NCBI GenBank assembly: GCA_049287025.1
Contig: JBAQFA010000051.1
Span: 1,697 to 65,696, forward strand
Direction of reading: 5' to 3'
Length of the DNA: 64,000 nucleotides
Origin: Candidatus Magasanikiibacteriota bacterium
GTDB taxonomy: Bacteria > Patescibacteriota > Patescibacteriia > Magasanikbacterales > UBA922
In this document: piece after piece, positions 1 through 64,000 of the stretch
Layout of the letters: every line of letters starts with the position of its first letter
Numbering within the stretch: the stretch's first letter is position 1
Program-made: the position numbers and the translations under genes
The notes under the pieces: generated by a model
Seen by the model: only the letters and a program-made list of their open reading frames with translations
The model's database searches: none
What the model was told of the DNA's origin: nothing

Positions 1-1
1 A

Positions 2-3000
2 GACGCCCAACCTTTGCCCGATCTAATTCAAATCCAAAAGGATTCTTATGATTGGTTTTTTAAAGAAGGGATCAAAGAATTGTTTGAAGAGATTTCTCCG
101 ATTACTGATTTTACTGGTCGTGATTTGGAATTATATTTGGAAAATTATTTTATTGATGAACCAAAATTTGATGAAGTGGTTTGCCGAGAAAAAAATATTT
201 CTTATGATGCTCCGCTACGGGTGATTGCTCGTTTACTAAATCGCCGAACCAAAGAAGAAAATAGTCAAGAAATATATTTGGGTGATGTGCCAGTTATGAC
301 CAAGCGCGGAACTTTTGTTATCAATGGGATTGAACGGTGTGTAGTTTCCCAATTGATTAGAAGTGCTGGCGCTTTCTTCACGGCTGAAAATGTTCGTGGT
401 AGAAAATATTATGGTGCCAAAATTATTCCAAATCGTGGTGCTTGGATTGAAATTGAAACTGACCAAAACAATGTGATTTGGATAAAAGTAGACCGCAAAA
501 GAAAAGTCGCAGCCACTTCTTTACTCCGTGCTTTTGGATATTCTTCTGATGAAGAAATGAAAAAATTATTTGCTGATGTTAACAATCATCCTAATATTGA
601 TTTTGTAGAAAACACTATAAAGAAAGATGCTGCTGCCAATGAAGATGAAGGTTTGATTGAAGTGTACAAAAGAATTCGTCCAGGTGATCTAGCTACATCA
701 GACAATGCCAAGAGTTTGATTCATGCCATGTTTTTCAACTTTGATCGGTATGATTTAGGTAAGGTTGGTATTTATAAGTTCAATATCAAATTCCAATTAA
801 ATTTGAAACGCGAAGATTTTGATCAAAAAGAAAATCGGATTTTAAGTCCTGAAAAATTATTATTAGTTTTAAAAGAAGTTGTACGCTTGAACGTGACTCA
901 AGAAGAACCAGATGATATTGATCACTTAGGTAATCGTCGTATTCGTGCCGTGGGTGAACTAGTCCAAAATCGTTTTCGTGTCGGTATGGCTCGGATGGAA
1001 AGAATTGTGAAAGATAGAATGAGTACTTATGAATTGGAAGGTTTATCACCAAATAAATTGATCAATGCTCGTCCGGTAATTGGTGCAGTGCACGAATTTT
1101 TCATGAGTTCACAATTGTCTCAATTCATGGACCAGGTAAATCCTTTGGCTGAATTGGAACACAAACGTAGAATCTCAGCTCTTGGACCTGGAGGTTTGTC
1201 TCGTGATCGGGCTGGGTTTGAAGTTCGTGACGTTCACACTACTCACTATGGTAGAATTTGTCCGATTGCTACTCCAGAAGGTCCAAACATTGGTTTGGTT
1301 GGCCACTTGGCCAGTCATTCCAAAGTAAATACTTTTGGTTTCTTGGAAACACCATATCGTAAGGTGACTCATGATGTGCCAAATGAAGCTCGTTTTACTG
1401 AAGGCGAAATTGCGCGTGAAGATGTAAAAGGTGTGGTAGACGCAGGAGAAAAAATTACCAGTGAAATTGCAAAGAAATTAGAAGGTAAAAAAGATTTGAA
1501 AACTATTGCTGTCAAACCTCGCGTGACCAATGAAATTGCTTATCTAAATTCTTTTGAAGAAGAAAGAACTGTGACAGCGTCTTCCACTGTAGCGGTAGAC
1601 AAAGATGGTTTCTTGTTAGCTGAAAGAGTGCCAGCTCGTATTAAAGGTGAGCCAGGCATGTCCAAGACTCATAAGATTGATTATATTGATGTAGCTTCCA
1701 ATCAGATTTTGAGTATTGCGACTTCACTTATTCCTTTCCTAGAACATGATGATGCCACTCGCGCTCTCATGGGTACAAACATGCAGAGACAAGCTGTGCC
1801 TTGTATTACACCAGATTCACCACTCGTTGGTACTGGTGTAGAAAAAGCCGCTGCCGAAAATAGCGGACATGTGATTTTGGCTGATGATGATGGTGATATT
1901 ACTTATCTTGATGGCGCCAGAATTGAATTGACAACCAAAAAAGGCAAAGTTTATAAATATAATTTGAATAAATTTGTTCGTTCCAATGCTTCTAGTTCTA
2001 TTAATCAAAGAATCCTCGCCAACCTAAATGATAAAGTGAAAAAAGGTGATGTCTTGGCCGATGGTCCATCTACTCAGGGTGGTGAATTAGCCCTAGGTCA
2101 AAACGTTCTTGTCGCTTACATGGTTTGGGATGGTTTCAACTACGAAGACGCGGTAATTATTTCTGAACGTCTAGTTCAAAAAGACAAATTTACTTCAATT
2201 CACATTGAAGATTATGCCACTGACGTCCGTGATACAAAATTAGGACCAGAAGTTGTGACAGCTGATATCCCAAATGTAAGTGAAGAAAAATTAAAAAATC
2301 TTGATGCCGAAGGCGTGGTCAGAATTGGTGCGGAAGTGCAATCCGGTGATATTTTAGTTGGTAAGATTACACCAAAAGGTGAAACCGAATTATCAGCTGA
2401 AGAAAGATTATTGCGCGCTATCTTTGGAGAAAAAGCTCGCGATGTCCGTGATTCATCTCTTTATCTAGAACATGGTGAACATGGCAAAGTAATTGATATA
2501 AAAGTTTTCTCGGCCGAAGTTGGCGACAAATTACAGCCAGGCGTGAGCAAACAAGTTCAAGTGACAGTGGCCGACATGAGAAAGATGCAACCGGGTGATA
2601 AGATGGCTGGTCGTCATGGTAACAAAGGTGTTATCTCTCGCGTGGTACCAGTAGAAGATATGCCATTTTTGGAAGATGGCACGCCAGTAGATATAATTTT
2701 ATCTCCACTTGGTGTTATTTCTCGTATGAACTTGGGTCAATTGTTAGAAACCCACTTGGGTTTAGCCGCCAATTCTTTGGGTTACAAATCCGCCACTCCA
2801 GTTCTAAATGGTATTACAGAAGAACAAATTAAAACTGAATTGGAACGCGCTGGTTTCCCCGTGGATGGTCAATTACAATTGTGTGACGGTAGAACTGGTG
2901 AACCATTTGATCACAAAACTACGGTGGGCTACAACTACATGCTCAAATTGAATCATATGGTGGAAGATAAAATTCACCAGAGATCAATTGGTCCATACAG

Positions 3001-3400
3001 TTTGATTACCCAACAGCCACTTGGTGGTAAAGCTCAATCTGGTGGTCAGAGATTTGGAGAAATGGAAGTTTGGGCATTAGAAGCTTATGGCGCTTCCCAT
3101 ACTTTACAAGAAATTTTGACAATCAAATCTGATGATGTACCAGGCAGATCAAAAGCTTATGAAGCTATTATCAAGGGCGAGAAGATTAGCAAGGTAAATA
3201 TTCCAGAATCATTTAATGTTTTGGTTAGAGAAATGAAAGGTCTGGGTCTGGATGTAGAACTGCTTTCCAAAGATGATAATGGAACATATTTGCCAGCTGA
3301 GGAAGTAAGAGCAAAGAGACAGAAAGAATTAGAATTGCAAGAAGGAAATTTTACTGATTCAAATAATAACGATGATGTAAAAACTGAAAGGGAAGAATAA
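2..3400 (+). CDS. rpoB: DNA-directed RNA polymerase subunit beta (5' end lies upstream of window; the listed TTG at 14 is not the real start)
   Basis: 1128-aa frame open from position 2. Conserved RpoB blocks (DLIQIQKDSYDWF, GRHGNKGV, large subunit length). Followed by rpoC as in the canonical rpoBC operon. Confidence 0.97.
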   Translation, partial: DAQPLPDLIQIQKDSYDWFFKEGIKELFEEISPITDFTGRDLELYLENYFIDEPKFDEVVCREKNISYDAPLRVIARLLNRRTKEENSQEIYLGDVPVMTKRGTFVINGIERCVVSQLIRSAGAFFTAENVRGRKYYGAKIIPNRGAWIEIETDQNNVIWIKVDRKRKVAATSLLRAFGYSSDEEMKKLFADVNNHPNIDFVENTIKKDAAANEDEGLIEVYKRIRPGDLATSDNAKSLIHAMFFNFDRYDLGKVGIYKFNIKFQLNLKREDFDQKENRILSPEKLLLVLKEVVRLNVTQEEPDDIDHLGNRRIRAVGELVQNRFRVGMARMERIVKDRMSTYELEGLSPNKLINARPVIGAVHEFFMSSQLSQFMDQVNPLAELEHKRRISALGPGGLSRDRAGFEVRDVHTTHYGRICPIATPEGPNIGLVGHLASHSKVNTFGFLETPYRKVTHDVPNEARFTEGEIAREDVKGVVDAGEKITSEIAKKLEGKKDLKTIAVKPRVTNEIAYLNSFEEERTVTASSTVAVDKDGFLLAERVPARIKGEPGMSKTHKIDYIDVASNQILSIATSLIPFLEHDDATRALMGTNMQRQAVPCITPDSPLVGTGVEKAAAENSGHVILADDDGDITYLDGARIELTTKKGKVYKYNLNKFVRSNASSSINQRILANLNDKVKKGDVLADGPSTQGGELALGQNVLVAYMVWDGFNYEDAVIISERLVQKDKFTSIHIEDYATDVRDTKLGPEVVTADIPNVSEEKLKNLDAEGVVRIGAEVQSGDILVGKITPKGETELSAEERLLRAIFGEKARDVRDSSLYLEHGEHGKVIDIKVFSAEVGDKLQPGVSKQVQVTVADMRKMQPGDKMAGRHGNKGVISRVVPVEDMPFLEDGTPVDIILSPLGVISRMNLGQLLETHLGLAANSLGYKSATPVLNGITEEQIKTELERAGFPVDGQLQLCDGRTGEPFDHKTTVGYNYMLKLNHMVEDKIHQRSIGPYSLITQQPLGGKAQSGGQRFGEMEVWALEAYGASHTLQEILTIKSDDVPGRSKAYEAIIKGEKISKVNIPESFNVLVREMKGLGLDVELLSKDDNGTYLPAEEVRAKRQKELELQEGNFTDSNNNDDVKTEREE

Positions 3401-3446
3401 ATTAATTAATAACTTACTTACCTAAATAAAAGCTAATTTAAAAAAT

Positions 3447-6400
3447 ATGATACGCGATACTATTCATTCTATGGACTTCGATGCCTTGAGACTAAAGGTG
3501 GCTAGCCCAGAAGTTATTAAGGGTTGGTCTTATGGCGAGGTGTCAAAACCAGAAACCATTAATTACCGTACCCAAAAACCAGAAAAAGGTGGTTTGTTTG
3601 CCGAAGAAATTTTTGGACCGACCAAGGATTGGGAATGTTATTGTGGCAAGTACAAAAAAATTCGTTATAAAGGGATTGTCTGCGACAAGTGCGGAGTGGA
3701 AGTGACTCACTCATTAGTACGCAGAGAAAGAATGGGACATATTGAATTGTCTGCTCCAGTTTCTCATATTTGGTTTTTGCGTTCTATTCCATCCAAAGTT
3801 GGTTTGGTTTTGGATCTATCCATTCAAGCTTTGGAAAAAGTGATTTACTTTGCTTCTTTCATTATTACGAAGATTGACGAAGAAGGTAAAAAACAGATTC
3901 ATGAAATGTTGAAGCAAGAATATAAGTCCAAGAAAAAACAAATTGAAAAAGAATTTGAAATGAGTGTGGCGGACGCCAATGAAAAGAAACAAGGCCGAGA
4001 CGTAATAGAAGAAATTGCCAAAGAACGTGATCGCAAGAACGAAGCTTTGGATGAAGATTACAAAAGCGCTGAACAAGATCTAAAAGATATTCAGATGTTG
4101 AAGATTGTGTCAGAAAATCGTTATCAAGAATTGTCCGTGCGGTTTGGTCATTTGTTTGATGCGGAGATTGGGGCTGGCGCTGTTCGTAGTTTGCTTGAAA
4201 AATTAAATCTGCCTCAGACTATTAAAAATTTGGAAGCAGAAACTGAAAAATCCAAAGGTGCCAAACGTGATCGCTTGGTTCGCAGAGTAAAACTTTTGAA
4301 GAGTTTGGACAAGAATGCCATTAGACCAGAATGGATGATCATGACTACGATTCCTGTGGTGCCACCAGATTTGCGACCAATGGTAGCGCTCGATGGTGGT
4401 CGGTTTGCTACTTCAGACCTTAATGATTTGTATCGTCGGGTTATCAACCGTAACAATCGTCTAAAAAGATTAATTGAACTCAATGCTCCAGAAGTAATTT
4501 GTCGTAATGAAAAACGGATGTTGCAAGAAGCGGTAGATGCTTTGATTGATAACAATGCCCGCGCTTCTAAAACTGTGACTGCGTCCACTGGTCAAAAAAG
4601 ACAATTGCGTTCCTTGGCTGATATTTTGAAAGGTAAGCAAGGTCGTTTCCGTCAAAATTTACTCGGTAAACGCGTAGATTATTCTGGCCGTTCAGTAATC
4701 GTAGTTGGACCTAATTTGGAAATCAGCGAATGTGGTATCCCAAAAAGAATGGCTTTGGAATTATTCAAACCATTTGTTATGGCCGAAATTATCAAACGCG
4801 AATTGGCTCACAATGTGCGGAGCGCTTCTAGATTTATTGAAACCAATGCGCCAGAAGTTTGGGATATTTTGGAAGAAATGACCAAGAAGAGCCGAGTATT
4901 ATTAAACCGTGCTCCAACTTTGCACCGTCTTGGTATCCAAGCTTTCAAACCTCAATTGGTAGAAGGTAAAGCGATTCGTTTGCACCCGTTGGTTTGTCCA
5001 GCTTTTAATGCTGACTTTGATGGAGACCAAATGGCTGTTCACTTACCTCTGACTGATGAAGCTCGTTGGGAAGCAGAAAATTTGATGGCCGCAGAAAAGA
5101 ATTTGCTAAAGCCAGCGACAGGCGCGCCAGTGACTACACCACAACAGGATATTGCACTTGGTTGTTATTATCTAACCAAATATGCTGAAGATGATACCAA
5201 AGAAGTAAAGAAATTTTTCTCCAATGAACAAGAAGCGCGCTTTGCTTACAAAGTTCGTCGGATTACTTTGAAAGAACGTATTAAAGTTAGATTTTCTGAT
5301 TTATCAAAATTCCCAGAAGGTGACGGTCCAATTATTGAAACTTCAATTGGTAGAATTTTGTTCAATGAAGTCATGCCAGAAAAATTAGCTTATTACAATG
5401 AAACGATTACCAAAAAACATTTAGGTCAAATCATCAAGCTCTTGCTTGAATTTTATGGTCAAGCAGAAACAGCTCAATTTTTGGATCGGATCAAAAAATT
5501 AGGCTTCAAATATGTTACCAAATCTGGTTATTCACTCGGCATGGACAACTTTGGTCATATTGCGGAAAAGAAAAATATTTTGATTGAAGGTGATGATCGC
5601 GTAGAAGAAGTTTGGGATCAATACAAAGATGGTTTATTAACAGACAGTGAAAGACATTCCAAAGTTTTGGAAATCTGGACTGAAGTAAAAGATAAAGTGG
5701 TCTCTTTCAACAAGCAAGCTTTGAATAAAGATGGTTCCGTCTTTGCGATGATTGATTCTGGCGCCCGCGGTTCTTGGGGTCAGCTTGGTCAGGTCATTGG
5801 TATGAAGGGTCTAGTAGCTTCACCATCCGGAGAAATTATTGAATTGCCAGTCAAAGGCAACTTTAAAGAAGGCTTTGATGTGTTAGAGTTTTTTATCTCT
5901 TCCCACGGTACAAGAAAAGGTTTGTCTGATACCGCTCTTCGTACTGCTAATGCTGGTTACCTCACTCGTCGTTTGGTGGATGTGGCACAAGATGTAGTTG
6001 TCCTAGATGAAGATTGTGGTGATAGAGATGGTGAAGTCTTTACCAAAGAACAGTCTATTGATATGGGTGAAAAAATTTCGGAACGAATACTTGGTCGCTT
6101 TGTCTTGTCTGATGTAAAAGATATCAAAGGAAAAGTCTTGGTAAAAGCCGGCGAAGTAGTGACTCCAGAAAATGTTCGTCAAATTGAAGAGACTGAAGTT
6201 GAAGAAGCTCATGTTCGTTCAGTCCTCAAATGTAAATTGCCAAAAGGCGTGTGCGTAAAATGTTATGGTTATGATTTGTCCAATCGTGAATTGGTCAAAA
6301 AAGGTACAGCTGTTGGTATTATTGCGGCTCAATCTATTGGTGAGCCTGGTACTCAGCTGACCATGAGAACATTCCACCTTGGTGGTGTGGCTGGTGGCGG

Positions 6401-7325
6401 AGATATTACCCAAGGTTTGCCTAGAGTTGAAGAATTGTTTGAGGCTCGAAATCCAAAGAGAAAAGCCGTGTTGTCTGAAGTAAATGGTACCATAGAAATT
6501 GAAGATGCTGATGGTAAAGTTATTACCAGTCCAACTGGTCGCAAGATTTTTGAAGGCCGAAGAGGACAAAAAATCATCAAAGTACATTTTGAAGGTGTAG
6601 ATGAAATAAAAGTAAAAGTAAAAGCTGAAGATGAAGTGCAAGTGGTAGATGGTCAAAAAGTAAATCAAGATGACGTGTTGATTGTTCGCGGTAGTTCGGG
6701 TGAAGAATTTAGAGCCAAATATGAAGGCACTGTGCATATGGATGACAAACAATTGGTTCTCACTTACGAAGGCCGACACAACAAAGAATATATAATTCCA
6801 ATGGGTTATAAATTGTGGGTAAAAGACGGCGATGAAGTGAAAAAAGGTGATCAATTGACCGAAGGTGCAGTCAATCTACAAGAACTCTATGAACTAAAAG
6901 GCCGATATGCAGTGCAGAATTATATTTTGAAAGAGATTCAAGAAATTTATGCGTCTCAAGGTCAACGTTTGAATGATAAGCATGTAGAAATTATTATCAA
7001 ACAAATGTTCTCTCGTATTTATATTGAAGATCCAGGTGATACCGATTTATTGCCAGGTGAAACAGTAGAACGCGCTCAATTTATGAATGCCAATACCGAC
7101 GCCCTAAAAGACAGTAAAAAAGAATCAGCTGGTAGAGAATTGTTCCTGGGCATTTCCAAAGTTTCCCTGTCTACTCAAAGTTTCTTGTCTGCGGCTTCAT
7201 TCCAGGAAACTGCTCGCGTGTTGATTAACGCTGCTATTACGGGAAAAGTAGATTATCTAGAAGGCTTGAAAGAAAATGTTATTATTGGTCGCCGAATTCC
7301 AGCGGGTACTGGGTATCGCGAATAA
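3447..7325 (+). CDS. rpoC: DNA-directed RNA polymerase subunit beta'
   Basis: 1292 aa. N-terminal Zn-ribbon CYCGKYKKIRYKGIVCDKCGVEV. Catalytic NADFDGD motif. Immediately downstream of rpoB. Confidence 0.97.
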   Translation: MIRDTIHSMDFDALRLKVASPEVIKGWSYGEVSKPETINYRTQKPEKGGLFAEEIFGPTKDWECYCGKYKKIRYKGIVCDKCGVEVTHSLVRRERMGHIELSAPVSHIWFLRSIPSKVGLVLDLSIQALEKVIYFASFIITKIDEEGKKQIHEMLKQEYKSKKKQIEKEFEMSVADANEKKQGRDVIEEIAKERDRKNEALDEDYKSAEQDLKDIQMLKIVSENRYQELSVRFGHLFDAEIGAGAVRSLLEKLNLPQTIKNLEAETEKSKGAKRDRLVRRVKLLKSLDKNAIRPEWMIMTTIPVVPPDLRPMVALDGGRFATSDLNDLYRRVINRNNRLKRLIELNAPEVICRNEKRMLQEAVDALIDNNARASKTVTASTGQKRQLRSLADILKGKQGRFRQNLLGKRVDYSGRSVIVVGPNLEISECGIPKRMALELFKPFVMAEIIKRELAHNVRSASRFIETNAPEVWDILEEMTKKSRVLLNRAPTLHRLGIQAFKPQLVEGKAIRLHPLVCPAFNADFDGDQMAVHLPLTDEARWEAENLMAAEKNLLKPATGAPVTTPQQDIALGCYYLTKYAEDDTKEVKKFFSNEQEARFAYKVRRITLKERIKVRFSDLSKFPEGDGPIIETSIGRILFNEVMPEKLAYYNETITKKHLGQIIKLLLEFYGQAETAQFLDRIKKLGFKYVTKSGYSLGMDNFGHIAEKKNILIEGDDRVEEVWDQYKDGLLTDSERHSKVLEIWTEVKDKVVSFNKQALNKDGSVFAMIDSGARGSWGQLGQVIGMKGLVASPSGEIIELPVKGNFKEGFDVLEFFISSHGTRKGLSDTALRTANAGYLTRRLVDVAQDVVVLDEDCGDRDGEVFTKEQSIDMGEKISERILGRFVLSDVKDIKGKVLVKAGEVVTPENVRQIEETEVEEAHVRSVLKCKLPKGVCVKCYGYDLSNRELVKKGTAVGIIAAQSIGEPGTQLTMRTFHLGGVAGGGDITQGLPRVEELFEARNPKRKAVLSEVNGTIEIEDADGKVITSPTGRKIFEGRRGQKIIKVHFEGVDEIKVKVKAEDEVQVVDGQKVNQDDVLIVRGSSGEEFRAKYEGTVHMDDKQLVLTYEGRHNKEYIIPMGYKLWVKDGDEVKKGDQLTEGAVNLQELYELKGRYAVQNYILKEIQEIYASQGQRLNDKHVEIIIKQMFSRIYIEDPGDTDLLPGETVERAQFMNANTDALKDSKKESAGRELFLGISKVSLSTQSFLSAASFQETARVLINAAITGKVDYLEGLKENVIIGRRIPAGTGYRE

Positions 7326-7364
7326 ACCGGACTTAAGACATAAGATCTAGAATTTGAAATAAAA

Positions 7365-7410
7365 AATCCCCCTTCTTCGCATAAAGCTTCGAAGGGGGAT
7401 TTTTGTTTTT
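7365..7410. terminator. Rho-independent terminator (bidirectional: A-run upstream, T-run downstream)
   Basis: TCCCCCTTCTTCG-cataaa-GCTTCGAAGGGGGA GC-rich hairpin followed by TTTTGTTTTTG. Sits between the rpoC stop and a convergent minus-strand gene. Confidence 0.85.
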
Positions 7411-7419
7411 GTATTTAAT

Positions 7420-7668
7420 CTACAATAACCAATAATTTATGATTCCCAAACTAATTACAATACTCATTATTATAGAAGTAATCAAAATGCCAATTTGTCC
7501 GGCATTTTTATAAGCTTTCCAAGCTGAATATAGCCAAAATGGTTGAACTGATAAATTTAATATCAGCCCCCATTCTGGGAATTTTAATGAAGTGGCGACT
7601 TGCGCGCCGACAGTTAGAGTTGGTAGAGCGACTTGGGTGAAGTTATTAAAGATTTTTTGTTTGGTCAT
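7420..7668 (-). CDS. small hypothetical membrane protein (82 aa, 2-3 TM)
   Basis: ORF with hydrophobic segments. No recognisable family. Confidence 0.5.
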   Translation of the reverse strand: MTKQKIFNNFTQVALPTLTVGAQVATSLKFPEWGLILNLSVQPFWLYSAWKAYKNAGQIGILITSIIMSIVISLGIINYWLL

Positions 7669-7699
7669 AAATTATAGTTGTTTTATAAAATTATTTATT

Positions 7700-7963
7700 C
7701 TATTTATTCAGCAAAAGTTCTAAATCTAATTCCAAATCATCAAAACGTTTTTTTACAGTTTCTTTAGCATCGTCTACTCCCTTATTATATATATCAGTGC
7801 CAATATTTTCTAAAAAGAAATCTAAAATATCCTCGGCAGCAATTACTCCCAGTTCTTCATTTCTTTCTTCCCTGAAAAAAGTAATAATTTCTTCAAGGCA
7901 GTTTTTCTTTTTTTCTTTGGGAAGTAAATCCCATTTGTGTGTAATTTCGGTCATATTTAACAA
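7700..7963 (-). CDS. DUF2164-family protein
   Basis: 87 aa. Pattern FFREERNEELGVIAAEDILDFFLENIGTDIYNKGVDDA matches the conserved core of DUF2164 proteins as I remember them. Confidence 0.65.
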   Translation of the reverse strand: MLNMTEITHKWDLLPKEKKKNCLEEIITFFREERNEELGVIAAEDILDFFLENIGTDIYNKGVDDAKETVKKRFDDLELDLELLLNK

Positions 7964-7988
7964 AACAAGTTAGATCATAACTTGTTAA

Positions 7989-8017
7989 ATTATAGAGTGT
8001 TTTGTAAAAAAATACAA
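7989..8017 (-). promoter_or_regulatory. sigma70-like promoter TTGTAT-N17-TATAAT for the DUF2164 gene (minus strand)
   Basis: Minus-strand reading TTGTATTTTTTTACAAAACACTCTATAAT. About 25 nt upstream of the ATG at 7963. Near-identical to the motif at 12589-12617. Confidence 0.6.
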
Positions 8018-8024
8018 CATAATT

Positions 8025-8681
8025 TCAAATCCACAAAATATATTTGAACATTAACCAAAAGTGGCTAATACTGCCGGCCATAACAAAGAGATGAAATACT
8101 TCATGCATGCCAAACCATTTGGTGCGAGGAACAAATTTATCTAACATGAAAAATACACAGCCAACAGTGTAGAATAGCCCACCAACCAAGAGCCATTTGA
8201 AAGCGCCTGGCACTAGCCACTGTAATAGGGGGTTGAGAGCGATAAATAAAAGCCAGCCCATAATAAGGTATATAGATACCGACAACCATTCTTTTATTTT
8301 AATATTAAAAATTTTTAGCATGATGCCGATTATGGCTAGTCCCCAGATTATACCAAACAATGTCCAGCCCCAAACTCTTTGGGGCATAGTAAGAGTAATT
8401 GGCGTGTAGGTGCCAGCAATCAAAACAAATATCATAGAATAATCAAGACGTTGAAAAATTTTTTTAATTCTGGTTTTTTTTGGTAAAAAGTGATAAAGAG
8501 AACTGGTAGAGTAGAGGATAATAAGACTCGCGCCAAAAATAGCAAAACCAACCACATGAGCTGGGTCACTGTATTTTACAGCAAAAGCCACCATCAAAGT
8601 GAGAGCAACAATAGACAAAACCGTGGCCAAAAGATGAGTAAAAGCACTGGTGGGTTCATTTTTTTTGAACAGTTTTCTCAT
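8025..8681 (-). CDS. hemolysin III / PAQR-family channel protein
   Basis: 218 aa, 7 predicted TM. Conserved Hly-III motifs (SSLYHF..., HEVFHLFVMAGSISHF). Confidence 0.85.
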   Translation of the reverse strand: MRKLFKKNEPTSAFTHLLATVLSIVALTLMVAFAVKYSDPAHVVGFAIFGASLIILYSTSSLYHFLPKKTRIKKIFQRLDYSMIFVLIAGTYTPITLTMPQRVWGWTLFGIIWGLAIIGIMLKIFNIKIKEWLSVSIYLIMGWLLFIALNPLLQWLVPGAFKWLLVGGLFYTVGCVFFMLDKFVPRTKWFGMHEVFHLFVMAGSISHFWLMFKYILWI

Positions 8682-9030
8682 AAAAATTGATTTAGCTTAT
8701 ATTTTTATAATAACAATAATTTGGAGATAAAAAAACAGCTGATTTATTTAGGCTGTTATCGGACATATATCTTGACTTGTGTCAATGATTCTGGTGGATA
8801 TATTATAAATTTAAGAGGTGTTGATATTGTCTTTTTCTTCTTTATTAATTTTATTTGATTTTAGCTAATTTATAACTAAAAATACTTTATCATTTATATG
8901 ATTTCTTGACAAGGGAGAGAACTTGATTTCTTTTCTTAAAAATGGTAAATTACTGGAGTTCAAAGTAGAAAGTTGAAAGTAAAAAGTGCTAAACTTTATA
9001 CTTTTTACTTTATACTTTATAACTAATTAT

Positions 9031-9765
9031 ATGAGCGGACACTCAAAATGGCACAATATTCAAGCGAAAAAGGGTAAAGCGGATAAGGCGCGCAGTAATA
9101 CTTTTACTAAATTAGCCCGGTTAATTTCGGTCGCGGCTCAACAAGGTGGCGGTGACCAGGTTATGAACTTTTCTCTGCGTTTGGCTGTAGAAAAGGCTAA
9201 AGCGGCTAATATGCCAAAGGAAAATATTGAACGTGCTGTAAAAAAAGGTACAGGTGAACTGGACGATGGTTTGACTTTGCAAGAAGTGATGTACGAAGGT
9301 TTTGGACCAAATGGCGTGGCTTTTTTAGTAGAGTGTCTAACAGACAATGTAAATCGGACAGTTTCCGAAGTAAAAAATATTTTTTCCAAATATGGTGGTT
9401 CTATGGGTGGGCCAGGAACGGTCAAATGGCAATTTCATCGCCTCGGTGTTATCCACCTCGGCGAAAGTAAAAAGGAAAAAGTAGAAAGTAAAAAAGATGA
9501 ATTTGAAATGGCTCTAATTGAGGCTGGAGCGGATGATATTATTTTTAATGATTTTGATATTGAAATTAGAACTTCAGTGGAGAATTTTCAAAAAGTGTTG
9601 GAAGCGGTAGAAAAGTTTGGAGTGGAGGCTGATGAGTTTGGTCTAGAGTGGGTAGCCAAAGAAACAATTACTCTTGATGAAGAAAAAAGTGAAAAGGTGT
9701 CCAATCTTTGTGAATATTTTGAAGATTTGGATGATGTGAGAGCCGTTTATACAAATGAGGGTTAA
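9031..9765 (+). CDS. yebC: YebC/PmpR-family DNA-binding transcriptional regulator
   Basis: Starts MSGHSKWHNIQAKKGKADKARS (canonical YebC N-terminus). The listed ORF start 8986 adds a hydrophobic extension not seen in the family, so the ATG at 9031 is preferred. Followed by ruvC as in the yebC-ruvC operon. Confidence 0.93.
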   Translation: MSGHSKWHNIQAKKGKADKARSNTFTKLARLISVAAQQGGGDQVMNFSLRLAVEKAKAANMPKENIERAVKKGTGELDDGLTLQEVMYEGFGPNGVAFLVECLTDNVNRTVSEVKNIFSKYGGSMGGPGTVKWQFHRLGVIHLGESKKEKVESKKDEFEMALIEAGADDIIFNDFDIEIRTSVENFQKVLEAVEKFGVEADEFGLEWVAKETITLDEEKSEKVSNLCEYFEDLDDVRAVYTNEG

Positions 9766-9782
9766 GTAAGAATTGTTCTCCC

Positions 9783-9886
9783 CCTATGAGGGGGAGCTGA
9801 CACGAAGTGACAGAGGGGGTCATTTTATATCACATAATTTATTCGTACTAAAGACCCCTCCTAACCTCCCCTTATAGGGGAGGAGC
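9783..9886. repeat. pair of GC-rich REP-like palindromes (CTCCCCCTATGAGGGGGAG and CCTCCCCTTATAGGGGAGG) in the yebC-ruvC spacer
   Basis: Two perfect hairpins with a shared CCCC-TATG/TATA-GGGG core, visible directly in the sequence. Confidence 0.7.
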
Positions 9887-9899
9887 TCTGATATAAAGT

Positions 9900-10409
9900 A
9901 TGAAATCTGAAAAACTACAAAGAATCCTCGGAATCGATCCTGGTTATGGTCGAACCGGCTGGGGTGTGATAGAAAAAATAAAAGGCGAGTGGGTACTTGT
10001 CGCTTATGGTTGTATAGAAACTAGTGTAAAAGATCCTTTTGTAGATCGATTAGTTGAGTTGTACAATGAATTACAAAAGTTAATTAAAAAATACGAGCCA
10101 GCACGCGTGGGAGTAGAGGAATTATTTTTTGCCAAGAATGTAAAAACTGCCATGAAAGTGGGGCAGGCGCGCGGAGTGATTATTCTTACTTGTATGCAGG
10201 CGGGATTGATTGTAAATGAATTTACCCCTTTGCAAGTGAAACAAGCCCTGACTGGTTATGGTCGAGCAGAAAAATCTCAAGTGCAAAAGATGGTTGAAAT
10301 GATTTTAAAAATAAAGAAAAAAATTAGTCCAGATGATGCGGCTGATGCGCTGGCAATAGCGATTACGACTGGAGCAAGTATGAAATTTAATAGTAAGACT
10401 GGAAATTAA
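9900..10409 (+). CDS. ruvC: crossover junction endodeoxyribonuclease RuvC
   Basis: 169 aa. ILGIDPGYGRTGWGV N-terminus (catalytic Asp), conserved RuvC length. Downstream of yebC. Confidence 0.95.
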   Translation: MKSEKLQRILGIDPGYGRTGWGVIEKIKGEWVLVAYGCIETSVKDPFVDRLVELYNELQKLIKKYEPARVGVEELFFAKNVKTAMKVGQARGVIILTCMQAGLIVNEFTPLQVKQALTGYGRAEKSQVQKMVEMILKIKKKISPDDAADALAIAITTGASMKFNSKTGN

Positions 10410-10478
10410 TTGTTAGTACTTGTCCGTTTATTTTTATAATAATTTCTAATTATACTAATTACCCTAATTATTCTAAAA

Positions 10479-10543
10479 AATGTCTAATGAACAAATTTTT
10501 AAATTGGATATTGGGATTTTTTTAGGTCAATTAGAATAATTAG
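10479..10543 (+). repeat. intergenic repeat family copy A (AATGTCTAATGAACAAATTTTTAAATTGGATATTGGGATTTTTTTAGGTCAATTAGAATAATTAG)
   Basis: About 85% identical to 44985-45048. A shortened derivative is at 51324-51346. All copies lie just upstream of + strand genes. Confidence 0.8.
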
Positions 10544-10567
10544 AACAATTAGGTTAATTAAATTTTT

Positions 10568-11848
10568 ATGATAACTCTTGTTGTATTCAGTAAACGCGTT
10601 GGCCCTATCCGTGGCAGACATCCTTGGGTTTTTTCTGGTGCTTTGAAAAATATTCCTGATGGACTCGCGAGTGGCACACCAGTAAAATTGGTAGATGAAA
10701 ATAATCATTTTTTAGCACAGGGTTATTTTAATTCTTATTCCCAAATTGCCGTACGGTTGTGGAGCTGGGTTGAAGATGAAGATATTAATGAAGATTTTTT
10801 TATCCGTCGGATAGAGTTGGCCAATGATTTGCGCGTGAATTATATTGCTAGTAAAAAAACTGATTCATATAGATTAATAAACAGTGAAAATGATTTACTC
10901 CCCGGTTTGATCGTGGACAAATATGCGGATTATTTGTCAGTGCAGTTTCATACGATTGGCATGGAGCAATGGAAAGACCAAATTGTGTCCGCGCTAGTAA
11001 AAATATTAAAGCCAAAAGGAATTTATGAGAGAAGTGATGCTAAAAAATTATCTAGAGAAAAAGATTCGGGAATTGTGGTACCAAAAACCGAAGAAAATAA
11101 TCTACTCTACGGCAAAATGCCAGACAAGATTATTATTTTGGAAAATGGTCTCAAATTTTATGTGGATATAAAGGGCGGACAAAAGACCGGTTTTTTCTTA
11201 GATCAGCGAGAAAAGCGCCAGGCACTTATGAAATATGTCAAAGACAAAAATGTTTTGAATTGTTTTTCTTATACAGGTGGATTTTCGGTTTATGCTCTCG
11301 CGGGTGGAGCTAATAAAGTGGTAAGTGTGGATGTATCTGAACCAGCTTTGGAATTGGCCAGACAAAATGTAGAATTGAATGGCTTTGATTTGAAAAAATG
11401 CGAATTTATTGCTGAAGATGTAAAAAGATATTTGCAAGATTTGGGGGATACGAAATACGAAAGGTACGAAAATACAAAAGATAATGAGACGAAAATAAAA
11501 CAAAAATTTAACAAAAATTTAAAAGAAATTGAGAAAATTGACGTTATCATTCTTGATCCGCCGGCATTTGTGAAGGATAGAAAGAAAATTAGAGAAGGAT
11601 TATTGGGTTATAGGAGAATAAATGAACAAGCTCTACAAATTTTACCACCAGATGGCATTTTGGTTTCAGCTTCTTGTTCGGCTCATGTCAGCTTAGATGA
11701 CTTTCGTTTTATGCTATCAGAATCAGCTGGACACACGGGTCGGACTTTGCAAATTTTAGAGACATATATTCATGGTATTGACCATCCCGAATTAGTCGCG
11801 TTTATGGAAGGGGAGTATTTGAAGTGTGTGTTTGGAAGGGTGATTTAA
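10568..11848 (+). CDS. rlmI: class I SAM-dependent rRNA (cytosine-C5) methyltransferase, RlmI/RlmK-like (PUA + MTase)
   Basis: GRHPWVF N-terminal motif typical of RlmI. Rossmann MTase core with DPPAF motif. Contains a lysine-rich low-complexity insertion (KYERYENTKDNETKIKQKFNK). Confidence 0.8.
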   Translation: MITLVVFSKRVGPIRGRHPWVFSGALKNIPDGLASGTPVKLVDENNHFLAQGYFNSYSQIAVRLWSWVEDEDINEDFFIRRIELANDLRVNYIASKKTDSYRLINSENDLLPGLIVDKYADYLSVQFHTIGMEQWKDQIVSALVKILKPKGIYERSDAKKLSREKDSGIVVPKTEENNLLYGKMPDKIIILENGLKFYVDIKGGQKTGFFLDQREKRQALMKYVKDKNVLNCFSYTGGFSVYALAGGANKVVSVDVSEPALELARQNVELNGFDLKKCEFIAEDVKRYLQDLGDTKYERYENTKDNETKIKQKFNKNLKEIEKIDVIILDPPAFVKDRKKIREGLLGYRRINEQALQILPPDGILVSASCSAHVSLDDFRFMLSESAGHTGRTLQILETYIHGIDHPELVAFMEGEYLKCVFGRVI

Positions 11849-11896
11849 AGATGTAAGATGGATGATAGACCAAATAGACCAGGATGATTTTTAAAT

Positions 11897-12544
11897 TTAT
11901 TTACTTACTATTAAATTTACAGTCCAAGGAATGTAATGAGAATCAGAAATTATTTTTGATTCAATTATTGAAAAATTAGATTTTAATAGTTCCAGATATC
12001 CGGCTTCAGTTTTGATGTTTTGTCCCCGATCTTTCTTCATTAAGAATTTTTCTATTAACGATTGTTTTTCTGTCCATACAGGTTCAGCTAGGATAAAGAC
12101 ACCATTTTTATTTAGTTTTTGTTTTATAGTTTTAATTAGTTCTAATGATGTGGTGTCATCCAAATGATGAAAGATGGCTATTGCTAAAACAATGTCAAAA
12201 TTTGATTCAGATGTTGGTAAATTGTCAACTCCACAACAATAAAAATGGCCATATTTAGGGTTATTTTTTTTTGCAAAATTAATATAATTGATATTTATAT
12301 CACACCCTACATAATCAATCATTTGTTTTTTGTTTAAGGCAGTGAGTATGGATCCAGTGCCACAGCCAACATCGAGGATCCTTTTTCTTTCTATTGGTTT
12401 GATATATTCATTAATAATTCGTTTTTTCCATTTTTCTGCTCCACAAATTTTTTGCCATAGATTATAAATTTTTGGACTTTCTAAGATATTTCTCCAACCG
12501 TGTGAAATGTGAGCAATAAATTTTGTTGATTGTGTTTGATTCAT
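11897..12544 (-). CDS. class I SAM-dependent methyltransferase
   Basis: 215 aa. Motif I LDVGCGTGS, Methyltransf_11/23-like. Diverges from the downstream + strand glycan cluster. Confidence 0.8.
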   Translation of the reverse strand: MNQTQSTKFIAHISHGWRNILESPKIYNLWQKICGAEKWKKRIINEYIKPIERKRILDVGCGTGSILTALNKKQMIDYVGCDININYINFAKKNNPKYGHFYCCGVDNLPTSESNFDIVLAIAIFHHLDDTTSLELIKTIKQKLNKNGVFILAEPVWTEKQSLIEKFLMKKDRGQNIKTEAGYLELLKSNFSIIESKIISDSHYIPWTVNLIVSK

Positions 12545-12588
12545 AAAATTAGGAACCCAATTATTTTTAGATAGTAAAGAGTAAATGA

Positions 12589-12617
12589 ATTATAGAGTAT
12601 TTTGTATAAAAAGACAA
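12589..12617 (-). promoter_or_regulatory. sigma70-like promoter TTGTCT-N17-TATAAT for the methyltransferase gene
   Basis: Minus-strand TTGTCTTTTTATACAAAATACTCTATAAT. Shares 26/29 positions with the promoter at 7989-8017. Confidence 0.6.
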
Positions 12618-12803
12618 TTTTGCCGATGTTTTTATTAAAAAAATTCAACCAAAATTGTTAGTTTTTATGATTGATCTTTTTGTCTAAAAATGATAAACTA
12701 TTAGTGTTTTAAGTTAATTTTTTTAATTTAAATAAATAGGTAGGGTTGTTTTGTCTGTAAGTAAAGATTGGATTTGAAAATAAATCTTGGCGTAAACTAG
12801 TAT

Positions 12804-13892
12804 ATGTTTAAAAATAATAATTTATTGAATAATAGTTTTTACAGTGTGTTAGGAACCGTATTGGCTGGTTTTTTTGGTTATGTTTTGAGTTTTATTTTGT
12901 CGCGTCAATTAACTGTGGTTCAGTTTGGTGAATATCAATTTTTTGCTTCAGTTTTTGTCATTTTGGGAATTGTTAGCGCTGGGTTGACATATTTTGTGGT
13001 CAAACATACAGCCGTTTTGGCTGAAATTAATGATTACCAGGCAAATTATTTGTTTATTAATAAAATATTTAAAAAAATTAGCTGGCCTTTGGCTGGTTTT
13101 TTTATTTTATTATTAATTTTAGCATTATTTTTTAGTTGTTTAAAATTTTACAATCTTTCGGCTTTAATGGTTGTTTGTTTGTCAGTAGTTTTGAGTATGG
13201 TTGGTTCTATTTACCTTGGTATGTTTATTGGGTGGCAGGATTTTAAACGGTTTGCTTTGGTTAATACATTGGCCAATCTAATTCGTCTGCTGGTTCCTGT
13301 TCTAGTATGGTTTTACCCTAGCGTAGTTATAGCTACTTTGTCTTTCTTCTTTTATGGTTTAGGAACTTTTGTTTTCGGATATTGGTTTTCTAGAAAAAAA
13401 TGGTTTAAACCAGAATTAAAACTAGCCCAGCCAATCACGCAAAATATTATTACATTGGAAAAAAGGGCTATGGTGTCGGCTTTGCTTTTGTCTGCTCTAA
13501 CTTTGGTTATTGGTAATGGCGATATTCTACTGATTAAATATTTTTTCTCCGCTGAAGTGGTGGGGCAATATTCAGTCTTGGCGTTATTAGGAAGAATGCC
13601 ATTTTTTATTAGTATTGCTATAATCGCGGTATTTTTACCCAAATTTTGTTTGGCAGTTAATTTGGCAGATAAAAAAAATGAAAAACAATTGTTTAGACGA
13701 TCTTATTTATTTATTGGTTTAATTAACATATTTTTTATAGTTTTTTATTACTTTTTTTCTACATTTATTTTAGCATTGTCATTTGGACAAAATTATGTTA
13801 TTTTAAGTAGGGAATTATGGCTGGTGGCTGTGATGTATTTATTTTTTTCCTTAATAGTTTTGAAGGCTAATCAGTTGTTTGTTAAATATTAG
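12804..13892 (+). CDS. polytopic membrane protein, putative oligosaccharide flippase (Wzx/MOP-like)
   Basis: 362 aa, 10 or more hydrophobic helices. N-terminal region resembles polysaccharide biosynthesis (Wzx-type) proteins. Sits within the GT cluster. Family assignment is tentative. Confidence 0.5.
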   Translation: MFKNNNLLNNSFYSVLGTVLAGFFGYVLSFILSRQLTVVQFGEYQFFASVFVILGIVSAGLTYFVVKHTAVLAEINDYQANYLFINKIFKKISWPLAGFFILLLILALFFSCLKFYNLSALMVVCLSVVLSMVGSIYLGMFIGWQDFKRFALVNTLANLIRLLVPVLVWFYPSVVIATLSFFFYGLGTFVFGYWFSRKKWFKPELKLAQPITQNIITLEKRAMVSALLLSALTLVIGNGDILLIKYFFSAEVVGQYSVLALLGRMPFFISIAIIAVFLPKFCLAVNLADKKNEKQLFRRSYLFIGLINIFFIVFYYFFSTFILALSFGQNYVILSRELWLVAVMYLFFSLIVLKANQLFVKY

Positions 13893-13925
13893 TATAAAGA
13901 AGGTATAGATATTATTTATTTTAAA

Positions 13926-14945
13926 ATGGCTAATAATAGAGAAAAAATTGAAGCAAAATGTAGAATCTGCGGACAAAGTGGAAATTTTGATTTGTATAAA
14001 ATAAAAGAGATGTATTATGGCAGTGGCGATGAATTTGACTATTATAAATGTAGCTATTGTGGCTGTCTACAGATAAAAGAATTTTTAAGTGTCGATGATC
14101 TAAATAAATATTATAACAGTAGTTATTATAGTCTTAGTCAGGATAAATTAAATTATTTTAATAGTTCTTTTAAAAAATTTTTAGTAAGAAAAATTGTTAA
14201 CTATGCTATTTATAAAAAGGGTTTGTTTGGTAGAATATTTTACTATCTAAGTCCACAATTGAATTTAACAGCATTAAGAAAAATAAAAATTAATAAAAAT
14301 AGTAGTATATTGGATATTGGTTGTGGTATTGGTTTTGACCTAGCTTGTCTTAATGAGGTTGGTTTTAAGAATTTATTGGGGGCAGACAAATATTTGGAAA
14401 AAGATATTTTGTATGAAAATGGGTTAAAAATTTTAAAAACTGATTTAAACGGGGTAGAGGGTGAATTTGATGTGGTGTTAGCTTTTGATGTTCTTGAGCA
14501 CTTGGATAATCAAGAGGAATTTATAAAAGAAGTTTATAATAAATTAAATAAAAATGGTGTCTGTATATTATCTATCCCGATGATTCCTAGTTATGAATGG
14601 GATAAATATCAAGAAAATATGTTTGATTTGCATGTTCCATTTCATTTTTTTATTCATACCAGAAAGTCATTAGAAATTTTATTAGCAAAAGTCGGTTTTC
14701 GCGTTGATGAAGAAAAAAATTGTTGTAAACAAAATCCTGTTTGTCTAGCTGCCAGTGAGAGTGTTGTCAATGGTATTTGTTTTGTAAAATCAGGTTTGGA
14801 TAAATATTATTTATCTGATCAGGGTATTGTTGATCTTTTGTGGCACAGATTATTTTCTTTGAGAAAATTTAAAAAAATAGCAAACAAAATTAATAAAGAC
14901 AAAACATCAGCTGCGGCAATATTTTATTTGTTTAAAAAAAAATAA
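13926..14945 (+). CDS. class I SAM-dependent methyltransferase with N-terminal Cys4 zinc-ribbon
   Basis: CRICGQ...CSYCGC zinc-ribbon followed by LDIGCGIGFD motif I and DVVLAFDVLEHL motif II. Confidence 0.8.
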   Translation: MANNREKIEAKCRICGQSGNFDLYKIKEMYYGSGDEFDYYKCSYCGCLQIKEFLSVDDLNKYYNSSYYSLSQDKLNYFNSSFKKFLVRKIVNYAIYKKGLFGRIFYYLSPQLNLTALRKIKINKNSSILDIGCGIGFDLACLNEVGFKNLLGADKYLEKDILYENGLKILKTDLNGVEGEFDVVLAFDVLEHLDNQEEFIKEVYNKLNKNGVCILSIPMIPSYEWDKYQENMFDLHVPFHFFIHTRKSLEILLAKVGFRVDEEKNCCKQNPVCLAASESVVNGICFVKSGLDKYYLSDQGIVDLLWHRLFSLRKFKKIANKINKDKTSAAAIFYLFKKK

Positions 14946-14946
14946 T

Positions 14947-15879
14947 ATGAAAAGAATTTCTATAGTTTTACCGGTTTTTAATGAAGAAAAATCTTTGGAA
15001 GAATTGATGTCGCGGTTAAGACAAATGGCAGATAAAGAAATGAATTATGAATTTGAGTTTATTTTTATCAACGATGGTAGTAGAGATAAAAGTTTGGAAA
15101 AATTATATAATTATTCCATAAATGATAAAAGAATAAAAGTTATTGATTTTTCTCGTAATTTTGGACACCAACCAGCCGTGAGCGCTGGCATTGAGCATGC
15201 TTTAGGTGAAGCAATAATTATAATGGATTCTGATTTACAAGATCCGCCGGAATTTATTTCTAGTTTGTTAAAAAAATGGGAAGAGGGTTTTGAGGTGGTT
15301 TATGCTGTTAGAAAAAAGCGTAAAGAAAACATTTTAAAAAGAGTTTGTTATAATTTGTTTTATTTGATTTTAAATAAAATATCAACCGTTTATATACCGA
15401 GGGATAGTGGTGATTTTTCTTTGATTGACAAAAAAGTAGTTAAAGAAATGATAACTCTAAAAGAGAGAATAAAATTCATTCGTGGTATTAGAGCTTGGGT
15501 GGGTTTTAGACAAATCGGTCTAGAGTATGAAAGAGATGCTAGATTTGCCGGTGAAACTTCTTATAATTTTAGAGCTTTGATTAGAATTGCCTTGGATGCA
15601 ATTTTTTCTTTTTCCTTTTTGCCATTAAAATTGCCATTTTATGTTGGTTTTTTTGGGCTGTTTATGTCTTTGGTTATTATTGTTTATTTAATTATTATGT
15701 ATTTTTTTACTGGTTTTTTGTTTGAAAATAAATGGGTTTATGTGATAGCGGCTACTTTTATTATGTTAAATCTTAATTTTTTCTTTTTAGGTATTTTTGC
15801 AATATATTTTTCCCGTTTAATAGATGAAGTAAAAGAACGTCCGTTATATATAATTAATAAAAAAATTAATTTTGATTGA
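14947..15879 (+). CDS. GT2 polyprenyl-phosphate glycosyltransferase (DPM1/ArnC-like) with C-terminal TM helices
   Basis: SIVLPVFNEE...INDGSRDKS...DSDLQDPPE GT2 motifs plus two C-terminal hydrophobic helices, typical of lipid-phosphate sugar transferases. Confidence 0.85.
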   Translation: MKRISIVLPVFNEEKSLEELMSRLRQMADKEMNYEFEFIFINDGSRDKSLEKLYNYSINDKRIKVIDFSRNFGHQPAVSAGIEHALGEAIIIMDSDLQDPPEFISSLLKKWEEGFEVVYAVRKKRKENILKRVCYNLFYLILNKISTVYIPRDSGDFSLIDKKVVKEMITLKERIKFIRGIRAWVGFRQIGLEYERDARFAGETSYNFRALIRIALDAIFSFSFLPLKLPFYVGFFGLFMSLVIIVYLIIMYFFTGFLFENKWVYVIAATFIMLNLNFFFLGIFAIYFSRLIDEVKERPLYIINKKINFD

Positions 15880-15882
15880 AAT

Positions 15883-17004
15883 ATGACAGATAAAAATTTT
15901 TGGTTTGGCAAAAGAGTTTTAGTAACTGGTGGGGATGGTTTTGTGGCTTCTCACCTGGTAAAATTCCTTTTGACTAGGGGAGCAGTGGTGGTAGTGACGG
16001 TTAGACACAAAAGACCGATTTCTACTTTGCGTTTGATTTTGGAAGAAGATAATAAAGAACATTTTATTAATCCAGATATTGAAGAGTGTGATTTATTAGA
16101 TTTTTATTCTTTGAGAAGAGTCTGTGATCGACATCAAATTGATACAATTTTTCATTTGGCAGCTTCGGCAATTGTGGTGGATGCAGCCAATTCACCAGTT
16201 TCTACAGTTGAAAATAATGTAATGGGTACATTAAATATTTTGGAAGTAGCAAGAATAAATAAAATTCCTAGGGTATTAGTAGTTTCTTCAGACAAAGCTT
16301 ACGGGGATCATACTCAAATTCAGTCTGAACAAATTCCTTATTTAGAAAAATATTCACTACGAGGGTTGGATGTTTATAGTGCATCCAAGGTGTGTACTGA
16401 TGTCTTGGCTCAGACATATTCTTTTCAATTCAAAGTGCCGGTAATAGTAGCTCGGGCTTGTAATATTTACGGTCCAGGTGATTTAAATTTTTCTCGTCTT
16501 ATACCAAAGACAATTATGGCACTTTTGTCTGGTAAGTCACCAATAATAAATCAAGGTAATGAATTAGTTTTGCGTGAGTATATTTATGTAGAGGATGTGG
16601 TAAATGCATATTTGTCTTTGTTGGAGAAAGTGCAAGATTATTATGGAGTAGATAATTGCAATATGCCAAAATCTGGTGTTGAAACTTTTGGTTGGGCAGC
16701 TTTTAATGTTGGTAATTATGAGGACAAAGATTTATTAGATATTAAGAAATGCAATGGAATAAAAAGTGTTTCAGACATAATACATATTTTACGCGGTAAA
16801 ATTGCTGATGTAGAGCCGATTGTAAAAGAAAAACATGAAAATTTTATTGAAATTCCTGATCAGTATTTGGATTCAAGTAAAATCTTTAAAATTGGTTTTA
16901 GACCACAGGTTGATTTTGAAGAGGGTTTAGATAGAAGTATTGAGTGGTATAAAAATAATAAAAATTATTTAGAAAAAATAGCCCATAAATATCTAAATAC
17001 CTAA
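15883..17004 (+). CDS. NAD-dependent epimerase/dehydratase (extended SDR)
   Basis: VLVTGGDGFVASHLV Rossmann motif. Catalytic YSASK (YxxxK). Confidence 0.85.
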   Translation: MTDKNFWFGKRVLVTGGDGFVASHLVKFLLTRGAVVVVTVRHKRPISTLRLILEEDNKEHFINPDIEECDLLDFYSLRRVCDRHQIDTIFHLAASAIVVDAANSPVSTVENNVMGTLNILEVARINKIPRVLVVSSDKAYGDHTQIQSEQIPYLEKYSLRGLDVYSASKVCTDVLAQTYSFQFKVPVIVARACNIYGPGDLNFSRLIPKTIMALLSGKSPIINQGNELVLREYIYVEDVVNAYLSLLEKVQDYYGVDNCNMPKSGVETFGWAAFNVGNYEDKDLLDIKKCNGIKSVSDIIHILRGKIADVEPIVKEKHENFIEIPDQYLDSSKIFKIGFRPQVDFEEGLDRSIEWYKNNKNYLEKIAHKYLNT

Positions 17005-17009
17005 GTATT

Positions 17010-17816
17010 ATGATGCCTTTGGTTTCGGTTATAATGATAAATTATAATAATTCTAAGTTTTTATCTGAAGCGATTGAAAGTGTTTTGAATCAAACCTTTA
17101 GAGATTTTGAATTAATTATTGTGGATGATTGTTCTACGGATAACAGTTTGTTTATTATAAATAGTTACGCCCAAAAAGATTTAAGAGTAAAAGTCTTAAA
17201 AAATGAAGTTAATAGTCATATAGTTTTTTCTAGAAATAGAGGAATAAAAGAATCAAAAGGGAAATATGTTTTTTTTATAGATAGTGATGATTTGTACATG
17301 CCTGATTGTGTAAAAAAAAATATTGATTTTTTTGATAAAAATGAAGATTGTGGTTTGTGTGGAACTTGGTCAATGTTAATAGATGAAAATAGTGAACCAT
17401 TGGGATTAAAAAAATATCCTGTAAATGATCAAGAAATTAGATATAGATTATTTTTTTATAATCCTCTAAGATTATTGGCAATAAGAAGGAGCTGTTTTGA
17501 TAGTTTGGGGCTACTTGATGATTCTTTTCGTCATTTTGAAGATTTGGAATTTTTGTTTAGAATATCAAAAAGGTATAAATTACATAATTTACCAGAGGTT
17601 TTAACTAGGTATCGTCTTCACGGTGATAATGCAGTTTTTACCAAACAAAAAGAAATGATAAAGGGTGTTTTGCAATTAAGAAAAGAAATTTTAAAATATT
17701 ATAAACAACCACTGACTTTACCTATAGTTATTTCTTTTTTTCTTACTTGGTTGGCAAAGTTTTTACCAGTGAGTTGGGTTGAATTTTTATTTCAGTTTTT
17801 TCGTAAAAGATTATAA
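17010..17816 (+). CDS. glycosyltransferase family 2
   Basis: VSVIMINYNNSKFLSEAIESVLNQTF...IIVDDCSTDNS...DSDD motifs. Confidence 0.88.
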   Translation: MMPLVSVIMINYNNSKFLSEAIESVLNQTFRDFELIIVDDCSTDNSLFIINSYAQKDLRVKVLKNEVNSHIVFSRNRGIKESKGKYVFFIDSDDLYMPDCVKKNIDFFDKNEDCGLCGTWSMLIDENSEPLGLKKYPVNDQEIRYRLFFYNPLRLLAIRRSCFDSLGLLDDSFRHFEDLEFLFRISKRYKLHNLPEVLTRYRLHGDNAVFTKQKEMIKGVLQLRKEILKYYKQPLTLPIVISFFLTWLAKFLPVSWVEFLFQFFRKRL

Positions 17817-17822
17817 TTATAT

Positions 17823-18659
17823 ATGTTGTTTCAACCAAAAATCAGCGTGATCATGCCATTTTATAATGATGAAAAATATCTTGAAGAAACGGTAGAAAGT
17901 ATTTTGGTGCAGACTTTTGTTGATTTTGAATTTATTATTATTAATGATTATTCAAAAGATAAATCAGGAGAGATAATAAAGAAATATCTTAGTGATCAAA
18001 GAATTAGATATTTTAATAACTTAGAAAATAAGGGGATTGTTGATAATACAAATATGGCAATTGAAAAGGCCAGAGCAGAATTTATTGCCATTGTAGACCA
18101 TGATGATTTGTCAGATCCAACACGTTTGCAAAAAGAATTTGATTTTTTAACAAATAATCCAGATTATGCCTTAGTTAGTTCATTTGTGAAATATATTGAT
18201 TCTGTTGGTAAAGAAATTGGCTTTTCGACGCAATCAATTTCTAATGAAGATATTCGCAAGGATATTTTTTTGCATTGTCCTTTTTGGAATCCAGCTTGTA
18301 TGTTTAGAAAGTCGGTTTGGCAAGAAGTTGGTAAATATCGTAAACAGTATGAATTGTGTCAAGATTATGATTTGTTGTTTAGAATAGTTTATTCTGGTTA
18401 TAAAGTAGCTAATTTACCTGAGTTTTTGCTTAAGTATCGAATTCATGTGACCAATGCTTCTTTCAAGAGAGTACGCGAATTAGAAAAGAAGTGCTATCAT
18501 TTAAGAATAGAAATGGTAAAAAAATTTAATTTGAAATTATCTTGGAAAGAAAAATTATTTATGTGGGCACATCTAATTCTTGGCTATTCTCTCTCTGGGT
18601 ATCAGAAAAAAAAAATAGAAACTCTTTTCAAAAAAATATTTTATGGTAGAAAAATTTAA
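17823..18659 (+). CDS. glycosyltransferase family 2
   Basis: ISVIMPFYNDEKYLEETVESILVQTF...IIINDYSKDKS...DHDD motifs. Paralogous to the previous gene. Confidence 0.88.
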   Translation: MLFQPKISVIMPFYNDEKYLEETVESILVQTFVDFEFIIINDYSKDKSGEIIKKYLSDQRIRYFNNLENKGIVDNTNMAIEKARAEFIAIVDHDDLSDPTRLQKEFDFLTNNPDYALVSSFVKYIDSVGKEIGFSTQSISNEDIRKDIFLHCPFWNPACMFRKSVWQEVGKYRKQYELCQDYDLLFRIVYSGYKVANLPEFLLKYRIHVTNASFKRVRELEKKCYHLRIEMVKKFNLKLSWKEKLFMWAHLILGYSLSGYQKKKIETLFKKIFYGRKI

Positions 18660-21054
18660 ATTTTTTTTAAGTAAAAATTGGGGTTGGTTGGTTTTTTTAA
18701 TAATGACTTTTTTGAGTTTATCATTTATGATTTTTCAAAAAGGAGTGTGGACTTTTATAGACGAAGCTTATCAAATTTATTATCTTTTAAATTCCGGGGT
18801 ATATTGGCACCATCTTTTTAATTTTTGGGATTCTTGGATTTTTTTTGGCCATGATGCTAGTCAACTTTTATCTAGTAGAATGTGGCCAGGAATTATAGAA
18901 AATTTTTTAAAATTATTGTTTGGTTTAAAATTTGGGAATATAGCATACTTTATTCTGTATTTTTTATTTTCCTATCTTTCTAGTCGCAAATGTCTATCAT
19001 ATATTGTAGATAAAAATAGTAGTATAGTAGGTGCTTTATTTTTTACTTTTAATCCTTTGTCCATTTTCATGTTGGCCGAAGGAAATTTTGTTTTTGTTTA
19101 TCCATCTATAACTATAATAATTGCTTCTTTTTTAGGTTATATTAATAAAAAAGAAAAGATTGATTGGAAATTTTTACTAGTTTTTTTGTTTGGTTGTTGT
19201 TTTTTGATGGCTTATCCACGGATAAGTTGTATGTATATTATTTTACTTTTTAGTATTATTATATTTTATTGGAAATTTTTTTGGCAGATCTTACAAGAAC
19301 AAAAAAAGAAAATGTTTTTGTTGTTTGTGTGTACACTAATTTTTTTATTGCCGATTATACTTAGTTATGGGTTGGTTTTTTTTGATTCTACTAAAGGACA
19401 ATTACCAGGAGTTTATAATTATGTAGAAAATGGCAAGGTATATGCTCAGAATGCTTATAGCATAAACAAGGAAGAAAGTTTTGATAATGCTTTTTTTCTA
19501 GATGAAATTTTTCCAAATTTTATTTATCAAATGTATGACAAACAGTGGGTAAGATTTATTTTAATATCGGTTTTTGGTTCGATTTTTTTATTATTTTTTT
19601 TATTTCAAAAACAGAATAAATTTACAAGAAAAGAACGTTCTTTAATTTTATTTTTTCTTTCGGTATTGGTTTGTAGTATTTTTATTAGAATGATTGGTAA
19701 ATTTGTTTCTTTGGACAATTTTACTCTTGTAATTTATAAATATTTATTTTTTTTAACCAATTGGGTTAATTGGATTTCTTTTGTTACATTGTTTGGTTTG
19801 ATTGTGCCTTTTACTTTTCTTATTTTTAAGAGTGAAAATATATTAAAGAAAATCTTATTTTTTTTATTTTGTTTAATGTTGTTTGTTTGTGTTTATTCCA
19901 CTCTTAGGTTCGGTGATAATCCTAAGTTGGATACTTTGAGCTTAGGTGATATCCCTAAAGATTATCAATCTCTTTTTGTACAAACGAAAAACTATTCACC
20001 TAAACCAGCTTTGTTTTTTCCAGATTATTTAAATTATTTTAAATGGTTTCCTTCTTATCTGTTGGATATTACATTTAGCGGAAATTATCAAAATTTGTTT
20101 AGTAGTAATGACCGTTTGGTTAATAATAAGCAAATTGGGGTTGTGGGGAAAATTTACAATGTAAATACTTATAAAAACATCCAAAATTTATTTATTTTTA
20201 ATTTAAAAGATTTGTTTGTTTTTAAAGACGTTAAGGAAGTTGTTGTTGGTCAGTTTTCTTGGACTGAACCAAATAAGAGGGTGGAGAGATCAAAAGAGGC
20301 CTATGATTTTTTGATTAACAACAATGAAGTGACCTCAACTTTTGATAATAATTTGGCTCATTTTAATTTAATAAATTCAGACGACTTTGATTATTTAGTT
20401 TATTTACCTAAAAAAATTATTTATAGTGAGTTGACTGAATTTTTGGATTCTACTTCAACTCCACAGGCAAGGCCAGTACTAGTTGATAAAGAGTCTTATA
20501 ATAAACAAGCGGTGGAAGGTTTAGATGATTTTAATTTTAATGAAAATAATTCTGTTGATGTTAAGTATTCTTTTCTTAACAAAAGCAAATATTATTTAAA
20601 AATAAACAGATCTAACCTGGACAAGTCCATGTTACTTCACCTTAATCAAACTTTTGCCAGTGGTTGGAAACTAAAATTTGTAGATAAAGAATATTTTGAA
20701 GAAAAAAAATGTGAAGATGATTATGTATTTTATAAATTATCAAATAATAGTGTGTGTCATTATAATTCCAAAATTTTAGAATTGGAAGATGTAAGGCTTT
20801 TATTTAAGCCTACTTTGTCAGATACAAAACATTTTCAAGGTAATTTTATTGGTAATACTTGGTTGGTTGATCCTCAAGATATACCAAATAATTATAAAAA
20901 CAACGAGGATTTGTATGTAGTTTTGGTTTATCAAAACCAGATTTATTATGGCTACGCGACCGCTACGTCAATTTTGGTTTGTATTGTTTTGTTGGGGCTG
21001 ACCATAATTCAAGAGATAAAGAAAAAATATTTTGTTAAAAATGAAAATAATTGA
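18643..21054 (+). CDS. large polytopic membrane protein with C-terminal extracytoplasmic domain (candidate GT-C-fold glycosyltransferase / polymerase)
   Basis: 803 aa. About 12 N-terminal TM helices then a ~380-aa soluble domain. First loop carries an acidic FIDEAY motif. Start overlaps the upstream GT2 gene by 17 nt. Confidence 0.55.
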   Translation: MVEKFKFFLSKNWGWLVFLIMTFLSLSFMIFQKGVWTFIDEAYQIYYLLNSGVYWHHLFNFWDSWIFFGHDASQLLSSRMWPGIIENFLKLLFGLKFGNIAYFILYFLFSYLSSRKCLSYIVDKNSSIVGALFFTFNPLSIFMLAEGNFVFVYPSITIIIASFLGYINKKEKIDWKFLLVFLFGCCFLMAYPRISCMYIILLFSIIIFYWKFFWQILQEQKKKMFLLFVCTLIFLLPIILSYGLVFFDSTKGQLPGVYNYVENGKVYAQNAYSINKEESFDNAFFLDEIFPNFIYQMYDKQWVRFILISVFGSIFLLFFLFQKQNKFTRKERSLILFFLSVLVCSIFIRMIGKFVSLDNFTLVIYKYLFFLTNWVNWISFVTLFGLIVPFTFLIFKSENILKKILFFLFCLMLFVCVYSTLRFGDNPKLDTLSLGDIPKDYQSLFVQTKNYSPKPALFFPDYLNYFKWFPSYLLDITFSGNYQNLFSSNDRLVNNKQIGVVGKIYNVNTYKNIQNLFIFNLKDLFVFKDVKEVVVGQFSWTEPNKRVERSKEAYDFLINNNEVTSTFDNNLAHFNLINSDDFDYLVYLPKKIIYSELTEFLDSTSTPQARPVLVDKESYNKQAVEGLDDFNFNENNSVDVKYSFLNKSKYYLKINRSNLDKSMLLHLNQTFASGWKLKFVDKEYFEEKKCEDDYVFYKLSNNSVCHYNSKILELEDVRLLFKPTLSDTKHFQGNFIGNTWLVDPQDIPNNYKNNEDLYVVLVYQNQIYYGYATATSILVCIVLLGLTIIQEIKKKYFVKNENN

Positions 21055-22768
21055 ATTTTTCAAAAAAAATAGTTTGGTCATAGCGTACTCAGCTTTGGTA
21101 GTTTTGATACTCGCGCCATTGATGCGTAAGGGGTATATTTTTGGAACTGATTTAACATTTGGACCAAATAGACTCTTGCCAACCATAGGCGAAAACACCT
21201 ATTTATTGGATTGGGTGCATTATCTTTGGCAACAATTTTTGCCAGTTTGGTTATTAGAAAAAATTGTCTTTGTTTTTATATTTGTAATCATGATCTATGG
21301 TACAGATAAACTTTTGCAGTTTTTTGTGTCTGACAAATGGTTGAGATTTTCCGGAGTATTAATAGTGACTGGTAGTCCATTTTTATATGAAAGATTTGTA
21401 GATGGGGCCTTCAATGTTTATTGGTCTTATGCTCTGTATCCATTATTTCTATTTTTAATTATTAAATTTTTTGCAGAACGTAGTTTTATAAATATTATAA
21501 AATTGTTAATTATAGTTTTTGTTTTATTAGGCACTTCTATTTATAATGTTTTGATTATTTTTTTAGTAAGTCTGATTTTTTTTATTGTTTATCTGATTCG
21601 AGATGTCGATAAAAAAGATTTGTTTTGGAAAAGTGGTTTAGTCTTATTGTTGGCGGTTATTACCAATTTGTATTGGATGATACCGACACTGCAAAAAGAA
21701 AATGATCAAGGTTATTTGATTGTTGATTCTGTTAACCAAGAAGATTTTAGAGTATTTGCCCCAGTCGGTATTGACCCTCTAAATGTACTTTTGTCAGTTT
21801 TGGCTACTGGTGGGCATTGGGGAGCAGCTACAGACAGGTATTTATCATTTGATCAATTTAATTCTCGGTGGTATTTGGCTTGGTTTTTAATATTTTTATT
21901 AATAATATTTGGAATAGTAAAAAGTTTTAAAAATGCAGAAAAAATAAAAAGAATTTTTTTGGCATTGTTATTAATTGGAATATTTTGTTATTTTTTCGCT
22001 TTAGGTGTTTCTACTGTTTTTTCTAATTATCTTACAAAATTTTTATCTACCCATTTTGTTGTGTATAATGGGTTTAGAGAGACAACTAAGTGGTTGGGTT
22101 TGGTACCAATTGTTTATGCTGTGTTTTATGTTTTTGGAGCAAAAAAGTTATTAGAAATAAAAATGATGGAGAATAAAAGAAAGATAATTTTATTAGCAAT
22201 AATTTTGTTGCCGTTTCTTTTTTCTTTGCCAATTTTTTTGGGTGGACACGGCCAAGTAAAGGCAGTTGATTATCCAAAAGACTGGTATGAGCTGGATGAA
22301 AAAATTAATCAAACAATCTTAATTGATAATGAGAATTGTGAATATAAACAAAATAAAAAAATTGAGAATTGTTATACAGCACTAGTTTTGCCTTGGCATT
22401 TTTATCAACATTTTAAGTTTGTAAACAGAATTGTTATTAATCCTTTTGTGAGTTTTTTGAAAGTTAGAGCTTTGGTAGCTGATAATATAGAAATTGGTAA
22501 AATTTATTCTCAGAGCAACCGGTTTGAATCAAAAATTATAGAAAAATATTTTTCACCCACTGGTGTTTGGTATTATAAAAATGACCTAGAAGTAGATGAA
22601 TATAATATTTTTTTAGATGAACTTAAAAAAATGGGTGTTAAATACATTATTTTAGATAAAGAGATGGACTATGAGTGGTATCAGAATATTTTTTTAAAAA
22701 TGCTTGATGTTAACTTATTAAAACTGTGGTGGTCGAGTGATAATTTACTTGTTTATGAAATTTATTAA
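21032..22768 (+). CDS. large polytopic membrane protein (second candidate GT-C-like / YfhO-like)
   Basis: 578 aa, many TM helices plus a C-terminal soluble region. Overlaps the preceding gene by 23 nt. Confidence 0.5.
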   Translation: MLKMKIIEFFKKNSLVIAYSALVVLILAPLMRKGYIFGTDLTFGPNRLLPTIGENTYLLDWVHYLWQQFLPVWLLEKIVFVFIFVIMIYGTDKLLQFFVSDKWLRFSGVLIVTGSPFLYERFVDGAFNVYWSYALYPLFLFLIIKFFAERSFINIIKLLIIVFVLLGTSIYNVLIIFLVSLIFFIVYLIRDVDKKDLFWKSGLVLLLAVITNLYWMIPTLQKENDQGYLIVDSVNQEDFRVFAPVGIDPLNVLLSVLATGGHWGAATDRYLSFDQFNSRWYLAWFLIFLLIIFGIVKSFKNAEKIKRIFLALLLIGIFCYFFALGVSTVFSNYLTKFLSTHFVVYNGFRETTKWLGLVPIVYAVFYVFGAKKLLEIKMMENKRKIILLAIILLPFLFSLPIFLGGHGQVKAVDYPKDWYELDEKINQTILIDNENCEYKQNKKIENCYTALVLPWHFYQHFKFVNRIVINPFVSFLKVRALVADNIEIGKIYSQSNRFESKIIEKYFSPTGVWYYKNDLEVDEYNIFLDELKKMGVKYIILDKEMDYEWYQNIFLKMLDVNLLKLWWSSDNLLVYEIY

Positions 22769-23327
22769 AATTTTGAAAGATGATTTAGAATTTATTTTTG
22801 ATTATTTTGCTAGCCATTATTTATTTTTGTTTAGTTTTTTTTGTTTAGCTTTTGTCTTGACGGTTTTTATTCCGGTTTGGTCTCCATTAGTTAATGTAAA
22901 AGCTCTGGTAGTTTTTTTTATAATTTATAATGTGTTTGTTTTGCTCAGCAAAAAAGGAAAGAAATTTTTGTCTGAGATTTTTTTGGTATACAAGAAAAAG
23001 AGGTTAAATTTATCTTTTTTTCCACAACTCAGTTTGAGACTAAAGGACATTATAAAATTTATTTTGTTTACTTTAATTTTAGTGGTTTATTTGTTTTTCT
23101 TTCATAATCTATTTTCTTTTATTTTCTTTTTTTTAGGTTGTTGGGCGGTTTTATATTATTTAGAAAGTAGAGTACTGGCGGGATTGGCAATATTGTGTTT
23201 ACTTGGGCATTTTTTCCTTGTTTGGTATAAACAGACGTTATTAGCGGAAAGTTTGGCTTTGAGCGTTTTCTATTTATTAGTCATTGCTACTATAGTAGAA
23301 GTAAAGAATTTTTGGTTAAAAAAATAA
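22737..23327 (+). CDS. small hypothetical membrane protein (196 aa, ~5 TM)
   Basis: Hydrophobic ORF overlapping the upstream gene by 32 nt. Last gene of the overlapping run. Confidence 0.45.
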   Translation: MIIYLFMKFIKILKDDLEFIFDYFASHYLFLFSFFCLAFVLTVFIPVWSPLVNVKALVVFFIIYNVFVLLSKKGKKFLSEIFLVYKKKRLNLSFFPQLSLRLKDIIKFILFTLILVVYLFFFHNLFSFIFFFLGCWAVLYYLESRVLAGLAILCLLGHFFLVWYKQTLLAESLALSVFYLLVIATIVEVKNFWLKK

Positions 23328-23384
23328 GTTTGAATATAAAACTGTGGATAATATAGGTTTCACATAGAATTTTTATAATTTTTG

Positions 23385-23393
23385 TGGTATAAT
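23385..23393 (+). promoter_or_regulatory. extended -10 element TGgTATAAT upstream of the giant gene
   Basis: TGGTATAAT 30 nt before the ATG at 23423. Confidence 0.5.
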
Positions 23394-23422
23394 TCCTTCA
23401 AGGATTAAACAATTCGTTTTTT

Positions 23423-26400
23423 ATGGTTAAAAAAATACAAGAAATTTTAAGAGACAAAGAAAAAATCTCTAGTTTGATTTTTGGCATTTTTATTTTGTTA
23501 ATGTTTAGTTTTATTTTTGCGCCTTCTATCTTAGCTCAATTTATTCGTTCCACTGGCTCCACTGGTTGGGGTTATGGCTATGGCTATGGTTATGGAATTG
23601 GTTATGGTACTTCTGATGGCAGTTACCGTACAACTGGTGGTTCTTTAGATCAATACTTATATGGTTATGGTTATGGTTATCTTGCAGATGAGGACGGTGG
23701 TTCTTGTGAAGTGAGTGCTGGTTGTAGTGCTGTTTGTGGTGGATCTGGTTATACAAACGATGGTGGTGAGACTTGTTATGTGGGTGGGGCATGTTCTGCG
23801 ATATGTGGGGTAGGAAGCAATACATTAACTGGTATTATTACTAATAATTCTAGTCAAATAGTAAGTGGGGCAAGCGTAAGTTTGTCAGGTTATAATTATA
23901 ATAATACAGCCACTAGTGATGGTCTTTATGGTCAATACACATTTAATGGAGTGCCAAATGGTACTTATACTGTTACAGTTAATTACACGGGTTATAACGC
24001 CTCTTCAACTAGTGTTTTAATATCAACTTATACTACTAGAAGTATTGTTCTTACACCTAGCAATGTTTCAGCACCAATCACACCAACTGGTTTAACGGCC
24101 ACACCAGCCTCTATAAATCGAATTAGTCTAAGCTGGGATAGTGTAGCAGAAGCTGATAGTTATAGTCTTTATCGCAGTCTAACAGATAGCAGTTATTCTT
24201 CTGTTGCTTCTGGAATTACCAGCACCTCTTATAGTGATACTGGCTTATCAATTAGTACGACTTATTATTACAAAATCTCGGCTGTTAATGATGCTGGAGA
24301 AAGTGATTTATCAGCCGCAGTTAGTACTTCTACTTTGGATTTTTCTGGTGATGGTACGGTTTGTATTAATGGAGACTGTTCATACTATACTCTTGCTAGT
24401 GCTCTTGTTGATGCTGATAGCGGAAAAACGGTTTATGTACGGGGTGGTTATACTTCAAGTTCAGAATCTTATCCAATTGTTGTTCCACCGATGTCAGTTA
24501 CGGTTGATTGTCAAAATAGCGGAGCGGTAATTGGGACTAGTACTACTTCAACTATTACTGTAGGTGCTGGTAATTTGAAGATACAAAACTGTACCTTAGA
24601 AAATGTTGGTGTGAATGTTAGCGCCGGCGCTCATTTAACTTTGGTTAATAATATAGTGAATCTTTATGATGCACCATATCGAAATACTTTTGTTTGGATA
24701 GATTCTGGAAGTTCAGATCTTAGCGTTACCAGTAATACAATCAATATTTATTTTACTACTAGTCAAGGTTCGGTTTTTATTTTACCAAAGACGCGTACTA
24801 CTTTGATTGATGGTAATAGTTTTAATTATCTTAGTACAGCTACCTCAACTGTGGGGAGTACAATAAATGCTAATTATTCCAATAGTTTTACATTACGTAA
24901 TAATTATTTTTACTTTCCAGACAATCTTGGTATGACTATGATAGGAGCTCTTGAAAGTACTGTTGATTCTATTGGTACTTCAAATTTTACTGTTAATAAT
25001 AATACACTTTATTATAGGTCATGCGCGTCTCAGTGTAATGGTATAAAGTTTACAGCGATGAATTATGATTTAAATGCGACCGTAACGAATAATATAATAT
25101 ATAGCACTGAAAGTAATAGTAACGTTACTGGTTTAAAATTTATTACAACAGGAGCCAGTATTATTGCTTCTGAAGATTATAATGGTTTTTATAATTTAGC
25201 AACCAGTGTTACCACTACTGGATCAAATATTACTCTAACCCAAGGCGGGCACGATTTGACTTTGGACCCACTATTTATCCCAAATACTTTCAATCTTGTT
25301 CCATATAGTAGTTACTTAGATGTTAGTGGTAGTAGCGATATTGGTGCTTATTCGGGCGTTAGGACGACAACTATAAATATTGATGATAACGGATCAATAG
25401 ATTATGTGTCTGTTCATGCCACTTCTACTAGTATTATTGGAAATTTAAAAAATGGCGATACGGTAAATTTGTCAGCTGGTACATATAATGGTTTTACAAT
25501 TAGTTCATCTACTGTCCTGACTGATAATTTAATTATTAGTGGTGCTGGCGCAGAAACAATAATTAATGCTGGTGTAGATGAAAATGGTATTAGTTTGGTG
25601 GGTATTAATACTTCCACAATTCAAAATTTAGTTGTACAAAATGCTTCCACCACCAATCAAACTTTCAATATTACTCGTCATCCATTTGATTATAATGGCC
25701 ATGCTTATAATTCTTTGGTAGAAGACAGCGGGGATGGTATGGTGATGTGGTATGGAGCAGGCATGACTCTTGTTAATGTTAGTAGTAATGATCAAGATAT
25801 TGCATCTTATGTTGGTGATACTCCGCAAAATTGGCATTTGTCATTATTAACTGCAGATGATGATGTGTATATATCTATTTATTTTAGGGATGATTTGGTT
25901 ACTGATTGTGCCGCCATTAAGAGTTTTTATGAAGGATTTTTTGGAAATCCTTCAGCAGATGATGATTTTTGTCAAGAAGATGTATTTTCTTGGAATGCTG
26001 TTAGTTCTACTTATGATTATACCGCACCAACTGGTCCAACTGTGACTACAACTTATCAAAGCGGTACACCAGATATTGCGGTGTCAGATAATTATTATGC
26101 TGGTATTAAATTTGACAGTGCTAATAATAATACCGTTTCTAATGTTACCTCAACAGACAATAGTTACGGTGTTTGGTTTAGTGGGACTTCTGCTGATAAT
26201 GAAGTTTATGATTCTGCACTCAGTGGCTCTCTAAGTTATGATTTGTATTCCGATGCCACTGGTAGTGGAAGTTCGCTAATAAACGTAAATTATAATATAA
26301 CTTCTTCTTCTGTTGGTGAAGCGCCAATTATGAATGGCTTACTAGCTAGAGTTTTTGTGACCAGTTCTAATGGAGCGGTAGTGGGTGTACCAGTAAGTGT

Positions 26401-29400
26401 GGAGGACAATCAAAATCTTCATACTGAAAATTTAACAACCAATGGAGATGGTTATACAGATTATTCTGGTTTTCCTTATTTTGAAATCACTAGTTCTACC
26501 GATGGGTTAGATGCCACCACCACAAATAATTATAGCCCATATTTAATTTCCGCTAATGATTTTGGAGATTATTTAGCTACCTCTACTACAGAATATTTGA
26601 CAGAAAATCAACAGACGTTTACTTTGACAATGGAATATAGCCCGTATCCTGGCAACTTGCCGACTGTTCCTAGTGACGCGATTATCAAACTTATTCGGGC
26701 CAATGATATTTATTATTTATTTTATACCAACACTACTAGCGAAGGCATTTATGAAGTGTATTTAACTACTTCTACAAGTGGGGCAGATGGTATTTGGAGT
26801 GAACCAGGGGATAGTATATTTTCTGATTTAGCACCACTTAGTGAGGGTCGTCCAGTGGATATTCAGTACAATACTTCTGGAAATTATTTTGGGATTTTTG
26901 CTTTCACTTCTAGTACTCATAATATAGTTTTTACTACTTCCTCTAATGCTGTATCTTGGTCAAGTTCAGTTCAAGTACCATCAAATCAACCAGGCGGAAT
27001 TTGGGGTCCAACGGTATCTTTAAAATTTTTACCTGGGACAAATTATGTTATTGGTAGTTGGTTGAGTAGTGGTGGACATGTTTATTTATCTAGTAATGGC
27101 GGTAGTAGTTGGTCTACTACAGATTTTTGTACTGGTAATTATTGTTATGGCGACAGTTTGCTTCCAGAAAGTTATTATTTGTCATATTTGGATGTGGGTA
27201 TTTCTGGTACAGCCGATAATCATGTTTTGCACGCTGGTTTATATTATTCTACCAGTACTGACCGCGTAGATACTGACGCGGGTATCTTGTATGCTTCTTC
27301 TACAGATAATGGCACTACGTGGACCACTTCCACAGTGGTAGGTGATTTGGCAAATGATTTTGGGACTATTTCTAGACTTACCCAAATGACACTTGATGGT
27401 AATGGCAATCCAGGATTTGTTTATGGAAGATTATTGGGTTTTGTTGAAGATGGGCCAAATGTTTATGTTACCACCTCAATGCATTACTCTCATAAGACTG
27501 ATAATGGAGAGTGGGTAACCAGTGTATTGGGAAGTGATAACTATTTGGATGTTAGTGGCGATGGAGATATATATATTAGAGACTTGAATTATATAGCTAC
27601 CGACAAACCAGTGGTGATTTATGCTGAGACGGGAAGTATTTTGAAAATGGCGGTAAATACCAGCACGGAATTTAGTTATGAAACAGTTACGAGTACAGCG
27701 GTCAGTCTATTTTACAAGCCATCTTTTGCTTATGATACGGGCAGTGAAACTGCAGCGATTTCTTATGTCATAGGTAATCAATTACATTTTAGTACTTCGT
27801 CTTTACCAATGCCGGCAGAGTCTTTTGATGGGAATCTTTCTTCTATAGATTATGCTGGTTCAAACTCTTTTACCAGACTTATCTACGCTAATAGCCAGTA
27901 CAACTATTATTACTCTGGTTTAGAAAGTGGTAATTACAATATATATTTAACCACCTCTACCAACGGAGCAAACGGTAATTGGAGTGAGCCAACGACCGCC
28001 CTTAGTACTATTAGACCAAGTATAGATGGTAGCCTTTCATTTCCAATTTTTGATGTTCGGTACAATTCTTCCACTAACTATTTTGGCCTTACCGCCTACG
28101 TTTCCTCTACAGACATAATGATATTTACGACCTCATCTGACGGTGTTACTTGGGGAAGCCAAGTAGAAGTATACACGGCTGTTGATGGTGATTTTAGTGA
28201 ATGGATAGTGGGTATGGATTTTCTTGAAGGTACTGATCTTATTTCTATTGGCTATGAATTTGATAAGATTGCTTTTTCAACTGACGCTGGCGTTACCTGG
28301 TCTACCACCACTATGTCAGCCATGGATTCAAATAATGATGATCTTATTGGTGTAGGTATAACAGCTGGACCAATATTACATGCCATGTATAGATTAAATA
28401 CCACTACATATGATGAGTTTATTTATACTTCCTCTACGGATAGTGGTGCTACATGGACAACCTCTTCAATTCATTTTCCACATAGTACTAGTGCATCAAA
28501 TAATAGATTTGTTTTAGACGAAAATAACAGACCAAGTGCGTTATTATATGATGAAATAATTTCTGATGGGAATTTTAATGCCACTGGTACCATGTTGTTT
28601 GCTTCTCTTGAAGATGGTATCTGGTCTACTAGTACCATTGGTCAAATTAGTTATTTAGCTGAAGATCCTGCTGAACCAGATCTTGGTTTTTATGGATCCA
28701 AACCATATGTGGTTTACTATGGTAATGGTAACTATGCTGAATTTGTCTATAGTAGTAGCACCGCTTCACCTTTTATATTTGTAACATCTACTATTGATGG
28801 AGCTAATACTGTTGGAGAAGTTGGTAGAATGTCCACCACTTATGATAGTGCCAATACTACTGCTGCTGTGGCTTATGTTACTGCTAGTGGAGAATTGAGG
28901 TTTGCGACGAGTAGTTTGGTGTTGCCTGAAGGAGGAGAACCACCAATTTGGGATGGCAATCTTTCTTCTATTAATGATGCTGTTGATTCTCATACTAAGC
29001 TAATCTACGTTGATGGAGTATATAATTTATTTTATTCACGTCTGAAAAATGGCTCTTATGACATTCAATTAACCACTTCCACTAGTGGGGCACCTGGTAC
29101 CTGGAGTGATAATCATGTGGATGTATTTGAAAATGCCGGCATTATTAATATGGGATCTCCCTATGCTTCATTTGACGTCGAATATAATTATGAGCGTGAT
29201 TATTTTGCTTTGGCAGTAATTGCTTCTAGTACCAGTGAAATTATCATTTCTACCTCTAGTGATGGTGGTGTTTGGAATGAAAAATTAACCAATATTCCAG
29301 CAAATTTAATTATGGGCGGTATAAGTTTTGCTACTGGTACAGATCTTATGATGTTGGGTTATGGTTTGACTAGCACTACATTTTTAATGTCTAATGATAA

Positions 29401-32400
29401 TTTGAATACTTTTACTACTGGCACAGTAGATTTGGCTGGTGGAGCGATTGCCGGTTTGACTGCGCGTTATGAGAATGGTACAACTACAGTCCAGGGTACA
29501 TATTTTAAAAATTTGGATTCGGGTAATTATAATATAATATATTTCACAACCCATGATGTTAATGTTTTTGAAACTCAAACTGTGGTGGCTGATTTAGATG
29601 GGTATACTTTTACCGGAGGATTTGCAGTCGATGTAGATGGTAATGCTGGTTTAACTTACGCTGATTACAGTGATTCAAATTATAAGTTCCTTTATTACAA
29701 CAATGGTACCTGGGTTACTAGTACTTTAACTAAAAGTAATAATAAATTTTCCGAATTAGCTTTTTATAATAATCAACCATATTTTGCTTATGGTGCTGAT
29801 GATACTAGTAGTGGGTTGATAAATTTTGCTTATAGCACTAGTACTAATACGCCCTATGATTTTATTGTTAGTACTAATATTGATAATGGGAATATTATTA
29901 GTGATGGTCGTGTTTCTTCAGCTTACAATAATGCCAGCAACATTGTGGCGGTCGCTTATGTTGATGGCAACGGTGAACCAAGGTTTGTAACTAGTAGTTT
30001 GGATTTGAGTGTGAGTGAATCATATGTTAGTTCTTCTCCAGTTTTATCTAACTTAATAGTCACCTCAACTGTAGATGGCACGGGTGAAGTAACTGTTAAT
30101 TTTACTTTGAATGATGCTAATCAAGATAATGTGACGGTTTCTATTTGGTATGAGGAATGTTCCAGTGGTTGTACTTTTAATGATGATGGTGGTGTTACTG
30201 AATTTGGTGCTATGATCAATACTACCACAGTTGAATCTTTGTACGGAGTTATTTCTCCTGATTATGATCCACTTAATACGCCAGATAAAGCCGAACAACT
30301 CCCGCTGATTACAACTGCTTCTGGAGCTAATGTTGTTACTTCTACTTGGCTTTCTTTATTAGATTTACCCACTGGTAATGGTACTTACCGGATATATTTA
30401 TCAGCCTATGATCATAATGGAGACTTTTCAACAGAAATTGCTGAAGTTGTTTCTACGACTGTTTTGATTGATAATGTTGAGCCAACTGCCCCAGGTGATT
30501 TATCAGTAAATATTACCAATAGCAGTACTGTAATTTTAAATTTGCCGAGCACCACTTCCACCGATGATAACTTTTTTGATTACACTATACGTTATGCCAC
30601 TTCTTCACCATTGAATGGCGGTAGCCCTGAATGGAGGTCAGCTGATGACCCAAATTTAGCTGACAGTAATTTTAATGGTGCCACCACAACCGTTATTACC
30701 GGTTTGTCAGTCAGTACCACCTATTATTTCCAATTGTTTGCTTGGGATAGCTATGGTAATAGTACTTCCTCAGTTGAGATTAGTACAACAACTTTGGCAG
30801 AAGAACCAGTTTATACCGCACCAGTCTTTGAAGGCACAGACTATTCTTTTGCTACTGATGGTACTGGCTTAGTTACACTTATCGGCACAGTTACAGATGC
30901 AGATGATGATTCTGTTACGCTCTTTGTTGATTATTCTTTGGATGATGGTTCTACTTGGGCGTCTTCTACTATTAGCACGACTACTGTTGGTACTATATCA
31001 ACCACAGGTACAATTAGCGGTATTACTAATACTTCTGCTAGAAGGTCTATGACCATTAAATGGAATACCCAAGCTGATGGGGTAATTACTACTACCATTG
31101 CTCAATTACGTTTGACACCATTTGATGGAACTGGTTATGGTTCGTCAGACACTACTCCAGAATTTGAGGTTGATAATGTTGCACCAGATGCTTCTTCCTT
31201 ATTTTTTGTAAGCACAGATAGCACTTCAATTACCCTTGGTTGGGAGGCAGCGGCTGGTGCTACTACTTATACTGTTTCCACTACTGCTGACACAGCTACA
31301 ACTACCTCAAACACTTCCACTCCGTATATTGGTTTAACTCCTAATACTCAATATTATTTTCAAGTAAAAGCCATAGATGTGTATGGCAATGTTGGTAGTT
31401 ATACTACTGTTAGTAGTACATATACTAATTCAAATATTCCAGCTACTGTTGTTGGCACTGCCAACGGCCAAACTAGTATGATTGTTTCTTGGAATAATAA
31501 TGAAAACCCAACTGGTACAGTTTATAAATTAGCTTATGACGATGACATAGTTATTGCTACCACTACTGCCGTTACTTACACCGTTATTGGTCTCACTGCT
31601 GACACAGGTTATTCATTTAAAGTGTCTGCTTTGAATAATGATAGTACTTATACTGATTATTCTGCAGTGTCAGACGAGGTTAATACTGATCCGGTTGGCT
31701 CGCCGGTAGAGATGACTTTAAATACAAATACTTCTTCTACTTTTAAATTATCAGTTTCTGGAGACAATCACACGGTTACCCTTAATTCAGTAGTAGAAGG
31801 TGTTTCTGCAAATCTAACCATTGCTTCTGACCCAGTGACGCAATCATATAATTTAAATCAAGCGACCAACGTTGCTTCTATTGGTATGACTGTAACAGTT
31901 ACTGCTGTTGGTTCAAATTACGCTTCATTCTCTTTGGCTACTTACACCCCAACTACTAATAATTCTAGTGGCGGTGGTGGCGGTGACACGACTCCACCAA
32001 CCAATGGTTCAATGATGGTCAACAACAATGCTACTTCTACCACAAATGTTAATGTTGTTCTAAATCTAGGTGCCTCTGGAGCCACTCTAGTGACGCTTTC
32101 TAATAGTACAGACTTTAGTAATTCTATCTGGGAAACATACAATACTAAAAAGAATTGGACTCTAACCTCTGGCGCTGGTACTAAGACAGTTTATGTTAAA
32201 TTTAGAGATAACGAGGGTAATACTACCAAAGTTTTTTCTGATTCAATTGAACTCTTGTCTAACTATATTGATACCATCATTACACCAACAGAAACAGATG
32301 ATGATATTACTGAAATAAAAAACACCCAATGTCCTCTCACTCCTGAACAAGCCTACAAATCAACTCAATCACCTTCAATCTACTACATAACCACCGACTG

Positions 32401-33151
32401 TACCAAACGAGCTTTTACCAAGTCTAATGTTTTCTTTACCTACTTCACTTCTTGGAATGAGGTAAAAATTACTGACAAGCTAAGCTCTATACCAAATGAC
32501 AACCTAGGTTTTATGCCTTTTGGTCCACTCTACAATCCTAAATATGGCGCTCTAGTAAAGACCGTTACTGATCCAAAAGTTTATTTACTTCTAGGAACAG
32601 AAAAATATTGGATTACAAGCGAATCAGTTTTCAATACTCTTAATTATAAATGGAATTGGATTGAAGATATCGACCAAAGATTATTAAACAAATATACCAT
32701 AGGCAGTGAAATCACCTACACTGATCATCATCCTAATTACACCATTGTTAAATACAGCAATGATAGTAAAGTGTACAGACTAGAACCCAACCAAGAAGGT
32801 AAGCAAGTCAAACGTTGGATTACAGATGAAATCATTTTCAACTCTCTAAATTTTAGATGGGACAGAATAGTGACTATTCCTGGCACGGAAGTATATGAAA
32901 ATGGTAATGATCTTACCACTAATAAATTTATCTTCTATAGTCGTCTTGAAGAAGGTATGGAAGGTCTAGAAATTAGATATCTCCAAACCCGCCTTCAAGA
33001 ACTTGGTTATCTAGATAAAGCAATAAAAATTAATGGCCTCTTTGGACCAGCTACCAAACAAGCGGTTATTAAACTCCAACAAGAACATCATCTTACTCCA
33101 GCTGAAGGCTTTACTGGACCGGGGACGAGAAGTGTATTGAATAATTATTAA
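23423..33151 (+). CDS. giant (3242 aa) multi-domain cell-surface protein. N-terminal signal-anchor, Gly-Tyr repeats, Cys-rich module, CarboxypepD_reg-like domain, FN3 domains, right-handed beta-helix region, three tandem Asp-box (BNR) modules, C-terminal peptidoglycan-binding domain.
   Basis: Single uninterrupted ORF. TM segment LIFGIFILLMFSFIFAPSILA. GYGYGYGYGIGYG repeats. Asp-box motifs (YASSTDNGTTWTTS, YTSSTDSGATWTTSS, SSNGGSSWSTT, FSTDAGVTWSTT). FN3-like blocks (PTGLTATPASINRISLSWDSV...YYYKISAVNDAGES; YYFQVKAIDVYGNVGS). C-terminal RYLQTRLQELGYLDKAIKINGLFGPATKQAVIKLQQEHHL matches PG_binding_1. Confidence 0.9.
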   Translation: MVKKIQEILRDKEKISSLIFGIFILLMFSFIFAPSILAQFIRSTGSTGWGYGYGYGYGIGYGTSDGSYRTTGGSLDQYLYGYGYGYLADEDGGSCEVSAGCSAVCGGSGYTNDGGETCYVGGACSAICGVGSNTLTGIITNNSSQIVSGASVSLSGYNYNNTATSDGLYGQYTFNGVPNGTYTVTVNYTGYNASSTSVLISTYTTRSIVLTPSNVSAPITPTGLTATPASINRISLSWDSVAEADSYSLYRSLTDSSYSSVASGITSTSYSDTGLSISTTYYYKISAVNDAGESDLSAAVSTSTLDFSGDGTVCINGDCSYYTLASALVDADSGKTVYVRGGYTSSSESYPIVVPPMSVTVDCQNSGAVIGTSTTSTITVGAGNLKIQNCTLENVGVNVSAGAHLTLVNNIVNLYDAPYRNTFVWIDSGSSDLSVTSNTINIYFTTSQGSVFILPKTRTTLIDGNSFNYLSTATSTVGSTINANYSNSFTLRNNYFYFPDNLGMTMIGALESTVDSIGTSNFTVNNNTLYYRSCASQCNGIKFTAMNYDLNATVTNNIIYSTESNSNVTGLKFITTGASIIASEDYNGFYNLATSVTTTGSNITLTQGGHDLTLDPLFIPNTFNLVPYSSYLDVSGSSDIGAYSGVRTTTINIDDNGSIDYVSVHATSTSIIGNLKNGDTVNLSAGTYNGFTISSSTVLTDNLIISGAGAETIINAGVDENGISLVGINTSTIQNLVVQNASTTNQTFNITRHPFDYNGHAYNSLVEDSGDGMVMWYGAGMTLVNVSSNDQDIASYVGDTPQNWHLSLLTADDDVYISIYFRDDLVTDCAAIKSFYEGFFGNPSADDDFCQEDVFSWNAVSSTYDYTAPTGPTVTTTYQSGTPDIAVSDNYYAGIKFDSANNNTVSNVTSTDNSYGVWFSGTSADNEVYDSALSGSLSYDLYSDATGSGSSLINVNYNITSSSVGEAPIMNGLLARVFVTSSNGAVVGVPVSVEDNQNLHTENLTTNGDGYTDYSGFPYFEITSSTDGLDATTTNNYSPYLISANDFGDYLATSTTEYLTENQQTFTLTMEYSPYPGNLPTVPSDAIIKLIRANDIYYLFYTNTTSEGIYEVYLTTSTSGADGIWSEPGDSIFSDLAPLSEGRPVDIQYNTSGNYFGIFAFTSSTHNIVFTTSSNAVSWSSSVQVPSNQPGGIWGPTVSLKFLPGTNYVIGSWLSSGGHVYLSSNGGSSWSTTDFCTGNYCYGDSLLPESYYLSYLDVGISGTADNHVLHAGLYYSTSTDRVDTDAGILYASSTDNGTTWTTSTVVGDLANDFGTISRLTQMTLDGNGNPGFVYGRLLGFVEDGPNVYVTTSMHYSHKTDNGEWVTSVLGSDNYLDVSGDGDIYIRDLNYIATDKPVVIYAETGSILKMAVNTSTEFSYETVTSTAVSLFYKPSFAYDTGSETAAISYVIGNQLHFSTSSLPMPAESFDGNLSSIDYAGSNSFTRLIYANSQYNYYYSGLESGNYNIYLTTSTNGANGNWSEPTTALSTIRPSIDGSLSFPIFDVRYNSSTNYFGLTAYVSSTDIMIFTTSSDGVTWGSQVEVYTAVDGDFSEWIVGMDFLEGTDLISIGYEFDKIAFSTDAGVTWSTTTMSAMDSNNDDLIGVGITAGPILHAMYRLNTTTYDEFIYTSSTDSGATWTTSSIHFPHSTSASNNRFVLDENNRPSALLYDEIISDGNFNATGTMLFASLEDGIWSTSTIGQISYLAEDPAEPDLGFYGSKPYVVYYGNGNYAEFVYSSSTASPFIFVTSTIDGANTVGEVGRMSTTYDSANTTAAVAYVTASGELRFATSSLVLPEGGEPPIWDGNLSSINDAVDSHTKLIYVDGVYNLFYSRLKNGSYDIQLTTSTSGAPGTWSDNHVDVFENAGIINMGSPYASFDVEYNYERDYFALAVIASSTSEIIISTSSDGGVWNEKLTNIPANLIMGGISFATGTDLMMLGYGLTSTTFLMSNDNLNTFTTGTVDLAGGAIAGLTARYENGTTTVQGTYFKNLDSGNYNIIYFTTHDVNVFETQTVVADLDGYTFTGGFAVDVDGNAGLTYADYSDSNYKFLYYNNGTWVTSTLTKSNNKFSELAFYNNQPYFAYGADDTSSGLINFAYSTSTNTPYDFIVSTNIDNGNIISDGRVSSAYNNASNIVAVAYVDGNGEPRFVTSSLDLSVSESYVSSSPVLSNLIVTSTVDGTGEVTVNFTLNDANQDNVTVSIWYEECSSGCTFNDDGGVTEFGAMINTTTVESLYGVISPDYDPLNTPDKAEQLPLITTASGANVVTSTWLSLLDLPTGNGTYRIYLSAYDHNGDFSTEIAEVVSTTVLIDNVEPTAPGDLSVNITNSSTVILNLPSTTSTDDNFFDYTIRYATSSPLNGGSPEWRSADDPNLADSNFNGATTTVITGLSVSTTYYFQLFAWDSYGNSTSSVEISTTTLAEEPVYTAPVFEGTDYSFATDGTGLVTLIGTVTDADDDSVTLFVDYSLDDGSTWASSTISTTTVGTISTTGTISGITNTSARRSMTIKWNTQADGVITTTIAQLRLTPFDGTGYGSSDTTPEFEVDNVAPDASSLFFVSTDSTSITLGWEAAAGATTYTVSTTADTATTTSNTSTPYIGLTPNTQYYFQVKAIDVYGNVGSYTTVSSTYTNSNIPATVVGTANGQTSMIVSWNNNENPTGTVYKLAYDDDIVIATTTAVTYTVIGLTADTGYSFKVSALNNDSTYTDYSAVSDEVNTDPVGSPVEMTLNTNTSSTFKLSVSGDNHTVTLNSVVEGVSANLTIASDPVTQSYNLNQATNVASIGMTVTVTAVGSNYASFSLATYTPTTNNSSGGGGGDTTPPTNGSMMVNNNATSTTNVNVVLNLGASGATLVTLSNSTDFSNSIWETYNTKKNWTLTSGAGTKTVYVKFRDNEGNTTKVFSDSIELLSNYIDTIITPTETDDDITEIKNTQCPLTPEQAYKSTQSPSIYYITTDCTKRAFTKSNVFFTYFTSWNEVKITDKLSSIPNDNLGFMPFGPLYNPKYGALVKTVTDPKVYLLLGTEKYWITSESVFNTLNYKWNWIEDIDQRLLNKYTIGSEITYTDHHPNYTIVKYSNDSKVYRLEPNQEGKQVKRWITDEIIFNSLNFRWDRIVTIPGTEVYENGNDLTTNKFIFYSRLEEGMEGLEIRYLQTRLQELGYLDKAIKINGLFGPATKQAVIKLQQEHHLTPAEGFTGPGTRSVLNNY
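26640..30010 (+). repeat. three tandem ~1.1 kb coding repeats (~390-aa protein modules) inside the giant gene
   Basis: Modules begin IIKLIRANDIYYLFYTNTTSEGIYEVYLTTSTSGADGIWSEP / FTRLIYANSQYNYYYSGLESGNYNIYLTTSTNGANGNWSEP / HTKLIYVDGVYNLFYSRLKNGSYDIQLTTSTSGAPGTWSD at about 26690, 27871 and 28984. Each ends with a ...L(H/R)F(S/A)TSSL.LP block. Confidence 0.85.
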
Positions 33152-33176
33152 AGATTGGAAGATTAAAAGATTTTGA

Positions 33177-33207
33177 AAACAGTTCTACCAAGGACTGTTT
33201 TTTTGTC
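33177..33207 (+). terminator. Rho-independent terminator after the giant gene
   Basis: AAAACAGT-tctaccaagg-ACTGTTTT hairpin followed by a T-run. Confidence 0.6.
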
Positions 33208-33208
33208 T

Positions 33209-33236
33209 TGTTAATTTTGTCTAGATTTTGTATAAT
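33209..33236 (+). promoter_or_regulatory. sigma70-like promoter TTGTTA-N16-TATAAT for gap
   Basis: Consensus-like hexamers visible upstream of gap. Confidence 0.5.
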
Positions 33237-33352
33237 TAAACAAATGCTCGAAAAGCTGTAAAGGCAATAAATGCCTGAAGGCTTGGTTGACATAATTTAA
33301 TAAAAGCCTTTTGAGCCTTTCAAGCTTTTTAGGCATTTTAAGCCTTTTTATT

Positions 33353-34348
33353 ATGAATATCGCAATCAATGGTTTTGGCCGAATTGGTCGGCAAGTTTTT
33401 AAAGTCGCTTTGGCCAAGAAAAATGTTCAGGTAGTAGGTATCAATGACTTAACCGATACCAAGACTCTGGCTCACTTATTAAAGCACGACACGGCTTATG
33501 GTAATTATGATAAGAAAATAAGTTTTGATGAGAAAAATATAATTGTTAATGGTAAAAAATATCCCGTATTTGCCGAAAAAGATCCAGCAGTGTTGCCTTG
33601 GAAAAAATTAAAAGTAGATGTAGTTTTGGAATGTACTGGTCGATTTCGTGATAAAGAAACTGCTAGTCTCCATGTGAAAGCCGGGGCAAAAAAAGTGATT
33701 ATTTCGGCGCCTGCCAAAGGAAATGATGTCCCAACTTATGTGCGTGGAATTAATTGTGGCAACGTGCATTTGGAAAAAGCCAAAGTAATAAATAATGCTT
33801 CTTGTACGACCAATTGTATTGCCCCAGTTATGGCAGTATTAGATGAAACATTTGGTATTGAAAAAGCTCTCATGAGCACAGTGCATGGTTATACCTCAGA
33901 TCAAAATCTTCAAGATGGACCACACAAAGATTTGCGTCGTTCTAGAGCAGCGGCCGAGAATATTGTACCAACTAGTACTGGGGCGGCCAAAGCGGTTGGT
34001 CAAGTAATTAATAATTTGCAAGGAATTTTTGATGGCGTAGCTTTTCGCGTCCCAGTACCAACTTGTTCGCTGTCTGATATTACCGTGGTTTTGAAAAAAA
34101 CTGTGACCAAAGAACAAATTAATAATGCTTTAATTAAGGCTTCCAAAACATCACGTTTTAAAAATGTTTTGGCTGTGACCGAAGAAGAATTAGTGTCTGC
34201 GGACTTTGTGGGTAATACTTATTCATCAATTGTGGATTTGAAATTAACCAATGTCGCGGGTGGTAATTTGGTAAAAGTGGTCGCTTGGTATGATAATGAA
34301 GTGGGGTATTCACATCGGTTGGTGGAGATGGCGATGCTTTTCGCTTAA
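33353..34348 (+). CDS. gap: glyceraldehyde-3-phosphate dehydrogenase
   Basis: MNIAINGFGRIGR Rossmann start, active-site SCTTNC. About 331 aa from the ATG at 33353. The TTG at 33311 would add a hydrophobic extension and is not preferred. Confidence 0.95.
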   Translation: MNIAINGFGRIGRQVFKVALAKKNVQVVGINDLTDTKTLAHLLKHDTAYGNYDKKISFDEKNIIVNGKKYPVFAEKDPAVLPWKKLKVDVVLECTGRFRDKETASLHVKAGAKKVIISAPAKGNDVPTYVRGINCGNVHLEKAKVINNASCTTNCIAPVMAVLDETFGIEKALMSTVHGYTSDQNLQDGPHKDLRRSRAAAENIVPTSTGAAKAVGQVINNLQGIFDGVAFRVPVPTCSLSDITVVLKKTVTKEQINNALIKASKTSRFKNVLAVTEEELVSADFVGNTYSSIVDLKLTNVAGGNLVKVVAWYDNEVGYSHRLVEMAMLFA

Positions 34349-34449
34349 AACACAGATGACGCGGATGGCTATGTAGATGTCGCGGATAATGCAGATGTGA
34401 TTGAAGATTGAAAGATTGGAAGATTAAAAATAAGGTTTAGATAAATAGA

Positions 34450-35110
34450 AATAAAATTGATAATTACCCCGTTAGGGGTTAAAGATGTTAGGCAGGCACT
34501 TTAGTGCCTGCTAGGAGAAATATAATAATTTAGTCCCATAGGGACGACATAAAAAGGTCAGCTGTAATTTATGGCCAATACCTATACCAATTTATTTGTC
34601 CATATTGTATTTAGTGTTAAGGAAAGAAGACCATTGTTAAATAAAGAATTAAGAAATGAATTATTCCCCTATATTATTGGGATAGCGAAAGCAAAAAATT
34701 TTCAAATACCGATAATAAATGGGGTTGATGACCATGTTCATATCCTAATGTTATTAAAACCAGATTTACCAGTGTCTCAAGCTGTTCAGTTTATTAAAGG
34801 TGGTTCGTCAAAATGGATACATAATAAATTTGATGATTTAAAAATATTTGCCTGGCAAGAAGGTTATGGCGCGTTTAGTGTGAGCACTTCGCAAATAGAC
34901 AGGGTTAAAAAATATATTTTAAACCAGTCAACCCATCATCAAAAAATAGATTTTAAACAAGAATACAAAAAATTATTGGAAATAAATAATATAGAATTTG
35001 AGGAAAAATATTTGTTTTAATTATGCCGTCCCTATGGGACTGTGGGGTTGGGTGATAAATTAACAGGCACTAAAGTGCCTGCCTAACATAAATTTGTCCC
35101 TATGGGACAA
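34450..35110 (+). mobile_element. IS200/IS605-type or REP-associated (RAYT) HuH tyrosine transposase element bounded by inverted hairpins
   Basis: Left flank hairpins ACCCCGTTAGGGGT, GGCAGGCACTTTAGTGCCTGC, GTCCCATAGGGAC. Right flank has the reverse-complement copies GTCCCTATGGGAC (twice) and CAGGCACTAAAGTGCCTGCC. Inserted between gap and pgk. Confidence 0.8.
34571..35020 (+). CDS. tnpA: Y1 HuH transposase, IS200-like / REP-associated tyrosine transposase (TnpA)
   Basis: 149 aa. LFVHIVFSVKERRP (IS200 N-terminal strand), HuH motif DDHVHILM, catalytic Tyr region WQEGYGAFSV. Confidence 0.85.
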   Translation: MANTYTNLFVHIVFSVKERRPLLNKELRNELFPYIIGIAKAKNFQIPIINGVDDHVHILMLLKPDLPVSQAVQFIKGGSSKWIHNKFDDLKIFAWQEGYGAFSVSTSQIDRVKKYILNQSTHHQKIDFKQEYKKLLEINNIEFEEKYLF

Positions 35111-35151
35111 GAAAATTGATAATACATTGTTGGGTAGTAAATATTTAATCT

Positions 35152-36417
35152 ATGAAAATAAAAACCATCAAGCAAGTTCGCAACTTGGCAGGTAAGCGTG
35201 TTTTATTACGCGTGGACTTTAATGTGCCGATAAAAATAAACCCTTCGACAAAGGCTCAGGGTAAAGTCGCCGATGATAAAAGAATTTTGGTATCCCTGCC
35301 GACAATTGAATATTTACTCAAGCAAAAAGCCAAGGTGATTCTTGTCACTCACCTAGGTCGTCCAGCTGGATACAACGGTAAAGAAAAAAGTGGTTATGAT
35401 AAGAAATTTAGTTTAAGACCGGTCGTGAAGAAGACTAGTGAATTGTTAGAGAAAAAAATTATTTTTGTGGAGGATAAAAAAATTGGAAGATCAGAAGATC
35501 AGAAGATCTATTTTGACAATGCTAAAAAGATAATTGATAAGATGAAAACCGGAGAAATTGTCATGCTCGAAAATATGCGATTTTTTCCAGAGGAAGCCAA
35601 AGATATTGTTGACCTGAGTAAAAAGTTAGCTAGTCTCGGTGATATATTTGTTCTCGATGGTTTTGCGGTCGCTCATAGATCTGCGGCTTCGGTTTCTGGT
35701 GTGGCAAAATATTTACCTTCGTATGCTGGATTATTGTTAGAAAGGGAAATTGCTGGATTATCCAAAGTAATGAACAAACCAAAAAAACCATTTGTTTTAA
35801 TTTTGGGTGGAATAAAAATGGAAACAAAAATTCCAGTAATAAAAAATTTATTACCAAAGTGTGATTATGCGTTGATTGGCGCGGGAATTATAAATACTTA
35901 TCTATGGGCTAAGGGTTATAAAGTAGGGGATTCAGCGGTTGATAAAGATTATAAAAAAGAAATTTTGAAATATTGTAGTTCTAAAAAAGTGATTAAACCA
36001 GTGGATGTGGTGGTAGGTACAATGGATGGTAAAAAATATCGTCATGTAGTATTGGATAAAAAACCAAATCAAATTTGTAAAAAGGGTGAAGCAATTTTGG
36101 ATTGTGGTCCAGGGACAGTTCAGCTCTATGCCAAATATATTAAAAAAGCACAGACTTTGGTTTGGAATGGTCCAATGGGTTTTTTTCAAGTGAAACCATA
36201 TGATATCGGTTCATTTTCCATTGCTCGCTTAGTGGCTGGTCGTGCCAAGGGTAAAGCCTTTGGAGTGATTGGCGGTGGAGAAACTTTACAAACTATGGAA
36301 TTGGTCGGGATGACAGAATATGTTGATTTGGTGTCAACTGGTGGAGGAGCGATGTTAGAATTTTTATCTGGTAAAAAATTGCCTGGTGTTGAGGCAGTCA
36401 GTACAAAGAAAAAATAA
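35152..36417 (+). CDS. pgk: phosphoglycerate kinase
   Basis: 421 aa. RVDFNVP N-terminal motif. Conserved C-terminal GGGA/GGGETL nucleotide-binding blocks. Confidence 0.95.
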   Translation: MKIKTIKQVRNLAGKRVLLRVDFNVPIKINPSTKAQGKVADDKRILVSLPTIEYLLKQKAKVILVTHLGRPAGYNGKEKSGYDKKFSLRPVVKKTSELLEKKIIFVEDKKIGRSEDQKIYFDNAKKIIDKMKTGEIVMLENMRFFPEEAKDIVDLSKKLASLGDIFVLDGFAVAHRSAASVSGVAKYLPSYAGLLLEREIAGLSKVMNKPKKPFVLILGGIKMETKIPVIKNLLPKCDYALIGAGIINTYLWAKGYKVGDSAVDKDYKKEILKYCSSKKVIKPVDVVVGTMDGKKYRHVVLDKKPNQICKKGEAILDCGPGTVQLYAKYIKKAQTLVWNGPMGFFQVKPYDIGSFSIARLVAGRAKGKAFGVIGGGETLQTMELVGMTEYVDLVSTGGGAMLEFLSGKKLPGVEAVSTKKK

Positions 36418-36597
36418 TTTTTATTTATTAAGTCTGACTCTTGACAAAACAATATTTATTTTTTATTAAAAATAATGTATAATAATATCAGTTCATAAAG
36501 TTTGTAAAGTTATAAAGTTCATAAAGTCAATTGTGATTTTGTTTTTATATACTTCATAACTTTCAACTTTATAACTTTTTACTTTTAACTATTATTT

Positions 36598-37458
36598 ATG
36601 CCTGTCAAAAAAAATGGTACTCCGCCAAAAATGGAGCAGGGCTTGACACCTGGAATAAAGTCAGAAAAAACTTGTTGTGGTCTAAATGGTAATTGCCACG
36701 ATTTTGGTAAAAAATTAATGTTCACTTTGCTTGGTATCTTATTGGCATACTCAATTGTGTTCATGGGGACATTGATTCGAAATAATTTACAAAAATATAA
36801 TTATATTGGCCAAGCCGATAAAATGGAACGAACAATCATGGTTGAAGGTGTGGGTAAGGTGACGGCCAAGCCAGATATTGCCATGATTAGCATGGGTATG
36901 ACGGCTAGTGGCACAACAGTAGTAGTAGCTCAAGAAAAAAATACTGAGGTAATGAATAATTTAATTGCCAAAGTAAAAGCTCTGGGAATTTCTGAAGACG
37001 ACATCCAAACAGCCAATTATAATATTTATCCTCAATATGATTACACCGAAGCATCTGGTAGTGTCTTAAAAGGTTATGAAGTCCAACAGACTGTGAGTGT
37101 AAAAATTCGTGATTTAGCCAAATCTAGTCAAGTTTTGGCTTTAGCCGGAGAAGTGGGAGCCAACAATGTGAGTGGTTTACAGTTTACGATTGATGACAAT
37201 GAAGTTTATAAAGCTGAGGCTAGAGTAAAAGCCCTGAAACAAGTGGCAGAAAAAGCCAAAGCCTTGTCTCAATCTTTGGGAGTGAATTTAGTTGATATAG
37301 TTTCATACAATGAATATAGTGGTGATAGTGGTATGTATCCATTGTATAAGTATGCTGAATCAGCTGTGGGTATGGGTGGTGCTACACCGGCTCCAGATAT
37401 TCAATCTGGAAGTACTGATATAGTTTTGAATGTAAATGTGACGTTTGAGATTAGGTAA
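36598..37458 (+). CDS. SIMPL-domain (DUF541) protein with N-terminal TM anchor
   Basis: 286 aa. TM helix then ERTIMVEGVGKV...GYEVQQTVSVKIRDLAK...ARVKALKQVAEKAKALSQSLGV, characteristic of SIMPL/26-kDa periplasmic immunogenic protein family. Confidence 0.8.
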   Translation: MPVKKNGTPPKMEQGLTPGIKSEKTCCGLNGNCHDFGKKLMFTLLGILLAYSIVFMGTLIRNNLQKYNYIGQADKMERTIMVEGVGKVTAKPDIAMISMGMTASGTTVVVAQEKNTEVMNNLIAKVKALGISEDDIQTANYNIYPQYDYTEASGSVLKGYEVQQTVSVKIRDLAKSSQVLALAGEVGANNVSGLQFTIDDNEVYKAEARVKALKQVAEKAKALSQSLGVNLVDIVSYNEYSGDSGMYPLYKYAESAVGMGGATPAPDIQSGSTDIVLNVNVTFEIR

Positions 37459-37548
37459 GGAATAAGGAGTAAGGAATAAGACGGTCTGTTGAGAGAGATA
37501 GAAAATAAAAATAAATAAAGACAGTCCTGTGATAGGGGCTGTTTTTTA

Positions 37549-37577
37549 TTGACAAATGATTATAATTATAGTATGAT
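37549..37577 (+). promoter_or_regulatory. sigma70-like promoter TTGACA-N17-TATGAT driving the ileS leader
   Basis: Consensus -35 and near-consensus -10 with 17-nt spacer, directly upstream of the T-box leader. Confidence 0.65.
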
Positions 37578-37583
37578 TTATTT

Positions 37584-37790
37584 AGACCCCAGCACCATAA
37601 AGTTGCGGGGCAAGCAATTATAAAAGCGTTATTACCTTGGCAATCACCAGGGGATGCTATTGGTAGAAAGCTTTGAAAGTAAGTAGAACCAATCGGGTAA
37701 GCCCGTAATAGCTGTCAATGAAGCACCAAAGTAGGGTGGTACCGTCCTAATTGGGCCCCTATGAAAGATTGGTGTTTTTATTTTTTAAAA
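37584..37790 (+). promoter_or_regulatory. T-box riboswitch leader upstream of ileS
   Basis: Conserved T-box sequence AGGGTGGTACCG at 37733-37745. Overlapping terminator hairpin CACCAA...TTGGTG (37724-37774) followed by TTTTTATTTTTT. Long structured leader. Specifier codon not confidently located. Confidence 0.75.
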
Positions 37791-37893
37791 TAATTTAACA
37801 ATAATTTGATAGAAATTTTACAAAAATTTGACAAATTTTTTTTATAGGTTTGTTAAATTTTAGTTTAATTTTTGTTAATTTTAAGTAAAATTT

Positions 37894-40800
37894 ATGTATC
37901 AAGCTAACAACGAAGAACAAAAAGTTCTAAAATATTGGGAAGAAAATAAGACTTTTGAGAAGTCTGTTTCAGAGCGTCCAGAAAATAAGCCATATGTTTT
38001 TTATGATGGCCCACCGTTTGCGACTGGCCTGCCTCACTATGGTCATATTTTAAGCTCGGTTATAAAAGATGTGGTACCAAGATATATGACTATGAAAGGT
38101 TATCGTGTCCGTCGTCGCTGGGGTTGGGATTGTCATGGTCTACCAATTGAAAACATTGTAGAAAAAGAATTAAAAGTCTCGGGTAAAAAAGATGTAGAAG
38201 AAAATTTGGGTGTAGACAAATTTAATGAGACTTGTCGATCAAAAGTTTTGACTTATACTCAAGATTGGAAAAAGATGATCAACCGGATTGGTCGGTGGGT
38301 GGAGTTTGATAATGCTTACAAAACCATGGACTCTACCTATATGGAGTCTGTTTGGTGGTCTCTAAAAACTATTTGGGAAAAGGGTTTGATTTATGAAGGT
38401 CGAAAAGTCCTCATGTATTGCCCTCGTTGTGAAACTCCAGTCTCTAAAGCCGAAATTGCTATGGATGATAGTTATAAGGATATTACTGAGGAAACAGTTG
38501 TTGCGAAATTTAAACTTAAAAATCCAGAAAAACATGGATTGCCAGATAACACATCTATACTCGCATGGACTACTACACCATGGACATTGCCAGGAAATGT
38601 GGCTCTTGCAATTGGTAAAGATATTGATTATGTTTTGGTTCATTATTTTGATTTAGGATTAGAAGCAAAAGAACAGAAGGGGTTTGAGAAATTAAAACCA
38701 AGTGTTTTTAGTTCCTATTGTTTAATTTTAGCCAAGGATAGAGTAAATGAAGTGTTAAAAGAACAACAATATGAATTGATAAAAGAGTTTAAGGGATCAA
38801 ATTTAATTGGGGCAGAATATGAACCACTATTTGATATCCCAGCGATTAATGAAACAGGGAAAAAAGCTTGGTATGTGACTGACGCTGATTTTGTTACGAC
38901 CGAAGAAGGTACTGGTGTAGTACATACGGCCGTTGTGTATGGTGAAGACGATTATAATCTTGGTTTACAAAGAGATTTGCCAGTTGTACCACTCTTGGAT
39001 GACAAAGGACATTTTAATGAATTTGCTCCAGAATTTATAAAAGGTAAATATTTTAAAGGGGCAGAAAAAGAAATTAAAGCTGATTTAGAAACTCGGGGTT
39101 TATTATTTAGTCGAGAACAACATACTCACTCTTATCCACATTGTTGGCGGTGTGATACTCAGCTTTTTTACAATGCTATTTCCGCCTGGTTTATTGATAT
39201 TCAAAAGATTAAAGATAAATTAATTAAATTGAATGAAAAAATTAATTGGTTTCCAGACCATTTGAAGCATGGACGTTTCTTAAATATTTTGGAAACAGCC
39301 CCGGATTGGAATATTTCTCGCAATCGTTTTTGGGCGACACCTTTACCTTTTTGGAAATGTGATAATAAAGAATGTGATAATCAAGTTTGTGTAGGTAGTG
39401 TGGATGAATTAAGAGAAAAAGGTGATCGAGAAATTACTAAGGTTATGTTTATGCGTCATGGTGAAGCTAATCATGAAATAGAAATGGTCAAATCCAGTGA
39501 CGTTAATAAGCACTCATTGACTGAAATTGGTAAAGAACAAATTAAAACTTGTGCCAAAAATATAAAAGACAAAGTGGATATTATAATTAGTTCGCCAGTT
39601 TTGCGTTGTCGAGAAACCGCTGAAATTTTGAGTAAAGAATTAAAGGTTGATATTGTAATTGATGATTTGATTACTGAATATAATCATGGTGGATGGAGTG
39701 AAATAAAACGAGATGAATTAGAAAAAATGGCTAGTTTTATAGAATATAAGAAAATAACTTCTTTAGAAGAAAAATTTAATTATCATTTAGGTGAAAATGG
39801 TGAATCAAGAAAGGAAATTACTGACAGAGTGGATAAATTTCTTAAAAATATTAACAAAAAATATTCTGGTAAGACTGTTTTAATTGTAAGTCATGGTGGT
39901 GTAAATGCTTCCATGAGTAAAATTTTGTCAGATGTTAATTACGAACAATATTTTTTGGAAGAAGACATTAGTCATGAGGCGCCAAAATATTTTTATATTG
40001 ATAATAATAACAAAGGTCTCGATCTTCACAAACATAATGTAGACAAAATCAAACTAAAATGTGACAAGTGTGGCGGCACAATGACAAGAATCCCAGAAGT
40101 GATTGATTGTTGGGTAGAGTCAGCTAGCATGCCATTTGCGGAGTGGCATTATCCATTTGAAAATGTAGAAACATTCAAAAAACGTTTTCCTGGTCAATAC
40201 ATTGCCGAATATATTGCTCAGACCCGAGCATGGTTTTATTACATGCATGTTATGGCAGTATTATTATTTGATGATGTGAGTTTTGAAAATGTGGTTTGTA
40301 CTGGGACGATTCTGAATGACAAAGGCGAGAAATTATCAAAATCAAAAATGAATTATACTGATCCGTGGAAAATCATTGATGAGTTCGGGGTAGATGCTCT
40401 GCGTTATTATCTTATGACTTCGGTTGTAATGCAAGCCGAAAATTTGTATTTCAATGATCGAGAAGTACGCGATGTTTATAACAAGGTCATGAATATTTTG
40501 GATAATGTGTTGTCGTTTTATGGTATGTATCACACGGAGGGCACGGAATTAAAGGATTACACGGATTCAGAAAATGTGTTGGACAAATGGATATTAGCTA
40601 AATTGAATGTATTAGTGGGTGAAGTGACAGAACACATGGACAAATATGATACAGTGCGAGCGGGCAGACCAATTAAAGATTTTATTGATGAACTTTCTAC
40701 TTGGTATTTACGTCGTTCTCGTGATCGTTTCAAAGATGAAAATGAAACTGATAAACAATTTGCTTTAGCCACTTTGCGTCAAGTTCTAGAAACTTTGTCC

Positions 40801-41451
40801 AAGCTTATGGCACCATTTACGCCATTTATTGCGGAGAAAGTTTGGTATACCGTGACTGGTAGTAAAGAGAGTGTACACTTACAGGAGTGGCCAGTGGTTG
40901 ATGAAAAAATGATTGATAAAAAGGTCTTAGGAGATATGGAGTTAGTGAGGAAGATCGTTGAATTAGCATTAGCTCTAAGGGCAGAAACAGGTCTTAAAGT
41001 TAGACAACCTATTAATAATTTGGAAGTTGCTTCAACTGTACTTGGTTCTGATTTTGGTTTGCAATTAAAGATGATGGTTTTGAGTGAAGTTAATGTAAAT
41101 ACCAATATACTAAGCTTGACAAACAAAGTTACACAAAGAGAAGGATATGTTTATAAAGAGAGCGGAGGGCTAAGTGTTGGGATTGATACAAATATAACTC
41201 CTGAACTCAAAAAGCTGGGTTTACTTCGTGAAGTTGTTCGAACGATCAACCAAATCCGTAAAGAACAAAAAATGACAATTGAAGACAGGGTGGTAGTAGA
41301 ATATAGTACAGATGATCAATTGTTGAATAGTGTATTTGTGGATTTTGCTGAAGAATTGAAAAAGTCAGTTTTGGCAACAGAGCTGAAAGTTGGGGAAACT
41401 GGTGTAGAAGTAGAAATTGATGGAAAGAAAATAAAACTAAAAGTATCTTAA
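37894..41451 (+). CDS. ileS: isoleucine--tRNA ligase, type 2 (eukaryote/Thermus-like), with an inserted ~200-aa histidine-phosphatase (PGAM-like) domain
   Basis: HIGH region PPFATGLPHYGHIL (type-2 IleRS signature). KMSKS as KLSKSK. C-terminal block LDLHKHNVDKIKLKCDKCGGTMTRIPEVIDCWVESASMPFA matches the T. thermophilus-type IleRS. An RHGE...SSPVLRCRETA...SHGG domain is inserted at 39411-40011. Confidence 0.92.
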   Translation: MYQANNEEQKVLKYWEENKTFEKSVSERPENKPYVFYDGPPFATGLPHYGHILSSVIKDVVPRYMTMKGYRVRRRWGWDCHGLPIENIVEKELKVSGKKDVEENLGVDKFNETCRSKVLTYTQDWKKMINRIGRWVEFDNAYKTMDSTYMESVWWSLKTIWEKGLIYEGRKVLMYCPRCETPVSKAEIAMDDSYKDITEETVVAKFKLKNPEKHGLPDNTSILAWTTTPWTLPGNVALAIGKDIDYVLVHYFDLGLEAKEQKGFEKLKPSVFSSYCLILAKDRVNEVLKEQQYELIKEFKGSNLIGAEYEPLFDIPAINETGKKAWYVTDADFVTTEEGTGVVHTAVVYGEDDYNLGLQRDLPVVPLLDDKGHFNEFAPEFIKGKYFKGAEKEIKADLETRGLLFSREQHTHSYPHCWRCDTQLFYNAISAWFIDIQKIKDKLIKLNEKINWFPDHLKHGRFLNILETAPDWNISRNRFWATPLPFWKCDNKECDNQVCVGSVDELREKGDREITKVMFMRHGEANHEIEMVKSSDVNKHSLTEIGKEQIKTCAKNIKDKVDIIISSPVLRCRETAEILSKELKVDIVIDDLITEYNHGGWSEIKRDELEKMASFIEYKKITSLEEKFNYHLGENGESRKEITDRVDKFLKNINKKYSGKTVLIVSHGGVNASMSKILSDVNYEQYFLEEDISHEAPKYFYIDNNNKGLDLHKHNVDKIKLKCDKCGGTMTRIPEVIDCWVESASMPFAEWHYPFENVETFKKRFPGQYIAEYIAQTRAWFYYMHVMAVLLFDDVSFENVVCTGTILNDKGEKLSKSKMNYTDPWKIIDEFGVDALRYYLMTSVVMQAENLYFNDREVRDVYNKVMNILDNVLSFYGMYHTEGTELKDYTDSENVLDKWILAKLNVLVGEVTEHMDKYDTVRAGRPIKDFIDELSTWYLRRSRDRFKDENETDKQFALATLRQVLETLSKLMAPFTPFIAEKVWYTVTGSKESVHLQEWPVVDEKMIDKKVLGDMELVRKIVELALALRAETGLKVRQPINNLEVASTVLGSDFGLQLKMMVLSEVNVNTNILSLTNKVTQREGYVYKESGGLSVGIDTNITPELKKLGLLREVVRTINQIRKEQKMTIEDRVVVEYSTDDQLLNSVFVDFAEELKKSVLATELKVGETGVEVEIDGKKIKLKVS
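39411..40011 (+). other. in-frame histidine phosphatase superfamily (branch 1, PGAM-like) domain inserted in the ileS linker loop
   Basis: Motifs MRHGEANHE (catalytic His), LTEIGKEQI, SSPVLRCRETAEIL, LIVSHGGV (second His). Flanked on both sides by bona fide IleRS sequence in the same frame. Confidence 0.8.
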
Positions 41452-41495
41452 TTATCCATATTTAATAGTGTTATTAATCACGATCAGTTTGTGTC

Positions 41496-42452
41496 GTGGT
41501 TTTTACTCATATGTTAGCTACCAGGTTATCACCCCACTTAAAAAAGTTAGTTAATAAACATCCAGCTATTTATAAACAGTTTGTACCGTCGATTAAAGAA
41601 GAAAATGATAATAATATTACACTGGTTGATCCACTAACTGAAGAACATTTTACTCCTGTCCGTGGTTTGGTGCACAAACATAGTAACCGGGCTCTGGTCT
41701 TACTAACTATGAATTGTTCCGCTTATTGTCGCTTTTGCACGCGTCGAAGAAAAGTATCTGATATTGCTAAGGGGGTTATTAGTGAGTCTGATTTGGACAA
41801 CATGGTAAAGTACATAAAGAAACATCCCAAAATTAAAGAATTAATTTTTTCTGGTGGAGATCCTTTGACTGTCCCAATAATTTTGAAAAAAGCTTTAGAA
41901 AAGTTTACCAAGCTATCACAAATAAAAGTAATACGAGTGGGGACACGTTTGATGGTTTCTAATCCTAAACTGATAAATGAAAAAGTGTTTGATGCTTTGC
42001 GTGTGGTAAAAAAACAACCATTATATTTAATGGTGCATTTTGAACATCCAACGGAAATTACCCCAGCTACGATTAAGGCTGTAAAAAAATTACAAACTGT
42101 CTCAACTATGCTTTTGTGTCAGTCAGTCTTTTTAAAAGGTGTAAATGATAAAGTAGAAATTTTGGAAGAATTATTTTCTCGTTTAATTGAAATTGGTGTG
42201 AAGCCCTATTATCTTTCTCGTTGTGATTATGTGTGCGGAGCCGAACATTTTATTGTCCCAATAAAAAAAGAAATAAAAATTTTTACTGAACTGCGTATTC
42301 GTCTTAGTGGAATTGCTTGCCCCATGTATATTATTGATGTGCCAGGTGGAATGGGTAAGGTGCCTGTACCCTTAGATTTTTGGCAGTTTGATAGTAAACA
42401 ATATAAAGATTTTACCGGGAAAAAGTTTAAGATCGTTGAATCAAAAAAATAA
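41496..42452 (+). CDS. KamA-family radical SAM protein (lysine 2,3-aminomutase / EpmB-like)
   Basis: 318 aa. CSAYCRFCTRRR = CxxxCxxC cluster followed by the RRR typical of the KamA family. Confidence 0.8.
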   Translation: MVFTHMLATRLSPHLKKLVNKHPAIYKQFVPSIKEENDNNITLVDPLTEEHFTPVRGLVHKHSNRALVLLTMNCSAYCRFCTRRRKVSDIAKGVISESDLDNMVKYIKKHPKIKELIFSGGDPLTVPIILKKALEKFTKLSQIKVIRVGTRLMVSNPKLINEKVFDALRVVKKQPLYLMVHFEHPTEITPATIKAVKKLQTVSTMLLCQSVFLKGVNDKVEILEELFSRLIEIGVKPYYLSRCDYVCGAEHFIVPIKKEIKIFTELRIRLSGIACPMYIIDVPGGMGKVPVPLDFWQFDSKQYKDFTGKKFKIVESKK

Positions 42453-42479
42453 CTTGATTTTTATATAAAAAAACAACCG

Positions 42480-43235
42480 CTAAGTAAGCGAATGTTTTTA
42501 TATTTTGGCAACGCGCCAGGCTTCATTAAACAATTTTTGTTTACTCAAGTCTTGTGGCGCGTTGTCGGTACGTGCCACCAAGACCCTGCTCAGAAAAGAC
42601 ATGGGTCTTGGCGCCCATTAGCCTAACACCTGTACAGGTGTTAAGGAACGGGAAAGGAGTACCCCGACACGGAAAAGAACTACCAAGTTGACCTATTTAT
42701 ATTCCGCTTGGTCTAGCGGGTTAGGGGTTTAAGAAAATCCCAGTTGCCAAGTATTCTTGGCTGGTCTACTGGACGTCTATGGCCCAGTATCGGATGTCGT
42801 CCCTGATTTCTCTCAGGAGCGTTTGGCGGTCCTCGTGGCTGAGGACGACCCAATGATCTTCCTCTGTCTCTTCCAGAGACGTGAGGTTGTGGTAGCCCCT
42901 TTCCAGGCGGTAGGTAACCGCTCCTTGTTCGGGCGAACCACAATCGTGATCCCAGCGGTCGGTTTTTACTTCGATCTCCACGAAGTAATCACCTCTGTCT
43001 TCGTCGAAGACAAACTTGATTTTAGTGAGAAATTCCCACCGCTTCAAGTCGTAGACCAATTCGACGATTTGATCCAGGGACAGTTCGCAAATAGCACACC
43101 GTTCAGCGTTACGATACAGCATCCTGTCCTCCTTGGCACTTATGTGCCTTTTGGGGTGCACCCCAGCCCCTTGGCAAGGGTGTCCGAGATTTCTCCCGGT
43201 GTAATTTGGCTTAATTAAGGCAAAATTACATCGAT
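42480..43235. other. GC-rich island (much higher GC than flanks): structured non-coding segment plus small endonuclease-like ORF, bounded by a 20-bp perfect palindrome
   Basis: Compositional jump visible by eye. 42480-42765 contains nested perfect hairpins (CAACGCGCCA...TGGCGCGTTG, TAAACAAtttTTGTTTA, CCAAGACCC...GGGTCTTGG, AACACCTGTACAGGTGTT, GCCAAGtattCTTGGC). Palindrome TTTGGCTTAATTAAGGCAAA at 43205-43224. Confidence 0.7.
42766..43122 (-). CDS. small PD-(D/E)xK endonuclease-like protein (Vsr/DUF559-like), 119 aa from the SD-preceded ATG
   Basis: Perfect AGGAGG Shine-Dalgarno 5 nt upstream of the ATG at 43122. Motif GDYFVEIEVK (D...ExK) and RLERGYHNLTSL resemble the DUF559/Vsr core (hxVEhDG..H...D..R...L...GY.V.R). 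High-GC codon usage unlike neighbours. Confidence 0.55.
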   Translation of the reverse strand: MLYRNAERCAICELSLDQIVELVYDLKRWEFLTKIKFVFDEDRGDYFVEIEVKTDRWDHDCGSPEQGAVTYRLERGYHNLTSLEETEEDHWVVLSHEDRQTLLREIRDDIRYWAIDVQ

Positions 43236-43379
43236 AGAAATATCTTTTTTGGTACGATTTTAACAAAACAGTATAGCATATTTTAAAGGTTTTGTCAAGA
43301 TTATCTTATCTTTTGTGTGTAGTTTGACTTTTGTGGTTTTTTTAACTAAAATAAGACAATAACTATTAATTGTTTTAAT

Positions 43380-44900
43380 ATGATAAAATATTCAATTCAA
43401 AATGAAGTCCCAAAATCAGAGGTTTTGATTTTGCCGGTATACAATGACAAAGGCCTAGATAGTTTTGCCAAAAATTTGGATAAAAAATTAGGTGGAATTA
43501 TTAGTAAGGCAATAGAAAATAAAGATTTTGAAGGCAAAAGTAAACAAATGTTGTGGTTGTTTGCCAATGATAAAAATATTCCTCGGATTTTATTGATTGG
43601 TTTAGGGAAAGAAAAAGAATTAAATGTTAGTAATTGGAAAGAAACTGTTGGCAGTGCGATTGTAGCTGTACAAAATAAAAAATTAACCAAATTATCAATG
43701 GCTGTGGGTTTGGGTATGAAAAAATTGGGTGATAAAAAAGCGAGTATGGAAGCTGTGATCGCGACAGAGGTTGGTAGTTATTCTTATGATGAACACAAGA
43801 CTGACGAAGAAGCCAAAACTGTAGCTTTGCAAAGTGTAGTTTTGGTGGGAGATTTTGATAATAAACAAAAGAAAAATTTAGAAAGCGGAATAGTTGATGG
43901 CCAAGTGATTGGTGGAGGAATAAATTTTGCTCGTCATCTTGGTAATATTCCACCTACGATTATGACTCCAGCTTTGTTAGCCAATGAAGCAGTCAAGCTT
44001 GGTAAAAATAATAAAAAAGTAAAAGTGAAAGTTTTATCTAGAGAAGAAATGACCAAACTGGGCATGGGGTGTTTATTAGCCGTGGCTCGCGGTTCAAAAT
44101 TAGAACCAAAATTTATTATTGTTGAATATACTGGCGCCGATAAAAAGCAAAAACCGAGTGTGTTAGTTGGCAAAGGGATTACTTATGATTCTGGTGGAAT
44201 TTCCCTCAAGCCCGGAGATGCTCTTATGGAAATGAAATATGATATGTTGGGAGCAGCCACAGTTTTGGGAGCAGTAAAAGTTTTGGCAGAATTGGATGTA
44301 AAAAAGAATGTGGTTGTGTTAGTTCCAGCTGCCGAAAATATGCCTAGTGGTGATGCTTTTCGTCCAGATGATATTTTGACAGCCATGAATGGTAAGACAG
44401 TAGAGATTTTAAACACTGATGCCGAAGGACGTTTAATCTTAGCTGATGCCTTATGTTATGCACACAAATATGAACCAAAAGAAGTGATTGATTTGGCGAC
44501 TTTAACAGGCGCGTGTGTGGCCGCTCTTGGTGGTGAGAGGTCTGGTTTATTTTCTCCCGAAGATAATTTAGTAGAAAAATTATTAAAATCTTCTGAAGCT
44601 GTGGGAGAAAAGTTATGGCGTTTACCTCTAGGTGAAGAATATGGTGAAGCTATGAAAAGTAAAGTTGCGGATATAAAGAATATGGGGGGAGTGGGTGGTA
44701 GTCGTTATGGTACAGCCAGTACAGCGGCCGCTTTTTTACAATTTTTTACGCAAGAGAAAAAAGGTGATGAAATGGTGTCTTACCCTTGGGCGCATATTGA
44801 TTTGGCTAGTGCTTTGTTTTCCAATTCTTCTGGTAAATCTTGGTTGCGTCATGGAGCTAATGGGTTTGGGGTACAAACGTTGGTAGAATACCTGCGTTGA
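43380..44900 (+). CDS. pepA: leucyl aminopeptidase (M17 family)
   Basis: 506 aa. NTDAEGRL signature, conserved M17 metal-binding blocks (VGKGITYDSGG, DAFRPDDI). Confidence 0.93.
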   Translation: MIKYSIQNEVPKSEVLILPVYNDKGLDSFAKNLDKKLGGIISKAIENKDFEGKSKQMLWLFANDKNIPRILLIGLGKEKELNVSNWKETVGSAIVAVQNKKLTKLSMAVGLGMKKLGDKKASMEAVIATEVGSYSYDEHKTDEEAKTVALQSVVLVGDFDNKQKKNLESGIVDGQVIGGGINFARHLGNIPPTIMTPALLANEAVKLGKNNKKVKVKVLSREEMTKLGMGCLLAVARGSKLEPKFIIVEYTGADKKQKPSVLVGKGITYDSGGISLKPGDALMEMKYDMLGAATVLGAVKVLAELDVKKNVVVLVPAAENMPSGDAFRPDDILTAMNGKTVEILNTDAEGRLILADALCYAHKYEPKEVIDLATLTGACVAALGGERSGLFSPEDNLVEKLLKSSEAVGEKLWRLPLGEEYGEAMKSKVADIKNMGGVGGSRYGTASTAAAFLQFFTQEKKGDEMVSYPWAHIDLASALFSNSSGKSWLRHGANGFGVQTLVEYLR

Positions 44901-44984
44901 GGAAAAAAGTTTAGTTGGTAAATTATTCCATTCGGCCTGAGCTCATGACCGAAGGCTAATTGACCTAATTTCTAATATCTAAAT

Positions 44985-45048
44985 AATGTCAAATGACAAA
45001 TTTTTAGAATTGGGCATTAGGATTTTTGTTAGAAATTAGAATAATTAG
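44985..45048 (+). repeat. intergenic repeat family copy B
   Basis: AATGTCAAATGACAAATTTTTAGAATTGGGCATTAGGATTTTTGTTAGAAATTAGAATAATTAG, about 85% identical to copy A. 24 nt upstream of the U32 peptidase gene. Confidence 0.8.
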
Positions 45049-45071
45049 GAATTAGAAATTTTGGAGTTTTT

Positions 45072-46346
45072 ATGAAGAAAAAAAATAAACAAAATAAATT
45101 AGAACTTTTGGCTCCAGCAGGAAGCCCTGAAAAGTTACTTTATGCTTTTGCCTATGGAGCCGATGCAGTCTACATGGGTATACCAGATTTTAGTTTACGC
45201 GTAAGAATAAATAAATTTGGTCTGGATGATGTAAAAATTGCAATTGAAACAGCGCATAAATTAAAAAAGAAAATTTATGTGACGGCCAATATTTATGCTC
45301 ATAACGAACATCTAGAAAAATTACCAGTTTATTTAAAAAAATTAAATCAGTGGCGACCAGATGCTTTGATTATTTCTGATCCTGGAGTAATGATGCTCGC
45401 GAAAAAGTATGCGCCAAAAATTAAAATTCATGTTTCTACTCAGGCCAATGTGACCAATTGGGCAGCCGCCAAATTTTGGGCAGATTCTGGAGCCAGTCGG
45501 ATTATTTTGGGTCGGGAAGTGACCCTAAAAGAAATAAAAGAGATTCATAAAAAATATCCCAAAATTGAATTGGAGTATTTTGTGCATGGCGCCATGTGTA
45601 TGAGTTATTCTGGCCGGTGTATGTTGAGTGCTTGGTTAACTGGTCGATCAGCCAATCTTGGTGACTGTGCTCAACCTTGTCGTTGGAAATACGGTGTAGA
45701 TAGTATCAGTGCAGAGTTAAGCGAACCTAATCGTCCAGACATGAAAATTCCCGTAGAAGAAGATCAAAATGGCACTTATATTTTTAATTCCAAAGACCTG
45801 TGTTTGATAGAATATTTACCAGATTTAATTGATGCTGGGGTTGTTAGTTTTAAAATCGAAGGTCGAGCTAAGAGTGTGGCGTATCTTTCTACTATTGTTA
45901 AGGCTTATTGTGAAGGGTTAAATGTAGTAGAAAGAAGAAAGGTAAAAGTAAAAAGTAGTGAATTGAAAAAAATTAAAAAGAAATATCTGGATATTTTAAT
46001 GACCCGAGGTTATACAACTGGTTTTTTGTTTGGTCGGGATACTGTAGAACAAAATACCGAGTTTAGTCATATTAATGGTGAAGAACAATTTGTGGGTGAA
46101 GTAGTAGATTGTGTTAAATTTTATAAAAAATATTTAGCCATTGTCAAAGTTCATAATGTTATAAAAGTTGGTGATAAAGTAAAGATAATGCAACCCGAGG
46201 GCGATGACTTGAGAATAACTGTTAAAAAGATGTATAATAAGGATGATAAAGAAATTGAGAGTGCTCATGGAGGGACGCAGGAATTGATGAAGATTTTGGT
46301 AAATAAAGAAATTCAAAAGTATTCTATATTGTTTAAGGCAAAATAA
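45072..46346 (+). CDS. U32-family peptidase (collagenase-like / RlhA-UbiU-like)
   Basis: 424 aa. LELLAPAGSPEKLLYAFAYGADAVYMG and Cys-containing motif CMSYSGRCMLS...CAQPCRWKY typical of U32 proteins. Confidence 0.85.
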   Translation: MKKKNKQNKLELLAPAGSPEKLLYAFAYGADAVYMGIPDFSLRVRINKFGLDDVKIAIETAHKLKKKIYVTANIYAHNEHLEKLPVYLKKLNQWRPDALIISDPGVMMLAKKYAPKIKIHVSTQANVTNWAAAKFWADSGASRIILGREVTLKEIKEIHKKYPKIELEYFVHGAMCMSYSGRCMLSAWLTGRSANLGDCAQPCRWKYGVDSISAELSEPNRPDMKIPVEEDQNGTYIFNSKDLCLIEYLPDLIDAGVVSFKIEGRAKSVAYLSTIVKAYCEGLNVVERRKVKVKSSELKKIKKKYLDILMTRGYTTGFLFGRDTVEQNTEFSHINGEEQFVGEVVDCVKFYKKYLAIVKVHNVIKVGDKVKIMQPEGDDLRITVKKMYNKDDKEIESAHGGTQELMKILVNKEIQKYSILFKAK

Positions 46347-46351
46347 TTATT

Positions 46352-47738
<1,387 letters not shown>

Positions 47739-47794
47739 ACAATAATTTTACGTAAATTTTACGGAAATTGGACAGAAATTTTTTAGAATTCAGA

Positions 47795-47880
47795 TAACAA
47801 ATAGCAGATAACAAATTAATTAATTTGTTCACTTGCTATCTGTTATCTGTTTTTTGTTATCTGTCTATTTTTGTTAATTT
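47795..47880. repeat. iteron-like array of the 8-mer CAGATAAC/GTTATCTG (5 copies, forming a long imperfect palindrome)
   Basis: cAGATAACaaatagCAGATAACaaattaattaatttgttcacttgctatctGTTATCTGttttttGTTATCTGtc. Confidence 0.6.
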
Positions 47881-47922
47881 CAGATAAAATGGCTTGTCTT
47901 AGCTAAAATATCCTATTTGACA

Positions 47923-47951
47923 TTGACAAAGGTCTATCTTTGTGATATACT
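47923..47951 (+). promoter_or_regulatory. consensus sigma70 promoter TTGACA-N17-TATACT upstream of the high-GC lipoprotein gene
   Basis: Perfect -35 (duplicated TTGACAttgaca) and near-perfect -10 with 17-nt spacer. Confidence 0.65.
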
Positions 47952-48081
47952 TGTCTGTTTAGTAAGATAGGATTGCTGTATTTATTAAACAAAATCTGTT
48001 ATAAATCGCTTAATTTAGCTAAATTTTGGCCAAATGAAGCGGTTATATAACAATGTCGGCAAATCCGACTGAAAGGGAATC

Positions 48082-48459
48082 ATGAACCGCATGGTGGTTG
48101 TTGTGATCCTCGTTCTGCAGAGTCTGGCGACGGGTTGTATGGCCACGAGTGGTCATCAGTTCGATCGCGAGGTCGCCTGGGACAAATACCAGGCGGAGCA
48201 GAAGAAGGCTCAGGCCGAGGCTAAGGCCAAGGCCGACATCGATGGGGATAACATCCCCGACGCCAAGGACAACTGCCCGTTCGTGAAAACCTACGGGCAG
48301 GATCAGCGTGACTTCGACGCTGATGGCGTGGGCGACGCCTGCGACAACTGCCCGGAGAAGTCGAACGCCGATCAGGCGAACAACGACGCTGACAAGCTCG
48401 GCGACGCCTGCGACCCGTTCCCGCAATGCAACCCACAGTTCTACAACTGCGGGAGGTAG
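48082..48459 (+). CDS. lipoprotein with thrombospondin type-3 (TSP3) Ca-binding repeats, encoded in a high-GC foreign-looking island
   Basis: Signal peptide plus lipobox LATGC. Repeats [41 protein letters not shown] of the TSP3 type seen in OmpA-like proteins of high-GC Proteobacteria. GC-rich codon usage foreign to the rest of the window. Several overlapping alternative-frame ORFs are high-GC artefacts. Confidence 0.75.
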
Positions 48460-48550
48460 CGTGGGGCTACGGACGAGGCGGGTGGATAGGTTCCAAAAGC
48501 AAGGCCAAGCGCTTTGCCAATGGACGATCCACTCGCCTCGAGACTATGAC

Positions 48551-48607
48551 GAGATTTGTTTAAGATGGGGAAACAAATCTCGGCTTCAATTACTTTATTC
48601 TTTTTTT
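48551..48607 (+). terminator. hairpin GAGATTTGTTT-aagatgggg-AAACAAATCTC then T-run 15 nt later (weak intrinsic terminator)
   Basis: 11-bp perfect stem. T-run not immediately adjacent. Confidence 0.4.
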
Positions 48608-48688
48608 AAAAAAAGGATAAAGTTGAGAAGAAAAAATTAACTATTTAAAAACTCGCTTGGTTGGCGAGTTTTTATTTATGTAAGTTTT

Positions 48689-49237
48689 TTAAATATTTTT
48701 TGTATCAAATATTTTTTCAAAATTTGGTCTGTGTATTATAAGTAGTATGACTGAAGGTATAGCAAAGTATAAAAACATTTTTATGTCATAACCACTAAAT
48801 CCTAAAACCAATCCAAAAATTACGATTGCTTCGCACATAGCAATACTTAATAAAAATGGTACGAGATAGGCAGATAATAATTTGAATTTTTGTAATTCAT
48901 TGATATCTAGGCTTTTTATTTTTTCTACATCATAACCATGTTCTGGTGATAGTGAATCAATCACACTACCCGCATCAATATATTTTTCTTTTACTTTACT
49001 GGTTGTTTGATTTAGCATAGTTTTTGGTAAGATAAAAGATGCTATAGCAAAAATTATTGCAAGGACAGCGAGGGTTATTGGTAGATTGGTGTCTGGAATA
49101 TTAGTAATGGTTCTTTCAGAAGACACAGTATATAGTACATAAAAATAAATAATTGGCGCAATCATAAAAGCTGTCCATAAAAGATAAAAGAGTTTTTTGG
49201 TTGGCTTAGTTAGTTCTTCAAATTGGGGTGAGGGCAT
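48689..49237 (-). CDS. hypothetical membrane protein (182 aa, ~4 TM)
   Basis: Hydrophobic ORF, no family recognised. Confidence 0.5.
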   Translation of the reverse strand: MPSPQFEELTKPTKKLFYLLWTAFMIAPIIYFYVLYTVSSERTITNIPDTNLPITLAVLAIIFAIASFILPKTMLNQTTSKVKEKYIDAGSVIDSLSPEHGYDVEKIKSLDINELQKFKLLSAYLVPFLLSIAMCEAIVIFGLVLGFSGYDIKMFLYFAIPSVILLIIHRPNFEKIFDTKNI

Positions 49238-49262
49238 ATTGTCTAAAAATTAAGATTAAATT

Positions 49263-49523
49263 TTATATAATAGCGGTAATGGCCGTGGTAATACCCAAAA
49301 TTATTCCTGGTATGTTGGCAATAATAATCGGCCAGTCGCGTTTGATTTTTAAAATACCATACAATGTCCAAGCTGTACAATTTATAGTCGTTATAATTGG
49401 TAGGACAATTGACCCTGGTTGGCCAGAAATGTTTAGTCTGATTTGGTCAATGTAAGAAAAATACATCGCGACCGCCATAAAGGAGGCAAACCAACCTATT
49501 TTGTCCACGATTTTTTCGTTCAT
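49263..49523 (-). CDS. SemiSWEET sugar transporter (PQ-loop, 3 TM)
   Basis: 86 aa, three TM helices. Strong resemblance to bacterial SemiSWEETs (WTLYGILKIKRDWPIIIANIPGIILG vs the canonical ...WFVYGIL....PIILAN... block). Confidence 0.75.
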   Translation of the reverse strand: MNEKIVDKIGWFASFMAVAMYFSYIDQIRLNISGQPGSIVLPIITTINCTAWTLYGILKIKRDWPIIIANIPGIILGITTAITAII

Positions 49524-49649
49524 ATTTTTTATGTTATCCTGAGTCCTGATGTTGATTGGGATAAACTTTGTTGAAGGATCACTTTTATTAATGCATTAAA
49601 GTAAGGGATTCTTCGCTACGCTCAGAATGACAGTATTATACCTAAAAAT

Positions 49650-49678
49650 CAACATTGAAACAAACTAATATTTTTGGT
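49650..49678 (+). promoter_or_regulatory. sigma70-like promoter TTGAAA-N17-TATAAT for gpmI-1
   Basis: ttgaaacaaactaatatttttggtataat, 15 nt upstream of the ATG. Confidence 0.55.
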
Positions 49679-49692
49679 ATAATGTCTTTACT

Positions 49693-51276
49693 ATGCTAAA
49701 AAAAGCCAAAACTCAGAAAAAACCAATAGTTTTAGCCATTTTGGATGGTTTTGCTTTGGCGAGTCAAAAAAATAAAGGCAATGCTATTACTCCTGAGACC
49801 GCTCCGCATATTTTTTCTTATCTCAAAAAATATTCCAATTCCACTCTCAAAACTTTTGGAGAAAATGTTGGTTTGTTTCCTGAACAACAGGGTAATTCTG
49901 AAGCTGGGCATATTAATATTGGCGCGGGCAGAATTGTAAAACAAGATTTGGTTGTGATTTCCGAAGCGATTCATGATGGCACTTTTTTCAAAAATGAAGC
50001 TTTCAAACAAGCGATTCACCATATCAAAAAATACAATACCTCGGCTCATGTGATGGGATTATTGACTGATGGTAATAGCGCCCATGCATATCCTGAACAT
50101 TTTTATGCCATGTTAGAATTATTCCGTCGAGAAGGCATAGACAAAGTTTATTTGCATTTGTTTACTGATGGCCGAGATTCGTCTCCGCATGGATCGGCTC
50201 ATTTTCTCAAGGAGTTGCGTACTCATATGTTGGGTAAAGAAAAGATTGCCACTATCATGGGTCGGTTTTATGCTATGGATAGAAACAAGATTTGGGAGAG
50301 AACACAAAAAGCTTATGAAGCCATGGTTTTGGGCAAGGGTTGTGTCGCTCCGAGTGCCGAAGAAGCTTTGTCACAATCATACAATCGAGGTGATACTGAT
50401 GAATATATTTGTCCTTCTGTCATTGTAGAAAACCCTTCGATAGGATCAGGACCAGCTAAACCAACTGGTCTGATAAAAGATAATGATGCTATTTTTTTTG
50501 TTAATGCTAGAAGTGATCGAGCGCGTCAGATTACCAAAGCTTTTGTACAATCAGATTTTAATAAAATGAATCCTGGTTCTTTCAAAAGAACCAAACAACC
50601 AAAAAATACTCGCTTTGTCGCTATGACAGATTTTGGTCCAGATTTGCCAGATATTTTTACGGCTTTTCCTAGCCCAGATATTGCCAATTGTTTGCCTTTG
50701 GTAATAGATGGCAATTATAAACAATTGTATATTTCTGAAACCGAAAAATATGCGCACGTCACTTACTTTATCAATGGCGGTTTTGCTGACCCCCTCAATG
50801 GCGAAGAGCGAGAATTAATAAAATCTCCGCCAATTCGTTCTTATGCGGATAAGCCTGAGATGAATACCAAATTAATGGTAGAAAAAATTGTAAAATATTT
50901 AAACACGGGCAAATATAATTTTATTTGTGTTAATTTTCCTAATACTGATATGGTGGGTCATACGGGAGATTTAGTGGCTGCACAAAAAGCCGTGACAATT
51001 GTTGATAATGCTGTAGCAAAAATTGTAGAAATAATTTTGAAATTAGATGGGCAAATGTTAATTACGGCTGATCATGGCAATGCTGATGAAATGGTAAATG
51101 AAAAAACTGGAGAGATTATGACTGAGCACACCAAAAATCCTGTGCCATTTATTTTAGTCAAAAAAGGTAAAAAAATAAAAATGAAAAATGGTATTTTGGC
51201 TGATGTCGCGCCCACCCTTTTGAAAATGATGGAAATAAAACAGCCGGAAGAAATGACAGGCAAACCTTTGGTTTGA
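49693..51276 (+). CDS. gpmI: 2,3-bisphosphoglycerate-independent phosphoglycerate mutase, copy 1
   Basis: 527 aa. VLAILDGFAL N-terminus, GNSEAGH (catalytic Ser), ADHGNA C-terminal block. Confidence 0.92.
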   Translation: MLKKAKTQKKPIVLAILDGFALASQKNKGNAITPETAPHIFSYLKKYSNSTLKTFGENVGLFPEQQGNSEAGHINIGAGRIVKQDLVVISEAIHDGTFFKNEAFKQAIHHIKKYNTSAHVMGLLTDGNSAHAYPEHFYAMLELFRREGIDKVYLHLFTDGRDSSPHGSAHFLKELRTHMLGKEKIATIMGRFYAMDRNKIWERTQKAYEAMVLGKGCVAPSAEEALSQSYNRGDTDEYICPSVIVENPSIGSGPAKPTGLIKDNDAIFFVNARSDRARQITKAFVQSDFNKMNPGSFKRTKQPKNTRFVAMTDFGPDLPDIFTAFPSPDIANCLPLVIDGNYKQLYISETEKYAHVTYFINGGFADPLNGEERELIKSPPIRSYADKPEMNTKLMVEKIVKYLNTGKYNFICVNFPNTDMVGHTGDLVAAQKAVTIVDNAVAKIVEIILKLDGQMLITADHGNADEMVNEKTGEIMTEHTKNPVPFILVKKGKKIKMKNGILADVAPTLLKMMEIKQPEEMTGKPLV

Positions 51277-51323
51277 AATTAATCTAATTATTCTAATTGA
51301 CCTAATTAACCTAAAAAATTATC

Positions 51324-51346
51324 AATGTCTAATTTAGAATAATTAG
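51324..51346 (+). repeat. intergenic repeat family copy C (internally deleted derivative: AATGTCTAAT-T-TAGAATAATTAG)
   Basis: Retains both ends of copies A/B and lacks the central ~40 nt. Embedded in an AATTAG-rich spacer (51279-51375). Confidence 0.65.
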
Positions 51347-51411
51347 TATAATTAGGTTAATTAGAAATTTGAGAAATTATTATAGTAAAAAGACATATCA
51401 TAAAATAAATT

Positions 51412-52986
51412 ATGAAAAACAAACCAGTTGTTTTGGCTATCCTCGACGGTTGGGGCGTGGCGCCCGATGGAGAAGGGAATGCCATTACTCAGGCTAAACT
51501 ACCAAATTTTAATAAATTTGTTCGTGAATATCCAGTCATGACTCTGCATGCTTCGGGCAATGAGGTTGGTCTTATGTTTGGTCAAATGGGAAATTCTGAA
51601 GTCGGACATCTAAACATTGGTGCCGGCCGAGTTTATTATCAATCATTACCACGAATTACTCATCATGTTAATGATGGGAGTTTTTTTGCCAATAAAGCTT
51701 TTGTAAGAGCGGCTGAACAAGTGAAAAAAAATGACTCTGCTCTGCATATTATCGGCCTAATTAGTCCGGGCAATGTCCATTCTAGCCAAGATCATTGTTT
51801 TGCTTTGCTTGATTTTGCCAAAAGACAGAAAATAAAAAATGTGTATATTCATGTAATTCTAGATGGTCGAGATTGTATATATAATTCGGGAATTGATTTT
51901 GTCAAAGAATTACAAAAGAAAATAAAAGAATATCATCGCGGAGAAATTGCTTCTATTTCTGGTCGTTTTTTTGCTATGGATAGAGACAACCGTTGGGATC
52001 GGACCGAAAAAGCTTACAATGCGATGGCCATGGGGGTGGCAGAAAAATATTTTAAAGATCCAATTGATGCAATTGAAGAATCATATAAACGAGAAGTTTA
52101 TGATGAAGAATTTGTCCCAGTGGTAATTGGTAAAGAAGGTAAACCAACCGCGACTATAAAAAATGGTGATGCTTGTATATTTTTTAATTTTCGTCCGGAT
52201 CGAGCGCGACAATTAACCAAAGCCTTTGTCTTGCCTGGGTTTAATAAATTTACCAGAGAATATATTAAGGATTTATGTTTTGTGACTATGACAGAATATG
52301 AAAAAGAATTACCCATTGTCGTGGCTTATGGCCCACAGGTAGTACACAATTCTTTGGCCGAGACAATTAGTAAAGCAGGATTAAAACAATTTCATGTGGC
52401 TGAGACTACTAAGTATGCACATATTACATATTTTCTCAATGGTACAGTGGAAGACCCGTTTCCTTGTGAAGAAAGAAAAATTGTTCCCTCAGTTATGGTG
52501 TCATCTTATGATCAGGCACCAGAAATGTCTGCCGGAGAAATCACCAAGGAAGTAGTTAAGGCTATAGAATCAGGAAAGTACGATGCTGTTATGTTGAACT
52601 ATGCCAATGTTGATATGGTGGGGCATACTGGTAAAATGAAAGCTACAATTGAAGCGTGTGAAATGGTGGACAAATGTTTAGGAACAGTGGCCGAACATGT
52701 GTTGGCAAAAAATGGTGTCTTACTTATTACCGCTGATCATGGCAATGCCGAAGAAGTAAAAAATTTACAAACTGGAGCCATTGATAAAGAACATTCTACC
52801 AATCCAGTTCCTTTTATAATTATTAGTAATGAATTGCGTGGTCAAGCTGGACCAACTGGAGATCCACCTGAGGGTGATCTTAGTTTGATGCCACCGGTAG
52901 GGATGTTAGGTGATGTTGCTCCAACCATGCTTTCAATTATGGGAGTAGAAGTGCCAAAGGAGATGACAGGACGGAGTTTGATTTGA
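51412..52986 (+). CDS. gpmI: 2,3-bisphosphoglycerate-independent phosphoglycerate mutase, copy 2 (divergent tandem paralog)
   Basis: 524 aa. VVLAILDGWGVAPDG, GNSEVGH, ADHGNAEE. Same domain order as copy 1 but clearly diverged. Confidence 0.9.
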   Translation: MKNKPVVLAILDGWGVAPDGEGNAITQAKLPNFNKFVREYPVMTLHASGNEVGLMFGQMGNSEVGHLNIGAGRVYYQSLPRITHHVNDGSFFANKAFVRAAEQVKKNDSALHIIGLISPGNVHSSQDHCFALLDFAKRQKIKNVYIHVILDGRDCIYNSGIDFVKELQKKIKEYHRGEIASISGRFFAMDRDNRWDRTEKAYNAMAMGVAEKYFKDPIDAIEESYKREVYDEEFVPVVIGKEGKPTATIKNGDACIFFNFRPDRARQLTKAFVLPGFNKFTREYIKDLCFVTMTEYEKELPIVVAYGPQVVHNSLAETISKAGLKQFHVAETTKYAHITYFLNGTVEDPFPCEERKIVPSVMVSSYDQAPEMSAGEITKEVVKAIESGKYDAVMLNYANVDMVGHTGKMKATIEACEMVDKCLGTVAEHVLAKNGVLLITADHGNAEEVKNLQTGAIDKEHSTNPVPFIIISNELRGQAGPTGDPPEGDLSLMPPVGMLGDVAPTMLSIMGVEVPKEMTGRSLI

Positions 52987-53032
52987 AATTCACCTAATTA
53001 TCTAATTTCTAATTCACCTAATAAAAATTAAA

Positions 53033-53440
53033 ATGTCTAAGAATGAAAATAAAAAGCAATATGATTTGGAAGAAAGGACAGCAAAATTTGGTGAAGAAAT
53101 AATTGATTGGATAAAAATATTACCAAAAGATGATATTACAAAACGTCTGATACCTCAGCTAGTTGCTTGTGCTACCGCTGTAGGTGCAAATTATTGTGAA
53201 GCGGACTGTGCAGAAAGTAACAAAGATTTTATTCATAAAATGTCTATTGCTAATAAAGAAGCAAAAGAGTCAAAACATTTTATTAGAATGTTGTCAAAAG
53301 TTTTTCCTGAACAGATACAAAACGGTAGAAAATTGTGGAAAGAGGCACATGAATTAAATTTAATATTTACTACTATTGTTAAAAAAGCAAGAATTACTGA
53401 AGAGAATAATAAAATTAACAATGATGAAAAAAATAGATAA
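53033..53440 (+). CDS. four-helix-bundle protein (TIGR02436 / rRNA-IVS-type protein family)
   Basis: 135 aa. TAVGANYCEA...SNKDFIHKMSIANKEAKESKHFIRML matches the GANIAEG...S.KDF.HKL.IA.KEA.ET.YWL core. Confidence 0.75.
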   Translation: MSKNENKKQYDLEERTAKFGEEIIDWIKILPKDDITKRLIPQLVACATAVGANYCEADCAESNKDFIHKMSIANKEAKESKHFIRMLSKVFPEQIQNGRKLWKEAHELNLIFTTIVKKARITEENNKINNDEKNR

Positions 53441-53504
53441 ATTTGATATTTTTGTCTTGGGTATTTTATTAGGTGAATTAGCCAATTAGGTGAATTAGAA
53501 ATTA

Positions 53505-53534
53505 AAAACCATGGTTTTTTCCACGGTTTTTTGT
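53505..53534. terminator. bidirectional terminator between convergent genes (AAAAACCATGGTTTTTTCCACGGTTTTTTG)
   Basis: Palindromic CCATGG-centred hairpin flanked by A- and T-runs. Confidence 0.5.
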
Positions 53535-53553
53535 TTTATATTTTAATCTTATC

Positions 53554-54711
53554 TTATACAGCCAATTGTCTTTTGATATACGCAATCACTTCTTCTTCCA
53601 CCTCTTTCAATGTCTTATTTTGGATCACGGCAATCGCTTGTTTTTTATCGCCTTTAGTTGGTTGAAATGATTTTAAGAGTTCGTGAGCATTATAATTTTT
53701 ATTGGTTTTGAGAATCACATGAATACTTGGTATGTTCAAGTTATTATTTTGTTCGTAAAATAATATAGTTAAGTTAGCCTCAGGTGAATTACTAATTAGT
53801 TCTTCTACAATATCATAGAGCTCATTTGCCTCAGCGCCAGATCTCACAAAATCATCGCGAGTAATTGTGGTCCAAACCAAACCATTGGATTTGTCATGTT
53901 GAATATGTGATAGAGCTTGGCCCCAGAGTTTGAGAGTAGAGAGTGATCTAGTACGATAAAGATTTTGGACAATATAGTCTCGGTCTGCCCCCAAGCTCAT
54001 AAGTTTGCTCGCCAAGTTTAGAGTATTGGGTTTTATATTTTGGGTTTTGAAGCTATGAGTATTTACAATAATCGCTGTCAAAAGCGCAGTGGCCACATCC
54101 TCATTCATGTGTTCATTGCCAATATTATCAAGCATATTAGCGAGTATCTCTCCGACTGAAGTGGCAGTGGAATCTATCAGATTAATTTGGCCAAAATGTT
54201 CATTACCAGTGTGGTGGTCAATATTTATGACTGGCTTATTATAAAAAAGCTCGGTGTTGTTGTCGTATATCGAACCAAGACTACTTAATTCTTGCGTATT
54301 TAAAACAAAAATCAAATCATATTTAAAATCAGATTGGGCAGTGCGGACATCATCGCGAGTGAGAAAACCCTGTTTGGGCGTGACAAAAATTCTTAATTTT
54401 TCATCTTTTAGGTCATAGCTAAGTTCATGTACACCAGTCTTATCAGTATTGACTGTAATAACAAATTTTTGCAAATGAGAAAAATTGTTTTTAATAACAG
54501 CTGACTTTTTTAAAAATTTTAAATTATTAGGTAAAACAAAATTTTGCGATACAATATCTACTCGCTTGCCCAGACTTTCCAAAAACAAAGCCAAAGCCAC
54601 ACTAGAGGCAATTGCATCACCAGTGTCTTCGGGTTGAAAAGTAATCAAAATATCTTTCTTACTCTCCAACAGCTTTTTGATTTGTTCGTATTCAGTGAGT
54701 GACATAAACAC
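53554..54711 (-). CDS. nrnA: DHH-family phosphoesterase, bifunctional oligoribonuclease/pAp phosphatase NrnA-like
   Basis: 385 aa. DHH motif (INIDHHTGNEHFG), DHHA1-like C-terminal domain. Confidence 0.85.
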   Translation of the reverse strand: MFMSLTEYEQIKKLLESKKDILITFQPEDTGDAIASSVALALFLESLGKRVDIVSQNFVLPNNLKFLKKSAVIKNNFSHLQKFVITVNTDKTGVHELSYDLKDEKLRIFVTPKQGFLTRDDVRTAQSDFKYDLIFVLNTQELSSLGSIYDNNTELFYNKPVINIDHHTGNEHFGQINLIDSTATSVGEILANMLDNIGNEHMNEDVATALLTAIIVNTHSFKTQNIKPNTLNLASKLMSLGADRDYIVQNLYRTRSLSTLKLWGQALSHIQHDKSNGLVWTTITRDDFVRSGAEANELYDIVEELISNSPEANLTILFYEQNNNLNIPSIHVILKTNKNYNAHELLKSFQPTKGDKKQAIAVIQNKTLKEVEEEVIAYIKRQLAV

Positions 54712-54976
54712 ACAAAAATGGGCTTTAAGCCCTTTTACTCTGTTTCAGACAGAATAAATGATTATACCAAATGTTTAGTTTATTGTCAACCTAGCCAAAT
54801 TCATATAATTGTGGACAAGTTTTTCGCTAAAATTAGAGCTTTCTTGCCTTTTTGTAGAATATCTAGTAGAATATTATCATGTAGCATACAACATTTATCA
54901 TGAATCAAGTAGTAGATTCTTGTTATATTTTGTTTATTTTTATGTTACATGTTATATGTTAAATGTTTTATGATCT

Positions 54977-57640
54977 ATGGATAAAGCTTACGAATCACAA
55001 AAATACGAAGATGAGATTTACAAACGCTGGGAAGAAAGTGGATTTTTTGATCCTGATGTTTGTATTGAGAAAGGTGTAACAAGCAAAGACGCGAAACCTT
55101 TTACAATTGTTTTACCTCCACCTAACGCAACTGGGTCACTTCATGTTGGTCATGCGATGATGTTGGCTTTAGAGGATTTAATGATACGTTATCATAGGAT
55201 GAAAGGAGAGAAAACTTTGTGGATACCAGGTACTGATCATGCTGCGATCGCGACCAATGCTATTGTAGAAAAACAATTAGCCAAAGAAGGTAAGACAAAA
55301 AATGATTTGGGTAGAGAAAAATATGTTGAGAGAGTAAAAGATTATATAAAGAATTCACAAGATAATATTCGTAATCAAGTTCGTAAAATGGGTTCTAGTT
55401 TGGACTGGAATAGAGAAGCTTATACTTGGGATGAGGAAAGAAATTTGGCTGTTAGAACCATGTTTAAAAAAATGTATGATGATGGTTTGATATATCGGGG
55501 TTTGAGAATTGTAAATTGGTGCCCACATTGCCATTCAACTTTGGCTGATGATGAAGTAATTTATAAAGAGCAAACAACTAAATTTTATTATTTTAAGTTT
55601 GGTCCAGTAATAATTGGTACGGCTCGGCCCGAAACTAAATTTTTGGATAAAACTATTATTGTCCATCCAGATGATGAGAAATATAAAAAAATACAGGGTA
55701 AAGAATTTGATATGGAGTGGATTGGTGGAAAAATAAAGTGTAATGTTATTGCTGACCCAGCATCTGATCCCGAGTTTGGTACAGGGGCGATGACTATTAC
55801 TCCAGCACATAGTTTTGAAGATTATGCTTTGGCACAAAAATATAATTTGCCAGTGGTCCAAATTATTGATGAGGATGGTAATTTTACTGAAGCTGCAGGC
55901 GAATTTGCTGGTAAAAATGCTTATGCTAGTCGTGAAGAAATTGTTAAAATTTTAGCGAACAAAGGTTTAGTAGATCATATCGATGAAAATTATGTTCATA
56001 ATCTTTCAATTTGTTACCGTTGTAAAAATCCAGTTGAACCATTACCGTCTAAACAATGGTTTGTGGATGTAAACAAAGAATTTAATTTTAATCAGTCAAA
56101 AAATCACCCGATTGTAGGATTAAAAGATAAACAGTTAGTGACTTTGAAAAAATTGATGCAACAAGTGGTGAATAATAAGCAAATTGAAATAATACCAGAA
56201 AGATTTAATGCTACATATTTTCATTGGATAAATAATTTGCGTGATTGGTGTATTAGTCGTCAGATTTGGGTAGGTCATCAAATACCAGTATGGTATAAAA
56301 AGGGGTCAAATGAAATTTTTGTTGATATTGAACCACCAAAAGATATTGACAATTGGGAACGTGATCCAGATAATTTAGATACTTGGTTTAGTGCTGGACT
56401 TTGGACTTTTTCTACACTTGGCTGGCCCAATAAAGTAGATAAAGATTTGAAAATTTATCACCCTACGGCAGTGTTAGAAACTATGTTTGATATCCTATTT
56501 TTTTGGGTGGCCAGAATGATTATGATGTCTACTTACGCTTTAGGTGAAATTCCTTTTGAGAAAGTATATTTACATGCTCGAGTTTTGGATAAAGATGGAG
56601 AAAAAATGAGCAAATCTAAACCAGAGACTATGATTGATCCTTTGGATGTTTGTAAAAAATATGGTACGGATGCCGTTAGACTCTCTATGTTGTTGGGTGT
56701 TTCTCCAGGTGCAGATATTAAGATGTCAATTGAAAAAATTGAAGGTTTTAGAAATTTTTCTAATAAGTTGTGGAATATTGCTCGGTTTATCATGATGCAG
56801 ATAGCAGATAGCAAATGTCAGATGACAATAGACAAACCAACTCCAAAGACACTGGTGGATAAATGGATTTTATCTCGCCTGGCTTTTGTTGCAGAGCAAA
56901 TCACCACCAACATAGAACAATTTCAATTTTCCCAAGCAGGTGAAATGTTGCGTGATTTTACTTGGAATGAATTGGCTGACTGGTATTTAGAGATTGCCAA
57001 GATTGAGGGTGGCAAAAGTGAAATACTAAACTATATTTTAAATACGATTCTGAAATTGTGGCATCCTTTTATGCCTTTTGTAACCGAACAAATATGGACA
57101 GAAATATACGGTGAAGAAAAAATGCTTATGGTAGAAAAATGGCCAATTTGTCATTCTGAACTTGTTTCAGAATCTTTTGAAGGATTTGAATTGGTTAAAA
57201 ATATAATAACTGGCATTCGTTCTCTTCGTGCAGAAAATAAAATTGAACCAGTGAAAAAATTAAATGTTGTAATTTCTGCGGGCGATAAAGTTGAACTGCT
57301 CCAAGAAAATTCCGAGATTATTAAAGTTTTAGCTAGATTAGAAAATTTACAAATTCAAGAGACAACCACTAAACCAGTCGGTAGTATTGGTTTTGTTGAG
57401 AGTGGTGTAGAAGTTTTTGTAGATTTGTCCGGTGCCGTAGATATTGAAAAAGAAACAGCTAGACTAGAAAAAGAAAAACAAGAACTGGGAAAATATGTTA
57501 AAGGCCTAGAAGGAAAACTTGGTAACAAAGAATTTGTAAGTAATGCTCCGCCAACTGTAGTTGAAAAAGAACAACAAAAATTAAGTGAGGCAAAGGATAA
57601 ATTAGCCAAAATTGAGGGACAATTAAATAATTTAAAATAA
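54977..57640 (+). CDS. valS: valine--tRNA ligase
   Basis: 887 aa. HIGH as PPPNATGSLHVGHAM, KMSKS as KMSKSK, C-terminal coiled-coil typical of ValRS. Confidence 0.95.
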   Translation: MDKAYESQKYEDEIYKRWEESGFFDPDVCIEKGVTSKDAKPFTIVLPPPNATGSLHVGHAMMLALEDLMIRYHRMKGEKTLWIPGTDHAAIATNAIVEKQLAKEGKTKNDLGREKYVERVKDYIKNSQDNIRNQVRKMGSSLDWNREAYTWDEERNLAVRTMFKKMYDDGLIYRGLRIVNWCPHCHSTLADDEVIYKEQTTKFYYFKFGPVIIGTARPETKFLDKTIIVHPDDEKYKKIQGKEFDMEWIGGKIKCNVIADPASDPEFGTGAMTITPAHSFEDYALAQKYNLPVVQIIDEDGNFTEAAGEFAGKNAYASREEIVKILANKGLVDHIDENYVHNLSICYRCKNPVEPLPSKQWFVDVNKEFNFNQSKNHPIVGLKDKQLVTLKKLMQQVVNNKQIEIIPERFNATYFHWINNLRDWCISRQIWVGHQIPVWYKKGSNEIFVDIEPPKDIDNWERDPDNLDTWFSAGLWTFSTLGWPNKVDKDLKIYHPTAVLETMFDILFFWVARMIMMSTYALGEIPFEKVYLHARVLDKDGEKMSKSKPETMIDPLDVCKKYGTDAVRLSMLLGVSPGADIKMSIEKIEGFRNFSNKLWNIARFIMMQIADSKCQMTIDKPTPKTLVDKWILSRLAFVAEQITTNIEQFQFSQAGEMLRDFTWNELADWYLEIAKIEGGKSEILNYILNTILKLWHPFMPFVTEQIWTEIYGEEKMLMVEKWPICHSELVSESFEGFELVKNIITGIRSLRAENKIEPVKKLNVVISAGDKVELLQENSEIIKVLARLENLQIQETTTKPVGSIGFVESGVEVFVDLSGAVDIEKETARLEKEKQELGKYVKGLEGKLGNKEFVSNAPPTVVEKEQQKLSEAKDKLAKIEGQLNNLK

Positions 57641-57644
57641 TTTT

Positions 57645-58718
57645 ATGCTAAAAGATGGTCGACCGTTGTTTATGGAATCTACTGGCGATGATTCTTTTGG
57701 TGGAGAAACAGCAGAAATGAGAGAAAGAAGAATTAGAATGCATATAGATAATATCAGGGGGGTGAATAAAAATATTTTTCCTTTAGTTCAAGGCTATCTT
57801 AGAGGAGAAGTTAAAGAACTTGATATTAGAATATTGCATGCTGCTTCTGAGGAGATTCTTGTGGTTCATGATATTTTGGAAGAAAGTGAAATGAGTGATT
57901 ATTTTAAACATGATTTAGATGCTGATTCCAGACACGCTTGCTCTAATTTGATGTCTATTACTGGCGAAGAAGATGACAAAGATTTTGATAGGCAAACAAT
58001 GCAATTTTTTGTAAAGGGTTGGAGAAGATTTTATGTAGCAGTGGAAGATATGTTATTGCGTAAGATTTACGAAACAAAAATATCAAAAGAAGATGTAAGT
58101 GAACTTAATTTAGAAGTAATGAAAGATGTTATAGACTATTTTGGTGAAAATGAAAAATCCCACATGGATAAGTTTGCTTATGAAATGCCAGCTTATAGTA
58201 ATATTGAACAGAAAAAATTTACAAACGAAATAGATTTTAATGCCTTACAAGCACAATTGCATGATAAAGAAATCAAAGCTAATACAGCTGTGGTTATGAA
58301 TCTTTTGTTGAATGAAATTAGAAATAGTTTAAAAGATAAAACTGAAATTGATGGTGTGACCACTGGCGTGGCTTTATCGGCACATGTTGAGGGTAAACAA
58401 TTGGTTTTACAAGTTATTGATGATGGTAAAGGTATTTCTGCAATCGACTTAGATCCAGAAAGCCCAAGTTTTATTTTTAGAAAAGGTACGACTAAAACTG
58501 ATAGTACTGGTTTAGGTTTAGCCAATGCTCAGGAAAGAATAGCAACAATGGGAGCAGAATTGAGAGTAATAAGTTACCGTAATGATGAGGATAAAACAAA
58601 TTTTTATCCACCAGAGTCTAAGTTTGATTTAGATGAATTTAATAAAAATCGTGTGAAAGAAGGAAAAATGAAAGCTAGGACTATTTTTGAAATTCGTCTA
58701 CCAATTGAAGATAAATAA
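57645..58718 (+). CDS. cytoplasmic protein with C-terminal GHKL (histidine-kinase-like) ATPase domain, N-terminal domain of unknown function
   Basis: 357 aa, no TM. Bergerat-fold motifs NEIRNS(LKD), DDGKGI (DxGxG), STGLGLA (GxGxG). Starts 4 nt after the valS stop. Confidence 0.65.
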   Translation: MLKDGRPLFMESTGDDSFGGETAEMRERRIRMHIDNIRGVNKNIFPLVQGYLRGEVKELDIRILHAASEEILVVHDILEESEMSDYFKHDLDADSRHACSNLMSITGEEDDKDFDRQTMQFFVKGWRRFYVAVEDMLLRKIYETKISKEDVSELNLEVMKDVIDYFGENEKSHMDKFAYEMPAYSNIEQKKFTNEIDFNALQAQLHDKEIKANTAVVMNLLLNEIRNSLKDKTEIDGVTTGVALSAHVEGKQLVLQVIDDGKGISAIDLDPESPSFIFRKGTTKTDSTGLGLANAQERIATMGAELRVISYRNDEDKTNFYPPESKFDLDEFNKNRVKEGKMKARTIFEIRLPIEDK

Positions 58719-58734
58719 TTTTTAAATTAAAATT

Positions 58735-59175
58735 ATGTCAAAAAATATTTTATTAGTTGGAATTTTATTTATTAGTTTGTTTTTGGGTGGTTGTGTTTTA
58801 AATAACAGTGGTGAAAAATTTGTTTTAACGACTGAACCACAGGATGCAGTGTTTTATATTGCTTATGGCTGGGTGGGTGGTGGCGGAGGCAGTATGCCAG
58901 TTTTGGATAATCAACGTAATCCTTTGCAATATAATAATTTGCCAGTGGCTTTTGACGAAACACAGGTTGATTTAGTTGGTAATAAGTTGCCAAGCTGTTA
59001 TGAGGGCAAGCCCGAAATTAAAGTATCAGCCAAAATTCAGTTAGAGAAAAGCAGTTCAATTAATACCTCTATTCCTCCTGACGAAAATGGTAATCAACCA
59101 GAAGAATCATTTTATTCGGCCAAAGTTTTGGAATTGAAAAATATTGAGGTGAAGGCCGTGGAGTGTAAAGATTAA
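58735..59175 (+). CDS. hypothetical lipoprotein
   Basis: Signal peptide with lipobox FLGGC. Confidence 0.55.
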   Translation: MSKNILLVGILFISLFLGGCVLNNSGEKFVLTTEPQDAVFYIAYGWVGGGGGSMPVLDNQRNPLQYNNLPVAFDETQVDLVGNKLPSCYEGKPEIKVSAKIQLEKSSSINTSIPPDENGNQPEESFYSAKVLELKNIEVKAVECKD

Positions 59176-59225
59176 AATAAGTTGGCTAAGTAAATAAGTT
59201 TACTAAGTTGTCTAAGTTATAAAAT

Positions 59226-60416
59226 ATGAAAATTAATACTGATCCAAAATTAATAGATGAATTTTTAACTCGTGGGGTGGAAGCTATTTATCCTCATGTT
59301 GATGAGTTAAAGAAAAAATTAATGTCAGGTGAAAGATTGCGCGCTTATCAAGGCTTTGATCCAACGGGGCCATATCTTCATGTTGGTCATGCTATGGGCA
59401 TTCGGGCTTTGCGTTTACTTCAGCAAATGGGACATGAAGTAATATTTTTAGTGGGTGATTTTACCGCTATGTTTGGTGATCCGGATAAAGATACTACTCG
59501 TGAAATGTTGACCGAAGAACAAATTCAAAAAAATATGTCTGGTTGGAAAGAGCAAGCTGGACAATTGATTAATTTTGAAGGAGAAAATCCAGTTCAATTT
59601 AAACGCAATTCTGAATGGCTCAAAGAGTTAAAATTAGCTGATTTATTGAAATTGATGTCACAAACTACTTTACAGAGAACCATGGAAAGAGATTTGTTTG
59701 CTCGTCGTCTTAAAGCCGAAGATCCAATTAGACTGCATGAAATTCTTTATCCTTTGATGCAGGGCTATGACGGTGTGGCCATGAAAGTTGATATTGAAAT
59801 TGGTGGAGCGGATCAGACTTTTAATATGTTGACTGGCCGGATGTTGTCAAAAGCTTATTTAGACAAAGAAAAATTTGTTCGGGCCAATCGTATGATGAAC
59901 GCGCCGGATAGTATTACTATGAGTAAGACCAAAGGCAATGGTATAAATTTATCAGATAGTCCAGAAGACATGTATGGCAAGGCGATGTCTTATGCTGATA
60001 ATGAAATTATTAATGGTTTTGAATTTCTGACCGAAATATCAATGGAAGAAATTAAAGAAATGGAAAAAGAAATTAAAAATGGCGCCAATCCAATGGAATT
60101 TAAAAAGAAAATGGCTTTTGAGATTGTAAAAATTATTAAAGGCGTAGAATCTGCTCAAATCGGCCAAACTTATTTTGAAAAAGTAATCCAGAGTAAAGAT
60201 AGACCAGAAGATATTCCGGAATTGAAACCAAGTGCTTATGATATTATTACGGTTTTGGTAGAAGCAAAAATTTGTTCAAGTAAGGGGGACGCGAGAAGAC
60301 AGATTGAACAGGGTGGAGTAAAGGTGAATGATGAAAAAATTAATAGCTTTGATTTTCAGACTAAGGCTGGTGATGTGGTACAAAAGGGGAGTAGGTTTTT
60401 TGTACGAGTTGTTTAA
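59226..60416 (+). CDS. tyrS: tyrosine--tRNA ligase
   Basis: 396 aa. GFDPTGPYLHVGHAM (HIGH), KMSKS-type TMSKTKGN, C-terminal S4 domain (DARRQIEQGGVKVNDEKI). Confidence 0.93.
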   Translation: MKINTDPKLIDEFLTRGVEAIYPHVDELKKKLMSGERLRAYQGFDPTGPYLHVGHAMGIRALRLLQQMGHEVIFLVGDFTAMFGDPDKDTTREMLTEEQIQKNMSGWKEQAGQLINFEGENPVQFKRNSEWLKELKLADLLKLMSQTTLQRTMERDLFARRLKAEDPIRLHEILYPLMQGYDGVAMKVDIEIGGADQTFNMLTGRMLSKAYLDKEKFVRANRMMNAPDSITMSKTKGNGINLSDSPEDMYGKAMSYADNEIINGFEFLTEISMEEIKEMEKEIKNGANPMEFKKKMAFEIVKIIKGVESAQIGQTYFEKVIQSKDRPEDIPELKPSAYDIITVLVEAKICSSKGDARRQIEQGGVKVNDEKINSFDFQTKAGDVVQKGSRFFVRVV

Positions 60417-60420
60417 CGCG

Positions 60421-60452
60421 TAACTTGTAACTTGTAACTTGTAACCTGTAAC
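60421..60452. repeat. heptamer tandem repeat (TAACTTG)x4.5 immediately after the tyrS stop
   Basis: taacttgtaacttgtaacttgtaacctgtaac. Confidence 0.8.
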
Positions 60453-60461
60453 ATATTAGCT

Positions 60462-60830
60462 ATGAAAGAGGGAAATTTTCATGATGAACTTAAGAGATTT
60501 ATACATGAATATGTGTTATTATCTTATATTCATACTAAAAAATATCCTGTTGATGAAAGATATGGCTTAACTTCTCAGGATCGACGCGCTTCAGTATCTG
60601 TTATGTTAAATTATGTTGAGGGGTTTGCCAGAATGAAGTTTGGTGTAATGGTTAATCAATTTGAAATAGCTTATGCATCTTTAAAAGAATCAATTTATTG
60701 TCGTTTTTTATCAAAAGAATTAAATTATATTTCAGAAGAAGAATATAAACAAGCATTAATTTTAAAAGAAAAAATTGGAAAAATGTTGTATGGAACTATA
60801 CAAGGGATAAAGAATAAAAATAGGTTATAA
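60462..60830 (+). CDS. four-helix-bundle protein (TIGR02436 / rRNA-IVS-type protein family), second copy
   Basis: 122 aa. ERYGLTSQDRRASVSVMLNYVEGFAR...FEIAYASLKES matches the family core (ERY.L..Q.RRAA.SI..NIAEG...F..IA.GSL.E). Confidence 0.8.
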   Translation: MKEGNFHDELKRFIHEYVLLSYIHTKKYPVDERYGLTSQDRRASVSVMLNYVEGFARMKFGVMVNQFEIAYASLKESIYCRFLSKELNYISEEEYKQALILKEKIGKMLYGTIQGIKNKNRL

Positions 60831-60842
60831 GTTAAACGATAT

Positions 60843-62552
60843 ATGTTACAAGTTATTGAACAACAAATCAAAAAAATCTTGCAAGAATCTGGGGTGAGGT
60901 GTGAGATTGAATTAACTGTACCACCAAAAGCTGAAATGGGTGATTTGGCATTTGCGTGTTTTGGTTTAGCAAAGGAACAAGGGAAGAATCCAGTCGAAGT
61001 GGCGAAGGAATTAATTGAAAAGATTGAAAGATTGAAATACTTAAAGATTGTTGAGAAAGTTCAAGGTTTTGGACCGTATGTTAATTTTTATTTAGATACT
61101 GGTGTAGTGGCTAAAATAATTTTGACTGAAGTTAATAAAAATAATTTTAGTAAAAATAATTTTGGTCATGGTAAAAAAGTTTTACTAGAATATCCATCAC
61201 AAAATACTCACAAAGAATTTCATATTGGACATTTGCGCAATGTGGCGATTGGTAATACTTTGGTTAATCTTTATAACAAAAGCGGTTTCAAAATGATCCC
61301 AATAAATTATGTAAATGATTTTGGTGCTCATGTGGTAAAGTGCTTGTGGGGTATAATAAATAAAGATAAATTAAATTTATCAGATAGTAAATTGGCGGAT
61401 AATAAACAAAAATGGTTGGGTGAAGTGTATGCTAAAGCCAGTAATTATATAAAAGACCATGAAAAAGAAATTAAACCAGAACTGGACGATTTGCAAAAGA
61501 AATTAGAAACAAAAGATAAAACAATAATGAAATTATTTAAGCAGACGAGGGATTGGAGTGTGGAAGGTTTTGCTAAATTGAGTGAAGATCTGGGCATAAA
61601 ACACGATAAAATTTTTTATGAAAATGAAGTAAAAGATAAAGGGCAAAAGATTGTTGATAAATTATTAAAGAATAAAGTTGCTGAAATAGGGGAAAGAGGC
61701 GCTATCATTATTAATTTGGAAAAATTTGGTCTAGATATTGCTTTACTCCGTAAGTCTACGGGGGCAGGAGTATATTTGACTAGTGATTTGTCCTTGGCCG
61801 AAGAAAAATTTAAAAAATATAAAGTAGAAGAAAGTATAAATATTACTGGTTCAGAACAAGACTTTTATTTTAAACAATTGTTTAAAATTTTGGAATTAAA
61901 TGGTTTCAAAAACAAAATGACTCATATTGGTTATGGACTAGTGAATTTACCTAGTGGAAAAATGTCTTCTCGTACAGGATCAGTAATTTTGTATGAAGAT
62001 TTGCGTGATGAAATTTTTGCCAAGATGTATGAAGAAACCAAAAAACGCCATGTAGATTGGAGTGAGAAAAAAATTAAAAAAATTGTTAGTATTTTGACCA
62101 TGGCTGTTTTGAAATTTACCATGCAAAAACATGAAGCGGCCAAAACAATAACTTTTGATATGCAAGAAGCGGTTAGTTTTGAAGGTTTTAGCGCACCCTA
62201 TATTTTGTATGTCGTAGCTCGGATCAATAGTTTGTTAAAAAAAGCTAAGACAACTAAAAATGAAAAAATAAATTATACTTTATTAAATACCCCAGAAGAA
62301 AAAAAGTTGATGTTATTAATAGGTGAATATGGAGACGTGGTAATAAAAGCTTTGAAAAATTATAATCCGTCAGTCATAACCAAGTATTGCTTTGATTTAG
62401 CGCAGGCTTTTAATGATTTTTATAACAAACAAATTATTCTTGGTGATGACAAAGCCTTAGCTGTGGCGCGTCTAGGTTTGTGCCTAGCAGTAAAAAAAGT
62501 TTTACAAGATGCTTTGGCCTTGTTGACTATTGGTACTGTAGATGAGATGTAA
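60843..62552 (+). CDS. argS: arginine--tRNA ligase
   Basis: 569 aa. LEYPSQNTHKEFHIGHLRN (class I HIGH region, ArgRS-type), C-terminal DALR anticodon-binding block. Confidence 0.92.
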   Translation: MLQVIEQQIKKILQESGVRCEIELTVPPKAEMGDLAFACFGLAKEQGKNPVEVAKELIEKIERLKYLKIVEKVQGFGPYVNFYLDTGVVAKIILTEVNKNNFSKNNFGHGKKVLLEYPSQNTHKEFHIGHLRNVAIGNTLVNLYNKSGFKMIPINYVNDFGAHVVKCLWGIINKDKLNLSDSKLADNKQKWLGEVYAKASNYIKDHEKEIKPELDDLQKKLETKDKTIMKLFKQTRDWSVEGFAKLSEDLGIKHDKIFYENEVKDKGQKIVDKLLKNKVAEIGERGAIIINLEKFGLDIALLRKSTGAGVYLTSDLSLAEEKFKKYKVEESINITGSEQDFYFKQLFKILELNGFKNKMTHIGYGLVNLPSGKMSSRTGSVILYEDLRDEIFAKMYEETKKRHVDWSEKKIKKIVSILTMAVLKFTMQKHEAAKTITFDMQEAVSFEGFSAPYILYVVARINSLLKKAKTTKNEKINYTLLNTPEEKKLMLLIGEYGDVVIKALKNYNPSVITKYCFDLAQAFNDFYNKQIILGDDKALAVARLGLCLAVKKVLQDALALLTIGTVDEM

Positions 62553-62583
62553 AAATAATTTTTTTGTGGTATAATTATTTTGT

Positions 62584-63036
62584 ATGGATAAAAAATCTCA
62601 AATTCTAGTTTATATATTTTTTTCATTAATAATTGTAGTTTTGGTTTTTACATTTTATAAATTTATTGTTGCCAAAGATTATTATATTAGATTCGAAACT
62701 ACGTGCGAGCCGACAAAAGAGTATTGTTTTGTAAAAGAATGTAATTCCGAAGAAGAAGAATGCCCAGCCGATCCAGCCGAAGGTATTAGCTATTACAAAA
62801 TAATTGAAGAAAAAGCTAGTGCTATACCAAGTTGTAATTTAGATGGCGAAGATTGTCCAGAAATTTTTTGTAATAACGGCGAAGATTGCCAAGAAATTCT
62901 TTGTGATTCTGAGACAAATGATACTGATCTAGAATGTTCAGATCCAGAAAAATTTATTACTTTATTAGAAGAGTCAGAGGGTGTAGATGTTGAAAATGTT
63001 GATTTGGCAAGCAGTTCGGTAATATTGGCAGAATGA
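62584..63036 (+). CDS. hypothetical membrane-anchored, acidic Cys-rich extracytoplasmic protein
   Basis: N-terminal TM helix, then 12 Cys in an acidic (E/D-rich) ectodomain. Confidence 0.5.
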   Translation: MDKKSQILVYIFFSLIIVVLVFTFYKFIVAKDYYIRFETTCEPTKEYCFVKECNSEEEECPADPAEGISYYKIIEEKASAIPSCNLDGEDCPEIFCNNGEDCQEILCDSETNDTDLECSDPEKFITLLEESEGVDVENVDLASSSVILAE

Positions 63037-63075
63037 TTATTTCCTCGAACTAATTAATAGCCTATTATACTTTTG

Positions 63076-64000
63076 TATGATTCATTTGCTGGAGGTATCA
63101 GTTCTAGCTTTTTTGGATAGTCATTGGTTAATCTTGTCGTTTTTGGCACCAATGTTTTGGGCTTTGGTCAACATGATTGATGTTTATTTTGTTGATGGAG
63201 TGTATGCCGATGAACTAGAGGGTACAATTATCATGGGCATTTTTCAGGTGGTTCCTTGTTTATTTTTGCTATTTTTTTTGCGAGTAGATTTTAGTCAGTT
63301 GTTTAATTTTAATTTAGTCAACGGGCCGTTATTTTTTGAGCCAATGATTTTATGGGCTTTGGTAGGAGGACTATTATTCAATTTGTCCTTTTATTTTTAT
63401 TACAAAGCGCTTTTTCATCATAATGATGTTGGTTTATTGCAAATTTTGTGGGGTTTATCAATTGTGGCTGTGCCATTTTTAGCTTTTGTTTTGTTTAGAG
63501 AAAAATTGCCAGTGTATAGTTATTTGGGAATGGCAATAACATTATTAGGGGCAGTTGTATTATCTTTTCATAAAGGAATAAAAAAAGGAACTCTGAAACG
63601 GTATTTGTTTATAATGCTCTCAGCGATAGTGTTTTTTTCTCTAAGCATGGTATTGGAAAATAAAGCCTATAATGTTTTTGAGGCTAGAGGCTGGGGTAAT
63701 CAAGGTTTTTTGTTAGTTTTTATTTGTTTCAATTTAGGAGCCTTATTTAGTAGTATAATTCTTTTGTTTATTAGTCGAAAAAATCCTTGGCCATTAATCA
63801 AAAAATATTATAAAGTATTTATTTTAGGAGAAGGGTTAACTTTTTTGGGCAATCTGTTTTCCCAAAGAGCTTTGAGTGTGGCACCATCGGTTTCGTATGT
63901 AGCGACAATTGAAGCATTTGTACCGGCCTTTATTTTGATTTTTAGTTTGTTAATAGTGTTTATAGCCAAAATTTTTAATACAAAATTTTCTGCTATAAAA
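63076..64000 (+). CDS. polytopic membrane protein, EamA/DMT-like transporter (3' end beyond window)
   Basis: Open frame from the ATG at 63076 to the window edge with about 9 hydrophobic helices. Absent from the supplied ORF track, probably because no stop codon lies within the window. Confidence 0.5.

Follow-up and report, generated by a model that had tools for sequence, protein, structure and literature searches.

The lactococcal PSP pathway combines WpsA/B with cytoplasmic glycosyltransferases and the Wzx-like flippase WpsG, and among its GT-C-fold enzymes WpsH and WpsI polymerize and WpsJ transfers onto rhamnan (PMC10821137). The Pgf locus of S. mutans consists of PgfS, PgfM1, PgfE, and PgfM2 together with cnm/cnaB/cbpA (PMC5856776; 10.1101/2024.05.05.592596), and the acceptor sites in these streptococcal analogues are long poly-Ser/Thr disordered regions (10.1101/2024.05.05.592596). 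AftD, about 1,400 residues long, has 16 TM helices as well as three carbohydrate-binding modules, and MmpA has been implicated in trehalose-lipid transport and may, as has been proposed, anchor a complex to the membrane (PMC8698533).

The envelopes and glycans of CPR/Patescibacteria are almost uncharacterized, and the glycosylation processes of Saccharibacteria have been called unexplored (10.1101/2024.11.25.624915). Here, we describe a gene cluster from a Candidatus Magasanikiibacteriota genome (CPR/Patescibacteria), located in a stretch of 64,000 nucleotides that we refer to as the window. The cluster offers a concrete envelope-glycan gene set that is kept across CPR lineages, and such a glycan could bear on episymbiont–host attachment and phage recognition. 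Judged by its genes, the locus appears to be a further example of an already known pathway type, and what is new are the predicted GT-C assignments of its two large membrane proteins, M803 and M578.

Gene content of the cluster

The cluster comprises nine tightly packed + strand genes (12804–23327), which are spaced by gaps of 1–33 nt or overlap by 17–32 nt, and one divergent methyltransferase gene (Table 1). The latter has a GC of 0.285 and a GC3 of 0.199, resembles the cluster and not the gene on its left flank, and bounds the low-GC block on the left. All ORF coordinates in the initial annotation were correct and its gene inventory was right, with family searches (Pfam, NCBIfam, and PDB) and topology in agreement. 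Because the clustering is kept across CPR lineages, it goes beyond chance, and the ten genes are a genuine sugar-chain assembly operon.

Table 1 Features of the cluster and of the adjoining giant gene, in window positions
Feature	Position	Strand	Basis
Divergent class I SAM-dependent methyltransferase, 215 aa	11897..12544	-	Pfam Methyltransf_31/25/11, E ~1e-15
Wzx-like (MOP/Polysacc_synt) lipid-linked-glycan flippase, 362 aa	12804..13892	+	PF01943
Zn-ribbon + Methyltransf_23 methyltransferase, 339 aa	13926..14945	+	PF13489
GtrB/ArnC/PgfS-type polyprenyl-phosphate glycosyltransferase, 310 aa	14947..15879	+	PF00535; 5EKP
SDR NDP-hexose 4,6-dehydratase-like enzyme, 373 aa	15883..17004	+	PF01370; GDP_Man_Dehyd
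Soluble GT2 glycosyltransferase, TuaG/EpsE-like, 268 aa	17010..17816	+	PF00535
Second soluble GT2 glycosyltransferase, EpsE/TuaG-like, 278 aa	17823..18659	+	PF00535
M803, 803-aa GT-C-fold glycosyltransferase (predicted)	18643..21054	+	AlphaFold + Foldseek
M578, 578-aa GT-C-fold glycosyltransferase (predicted)	21032..22768	+	AlphaFold + Foldseek
Small polytopic membrane protein, 196 aa, ~5-6 TM	22737..23327	+	Hydrophobic segments
Spacer ahead of the giant gene, 95 nt	23328..23422	+	Sequence
Giant secreted surface protein, 3242 aa	23423..33151	+	Pfam

The + strand methyltransferase matched PF13489 (E 1.5e-18) and carries an N-terminal CxxC...CxxC pattern, which corresponds to C12-x2-C15 ... C42-x2-C45 in the translation. 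This Zn-ribbon enzyme is presumed to carry out sugar O/N-methylation. The SDR was matched by PF01370 (E 5e-51) and GDP_Man_Dehyd (E 7e-47) and contains SSDK and YSASK motifs. Its top NCBIfam models were CDP-glucose and dTDP-glucose 4,6-dehydratase, both under cut-off, and its best PDB matches were dTDP/CDP-glucose 4,6-dehydratases. The match to GalE was much weaker than those to the dehydratases (86.7 bits; cut-off 262). An identity as a UDP-hexose 4-epimerase (PgfE) was rejected, the CDP/dTDP-glucose 4,6-dehydratases being nearest.

The GtrB-like GT2 aligned over its full length (residues 4–304) with the solved GtrB structure 5EKP (E 1.8e-73), and among other PDB entries it matched ArnC (6e-39) and DPMS (1.4e-14). 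It contains a PF00535 domain (E 2e-31), two C-terminal TM helices at residues 233–251 and 266–284, and the sequence DSDLQ, which represents the DxDxQ motif conserved among polyisoprenyl-phosphate GT2s (PMC10821137). By domain, motif, TM helices, and homology, the predicted protein fits a GtrB-type polyisoprenyl-phosphate glycosyltransferase, and its product would be a lipid-P-sugar. Its best NCBIfam match was PgfS (NF047588), full-length at 229.7 bits against a cut-off of 500 bits, and a full-length ArnC match (155 bits) was also under the equivalog cut-off. We therefore rejected it as a PgfS ortholog on its score and treat it as a generic GtrB-family relative.

The first soluble GT2 matched PF00535 (E 3e-35) and, under the cut-offs, TuaG/EpsE-like NCBIfam models. 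In most related loci it likewise adjoins the GtrB-like gene, and it is presumed to act in cytoplasmic elongation. The second soluble GT2 (PF00535, E 4e-31) has homologs in loci L001, L004, L019, L020, and L022. The Wzx-like protein matched PF01943 over profile positions 1–270 of 274 (E 1.3e-12), gave a weak NCBIfam WZX_like match, and has about 10–12 hydrophobic segments. Aligned with its homologs of 408–414 aa in L001, L007, and L021, its C terminus is short by ~50 residues, so that flipping by this protein is uncertain. The 196-aa membrane protein had no Pfam or NCBIfam match; its sole similarity was weak (E 0.008), to a 196-aa ORF that also follows the M578 homolog in L021, and it may be an accessory subunit.

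Neither a priming phosphoglycosyltransferase (Bac_transf/WecA-type) nor a Wzy polymerase was found in the cluster with Pfam and NCBIfam. A Wzx/Wzy-dependent O-antigen or capsule pathway was rejected on this basis, and the lack of both enzymes is consistent with a pathway on a monophosphate carrier, lactococcal PSP being an example.

Folds of the two large membrane proteins

M803 matched neither Pfam nor NCBIfam, and M578 had no Pfam match. A sequence search of the PDB with M803/M578 family profiles gave no match, and YfhO (PF09586) matched none of the cluster proteins, the 44 M803 relatives, or the 15 M578 relatives. The M803 family is represented by 168 cluster representatives at E <= 1e-3. 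The AlphaFold model of M803 (pLDDT 93.4, pTM 0.93) comprises ~12–13 N-terminal TM helices, an outer alpha/beta plus beta-sandwich region (~430–763) with a conserved C690/C705 pair, and a C-terminal TM anchor. Foldseek placed AftD first among its PDB matches (6w98, E 6e-7), followed by STT3, AglB, PglB, ArnT, DPY19, AftA, and ALG12. For the M578 model (pLDDT 81, pTM 0.84), the best 14 PDB matches were all GT-C enzymes (STT3, DPY19, and PglB; E 3e-6 to 3e-4); these are protein-glycosylating GT-Cs, and the likeness is at the level of the fold only (TM ~0.5, 9–13% identity). For both proteins, the significant PDB matches (E <= 0.001) were exclusively GT-C enzymes (AftD, STT3, PglB, and DPY19), with ArnT and AftA weaker behind them.

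The GT-C fold that had been suggested for 18643–21054 and 21032–22768 was thus confirmed for both by AlphaFold and Foldseek, and M803 and M578, previously unannotated families without a Pfam model, can now be assigned confidently predicted GT-C folds. The two families aligned with each other in hhalign (probability 97%, E 5.5e-11), and M578 is a paralog that lacks the C-terminal beta-domain and anchor of M803. In this alignment, D40 pairs with D40. In both models, the residue sits in the first outer loop, after helix 1; it is kept in at least 90% of 70 homologs of M803 and is invariant in M578 homologs (15/15). D40 is a candidate for the catalytic Asp expected of active GT-Cs. Indirectly, the presence of a GtrB-type synthase gene and a Wzx-like gene in the cluster suggests that the donor used by M803 and M578 would be a polyprenyl-phosphate-linked sugar.

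Membership in the AftD and MmpA families was rejected. The AftD model PF11847 (GT-C_AftD) matched neither M803 nor M578; among relatives, it was matched by 3 of 44 for M803 (best 2.1e-15) and by 1 of 15 for M578 (3.3e-5). The lengths of M803 and M578 (803 and 578 aa) also differ from the ~1,400-aa architecture of AftD, in which three carbohydrate-binding modules accompany 16 TM helices. The MmpA family (NF053599) was the sole curated family to match M578 (E 4.6e-24), at 84.9 bits under a cut-off of 210, and it did not match M803.

Conservation across CPR lineages and the neighboring giant gene

The cluster core, consisting of the GtrB-like GT2, a soluble GT2, M803, and M578, recurs in about 12 independent loci from Moraniibacteriota, Gracilibacteria, Peribacteria, and other CPR. 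Whether Wzx, SDR, or acetyltransferase genes accompany it varies from locus to locus. UDP-glucose dehydrogenase is a neighbor in L001 and L005 and, by position, in L007, and EamA and hexapeptide acetyltransferases are found beside related loci as well. TagF-like and TagD-like genes immediately precede the M803 homolog in L004, and the distant L009 is the only locus with a Wzy_C-like protein (1023 aa). These polysaccharide-type neighbors (UDP-glucose dehydrogenase, TagF/TagD-like, Wzy_C-like, and acetyltransferases) point to a polymer.

The giant gene adjoins the cluster and is treated here as a neighbor and not as a member. According to Pfam, its product contains an N-terminal signal/TM segment, CarboxypepD_reg, four fn3 stretches, a BNR-like region, and a C-terminal PG_binding_1 domain. 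Its description as Ser/Thr-rich holds by composition (S+T 25.5%), with 35 short S/T runs of 4–6 residues vs 10 in shuffles and four S/T-dense windows of 26–39 aa with at least 56% S/T. A scan of the giant protein alone found no long poly-Ser/Thr disordered tract, and it was rejected as a Pgf-type substrate bearing such a region. With a GC3 of 0.23, the giant gene is nearer to the cluster than to the housekeeping genes.

The initial annotation had placed the end of the cluster 95 nt before the promoter of the giant gene. The distance is right, from the last cluster stop (23327) to the giant ATG (23423), but its endpoint is the start codon and not a mapped promoter. No terminator-like hairpin was found in the spacer and none was called after 22768. 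An extended -10-like TGGTATAAT lies at ~23386–23394 and would give the giant gene an extended -10 element of its own; promoter-like matches overall were no commoner than in shuffles, so this match is only suggestive.

No ORF of at least 1,500 aa was found near the cluster core in any of the about 12 loci, and the cluster was beside giant homologs in none of six independent loci. In one of these six, L011 from a fairly close relative, a PUA-MTase gene directly adjoins GAPDH and the giant homolog lies upstream of the PUA-MTase gene, an order that marks the arrangement in the window as a local rearrangement. The cluster–giant synteny to which the initial annotation had looked among relatives is absent from the loci compared, an outcome that it had itself named as one that would refute its proposal of a dedicated system. 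Judged from gene order, the adjacency is specific to this genome and does not define function.

Probable envelope glycan assembly, alternative readings, and known systems

We consider it probable that the locus is a conserved CPR cell-envelope glycan operon that works by multi-component transmembrane glycosylation on a polyprenyl-monophosphate carrier. In the order of steps that we infer, the SDR and the two methyltransferases would tailor sugars, possibly yielding a methylated 6-deoxy sugar, and the GtrB-type GT2 would move a sugar from a nucleotide sugar onto undecaprenyl phosphate at the cytoplasmic face. By analogy, the two soluble GT2s may extend the lipid-P-sugar to a short oligosaccharide. 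The Wzx-like protein would flip the lipid-linked glycan, and M803 and M578, with a putative division of labor, would polymerize it outside the membrane and/or pass it to the final acceptor, most likely a wall-associated glycopolymer. As had been proposed, a lipid-P-sugar synthase, a flippase, and GT-C enzymes are the components that extracytoplasmic glycosylation needs, and all component classes of C55-P transmembrane glycosylation, as predicted from the genes, are present in one operon, with a short Wzx. The top structural match of M803 to the polysaccharide-acting AftD also counts for an envelope glycan. Speaking against this reading, the best NCBIfam match of the GtrB-like GT2 is a protein O-glycosylation enzyme, PgfS, albeit far under cut-off; the best Foldseek matches of M578 are the protein-glycosylating STT3, PglB, and DPY19; and the giant gene follows at 95 nt with no terminator and a cluster-like GC3.

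A Pgf-like general protein O-glycosylation, in which the GtrB-like GT2 makes a lipid-P-sugar and the GT-C pair, acting outside the membrane, glycosylates Ser/Thr of secreted or surface proteins with the giant as one of several substrates, is possible but unlikely. The gene logic matches the S. mutans pgf locus (PMC5856776; 10.1101/2024.05.05.592596), whose machinery is core and whose adjacent cnm adhesin is variable, so non-conserved synteny is compatible with it. The PgfS match, the secreted giant with its S+T content and its short S/T runs above shuffles, and the lack of a terminator between operon and giant gene agree as well. However, M803 and M578 are AftD/MmpA-like and not of the YfhO family, the SDR is dehydratase-like and not a GalE-type epimerase, and the giant lacks the poly-Ser/Thr region that is the demonstrated streptococcal acceptor. 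Moreover, the cluster is missing from all six giant-homolog loci, and the extra conserved soluble GT2s, Wzx, and polysaccharide-type neighbors point to a polymer. It is rather doubtful that M803 and M578 are transferases of a CPR-wide, previously unrecognized extracytoplasmic protein O-glycosylation whose targets, the giant among them, would be surface proteins of folded, beta-rich structure without the poly-Ser/Thr disordered acceptors of Firmicutes; if so, no protein glycosylation system would have been defined for Patescibacteria before it.

We regard it as quite improbable that M803 and/or M578 are non-transferases, acting as MmpA-like scaffolds or lipid-transport helpers while the GT2s make a membrane glycolipid (glycolipid/lipoglycan). 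The sole curated-family match of M578 and the role ascribed to MmpA favor such a function, but the score is far under the cut-off, the (near-)invariant Asp40, aligned between the paralogs, is expected of active GT-Cs, and the co-encoded GtrB-type synthase and flippase would supply a donor usable only by a GT-C. We give almost no credence to the dedicated glycosylation system for the giant put forward in the initial annotation, co-inherited as one functional module, for although the two are adjacent and co-oriented across a terminator-free spacer and similar in GC3, the core occurs without a large ORF and giant homologs occur without the cluster, the L011 order implies local rearrangement, the giant seems to have its own -10 element, and it lacks long poly-Ser/Thr tracts.

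The locus shares a GT-C transmembrane module with mycobacterial AftD (PDB 6W98) and corynebacterial MmpA, and M803, a mini-AftD, resembles AftD in its soluble outer domain, which is flanked by the N-terminal TM bundle on one side and a C-terminal TM on the other (AftD topology: PMC8698533). However, the sequence similarity of M803 and M578 to AftD/MmpA is sub-threshold, and unlike the hosts of those proteins, the CPR bacterium has no arabinogalactan or mycolates. Like the S. mutans Pgf locus, it combines a GtrB-like GT2 (the GT-A PgfS in Pgf), a sugar-nucleotide SDR, and two paralogous GT-Cs with a surface protein gene beside the machinery, the machinery being core and the neighboring adhesin variable. 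Unlike in Pgf, the GT-Cs are AftD-like instead of YfhO-family, the SDR is 4,6-dehydratase-like whereas PgfE is a 4-epimerase, and Wzx, extra soluble GT2s, and methyltransferases, all lacking in Pgf, are present. The substrates of Pgf have poly-Ser/Thr disordered regions, whereas the giant does not.

In comparison with the PSP/GacI/J/K/L systems, which use undecaprenyl monophosphate (PMC10821137), the synthase bears its own two TM helices (GtrB-type) where theirs uses a GacJ/WpsB partner, no Pfam model covers the GT-Cs, which form an AftD/MmpA-like pair specific to CPR, rhamnan genes are not nearby, and Wzx is unusually short. Likewise, both have a GT2 polyprenyl-P-sugar synthase with DxDxQ, cytoplasmic glycosyltransferases possibly extending its product, a flippase of the Wzx type, small membrane accessory proteins, and GT-C-fold enzymes to which polymerization and final transfer are assigned, and neither requires a priming phosphoglycosyltransferase.

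Organization of the glycan locus

The window belongs to a metagenome-assembled genome of Candidatus Magasanikiibacteriota (CPR/Patescibacteria). In the window annotation, the cluster region is embedded among housekeeping genes, with rpoB, rpoC, HlyIII, YebC, RuvC, and a PUA-domain methyltransferase (PUA-MTase) upstream and GAPDH, an IS200-type transposase, PGK, IleRS, enolase, and others downstream. The ORF map agrees exactly with the layout given in the initial annotation, and the nine plus-strand genes are separated by 1–33 nt or overlap by 17–32 nt. The start of the 3242-aa ORF, which encodes the giant surface protein, lies 95 nt beyond the last cluster gene. This spacer contains an extended −10-like element, TGGTATAAT, and no terminator-like hairpin was seen in it. 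A promoter scan of the window returned sites no more common than in shuffled sequences and therefore gives no ground for placing an operon boundary. Rfam and tRNA scans across the window were empty. The cluster's low overall GC had been considered as an argument for a foreign cluster beside a native giant gene, which was dropped because GC3 is similar in both (0.23 for the giant versus 0.17–0.26 for the cluster, with no clear difference).

Features of the glycan locus and its surroundings in the window
Feature	Coordinates	Strand	Remarks
PUA-MTase to GAPDH	10568-34348		Order: PUA-MTase, glycan cluster, giant, GAPDH
Methyltransferase gene	11897-12544	-	Divergent to the nine plus-strand genes; ORF map
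Nine plus-strand genes	12804-23327	+	
Wzx-like protein	12804-13892	+	Polysacc_synt match, E = 1.3e-12
GtrB-like GT2	14947-15879	+	Two C-terminal TM helices; DSDLQ motif
M803	18643-21054	+	Membrane protein, 803 aa
M578	21032-22768	+	Membrane protein, 578 aa
m196	22737-23327	+	196 aa
Giant surface protein	23423-33151	+	3242 aa
IS200-type Y1 transposase	34571-35020	+	PF01797, E = 1.7e-29; GC 0.284; between GAPDH and PGK
IleRS-like protein	37894-41451	+	1185 aa; His_Phos_1 (PF00300) inserted at residues 518-685, E = 1.5e-29
Cofactor-independent phosphoglycerate mutase	49693-52986	+	Tandem paralogs side by side, 527 + 524 aa

Within the window, the His_Phos_1 insertion separates the two halves of the IleRS-like catalytic domain, which is unusual in a class I synthetase. 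In the giant protein, residues ~45–90, right behind the signal sequence, form a stretch of Gly-Tyr repeats, GYGYGYGYGIGYG ... YGYGYGY.

Fold of the large membrane proteins and their partner enzymes

A Pfam search gave no match for either M803 or M578. A profile search against 1.84 billion cluster representatives places M803 in a small family (168 representatives at E ≤ 1e-3), mostly of 750–800 aa. The initial annotation had suspected a GT-C fold in these two proteins, and the structural models of both bear this out. The AlphaFold model of M803, built from a 70-sequence alignment (pLDDT 93.4, pTM 0.93), has mycobacterial AftD as its top PDB structural match (6w98, E = 6e-7), and its further matches are GT-C only, including STT3, AglB, PglB, ArnT, DPY19, AftA, and ALG12. 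Likewise, all 14 significant PDB structural matches of the M578 model (pLDDT 81, pTM 0.84) are GT-C proteins (STT3, DPY19, PglB). The M803 and M578 families are paralogous by profile comparison (hhalign probability 97%, E = 5.5e-11), and Asp40 of M803 aligns with Asp40 of M578 in the loop that follows TM helix 1. Across the M578 family this residue never varies, and at least 90% of the M803 family retain it. In addition, M803 carries a beta-rich outer domain, in which the Cys pair C690/C705 is conserved, and a C-terminal TM anchor, echoing the layout of AftD (PMC8698533). At the sequence level, ties to known families are weak: a few M803/M578 relatives match PF11847 (GT-C_AftD), and the profiles of both families returned nothing meaningful against PDB sequences. 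The link to AftD and STT3 holds at the fold level only. No paper on CPR glycosyltransferases of the GT-C class came up in a full-text literature search.

The GT2 initially described as Dpm1-like is a polyprenyl-phosphate glycosyltransferase of the GtrB class, with weaker homology to archaeal DPMS. It shows full-length homology to the solved Synechocystis GtrB (E = 1.8e-73) and to ArnC (6e-39), and its DSDLQ motif fits DxDxQ, the signature of the polyprenyl-phosphate GT2 class (PMC10821137). Its best NCBIfam match is PgfS (230 bits versus a cut-off of 500), and it is a relative within the GtrB family rather than a PgfS ortholog. The remaining two GT2s are soluble and TuaG/EpsE-like. The SDR is nearest to CDP/dTDP-glucose 4,6-dehydratases and contains SSDK and YSASK motifs; CDP-glucose 4,6-dehydratases typically have an Asp-Lys pair. 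The Zn ribbon predicted earlier in the 339-aa methyltransferase is present as CxxC...CxxC. The Wzx-like protein is ~50 residues short at its C terminus compared with its homologs in the related loci L001, L007, and L021. A frameshift remnant was dropped as the cause, given a mere 33 nt from its stop to the next gene, and the protein is a flippase that is short by nature or one that a deletion has truncated. As for m196, it shows no significant similarity to the ~100-aa proteins located between M803 and M578 in relatives and was rejected as their homolog.

The core in other CPR loci and the contexts of giant homologs

Loci encoding a homolog of M803, of M578, or of both were gathered from genomes, metagenomes, and assemblies and reannotated in code 11 or code 25. 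The scan was seeded with a 4-sequence alignment, the 70-sequence alignment being too diverse as a seed. A conserved core of a GtrB-like GT2, a soluble GT2 (often two), M803, a small protein, and M578 was found in Moraniibacteriota, Gracilibacteria, Peribacteria, and unclassified CPR-like contigs. Other components vary between loci (Wzx, SDR, UDP-glucose dehydrogenase, EamA, hexapeptide acetyltransferases, and a Wzy_C-like protein) and are typical of polysaccharide loci. At one locus, TagF-like and TagD-like genes directly precede the M803 homolog. No ORF of 1,500 aa or more was present near the core in any of ~12 independent loci, where the biggest neighbors were a P-type ATPase of ~860 aa and two proteins of 1,031 codons (Wzy_C-like) and 1,118 codons (Gly-rich).

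In L001, L004, L007, L008, and L020–L023, intact genes require translation of UGA as Gly (code 25), which therefore places these loci in Gracilibacteria/Absconditabacteria-type lineages; the cluster spans both recoded and standard-code CPR. L022 (5975–12349) holds two M803 paralogs with GT2 genes before each and has no M578 homolog within the contig, a pattern that suggests modular duplication of a GT-C plus GT2 unit. L003 (6755–12671) encodes a protein of >2,200 aa in which CarboxypepD_reg repeats accompany an STT3 oligosaccharyltransferase domain (PF02516); a distant AftD-like GT-C (851 aa) is encoded 4 kb away. Such a fusion of a GT-C with a giant surface-type protein is of note by itself.

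Homologs of the giant protein, searched with a 1000-aa internal piece, are 1,268–1,732 aa long and carry fn3, CarboxypepD_reg, or PG_binding_1 domains. They adjoin EF-Ts in L011, an LCP protein in L014/L015, an integrase in L016, and other unrelated genes in L025, and they follow EF-G in L012/L013 and, at a separate locus, in L024. Within the available flanks, the cluster was near the giant homolog in none of these six independent contexts. The most telling of them is L011, from a related genome, which encodes a PUA-MTase and a GAPDH with 64.5% and 74% identity to those of the window, in the order (1–15700) EF-Ts, a 2663-aa protein, a 1572-aa giant homolog, PUA-MTase, and GAPDH. Because PUA-MTase directly abuts GAPDH there, with the giant homolog upstream of the pair, the 21-kb block of cluster and giant between them in the window is a local arrangement. 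Giant surface-protein genes seem to move about in this neighborhood, and the IS200-type transposase just downstream of the block may be tied to local rearrangement relative to L011. The comparative evidence does not support a functional link between cluster and giant.

Acceptor of the glycan and related systems

The operon probably builds a lipid-monophosphate-linked glycan that the GT-Cs polymerize or transfer to an envelope acceptor, most likely a wall glycopolymer. Its product would be a lipid-monophosphate-linked sugar or short oligosaccharide, which may include a methylated 6-deoxy sugar, and the paralogous GT-Cs would polymerize it outside the membrane and/or pass it to the acceptor.

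The closest precedent for the initial proposal on the giant is the Pgf system of Streptococcus mutans (PMC5856776; 10.1101/2024.05.05.592596), which, like the cluster, has a GtrB-like GT2, an SDR, and two paralogous GT-Cs, and whose locus has embedded adhesin genes. As the machinery in S. mutans is core and the adjacent adhesin variable, general protein O-glycosylation with the giant among its substrates keeps some weight, though it is unlikely. The giant protein is secreted, has a Ser+Thr content of 25.5%, and carries a peptidoglycan-binding domain at its end. Its Ser/Thr residues are scattered over beta-rich domains and reach 56% in four 26–39-aa windows only, and no long disordered poly-Ser/Thr tract was found in it. 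The streptococcal GtrB/PgtC2 and Pgf systems have been shown to use such tracts as acceptors (10.1101/2024.05.05.592596), and their absence weakens, but does not remove, the case for a protein acceptor. An MmpA-like, non-catalytic role is less probable still; the NCBIfam MmpA score of M578 is 85 bits (cut-off 210), and M803 and M578 lie outside AftD or MmpA proper. A system dedicated to the adjoining giant, as originally proposed, is very improbable, as synteny shows the core without giants and giant homologs without the cluster.

The reading of a lipid-monophosphate-linked glycan bound for the wall is proposed because the component classes of the cluster map onto multi-component transmembrane glycosylation systems of Gram-positive bacteria. 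They match one-to-one: a polyprenyl-P-sugar synthase, soluble GTs, sugar-tailoring enzymes, a Wzx-type flippase, two GT-Cs, and a small membrane protein. Neither a priming phosphoglycosyltransferase nor Wzy was found in the cluster. The locus represents a known type of system in a CPR version whose AftD-like GT-C families are unannotated, and is of some value for CPR envelope biology. Its closest match is the lactococcal PSP pathway, in which a GT2 produces C55-P-GlcNAc, cytoplasmic elongation follows, a Wzx-type protein flips the lipid-linked product, and GT-C-fold enzymes join in polymerization and couple the product to rhamnan (PMC10821137).

Follow-up and report, generated by a model that had tools for sequence, protein, structure and literature searches.

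A GC-rich single-gene cassette with a strongly folded predicted transcript in a Magasanikbacteria genome

The stretch of DNA analysed here (64,000 nucleotides, hereafter the window) carries, between a KamA-like radical-SAM gene (KamA) and pepA, a GC-rich insertion of 0.7-0.8 kb that, judging from the sequences compared, is seen only in this genome of Magasanikbacteria (candidate phyla radiation, CPR). We think that this insertion (island 1) is, on a modest balance of probability, a lineage-specific accessory ORFan cassette, lodged between the terminator of KamA and the promoter of pepA and expressed as a highly folded mRNA. Its layout is that of one predicted transcription unit of about 0.8 kb on the minus strand, in which a strong host-type promoter, an AT-rich leader hairpin, a GC-rich 5' UTR, a Shine-Dalgarno sequence (SD), an ORF, a 3' UTR of 260 nt and a terminator would follow one another, the GC-rich payload being alien to the host in composition. 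It appears, furthermore, to fall into a small class of cassettes in this lineage, each with a single gene, rich in GC, hyper-structured and placed behind a similar AT-rich promoter/leader module; the ORFs of this class seem to differ between relatives.

The insertion and its locus

The GC content of 42505-43200 is 51%, against 34% (0.343) across the whole window, and 42500-43200 ranks first by GC among segments of 700 nt, tied with a second island near 48000 (island 2); the high-GC island announced in the preliminary description of this DNA is thus real. The contig belongs to a metagenome-assembled genome and the change in GC is abrupt, which could suggest an assembly chimera or a contaminant, but we find this hardly credible. 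Both junctions are 100% identical in a Logan contig (SRR28062879) and in a differently bounded NCBI contig (GCA_049304355.1), which makes three assemblies, each ending its contig elsewhere, that agree through both junctions. The island is therefore no artefact of a single assembly, and the promoter and terminator signals run coherently over its borders. The other assemblies of the island are all 100% identical and offer no polymorphism for covariation or dN/dS.

In all the relatives examined, the spacer after KamA is 40-190 nt long and contains no island (in L029, for example, KamA is followed by 105 nt and then by pepA). The closest relative can be aligned at the nucleotide level (about 86%) as far as the KamA stop codon (42452) and then again from the peptidase U32 gene (45083) onwards. 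This synteny was drawn from KamA homologues, a PepA-seeded contig scan having returned distant Proteobacteria only and no CPR relatives. The proposal that the island is compact, compositionally foreign and lineage-specific therefore holds, given its absence from the relatives, a GC3 of 0.64 in its ORF (about 0.26 in host genes) and the presence of an SD in a genome poor in them.

No further copy of the island was found in the window or in the fetched loci, blastn against phages and plasmids and exact-pattern scans of viral contigs gave no match, and neither an integrase nor a tRNA lies at its borders. Absence at the locus in close relatives, together with deviating composition and codon use, is what defines a horizontally acquired islet or ORFan, and in groundwater Patescibacteria 61.6% of the genes in horizontally acquired regions are without assigned function (PMC12455944). 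The island resembles the acquired islets and ORFans of Patescibacteria/CPR in being strain-specific, deviant in GC and codon use and without assigned function; it differs from them in being a single gene of about 0.7 kb instead of a multi-gene region, in having no border integrase or tRNA, and in an extreme nucleic-acid structure that runs through the coding region. The high GC could also stem from selection for pairing instead of foreign origin.

The predicted transcription unit and its orphan ORF

A putative sigma70-type promoter (43270..43298, minus strand), set in AT-rich DNA, is directed into the island; it reads TTGACA, a 17-nt spacer and TGcTATACT (an extended -10), with 11 of 12 consensus matches and TG preceding the -10 element. 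(A sigma54 promoter at TGGCAC-N5-TGCC was considered and rejected, the spacing being wrong.) At the island edge follows an AT-rich leader hairpin (43200..43230, minus strand), an imperfect palindrome of 29-31 nt with the motif GCTTAATTAAGGCAAAATT and the stem UGUAAUUU/AAAUUACA. The motif GCTTAAWTWAGCYAAAWTT has five matches in the window (0.13 expected), and these sit in the leaders of the two GC islands, 47-56 nt beyond the -10 element in the downstream direction. Promoter and leader of islands 1 and 2 can be aligned with a score of 41, compared with a shuffle mean of 23.7 (sd 4.1), a score reached by one of 500 shuffles.

According to folding, the GC-rich 5' UTR (43135..43199, minus strand) contains the hairpins CCGGGA/UCUCGG, CACCCU/GGGGUG around GGGGTGCACCCC, and GGCAC/GUGCC. 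The unit would end at a bidirectional intrinsic terminator (42467..42499, minus strand; stem 42491->42477, then a U run) that also ends the convergent KamA gene. This terminator resembles those found after island 2 and after one cassette of the closest relative (cassette B of L025), with a score of 40 where shuffles average 24 and one of 300 attained it; common A and T runs inflate this score. The predicted minus-strand RNA would run from about 43262 to about 42467. We would regard the similarities between promoters, leaders and terminators as short and only moderately significant.

The ORF itself, P0001, is intact and preceded by the announced AGGAGG (43128..43133, minus strand, read 43133->43128), 5 nt before the ATG; its length has to be corrected from 119 to 118 aa, as the stop is the 119th codon (minus strand, 43122->42766; 42766..43122). 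Such a signal is indeed rare in this genome, as had been claimed, since any SD core was found in only 2 of 35 long ORFs. P0001 has true coding periodicity (GC1/2/3 of 0.60/0.31/0.64, p = 2.6e-7), and its codon-usage score of -0.40 falls outside the host range of +0.10 to +0.33. The plus-strand ORF of 153 aa was rejected as a real gene: it is a codon-aligned mirror of the minus-strand ORF, has no SD and no ATG, has 41% T at the second codon position, and yields only weak, chance-like Pfam matches.

The P0001 product would be a small acidic cytosolic protein (pI 4.6, net charge about -13, with 28 D+E and 15 K+R). It has no signal peptide, its only cysteines are those of a CxxC...HxC string formed by C9, C12, H59 and C61, and it may bind zinc. 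It appears to be a genuine orphan. No family was found in Pfam at E <= 1 or E <= 10, no match in NCBIfam or among PDB sequences at E <= 10, and none in PHROG or PADLOC. A word-indexed search of 5.8 billion protein clusters recovered P0001 itself as sole match, a full HMMER search of 1.8 billion representatives recovered P0001 and one spurious WW-repeat match, and back-translated scans of metagenome and viral contigs gave nothing; none of these collections contains another copy. The AF2 model, made from the single sequence, is of low confidence (pLDDT 50), so that Foldseek matches carry little weight; against the PDB there were none at E <= 0.001, and the top ones included no nuclease.

The preliminary description had seen in P0001 a Vsr/DUF559-type PD-(D/E)xK nuclease, that is, a selfish homing-endonuclease-like gene with a structured RNA or recognition region as its cognate partner. 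The island is foreign and occurs sporadically, P0001 is small, and D...ExK and DH...NL..L...H strings can be read in it, the former in a predicted beta-hairpin of the low-confidence model. We nevertheless judge this reading very improbable, and the nuclease identity itself was not borne out. There is no sequence, profile or structural match to Vsr (PF03852), DUF559 (PF04480) or any other PD-(D/E)xK family, and no Pfam, PHROG or NCBIfam match to the homing endonuclease families (LAGLIDADG, GIY-YIG, HNH, His-Cys, PD-(D/E)xK, EDxHD). For the alpha-beta-beta-beta-alpha-beta core of this fold, in which the catalytic D and (D/E)xK sit on neighbouring strands, the low-confidence model offers little guidance; in P0001 only 6-11 residues separate D from ExK. 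The string GDYFVEIEVK is encoded by an 8-bp hairpin, TTACTTCG/CGAAGTAA, so that the motif may reflect nucleic-acid pairing; the acidity of the protein would argue against a DNA-binding nuclease, and the HNH-like string was likewise rejected in an acidic protein without profile support. Nor is the context that of a homing site: the island lies between genes, flanked by a terminator and a promoter, in no intron or intein and beside no target gene, and a second copy was found neither in the window or the fetched loci nor in the public collections searched. That description had itself proposed to abandon the nuclease module if PD-(D/E)xK similarity and covariation support for the RNA structure were both lacking, which is what we found, no collection searched having yielded a homologous sequence in which helices might covary. 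An inhibitor, immunity or mimic-type protein is more likely than a nuclease, but with so uncertain a model any role for P0001 is a guess from composition.

Folding of the predicted transcript

The segment 42480-42765 had been presented as a run of nested hairpins. The hairpins are dense and real (stems of 10, 11 and 10 bp and a three-hairpin junction), but they lie mostly side by side and two only are nested. For RNA folded from 42460-42770, z is -8.0 (minus strand) and -5.6 (plus strand), a stability that not one of 100 shuffles attained; for the whole unit the values are -11.4 and -9.4, respectively. On the minus strand the fold of this region (42505..42765, about 260 nt) comprises the three-hairpin junction (42766-42690), a hairpin holding a perfect 20-nt palindrome (42652-42614), an 11-bp hairpin (42613-42576) and a long hairpin closed by 10 bp (42564-42509). 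It has no coding periodicity (p = 0.24), and what had been called a structured non-coding segment would be the 3' UTR of the P0001 mRNA. The perfect palindrome is TAACACCTGTACAGGTGTTA (42624-42643); the one previously singled out, TTTGGCTTAATTAAGGCAAA, is palindromic at 18 of its 20 positions and is not perfect, owing to a G/G (C/C) mismatch. Several hairpins are perfect DNA palindromes with palindromic loops (GTAC, TGCA) and, since both strands also fold well, the structure could act or arise at the DNA level.

Structure extends into the coding region, where z for the P0001 ORF is -4.2 relative to dinucleotide shuffles and -3.6 when synonymous codons are permuted. An arm of the 3' UTR (42670..42685, minus strand) is predicted to pair with the ORF (42905-42890) in a long-range helix of 16 bp with four G.U pairs and a pair probability of about 1.0. 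A helix of this length occurred in 12 of 1000 minus-strand shuffles (p about 0.012), and the plus strand has no equivalent. (The contiguous-helix test was used for long-range pairing, RNAduplex being uninformative on long sequences.) The start region is predicted to lie within a local hairpin, GGACAG/CUGUCC, and pairing of the SD or anti-SD with the 3' UTR, by which the SD might be sequestered, was no better than chance.

The Rfam scan advised in the preliminary description yielded no RNA family: Rfam 15 at the gathering threshold had no match in the 64-kb window, and permissive searching of 42000-43700 gave chance-level matches only (E of 0.26-0.6). ARAGORN found no tRNA or tmRNA, and a tRNA-like cloverleaf read after the stop codon was dismissed on this ground and for its wrong stem lengths.

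If the cassette is expressed as we propose, the 3' UTR, the hairpins of the ORF and the 16-bp fold-back helix would together make a compact transcript, which would resist nucleases and be translated sparingly. This recalls the mRNAs of hok/sok type, which are inhibited by fold-back and where one also finds a compact mRNA, long-range pairing of the 3' end to upstream sequence (here predicted) and a start region in a local hairpin. The differences are that P0001 is an acidic soluble protein of 118 aa and not a small hydrophobic toxin, that no antisense RNA was identified, and that the pairing of SD and 3' UTR does not exceed chance here.

Related cassettes, mobility and significance

Three other GC-rich single-gene cassettes with hyper-structured ORFs were found, one 5 kb away (island 2) and two in the closest relative (cassettes A and B of L025); the two of the relative stand in tandem, the others singly. 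The four cassette ORFs have z of -3.6, -5.0, -2.3 and -5.1, compared with +2.6 to -1.0 in host genes, a mean of -0.09 (sd 1.27; 4% below -3) in 68 windows of host background, and a mean of -0.41 (sd 1.07, minimum -2.4, n = 50) in GC-rich control genomes. The ORF of island 2 is a thrombospondin type-3 repeat (TSP3) protein with full-length homologues in genomes of 63-66% GC, which match it in GC3 and whose own z values are +0.3 and +0.8. In 32 of 42 windows across the four cassettes, more structure is predicted for the sense than for the antisense strand.

At the locus of island 2 the relative has kept the flanks and carries a different GC-rich ORF between them, while a GC-rich 3' hairpin is conserved although the two genomes are about 14% diverged. 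(A metagenome scan for this hairpin found none; a JGI contig does carry it, and the collection scanned evidently lacks that sample.) Cassettes A and B, for their part, have a homologous GC-rich leader and unrelated ORFs.

These data allow two further readings of island 1 to be weighed. According to the first, which is doubtful but deserves some attention, what functions would be the RNA itself, a large structured molecule of about 0.8 kb, either non-coding or with a dual function, and the ORF would be secondary or incidental; the extreme z of the whole unit, an ORF more structured than its synonymous permutations, the sense-strand bias, the long-range helix with its G.U pairs and the multi-way junction of the 3' domain all go in this direction. 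The coding periodicity of the ORF, its perfect SD at optimal spacing before an ATG, the lack of an Rfam family and the fact that the other three cassettes encode plausible proteins (TSP3, OmpA, one with a lipoprotein signal) speak against it.

According to the second, which we hold possible without favouring it, the island is neutral debris, a foreign fragment acquired by illegitimate recombination whose gene is non-functional and whose hairpins come from events at the DNA level, for instance quasi-palindrome correction or template switching. Such events act more readily on GC-rich DNA. The strong folding of both strands, the perfect palindromes, one of them 20 nt long, whose centres are palindromic too, the 14-fold enrichment of CTTGGC/GCCAAG, the presence of TTTGGC at both GC/AT borders (42504-42509 and 43205-43210) and the orphan protein would all fit such a history. 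It accounts poorly, however, for an intact ORF with a strong promoter, an SD and a terminator, for the greater structure of the sense strand, and for the 3' hairpin at the island-2 locus, whose conservation next to a differing ORF argues for maintenance and not decay.

How cassettes of this kind might move is suggested by the neighbourhood in one respect: an IS200-type Y1 transposase gene (Y1_Tnp, 34571-35017, E = 1.7e-29), with REP-like hairpins on its flanks, lies 7.5 kb upstream and is the only mobility gene among the 38 ORFs of at least 140 aa that were scanned. It is conceivable, if improbable, that this enzyme mobilises the island as single-stranded DNA, in PATE or REP style, with the hairpins as recognition ends. 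The GGCAC/GUGCC hairpin of the 5' UTR (GGCACTTATGTGCC) resembles the second of the flank hairpins of the transposase gene (AGGCACTWWAGTGCCT, at 34.5 kb) with 2 mismatches in 16 and has only three matches in the window; TTAC adjoins the GC border, and there are subterminal hairpins at both ends of the island. On the other side, the similarity is short and may be due to chance (we estimate 0.03-0.1 chance matches), the island lacks the main flank hairpin, GTCCCWWWGGGAC, and the left and right ends have no resemblance to each other. As with REP/RAYT and IS200/IS605 elements, we have a hairpin-rich element without terminal inverted repeats in a host that encodes a Y1 transposase with REP-like hairpins; the island differs in being single-copy, far longer than REPs or REPINs, endowed with its own gene and devoid of GTCCCWWWGGGAC.

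Integron cassettes invite comparison as well. They too are small single-ORF units, mostly ORFans of variable GC with a hairpin-forming 3' element, placed downstream of a resident promoter and site, and their content at a conserved locus differs between relatives. Integrons, however, have an IntI integrase and attI alongside, and Pfam detected no IntI or other tyrosine recombinase in 38 of the 39 ORFs of at least 140 aa (the valyl-tRNA synthetase ORF, 54977-57640, was left out), and there is no cassette array. An attC site lies at the 3' end of the cassette, is 57-141 nt long and has the layout R''-L''...L'-R', against 260-350 nt for the structured 3' region here. The only GTTRRRY/RYYYAAC-like pair, CCTTAAC...GTTAGGC (found by eye, with no attC model), lies within a perfect 26-nt hairpin (42620-42645), too short to be an attC.

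One may go further and imagine in this lineage a system of gene capture or exchange that uses no known recombinase, in which GC-rich single-gene cassettes would be installed or swapped behind a conserved AT-rich promoter/leader "platform" marked by GCTTAAWTWAGCYAAAWTT. The cassettes would then encode unrelated proteins, mostly orphan or surface ones, with sense transcripts folded far beyond those of their homologues, and folding of this degree would point to a single-stranded intermediate (RNA or ssDNA) or to strong selection for stable or exported mRNAs. We consider this idea unlikely.

Taken alone, island 1 would be just another case of a CPR bacterium that has acquired an orphan gene. What sets it apart are the similar promoter/leader modules and an ORF that differs at a conserved locus between close relatives, as well as the RNA structure of four unrelated cassette ORFs, which exceeds that of host genes and of GC-rich controls and, in one of the four, also far exceeds that of its own homologues in GC-rich genomes; this is not expected from ordinary horizontal transfer. 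If it proves true across more genomes, it would show by what route foreign accessory genes enter ultra-small episymbiotic bacteria and come to be expressed there, and it would provide a concrete signature that can be searched for, in which high GC and the platform motif are combined with a strongly negative z-score on folding.

Island 1, an insertion in the KamA-pepA spacer

A KamA-family radical-SAM gene (41496-42452) and pepA (43380-44900), both on the plus strand, are separated by a 927-nt spacer that contains a GC-rich insertion, island 1, as the preliminary description had rightly noted. The GC content of its core (42505-43200) is 51%, against 34.3% for the window, in an AT-rich metagenome-assembled genome of Candidatus Magasanikiibacteriota, and among 700-nt windows of the sequence this core shares the top rank with another island, near 48000 (island 2). 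An assembly chimera can be ruled out, because across both junctions the window shows no difference from two assemblies whose contigs end elsewhere, Logan contig SRR28062879_39932 and JBAQOB010000049.1 (GCA_049304355.1). The hexamer CTTGGC/GCCAAG occurs five times in 42504-43250, about 14-fold above expectation and mostly in hairpin stems; a weak observation is that TTTGGC stands at both GC/AT borders (42504-42509 and 43205-43210).

Island 1 is missing after KamA in every relative examined. In the closest one (KamA 93% identical, DNA about 86%), homology ends exactly at the KamA stop codon and restarts at the U32 gene, the interval (42453-45082 here, 5147-6350 in its locus L024) being occupied by a NIF3-like gene there and by the island plus pepA here. 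In a more distant relative 105 nt separate KamA from pepA, and three additional relatives have 40-190 nt downstream of KamA. Since the relatives have no island at this place, the ancestral state was one without it. The spot between KamA and U32 is a recurrent replacement site; more distant relatives carry either arrangement (NIF3-like gene or pepA). The composition of the island's open reading frame (ORF) is foreign too, with a GC3 of 0.64 versus about 0.26 in host genes and a codon-usage score of -0.40, outside the host range (+0.10 to +0.33), so that the idea of a compact foreign module stands.

There are two other differences from the closest relative. The isoleucyl-tRNA synthetase (37894-41451) carries an inserted His_Phos_1 (histidine-phosphatase) domain (residues 518-685, about 39362-40027, E = 1.5e-29) that the relative's 1035-aa enzyme lacks, and an AbiEii/AbiEi-like toxin-antitoxin pair, located in the relative between enolase and the cassette locus (L024 8993-10280), is missing from the window.

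A minus-strand unit and its predicted structure

The expression signals of island 1 all lie on the minus strand. First comes a promoter close to consensus (TTGACA-17-TGcTATACT, 43298->43270), set in AT-rich DNA; it is followed by an AT-rich leader hairpin (43230->43200), a GC-rich 5' UTR containing three hairpins, the perfect Shine-Dalgarno (SD) sequence AGGAGG reported earlier (43133->43128, 5 nt before the ATG), an ORF of 118 aa (43122->42766), a 3' region of 260 nt, in which three long hairpins accompany a three-hairpin junction, and an intrinsic terminator (42491->42467) shared with the convergent KamA gene. The leader hairpin had been taken for a perfect 20-bp palindrome marking the island edge; it is imperfect (18/20), and the sole truly perfect 20-nt palindrome (42624-42643) lies within one of the long 3' hairpins. 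Among 35 long host ORFs, just two have any SD core. Several host genes (e.g. at 49693 and 62584) have a TATAAT box 11-12 nt upstream of the ATG, which suggests that host leaders may be very short.

The ORF shows three-base periodicity (GC1/2/3 = 0.60/0.31/0.64, p = 2.6e-7, each half significant) and the 3' region none (p = 0.24). A 153-aa ORF on the plus strand, with 41% T at codon position 2, was rejected as a gene: it is a codon-aligned mirror of the minus-strand ORF, without SD or ATG. For these reasons we take the minus-strand ORF to be a genuine gene, or one that was genuine until recently.

The segment 42480-42765 is indeed highly structured, as was first noticed, the 3' region having a folding z of -8.0 (minus strand) and -5.6 (plus strand), and the full 798-nt unit -11.4 and -9.4, respectively. 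Unexpectedly, the ORF is hyper-structured as well (z = -4.2 with dinucleotide shuffles, -4.6 versus codon permutation, -3.6 versus synonymous-codon permutation, and -3 to -5 in sliding windows). The host background averages -0.09 (68 windows, sd 1.27), and control coding DNA from 63%-GC genomes averages -0.41 (n = 50, sd 1.07, minimum -2.4). A 16-bp helix, four of its pairs being G.U, is predicted between the ORF (42905-42890) and the 3' UTR (42685-42670) with a pair probability of about 1.0; an equally long helix arises in 12 of 1000 minus-strand shuffles, and no counterpart was found on the plus strand. In the minimum-energy fold the SD site pairs with a CUCCUU of the 3' UTR, yet this pairing is not above chance. 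The suggestion of a structured RNA found no echo in Rfam, which gave no match for the island 1 RNA; neither tRNA genes nor Rfam families were found in the 64-kb window as a whole.

The encoded protein is not a recognizable nuclease

The proposal of a Vsr/DUF559-like homing endonuclease is unsupported. The 118-aa protein has no match in Pfam or NCBIfam (both E <= 10), PHROGs, PADLOC or PDB sequences (E <= 10); among 5.8 billion clusters searched by word index it matches only itself, and in an exhaustive HMMER search of 1.8 billion representatives itself plus one spurious WW-repeat protein. Scanning metagenome and viral contigs with the back-translated protein gave no homologue either. Foldseek, run on an AF2 model built without alignment (pLDDT 50), returned nothing significant and no nuclease among its top matches. 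The D...ExK string read as a nuclease signature, GDYFVEIEVK, is encoded by a hairpin (TTACTTCG/CGAAGTAA), and VFDED, SLEET and VLSHED are likewise perfect hairpins at the coding level; the acidic and hydrophobic composition partly reflects GAN/NTC codon pairing. The acidity of the protein (pI 4.6) also speaks against an enzyme acting on DNA. A signal peptide is absent, and all three of its cysteines fall in a CxxC...HxC motif.

Island 2 and the cassettes of this lineage

Island 2 (47995-48525, 60% GC, GC3 0.81) encodes a lipoprotein-like product of 125 aa with thrombospondin type-3 (TSP3) repeats (48082-48459, plus strand), followed by a hairpin trailer. The same locus in the closest relative (L025) retains the promoter and leader and the GC-rich 3' hairpin GGACGAGGCGGGTGG...CCACTCGCCTCGAG, and between them lies an unrelated GC-rich gene for a 155-aa Cys-rich lipoprotein-like product without Pfam match. 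After this cassette (10215-10975) comes a second one in tandem (11195-12100), an OmpA-domain gene (152 aa) with a 350-nt hairpin trailer. Both L025 cassettes have an SD site of sequence AGGAG(G); they also have in common a homologous GC-rich leader (score 46, shuffle mean 19, reached in 0 of 300 shuffles) and the repeated hairpin module TTCCAACGTG...CGTTGGAAACAACGTGTTTA, which is AT-rich. Elsewhere in the window, cofactor-independent phosphoglycerate mutase is encoded by a tandem pair of paralogous genes (49693-51273 and 51412-52983).

All four cassette ORFs are hyper-structured (z = -3.6, -5.0, -2.3 and -5.1, the TSP3 ORF being that of -5.0), whereas full-length homologues of the TSP3 protein from 63-66% GC genomes with matching GC3, one named Deltaproteobacteria by its source, are not (+0.3 and +0.8). 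Hyper-structure is thus a trait of cassettes in this lineage, and not of GC-rich genes generally. The sense strand is the more structured one in 32 of 42 windows of the four cassettes together, which argues for the transcript, or a single strand of the DNA, over duplex symmetry.

The AT-rich promoter and leader of island 1 resemble those of the island-2 locus (alignment score 41 versus 23.7, sd 4.1; 1 of 500 shuffles) and those of the relative (score 37, reached in 2 of 500). The motif GCTTAAWTWAGCYAAAWTT, with five matches in the window versus 0.13 expected, is found 47-56 nt downstream of the -10 element at both islands; one additional match, inside the valyl-tRNA synthetase gene, looks like chance. 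The terminators are also alike, with a score inflated by common A and T runs.

Pfam domain scans of 38 of the 39 ORFs of at least 140 aa detected no integrase or reverse transcriptase, the sole mobility gene being a Y1 transposase of the IS200 type or a REP-associated (RAYT-like) gene, located between gap and pgk (34571-35017, plus strand; region 34490-35108). It is flanked by REP-like hairpins, GTCCCWWWGGGAC in three copies absent elsewhere in the window and GCAGGCACTnnAGTGCCTGC once per side, inverted; one of these flank hairpins is weakly resembled by an island 1 hairpin. A 3242-aa ORF (23423-33151) with fibronectin-III, carboxypeptidase-regulatory-like and peptidoglycan-binding domains probably encodes a giant surface protein.

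Island 1 is an insertion specific to this lineage and foreign in composition; its ORF is coding, its predicted structure is exceptional, and its predicted signals arrange it as one minus-strand transcription unit. The structured segment would be the 3' UTR of an mRNA folded back on itself into a compact form, the cassette would be one of a family placed behind promoter and leader modules that resemble one another, and the protein may be an acidic accessory factor, possibly zinc-binding. Island 1 is one of the ORFan islets, a generally known kind; its hyper-structure is unusual and reproducible, and there is a hint of a cassette platform.

Follow-up and report, generated by a model that had tools for sequence, protein, structure and literature searches.

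A short high-GC islet with a TSP3-repeat lipoprotein gene downstream of enolase in Candidatus Magasanikbacteria: a probable recent horizontal acquisition

The DxDxDGxxDxxDxCP calcium-binding motifs of thrombospondin type-3 (TSP3) repeats are known from the signature domains of COMP and the thrombospondins (3fby, 1yo8, 1ux6), and the same motif occurs three times in the protein considered here. The TSP3 module is also common to OmpA-family proteins (Capnocytophaga gingivalis OmpA, 5wtl, E 8e-5) and to Myxococcus MtsC and TraB (NCBIfam 59 and 18 bits, respectively), with which a functional analogy may be drawn in envelope-associated calcium binding and cell–cell cohesion. The same size and architecture are found in small bacterial TSP3-only lipoproteins (P0028 of 125 aa, P0002, P0007, P0031, and P0034) from high-GC metagenomic or MAG contigs, where a signal peptide with a lipobox Cys is followed by three to six TSP3 repeats. 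As to the genetic setting, small genomic islets at the junctions of conserved genes resemble the present locus in their atypical composition, their absence from relatives, and a junction occupied by differing cargo.

The window, i.e., the whole 64,000-nucleotide stretch of DNA that was analysed, belongs to Candidatus Magasanikbacteria, its enolase being 77–83% identical to Magasanikbacteria enolases. A high-GC island within it is most reasonably explained as the product of a recent horizontal transfer, still un-ameliorated, into a low-GC CPR genome from an unrelated high-GC bacterium, with a probability of about 0.8 for this explanation as a whole. An earlier sequence-only reading had listed the features of this island, and every one of them was found, with small corrections (Table 1).

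Composition and insertion site of the island

In the 64 kb, only two regions, the island and 42499–43237, yield 400-bp windows above 50% GC. The maximum-likelihood segment of a change-point analysis (GC 0.60 against 0.30 in the flanks, log-likelihood ratio 68) is about 490 bp long in a genome of 34% GC, and its edges fall within 48050–48088 on the left and 48536–48570 on the right. The foreign codon usage claimed by the sequence-only reading is fully supported, since the TSP3 ORF (GC 0.603) has a GC3 of 0.810 compared with 0.253 ± 0.052, and at most 0.384, in the 38–39 other genes of the window. The codon adaptation comparison suggested there gave an index, built on host genes, of 0.297 against 0.682 ± 0.052 (z = −7.4), a mismatch that would make translation inefficient. 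Given the GC3 of 0.81, amelioration is nil. Shine–Dalgarno-like (SD-like) motifs precede both island ORFs of the window and few of the about 34 host gene starts examined. Thus, the segment has the marks of a genomic islet gained by horizontal transfer: its composition and codon usage are atypical, and relatives lack it at the syntenic site (54 syntenic loci). It is proposed that a complete gene would have arrived on the high-GC piece together with a donor-type ribosome-binding site and a GC-rich 3′ hairpin.

Table 1. Coordinates of the features in and around the high-GC island
Feature	Coordinates	Strand	Remarks
Tandem repeat	47744–47782	+	3.5 copies of the 11-bp unit AATTTTACGGA, directly after the enolase stop; AT-rich, host-type; from TRF and the repeat family
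Heptamer/octamer palindrome	47791–47863	+	CAGATAAC twice forward, then CAGATAGC once and CAGATAAC twice on the reverse strand
Putative promoter, sigma-70-type	47923–47951	+	TTGACA-17-TATACT with TG extension; 11/12 matches; AT-rich DNA; predicted function
Predicted 5′ UTR	47958–48081	+	about 124 nt; hairpins 47958–47990, 47997–48052, and 48055–48069; fold z −4.3
Foreign segment	48055–48544	.	GC 0.60; holds ribosome-binding site, complete ORF, and GC-rich 3′ hairpin; from change-point analysis and composition profiles
TSP3-repeat lipoprotein gene (125 aa)	48082–48459	+	intact ORF; signal peptide aa 1–18; lipobox Cys19 at 48136–48138; predicted helix aa 29–50; repeats aa 52–112 (48235–48417); Cys-containing tail
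GC-rich hairpin	48474–48540	+	14-bp outer stem, −41 kcal/mol; inside the foreign segment; without U-tract
AT-rich hairpin	48550–48582	+	12-bp perfect stem, 9-nt loop; z only −2.8 when folded alone
T7A7-centred palindrome	48592–48623	.	both Logan contigs break here
Terminator-like hairpin	48646–48674	.	12-bp stem flanked by A- and T-runs

The genes are conserved in the order enolase, iPGM1, iPGM2, and the island is located between enolase and the first of the two iPGM genes. This gap spans at most 300 bp in 33 of the 54 related loci, while in 20 it holds 0.65–4.9 kb of varied cargo, including a reverse transcriptase with a DGR-like cassette and a TrmB regulator (both identified with Pfam), as well as ORFs that, by reading, resemble HicAB, AbiE, and GIY-YIG proteins. 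The TSP3 gene is absent from all 54 loci. As judged from these gene orders, the gap downstream of enolase is a variable insertion site in Magasanikbacteria.

Signs of a mobility machinery or of att or target-site repeats were absent from the islet: the genes between 33 and 60 kb include no integrase or transposase, and no target-site duplications or flanking repeats were found to bound the island, a search for direct and inverted repeats giving only 8–9-bp matches at chance level. The duplication of the enolase 3′ end that is seen in the related loci L019 and L084 is not significant in the window (score 21 against 19.8 ± 2.5 for shuffles). A tRNA/tmRNA scan found none, and the AT-rich flanks (47864–48054 and 48545–48700) resemble neither the remainder of the window nor any of 160 related loci. 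A search for the exact enolase protein, meant to reveal an empty-site allele, found it on record with neither start codon. A second contig, of 20–50 kb, carries the downstream genes. Interpretation of the palindromes as integron attC sites was rejected because their core sites, by inspection, are unlike GTTRRRY/RYYYAAC and an integrase is absent.

The predicted lipoprotein and its homologues

The claim that the ORF encodes TSP3 repeats behind a lipobox signal peptide is well founded. Three repeats are recognised by Pfam PF02412 (E 1.1e-12), the 47.8 bits lying well above the cutoff of 25, so that TSP3-family similarity, whose absence would have spoken against the sequence-only reading, is present, and the repeated Asp-rich motif DxDxDGxxDxxDxC places the protein among the TSP3 repeat proteins above the gathering threshold. 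The D, G, and C columns are conserved in an alignment of the protein with 31 homologues. In a phmmer search against PDB, COMP (3fby, E 1.6e-35) and TSP-2 (1yo8, E 3.6e-28) were matched. The AlphaFold2 model has a pLDDT of 83.7, exceeding 90 over residues 30–110, and its best Foldseek matches are the type-3 repeats of COMP and thrombospondins (3fby, 2rhp, and 1yo8; probability 1.0, E 3e-4 to 3e-3), which indicates a similar fold. The TM-scores of these matches are low (0.26–0.41), as would be consistent with an extended repeat. At the N-terminus, the lipobox L15-A-T-G-C19, R3, and the hydrophobic core satisfy the PROSITE PS51257-type rule ([LVI][ASTVI][GAS]C).

The protein would therefore appear to combine a Sec/SPII signal peptide, a lipidated Cys19, an alpha-helical spacer, and a “wire” of three TSP type-3 calcium-binding repeats, and it may be anchored on the outer side of the cell membrane. 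Calcium binding is predicted from motif conservation alone; lipidation is likewise predicted, as is a surface role such as adhesion or envelope stabilisation. The repeats had also been described as a hallmark of OmpA-like outer-membrane proteins, which does not hold here: both an OmpA domain (Pfam, E up to 1) and a beta-barrel are absent, the 125 aa are fully explained by the signal peptide, helix, and repeats, outside OmpA-like membership, and the best homologues are small TSP3-only proteins. Nor does a lipoprotein seem notable in a monoderm CPR cell, as had been supposed. It would be unremarkable in this cell because the window has its own low-GC gene of host composition (58735–59175) for a protein with the canonical lipobox FLGG-C; SPII-type signal peptides have also been reported in Saccharibacteria, another CPR lineage (PMC7427843). 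Among the genes of the window that were examined, neither lgt nor lspA was identified.

The best homologues are TSP3 proteins of 125–219 aa, several of them with lipoboxes, encoded on contigs of 56–68% GC by genes of 58–69% GC that match their own genomes. The named ones are few and labelled as Deltaproteobacteria or Myxococcota. Their identity to the protein is 41–58% in the repeats only, the N-terminal helix (aa 20–51) being unmatched, and in the protein homologue search no donor sequence exceeded about 55% identity, again in the repeat region only. In the protein collection, Logan is the sole source of the TSP3 protein itself, the NCBI record seemingly being without it. A literature search gave nothing relevant on TSP3 in CPR or on horizontal transfer in Magasanikbacteria. 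PADLOC gave no match, nor did a comparison of the protein with viral contigs, and the island, compared with plasmids and phages by blastn, gave a single irrelevant 102-bp match. A weak PHROGs match to an Rz-like spanin over the signal peptide and helix (E 0.004) was judged to be non-specific. The high similarity to COMP had raised the question of a eukaryotic origin, which was rejected because the lipobox is bacterial, an SD-like motif is present, and prokaryotic homologues share the identical architecture. An antisense ORF at 48043–48426 was also dismissed in view of the GC3 periodicity and the Pfam match in the + frame.

Signals for expression of the gene

The putative promoter belongs to a set of just four TG-extended sites in the 64 kb that match at 11 or more of 12 positions, all of them intergenic and correctly oriented. 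Since it is set in DNA of 28–30% GC, about 104 bp outside the compositional boundary, it is regarded as host-type DNA that was not carried in with the gene. Thus, the sequence-only reading was correct in recognising the consensus hexamers but not in calling the promoter the gene's own. Transcription would most likely proceed from this near-consensus host-type promoter, 130 nt upstream of the gene, with a start predicted near 47958, and an SD-like AAGGGA is found at 48073–48078.

Downstream of the gene, an 11-bp hairpin had been noticed; it is indeed present (48550–48582), but its stem has 12 bp and it is one of four consecutive hairpins. The GC-rich hairpin is probably a donor-derived 3′ structure, and transcription of the TSP3 gene is proposed to end at the AT-rich hairpins. 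The last of the hairpins (Table 1) could act in both directions, serving the TSP3 gene and the convergent gene of a 182-aa membrane protein.

Alternative explanations and relation to known systems

The palindrome that precedes the promoter contains four exact CAGATAAC/GTTATCTG copies and one CAGATAGC variant (26-nt arms, TRF period 7), and CAGATARC has 10 matches in the window against 2.4 expected. The five copies and their palindromic arrangement were thus correctly described, while their reading as an iteron-like or regulator-binding array of the TSP3 gene is improbable, be it as an operator for a regulator of the TSP3 promoter or as an iteron or recombination site linked to the acquisition. 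Such a role would fit the presence of five copies in 73 bp, 60–130 bp upstream of the −35 element, a clustering well above chance. In 1.7 Mb of related loci, clusters occur at the enolase 3′ end only, which may point to a sequence-specific role, and this end is an insertion target in L019 and L084. However, a (CAGATAR)n array directly follows the enolase stop also in L019 and L085, both without island and cargo, and in all three genomes a hairpin with a U-run, the architecture of a terminator, is formed by the array or after it. In the window, a hairpin at 47791–47849 (−24.4 kcal/mol, z −7.1) with U6 at 47850–47855 is situated 52 nt past the enolase stop, i.e., a stable hairpin and then a U-tract just 3′ of a gene. 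Iterons are several direct repeats of 17–22 bp beside a rep gene and an AT-rich unwinding element, whereas the repeats here are 7–8 bp long, inverted, and of period 7 or 14. The neighbouring genes that were examined include none for Rep, an integrase, or a regulator, and the cumulative GC skew rises steadily with no sign of an origin. Rfam (whole window at the gathering threshold; 47600–48800 at E up to 1) gave only spurious miRNA-type matches on the palindrome. The element at 47791–47855 is likely the intrinsic terminator of enolase, conserved in the clade and located outside the foreign island; the enolase terminator would thus be built from the heptamer array, and the palindrome would not belong to the TSP3 unit.

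Two further alternatives concern the island itself. The sequence-only reading had left the choice between an acquisition and a chimeric join; the former fits the homologues on contigs of 56–68% GC, the relatives without the gene, and the reproduction of the join by Logan contigs. That the assembler erroneously joined DNA of a co-occurring high-GC organism into the CPR contig is highly improbable, even though the compositional discontinuity is extreme, the TSP3 gene is seen in this lineage only, and the independent contigs break at 48604 and 48577, none crossing the whole right side. Contig SRR28062869_5996 equals window 47095–48604 and SRR28062879_11342 equals 48577–51361, both with 100% identity and with a 28-nt overlap at the T7A7 palindrome. 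The right link, from the island to the gene of the 182-aa membrane protein, is thus given by the window assembly and this overlap, no single independent contig spanning it. An assembly chimera is unlikely, since the left junction and the GC drop recur in independent contigs from two runs: the independent assembler recovered the complete island together with 945 bp of host DNA and some 60 bp past the GC drop. The contig breaks coincide with the palindrome, which is a normal break point of a de Bruijn graph. A chimera would require two false joins around a 490-bp insert, whereas both flanks belong to one syntenic CPR block (enolase, then the 182-aa membrane protein, iPGM1, and iPGM2), as in L087, the gene is correctly oriented between a host-type promoter and terminators, and a contig from a second run covers both junctions of the other island. 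A less remote, though still unlikely, possibility is that the TSP3 gene, though truly foreign, is a silent or neutral passenger, not usefully expressed and bound to decay. This would agree with the nil amelioration and very poor codon adaptation, with the restriction of the gene to this lineage, and with the miscellaneous cargo gathered at the site in relatives, but it is at odds with an intact ORF having a full signal peptide, linker, and repeats, like the same-size homologue P0028, with an upstream promoter equal to the host's best, and with the presence of an SD-like motif and downstream terminators.

The second high-GC islet of the window (42.5–43.3 kb) holds an orphan ORF. Each of the two un-ameliorated islets has a donor-type SD site and a near-identical host-type consensus promoter, the two promoters sharing no similarity beyond the hexamers. 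Both might be fresh captures from a high-GC organism carrying this epibiotic CPR cell, with the enolase 3′ end and its (CAGATAR)n array as a preferred capture site, but this is quite doubtful. If it were true, such islets could trace the hosts of Magasanikbacteria, and a host-derived surface calcium-binding adhesin might aid attachment.

Under the preferred explanation, recent acquisition from an unrelated high-GC bacterium, the case is a real yet fairly ordinary horizontal gene transfer, and a small TSP3 lipoprotein alone leaves the understanding of CPR biology unchanged. Its value lies in a clean, well-bounded, very recent inter-phylum transfer into a reduced CPR genome, in which the transferred unit is gene-sized and the donor translation signals are still visible, and in the variable insertion site that it reveals downstream of enolase in Magasanikbacteria. 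Should the donor be identified in the same samples, it might indicate the organism with which these cells associate.

Compared with typical islets, this one is without an integrase, tRNA, transposase, or flanking direct repeats and consists of a single gene in 490 bp. Unlike COMP and the thrombospondins, its product has three repeats only and is without the lectin-like C-terminal globe, EGF, and coiled-coil parts, and its gene encodes a bacterial lipoprotein signal peptide and is preceded by an SD-like motif. In contrast to OmpA, TraB, and MtsC, it bears no OmpA peptidoglycan-binding domain, beta-barrel, or MYXO-CTERM, and it is not a member of the MtsC and TraB families because its NCBIfam scores are far under their cutoffs of 350 and 700 bits. 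As for the small TSP3-only lipoproteins, their genes match the GC content of their own genomes, whereas the gene described here resides in a genome of 34% GC.

The foreign gene and its genuineness

A complete foreign gene for a thrombospondin type-3 repeat (TSP3) lipoprotein lies between host-type transcription signals downstream of enolase. GC content of the window is 34.3%, and in 400-bp windows it exceeds 50% at only two places of the 64 kb, 42499-43237 and the TSP3 region. A two-boundary likelihood fit delimits the latter as an island with a GC of 0.60 inside against 0.30 outside (log-likelihood ratio 68). The island holds a single intact ORF, whose GC3 of 0.81 and GC2 of 0.38 show the periodicity expected for a true coding frame of a high-GC genome, whereas GC3 averages 0.253 +/- 0.052 (maximum 0.384) over the window's 38 other genes. 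On a codon-adaptation index trained on host genes, the ORF scores 0.297 against 0.682 +/- 0.052 (z = -7.4), so the contrast with its neighbours described in the sequence-only reading is borne out quantitatively. A further foreign signature is the Shine-Dalgarno (SD)-like motifs preceding both island ORFs, AAGGGA for the TSP3 gene and AAGGAGG for the ORF of the other high-GC island (island 1); such motifs precede few of the approximately 34 host gene starts examined. In several host genes, a -10 box lies some 10 nt upstream of the ATG (in the phosphoglycerate mutase gene iPGM1, TATAAT ends at 49683 and the ATG is at 49693), which, together with the scarcity of SD-like motifs, suggests that this organism initiates translation independently of SD sites or on near-leaderless transcripts.

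That the island is an assembly chimera, the alternative raised earlier, is highly improbable, since it would take false joins on both sides of a 490-bp fragment within one syntenic block. Independent single-run assemblies (Logan contigs) from two runs match both sides of the island. Contig SRR28062869_5996 (1,510 nt) is 100% identical to 47095-48604: it contains 945 bp of host sequence, runs across the left junction and through the entire island, and extends some 60 bp beyond the drop in GC. SRR28062879_11342, from a different run, corresponds to 48577-51361. The two contigs share a 28-nt overlap, and each stops at the T7A7 palindrome, where a de Bruijn assembler would naturally break. A third contig, SRR28062879_39932, spans both junctions of island 1 with 100% identity.

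The orphan ORF of island 1 has a GC3 of about 0.60, a codon-adaptation z of -6.2, and a perfect SD site, and is followed by about 280 nt of GC-rich non-coding DNA. Its only match among 5.8 billion proteins is itself, the exactly matching NCBI hypothetical protein WAV48_05235, annotated as Candidatus Magasanikiibacteriota. The enolase adjoining the TSP3 island shares 77-83% identity with its counterparts in Candidatus Magasanikbacteria MAGs. Elsewhere in the window, an 11-kb block has a GC of 0.25-0.30 (GC3 0.17-0.27) against 0.35-0.40 outside it, and a class-I aminoacyl-tRNA synthetase (Pfam tRNA-synt_1, Anticodon_1, DUF5915), taken to be isoleucyl-type, contains a histidine-phosphatase domain as an insertion (His_Phos_1, aa 518-685, E 1.5e-29).

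Coordinates of features in the window and in related loci (L-numbers)
Locus	Feature	Position	Remark
Window	Low-GC block	12500-23400	11 kb
Window	ORF after low-GC block	23423-33151	3,242 aa
Window	Aminoacyl-tRNA synthetase	37894-41451	1,185 aa
Window	Island 1	42480-43300	
Window	Non-coding DNA, island 1	42480-42765	
Window	Island-1 ORF (minus strand)	42766-43122	118 aa
Window	Island-1 promoter	43298-43270	TTGACA-17-TATACT + TG
Window	Heptamer array with inverted copy	47791-47863	four exact CAGATAAC/GTTATCTG copies, one CAGATAGC variant
Window	Clade-conserved part of array	47791-47816	
Window	TSP3 promoter	47923-47951	TTGACA-17-TATACT + TG
Window	TSP3 island	48055-48544	left boundary in 48050-48088, right in 48536-48570
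Window	TSP3 ORF (plus strand)	48082-48459	125 aa
Window	GC-rich hairpin	48474-48540	inside island; -41 kcal/mol, no U-tract
Window	Hairpin of the sequence-only reading	48550-48582	12-bp stem
Window	T7A7 palindrome	48592-48623	third of four downstream hairpins
Window	Terminator-like hairpin	48646-48674	common to TSP3 and convergent membrane-protein gene
Window	Tandem iPGM genes	49693-52986	
Window	CAGATAR doublet	56798-56812	in coding region
Window	Low-GC lipobox gene	58735-59175	
L019	Array after enolase stop	1136-1150	CAGATAGCAGATAAC
L085	Array after enolase stop	7243-7271	CAGATAGCAGACAACAAATAACAGATAAC
L019	~110-bp element	969-1125	
L084	~110-bp element	7248-7405	
L086	DGR-like cassette (FLOH01000930.1)	5479-8094	gap cargo, reverse transcriptase; Pfam-supported
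L086	Recurring target-gene segment	6433-6654	
L086	Reverse transcriptase	7159-8094	RVT_1, E 4e-22
L087	Membrane ORF after enolase	7379-7765	128 aa
L087	TrmB regulator		gap cargo; Pfam-supported
L007	ORF after enolase	7342-8130	262 aa
L002	Second reverse transcriptase, related to that of L086		gap cargo; by reading only
L006	HicA/HicB-like genes		gap cargo; by reading only
L030	AbiE-like genes		gap cargo; by reading only
L116	GIY-YIG-like nuclease		gap cargo; by reading only

The enolase-iPGM gap as an insertion site

The order enolase, iPGM1, iPGM2 is kept across the related loci in which enolase and iPGM are both found. The enolase-iPGM gap is at most 300 bp in 33 of 54 loci and 0.65-4.9 kb in 20, and the larger gaps inspected contain unrelated cargo, two identities being supported by Pfam and the others coming from reading translated ORFs. 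In L087, the TrmB regulator has a GC-rich membrane ORF on one side and, on the other, a homologue of the window's 182-aa membrane protein. In the window, the gap measures 1,955 bp: the TSP3 island comes first, then two AT-rich opposite-strand genes, for the 182-aa membrane protein and for a semiSWEET. No TSP3 homologue was found in the related loci. The gap is an insertion hot spot that carries the TSP3 gene.

The cassette of L086 resembles a diversity-generating retroelement (DGR): the C-terminal segment of a GC-rich 254-aa target gene (GC3 0.70) recurs downstream with Asn-rich differences, resembling a VR/TR pair, and an AT-rich reverse transcriptase closes the cassette. Directly after the enolase stop, L019 and L084 share a conserved element without an Rfam match, with the ends TGGCYTGTCACGAGATGGCG ... 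AAAATGGCTAGCGCCATTTTT, flanked by a copy of the last ~40 nt of enolase (36/40 identical in L019); this duplication suggests that insertions in the clade specifically target the 3' end of enolase. GC-enriched ORFs directly follow enolase in L087 (GC3 0.65, genome 37% GC) and L007 (GC3 0.64, genome 48% GC), neither related to the TSP3 gene. Across Magasanikbacteria, enolase is followed by a conserved tandem pair of cofactor-independent mutase paralogues (~41% mutual identity), which is present in most related loci.

Transcription signals around the gene

The repeats noted earlier upstream of the gene are present as a tandem heptamer array with an inverted copy (TRF period 7), clustered where CAGATARC is expected 2.4 times in the whole window. 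The (CAGATAR)n array is conserved directly 3' of the enolase stop in three Magasanikbacteria lineages, including the two closest relatives free of cargo (L019 and L085), where a short hairpin and a U-run follow it, and in 1.7 Mb of related loci CAGATAR clusters occur only at this position; a doublet is found elsewhere in the window. In the window itself, this array is predicted to pair with its inverted copy, giving a hairpin of -24.4 kcal/mol (z -7.1) that is located 52 nt beyond the enolase stop and runs into UUUUUU. The palindrome is therefore best read as an enolase terminator derived from a clade-conserved 3' element. An operator or iteron of the TSP3 gene, as first proposed, is improbable, because the array with its inverted copy would form the hairpin before the U-run at the enolase end, and because the array occurs in relatives lacking the island.

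TG-extended promoter sites with 11/12 matches number only four in the window, all of them intergenic and pointing at a gene (the TSP3 gene, iPGM1, a DHH-family gene, and the island-1 ORF, whose hexamers equal those of the TSP3 promoter). Given this placing and its match quality, the TSP3 promoter rivals the best of the host and is probably used. The consensus promoter previously called the gene's own does exist, but it sits in DNA of 28-30% GC about 104 bp outside the island boundary, and thus is host-type sequence that was not imported along with the ORF. The leader, predicted to be 124 nt long, has hairpins (z -4.3) without a match in Rfam. Downstream of the stop codon come four hairpins in succession (combined z -10.1), among them the one already noted, with a stem of 12 bp rather than 11.

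Product, donor, and proposed function

In Pfam, the only notable match is to thrombospondin type-3 repeats (PF02412; 47.8 bits where the cutoff is 25; E 1.1e-12); an OmpA domain is absent, so the repeats do not mark an OmpA-like protein as had been supposed. Among solved structures, residues 52-112 match cartilage oligomeric matrix protein (COMP; 3fby, E 1.6e-35), thrombospondin-2 (1yo8, E 3.6e-28), and, with a weaker score, an OmpA-family protein of Capnocytophaga (5wtl, E 8e-5). An AlphaFold2 model resting on 31 homologues (mean pLDDT 83.7; >90 over residues 30-110) begins with a signal helix, has a second helix over residues 29-50, and shows the repeat region as non-regular; its top Foldseek matches are COMP and thrombospondin type-3 repeats (probability 1.0). 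The N-terminus satisfies a PROSITE-type lipobox rule with Cys19. Together these data uphold the predicted product as a small lipoprotein composed of a tether and three calcium-binding repeats.

Among 5.8 billion proteins, the sole identical one is encoded on a Logan contig from this organism; the next-best matches reach 41-58% identity over the repeats only, and several homologues share the lipobox-plus-repeats architecture and a similar size. Three retrieved homologue contigs have 56-68% GC, with which the gene GC agrees, and the few named homologues belong to Deltaproteobacteria or Myxococcota. Composition, SD motifs, GC of homologue contigs, and absence from relatives all speak for the recent arrival of a still un-ameliorated gene, out of a high-GC bacterium, at a variable site, which was one of the two origins first suggested. 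As for the mechanism of entry, no tRNA, integrase, transposase, or target duplication was found, nor any similarity to phages or plasmids.

A calcium-binding surface lipoprotein had been considered notable, if real, in a monoderm-like CPR cell; a lipoprotein is not unusual in this host, since the window encodes a low-GC gene with a canonical lipobox, and SPII-type signal peptides have been reported in Saccharibacteria (PMC7427843). The gene would be transcribed from the upstream promoter and translated from the SD-like site, and its product would be exported by Sec and lipidated at Cys19; a helical spacer would then hold it at the outside of the single membrane, where its three calcium-loaded repeats would be exposed. 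One may speculate about a role in adhesion or envelope stabilisation, because TSP3 modules occur in the OmpA family and in Myxococcus cohesion and exchange proteins. The NCBIfam matches to Myxococcus MtsC and TraB are sub-threshold and domain-level only, so that the likeness to these proteins is a functional analogy at best and not family membership.
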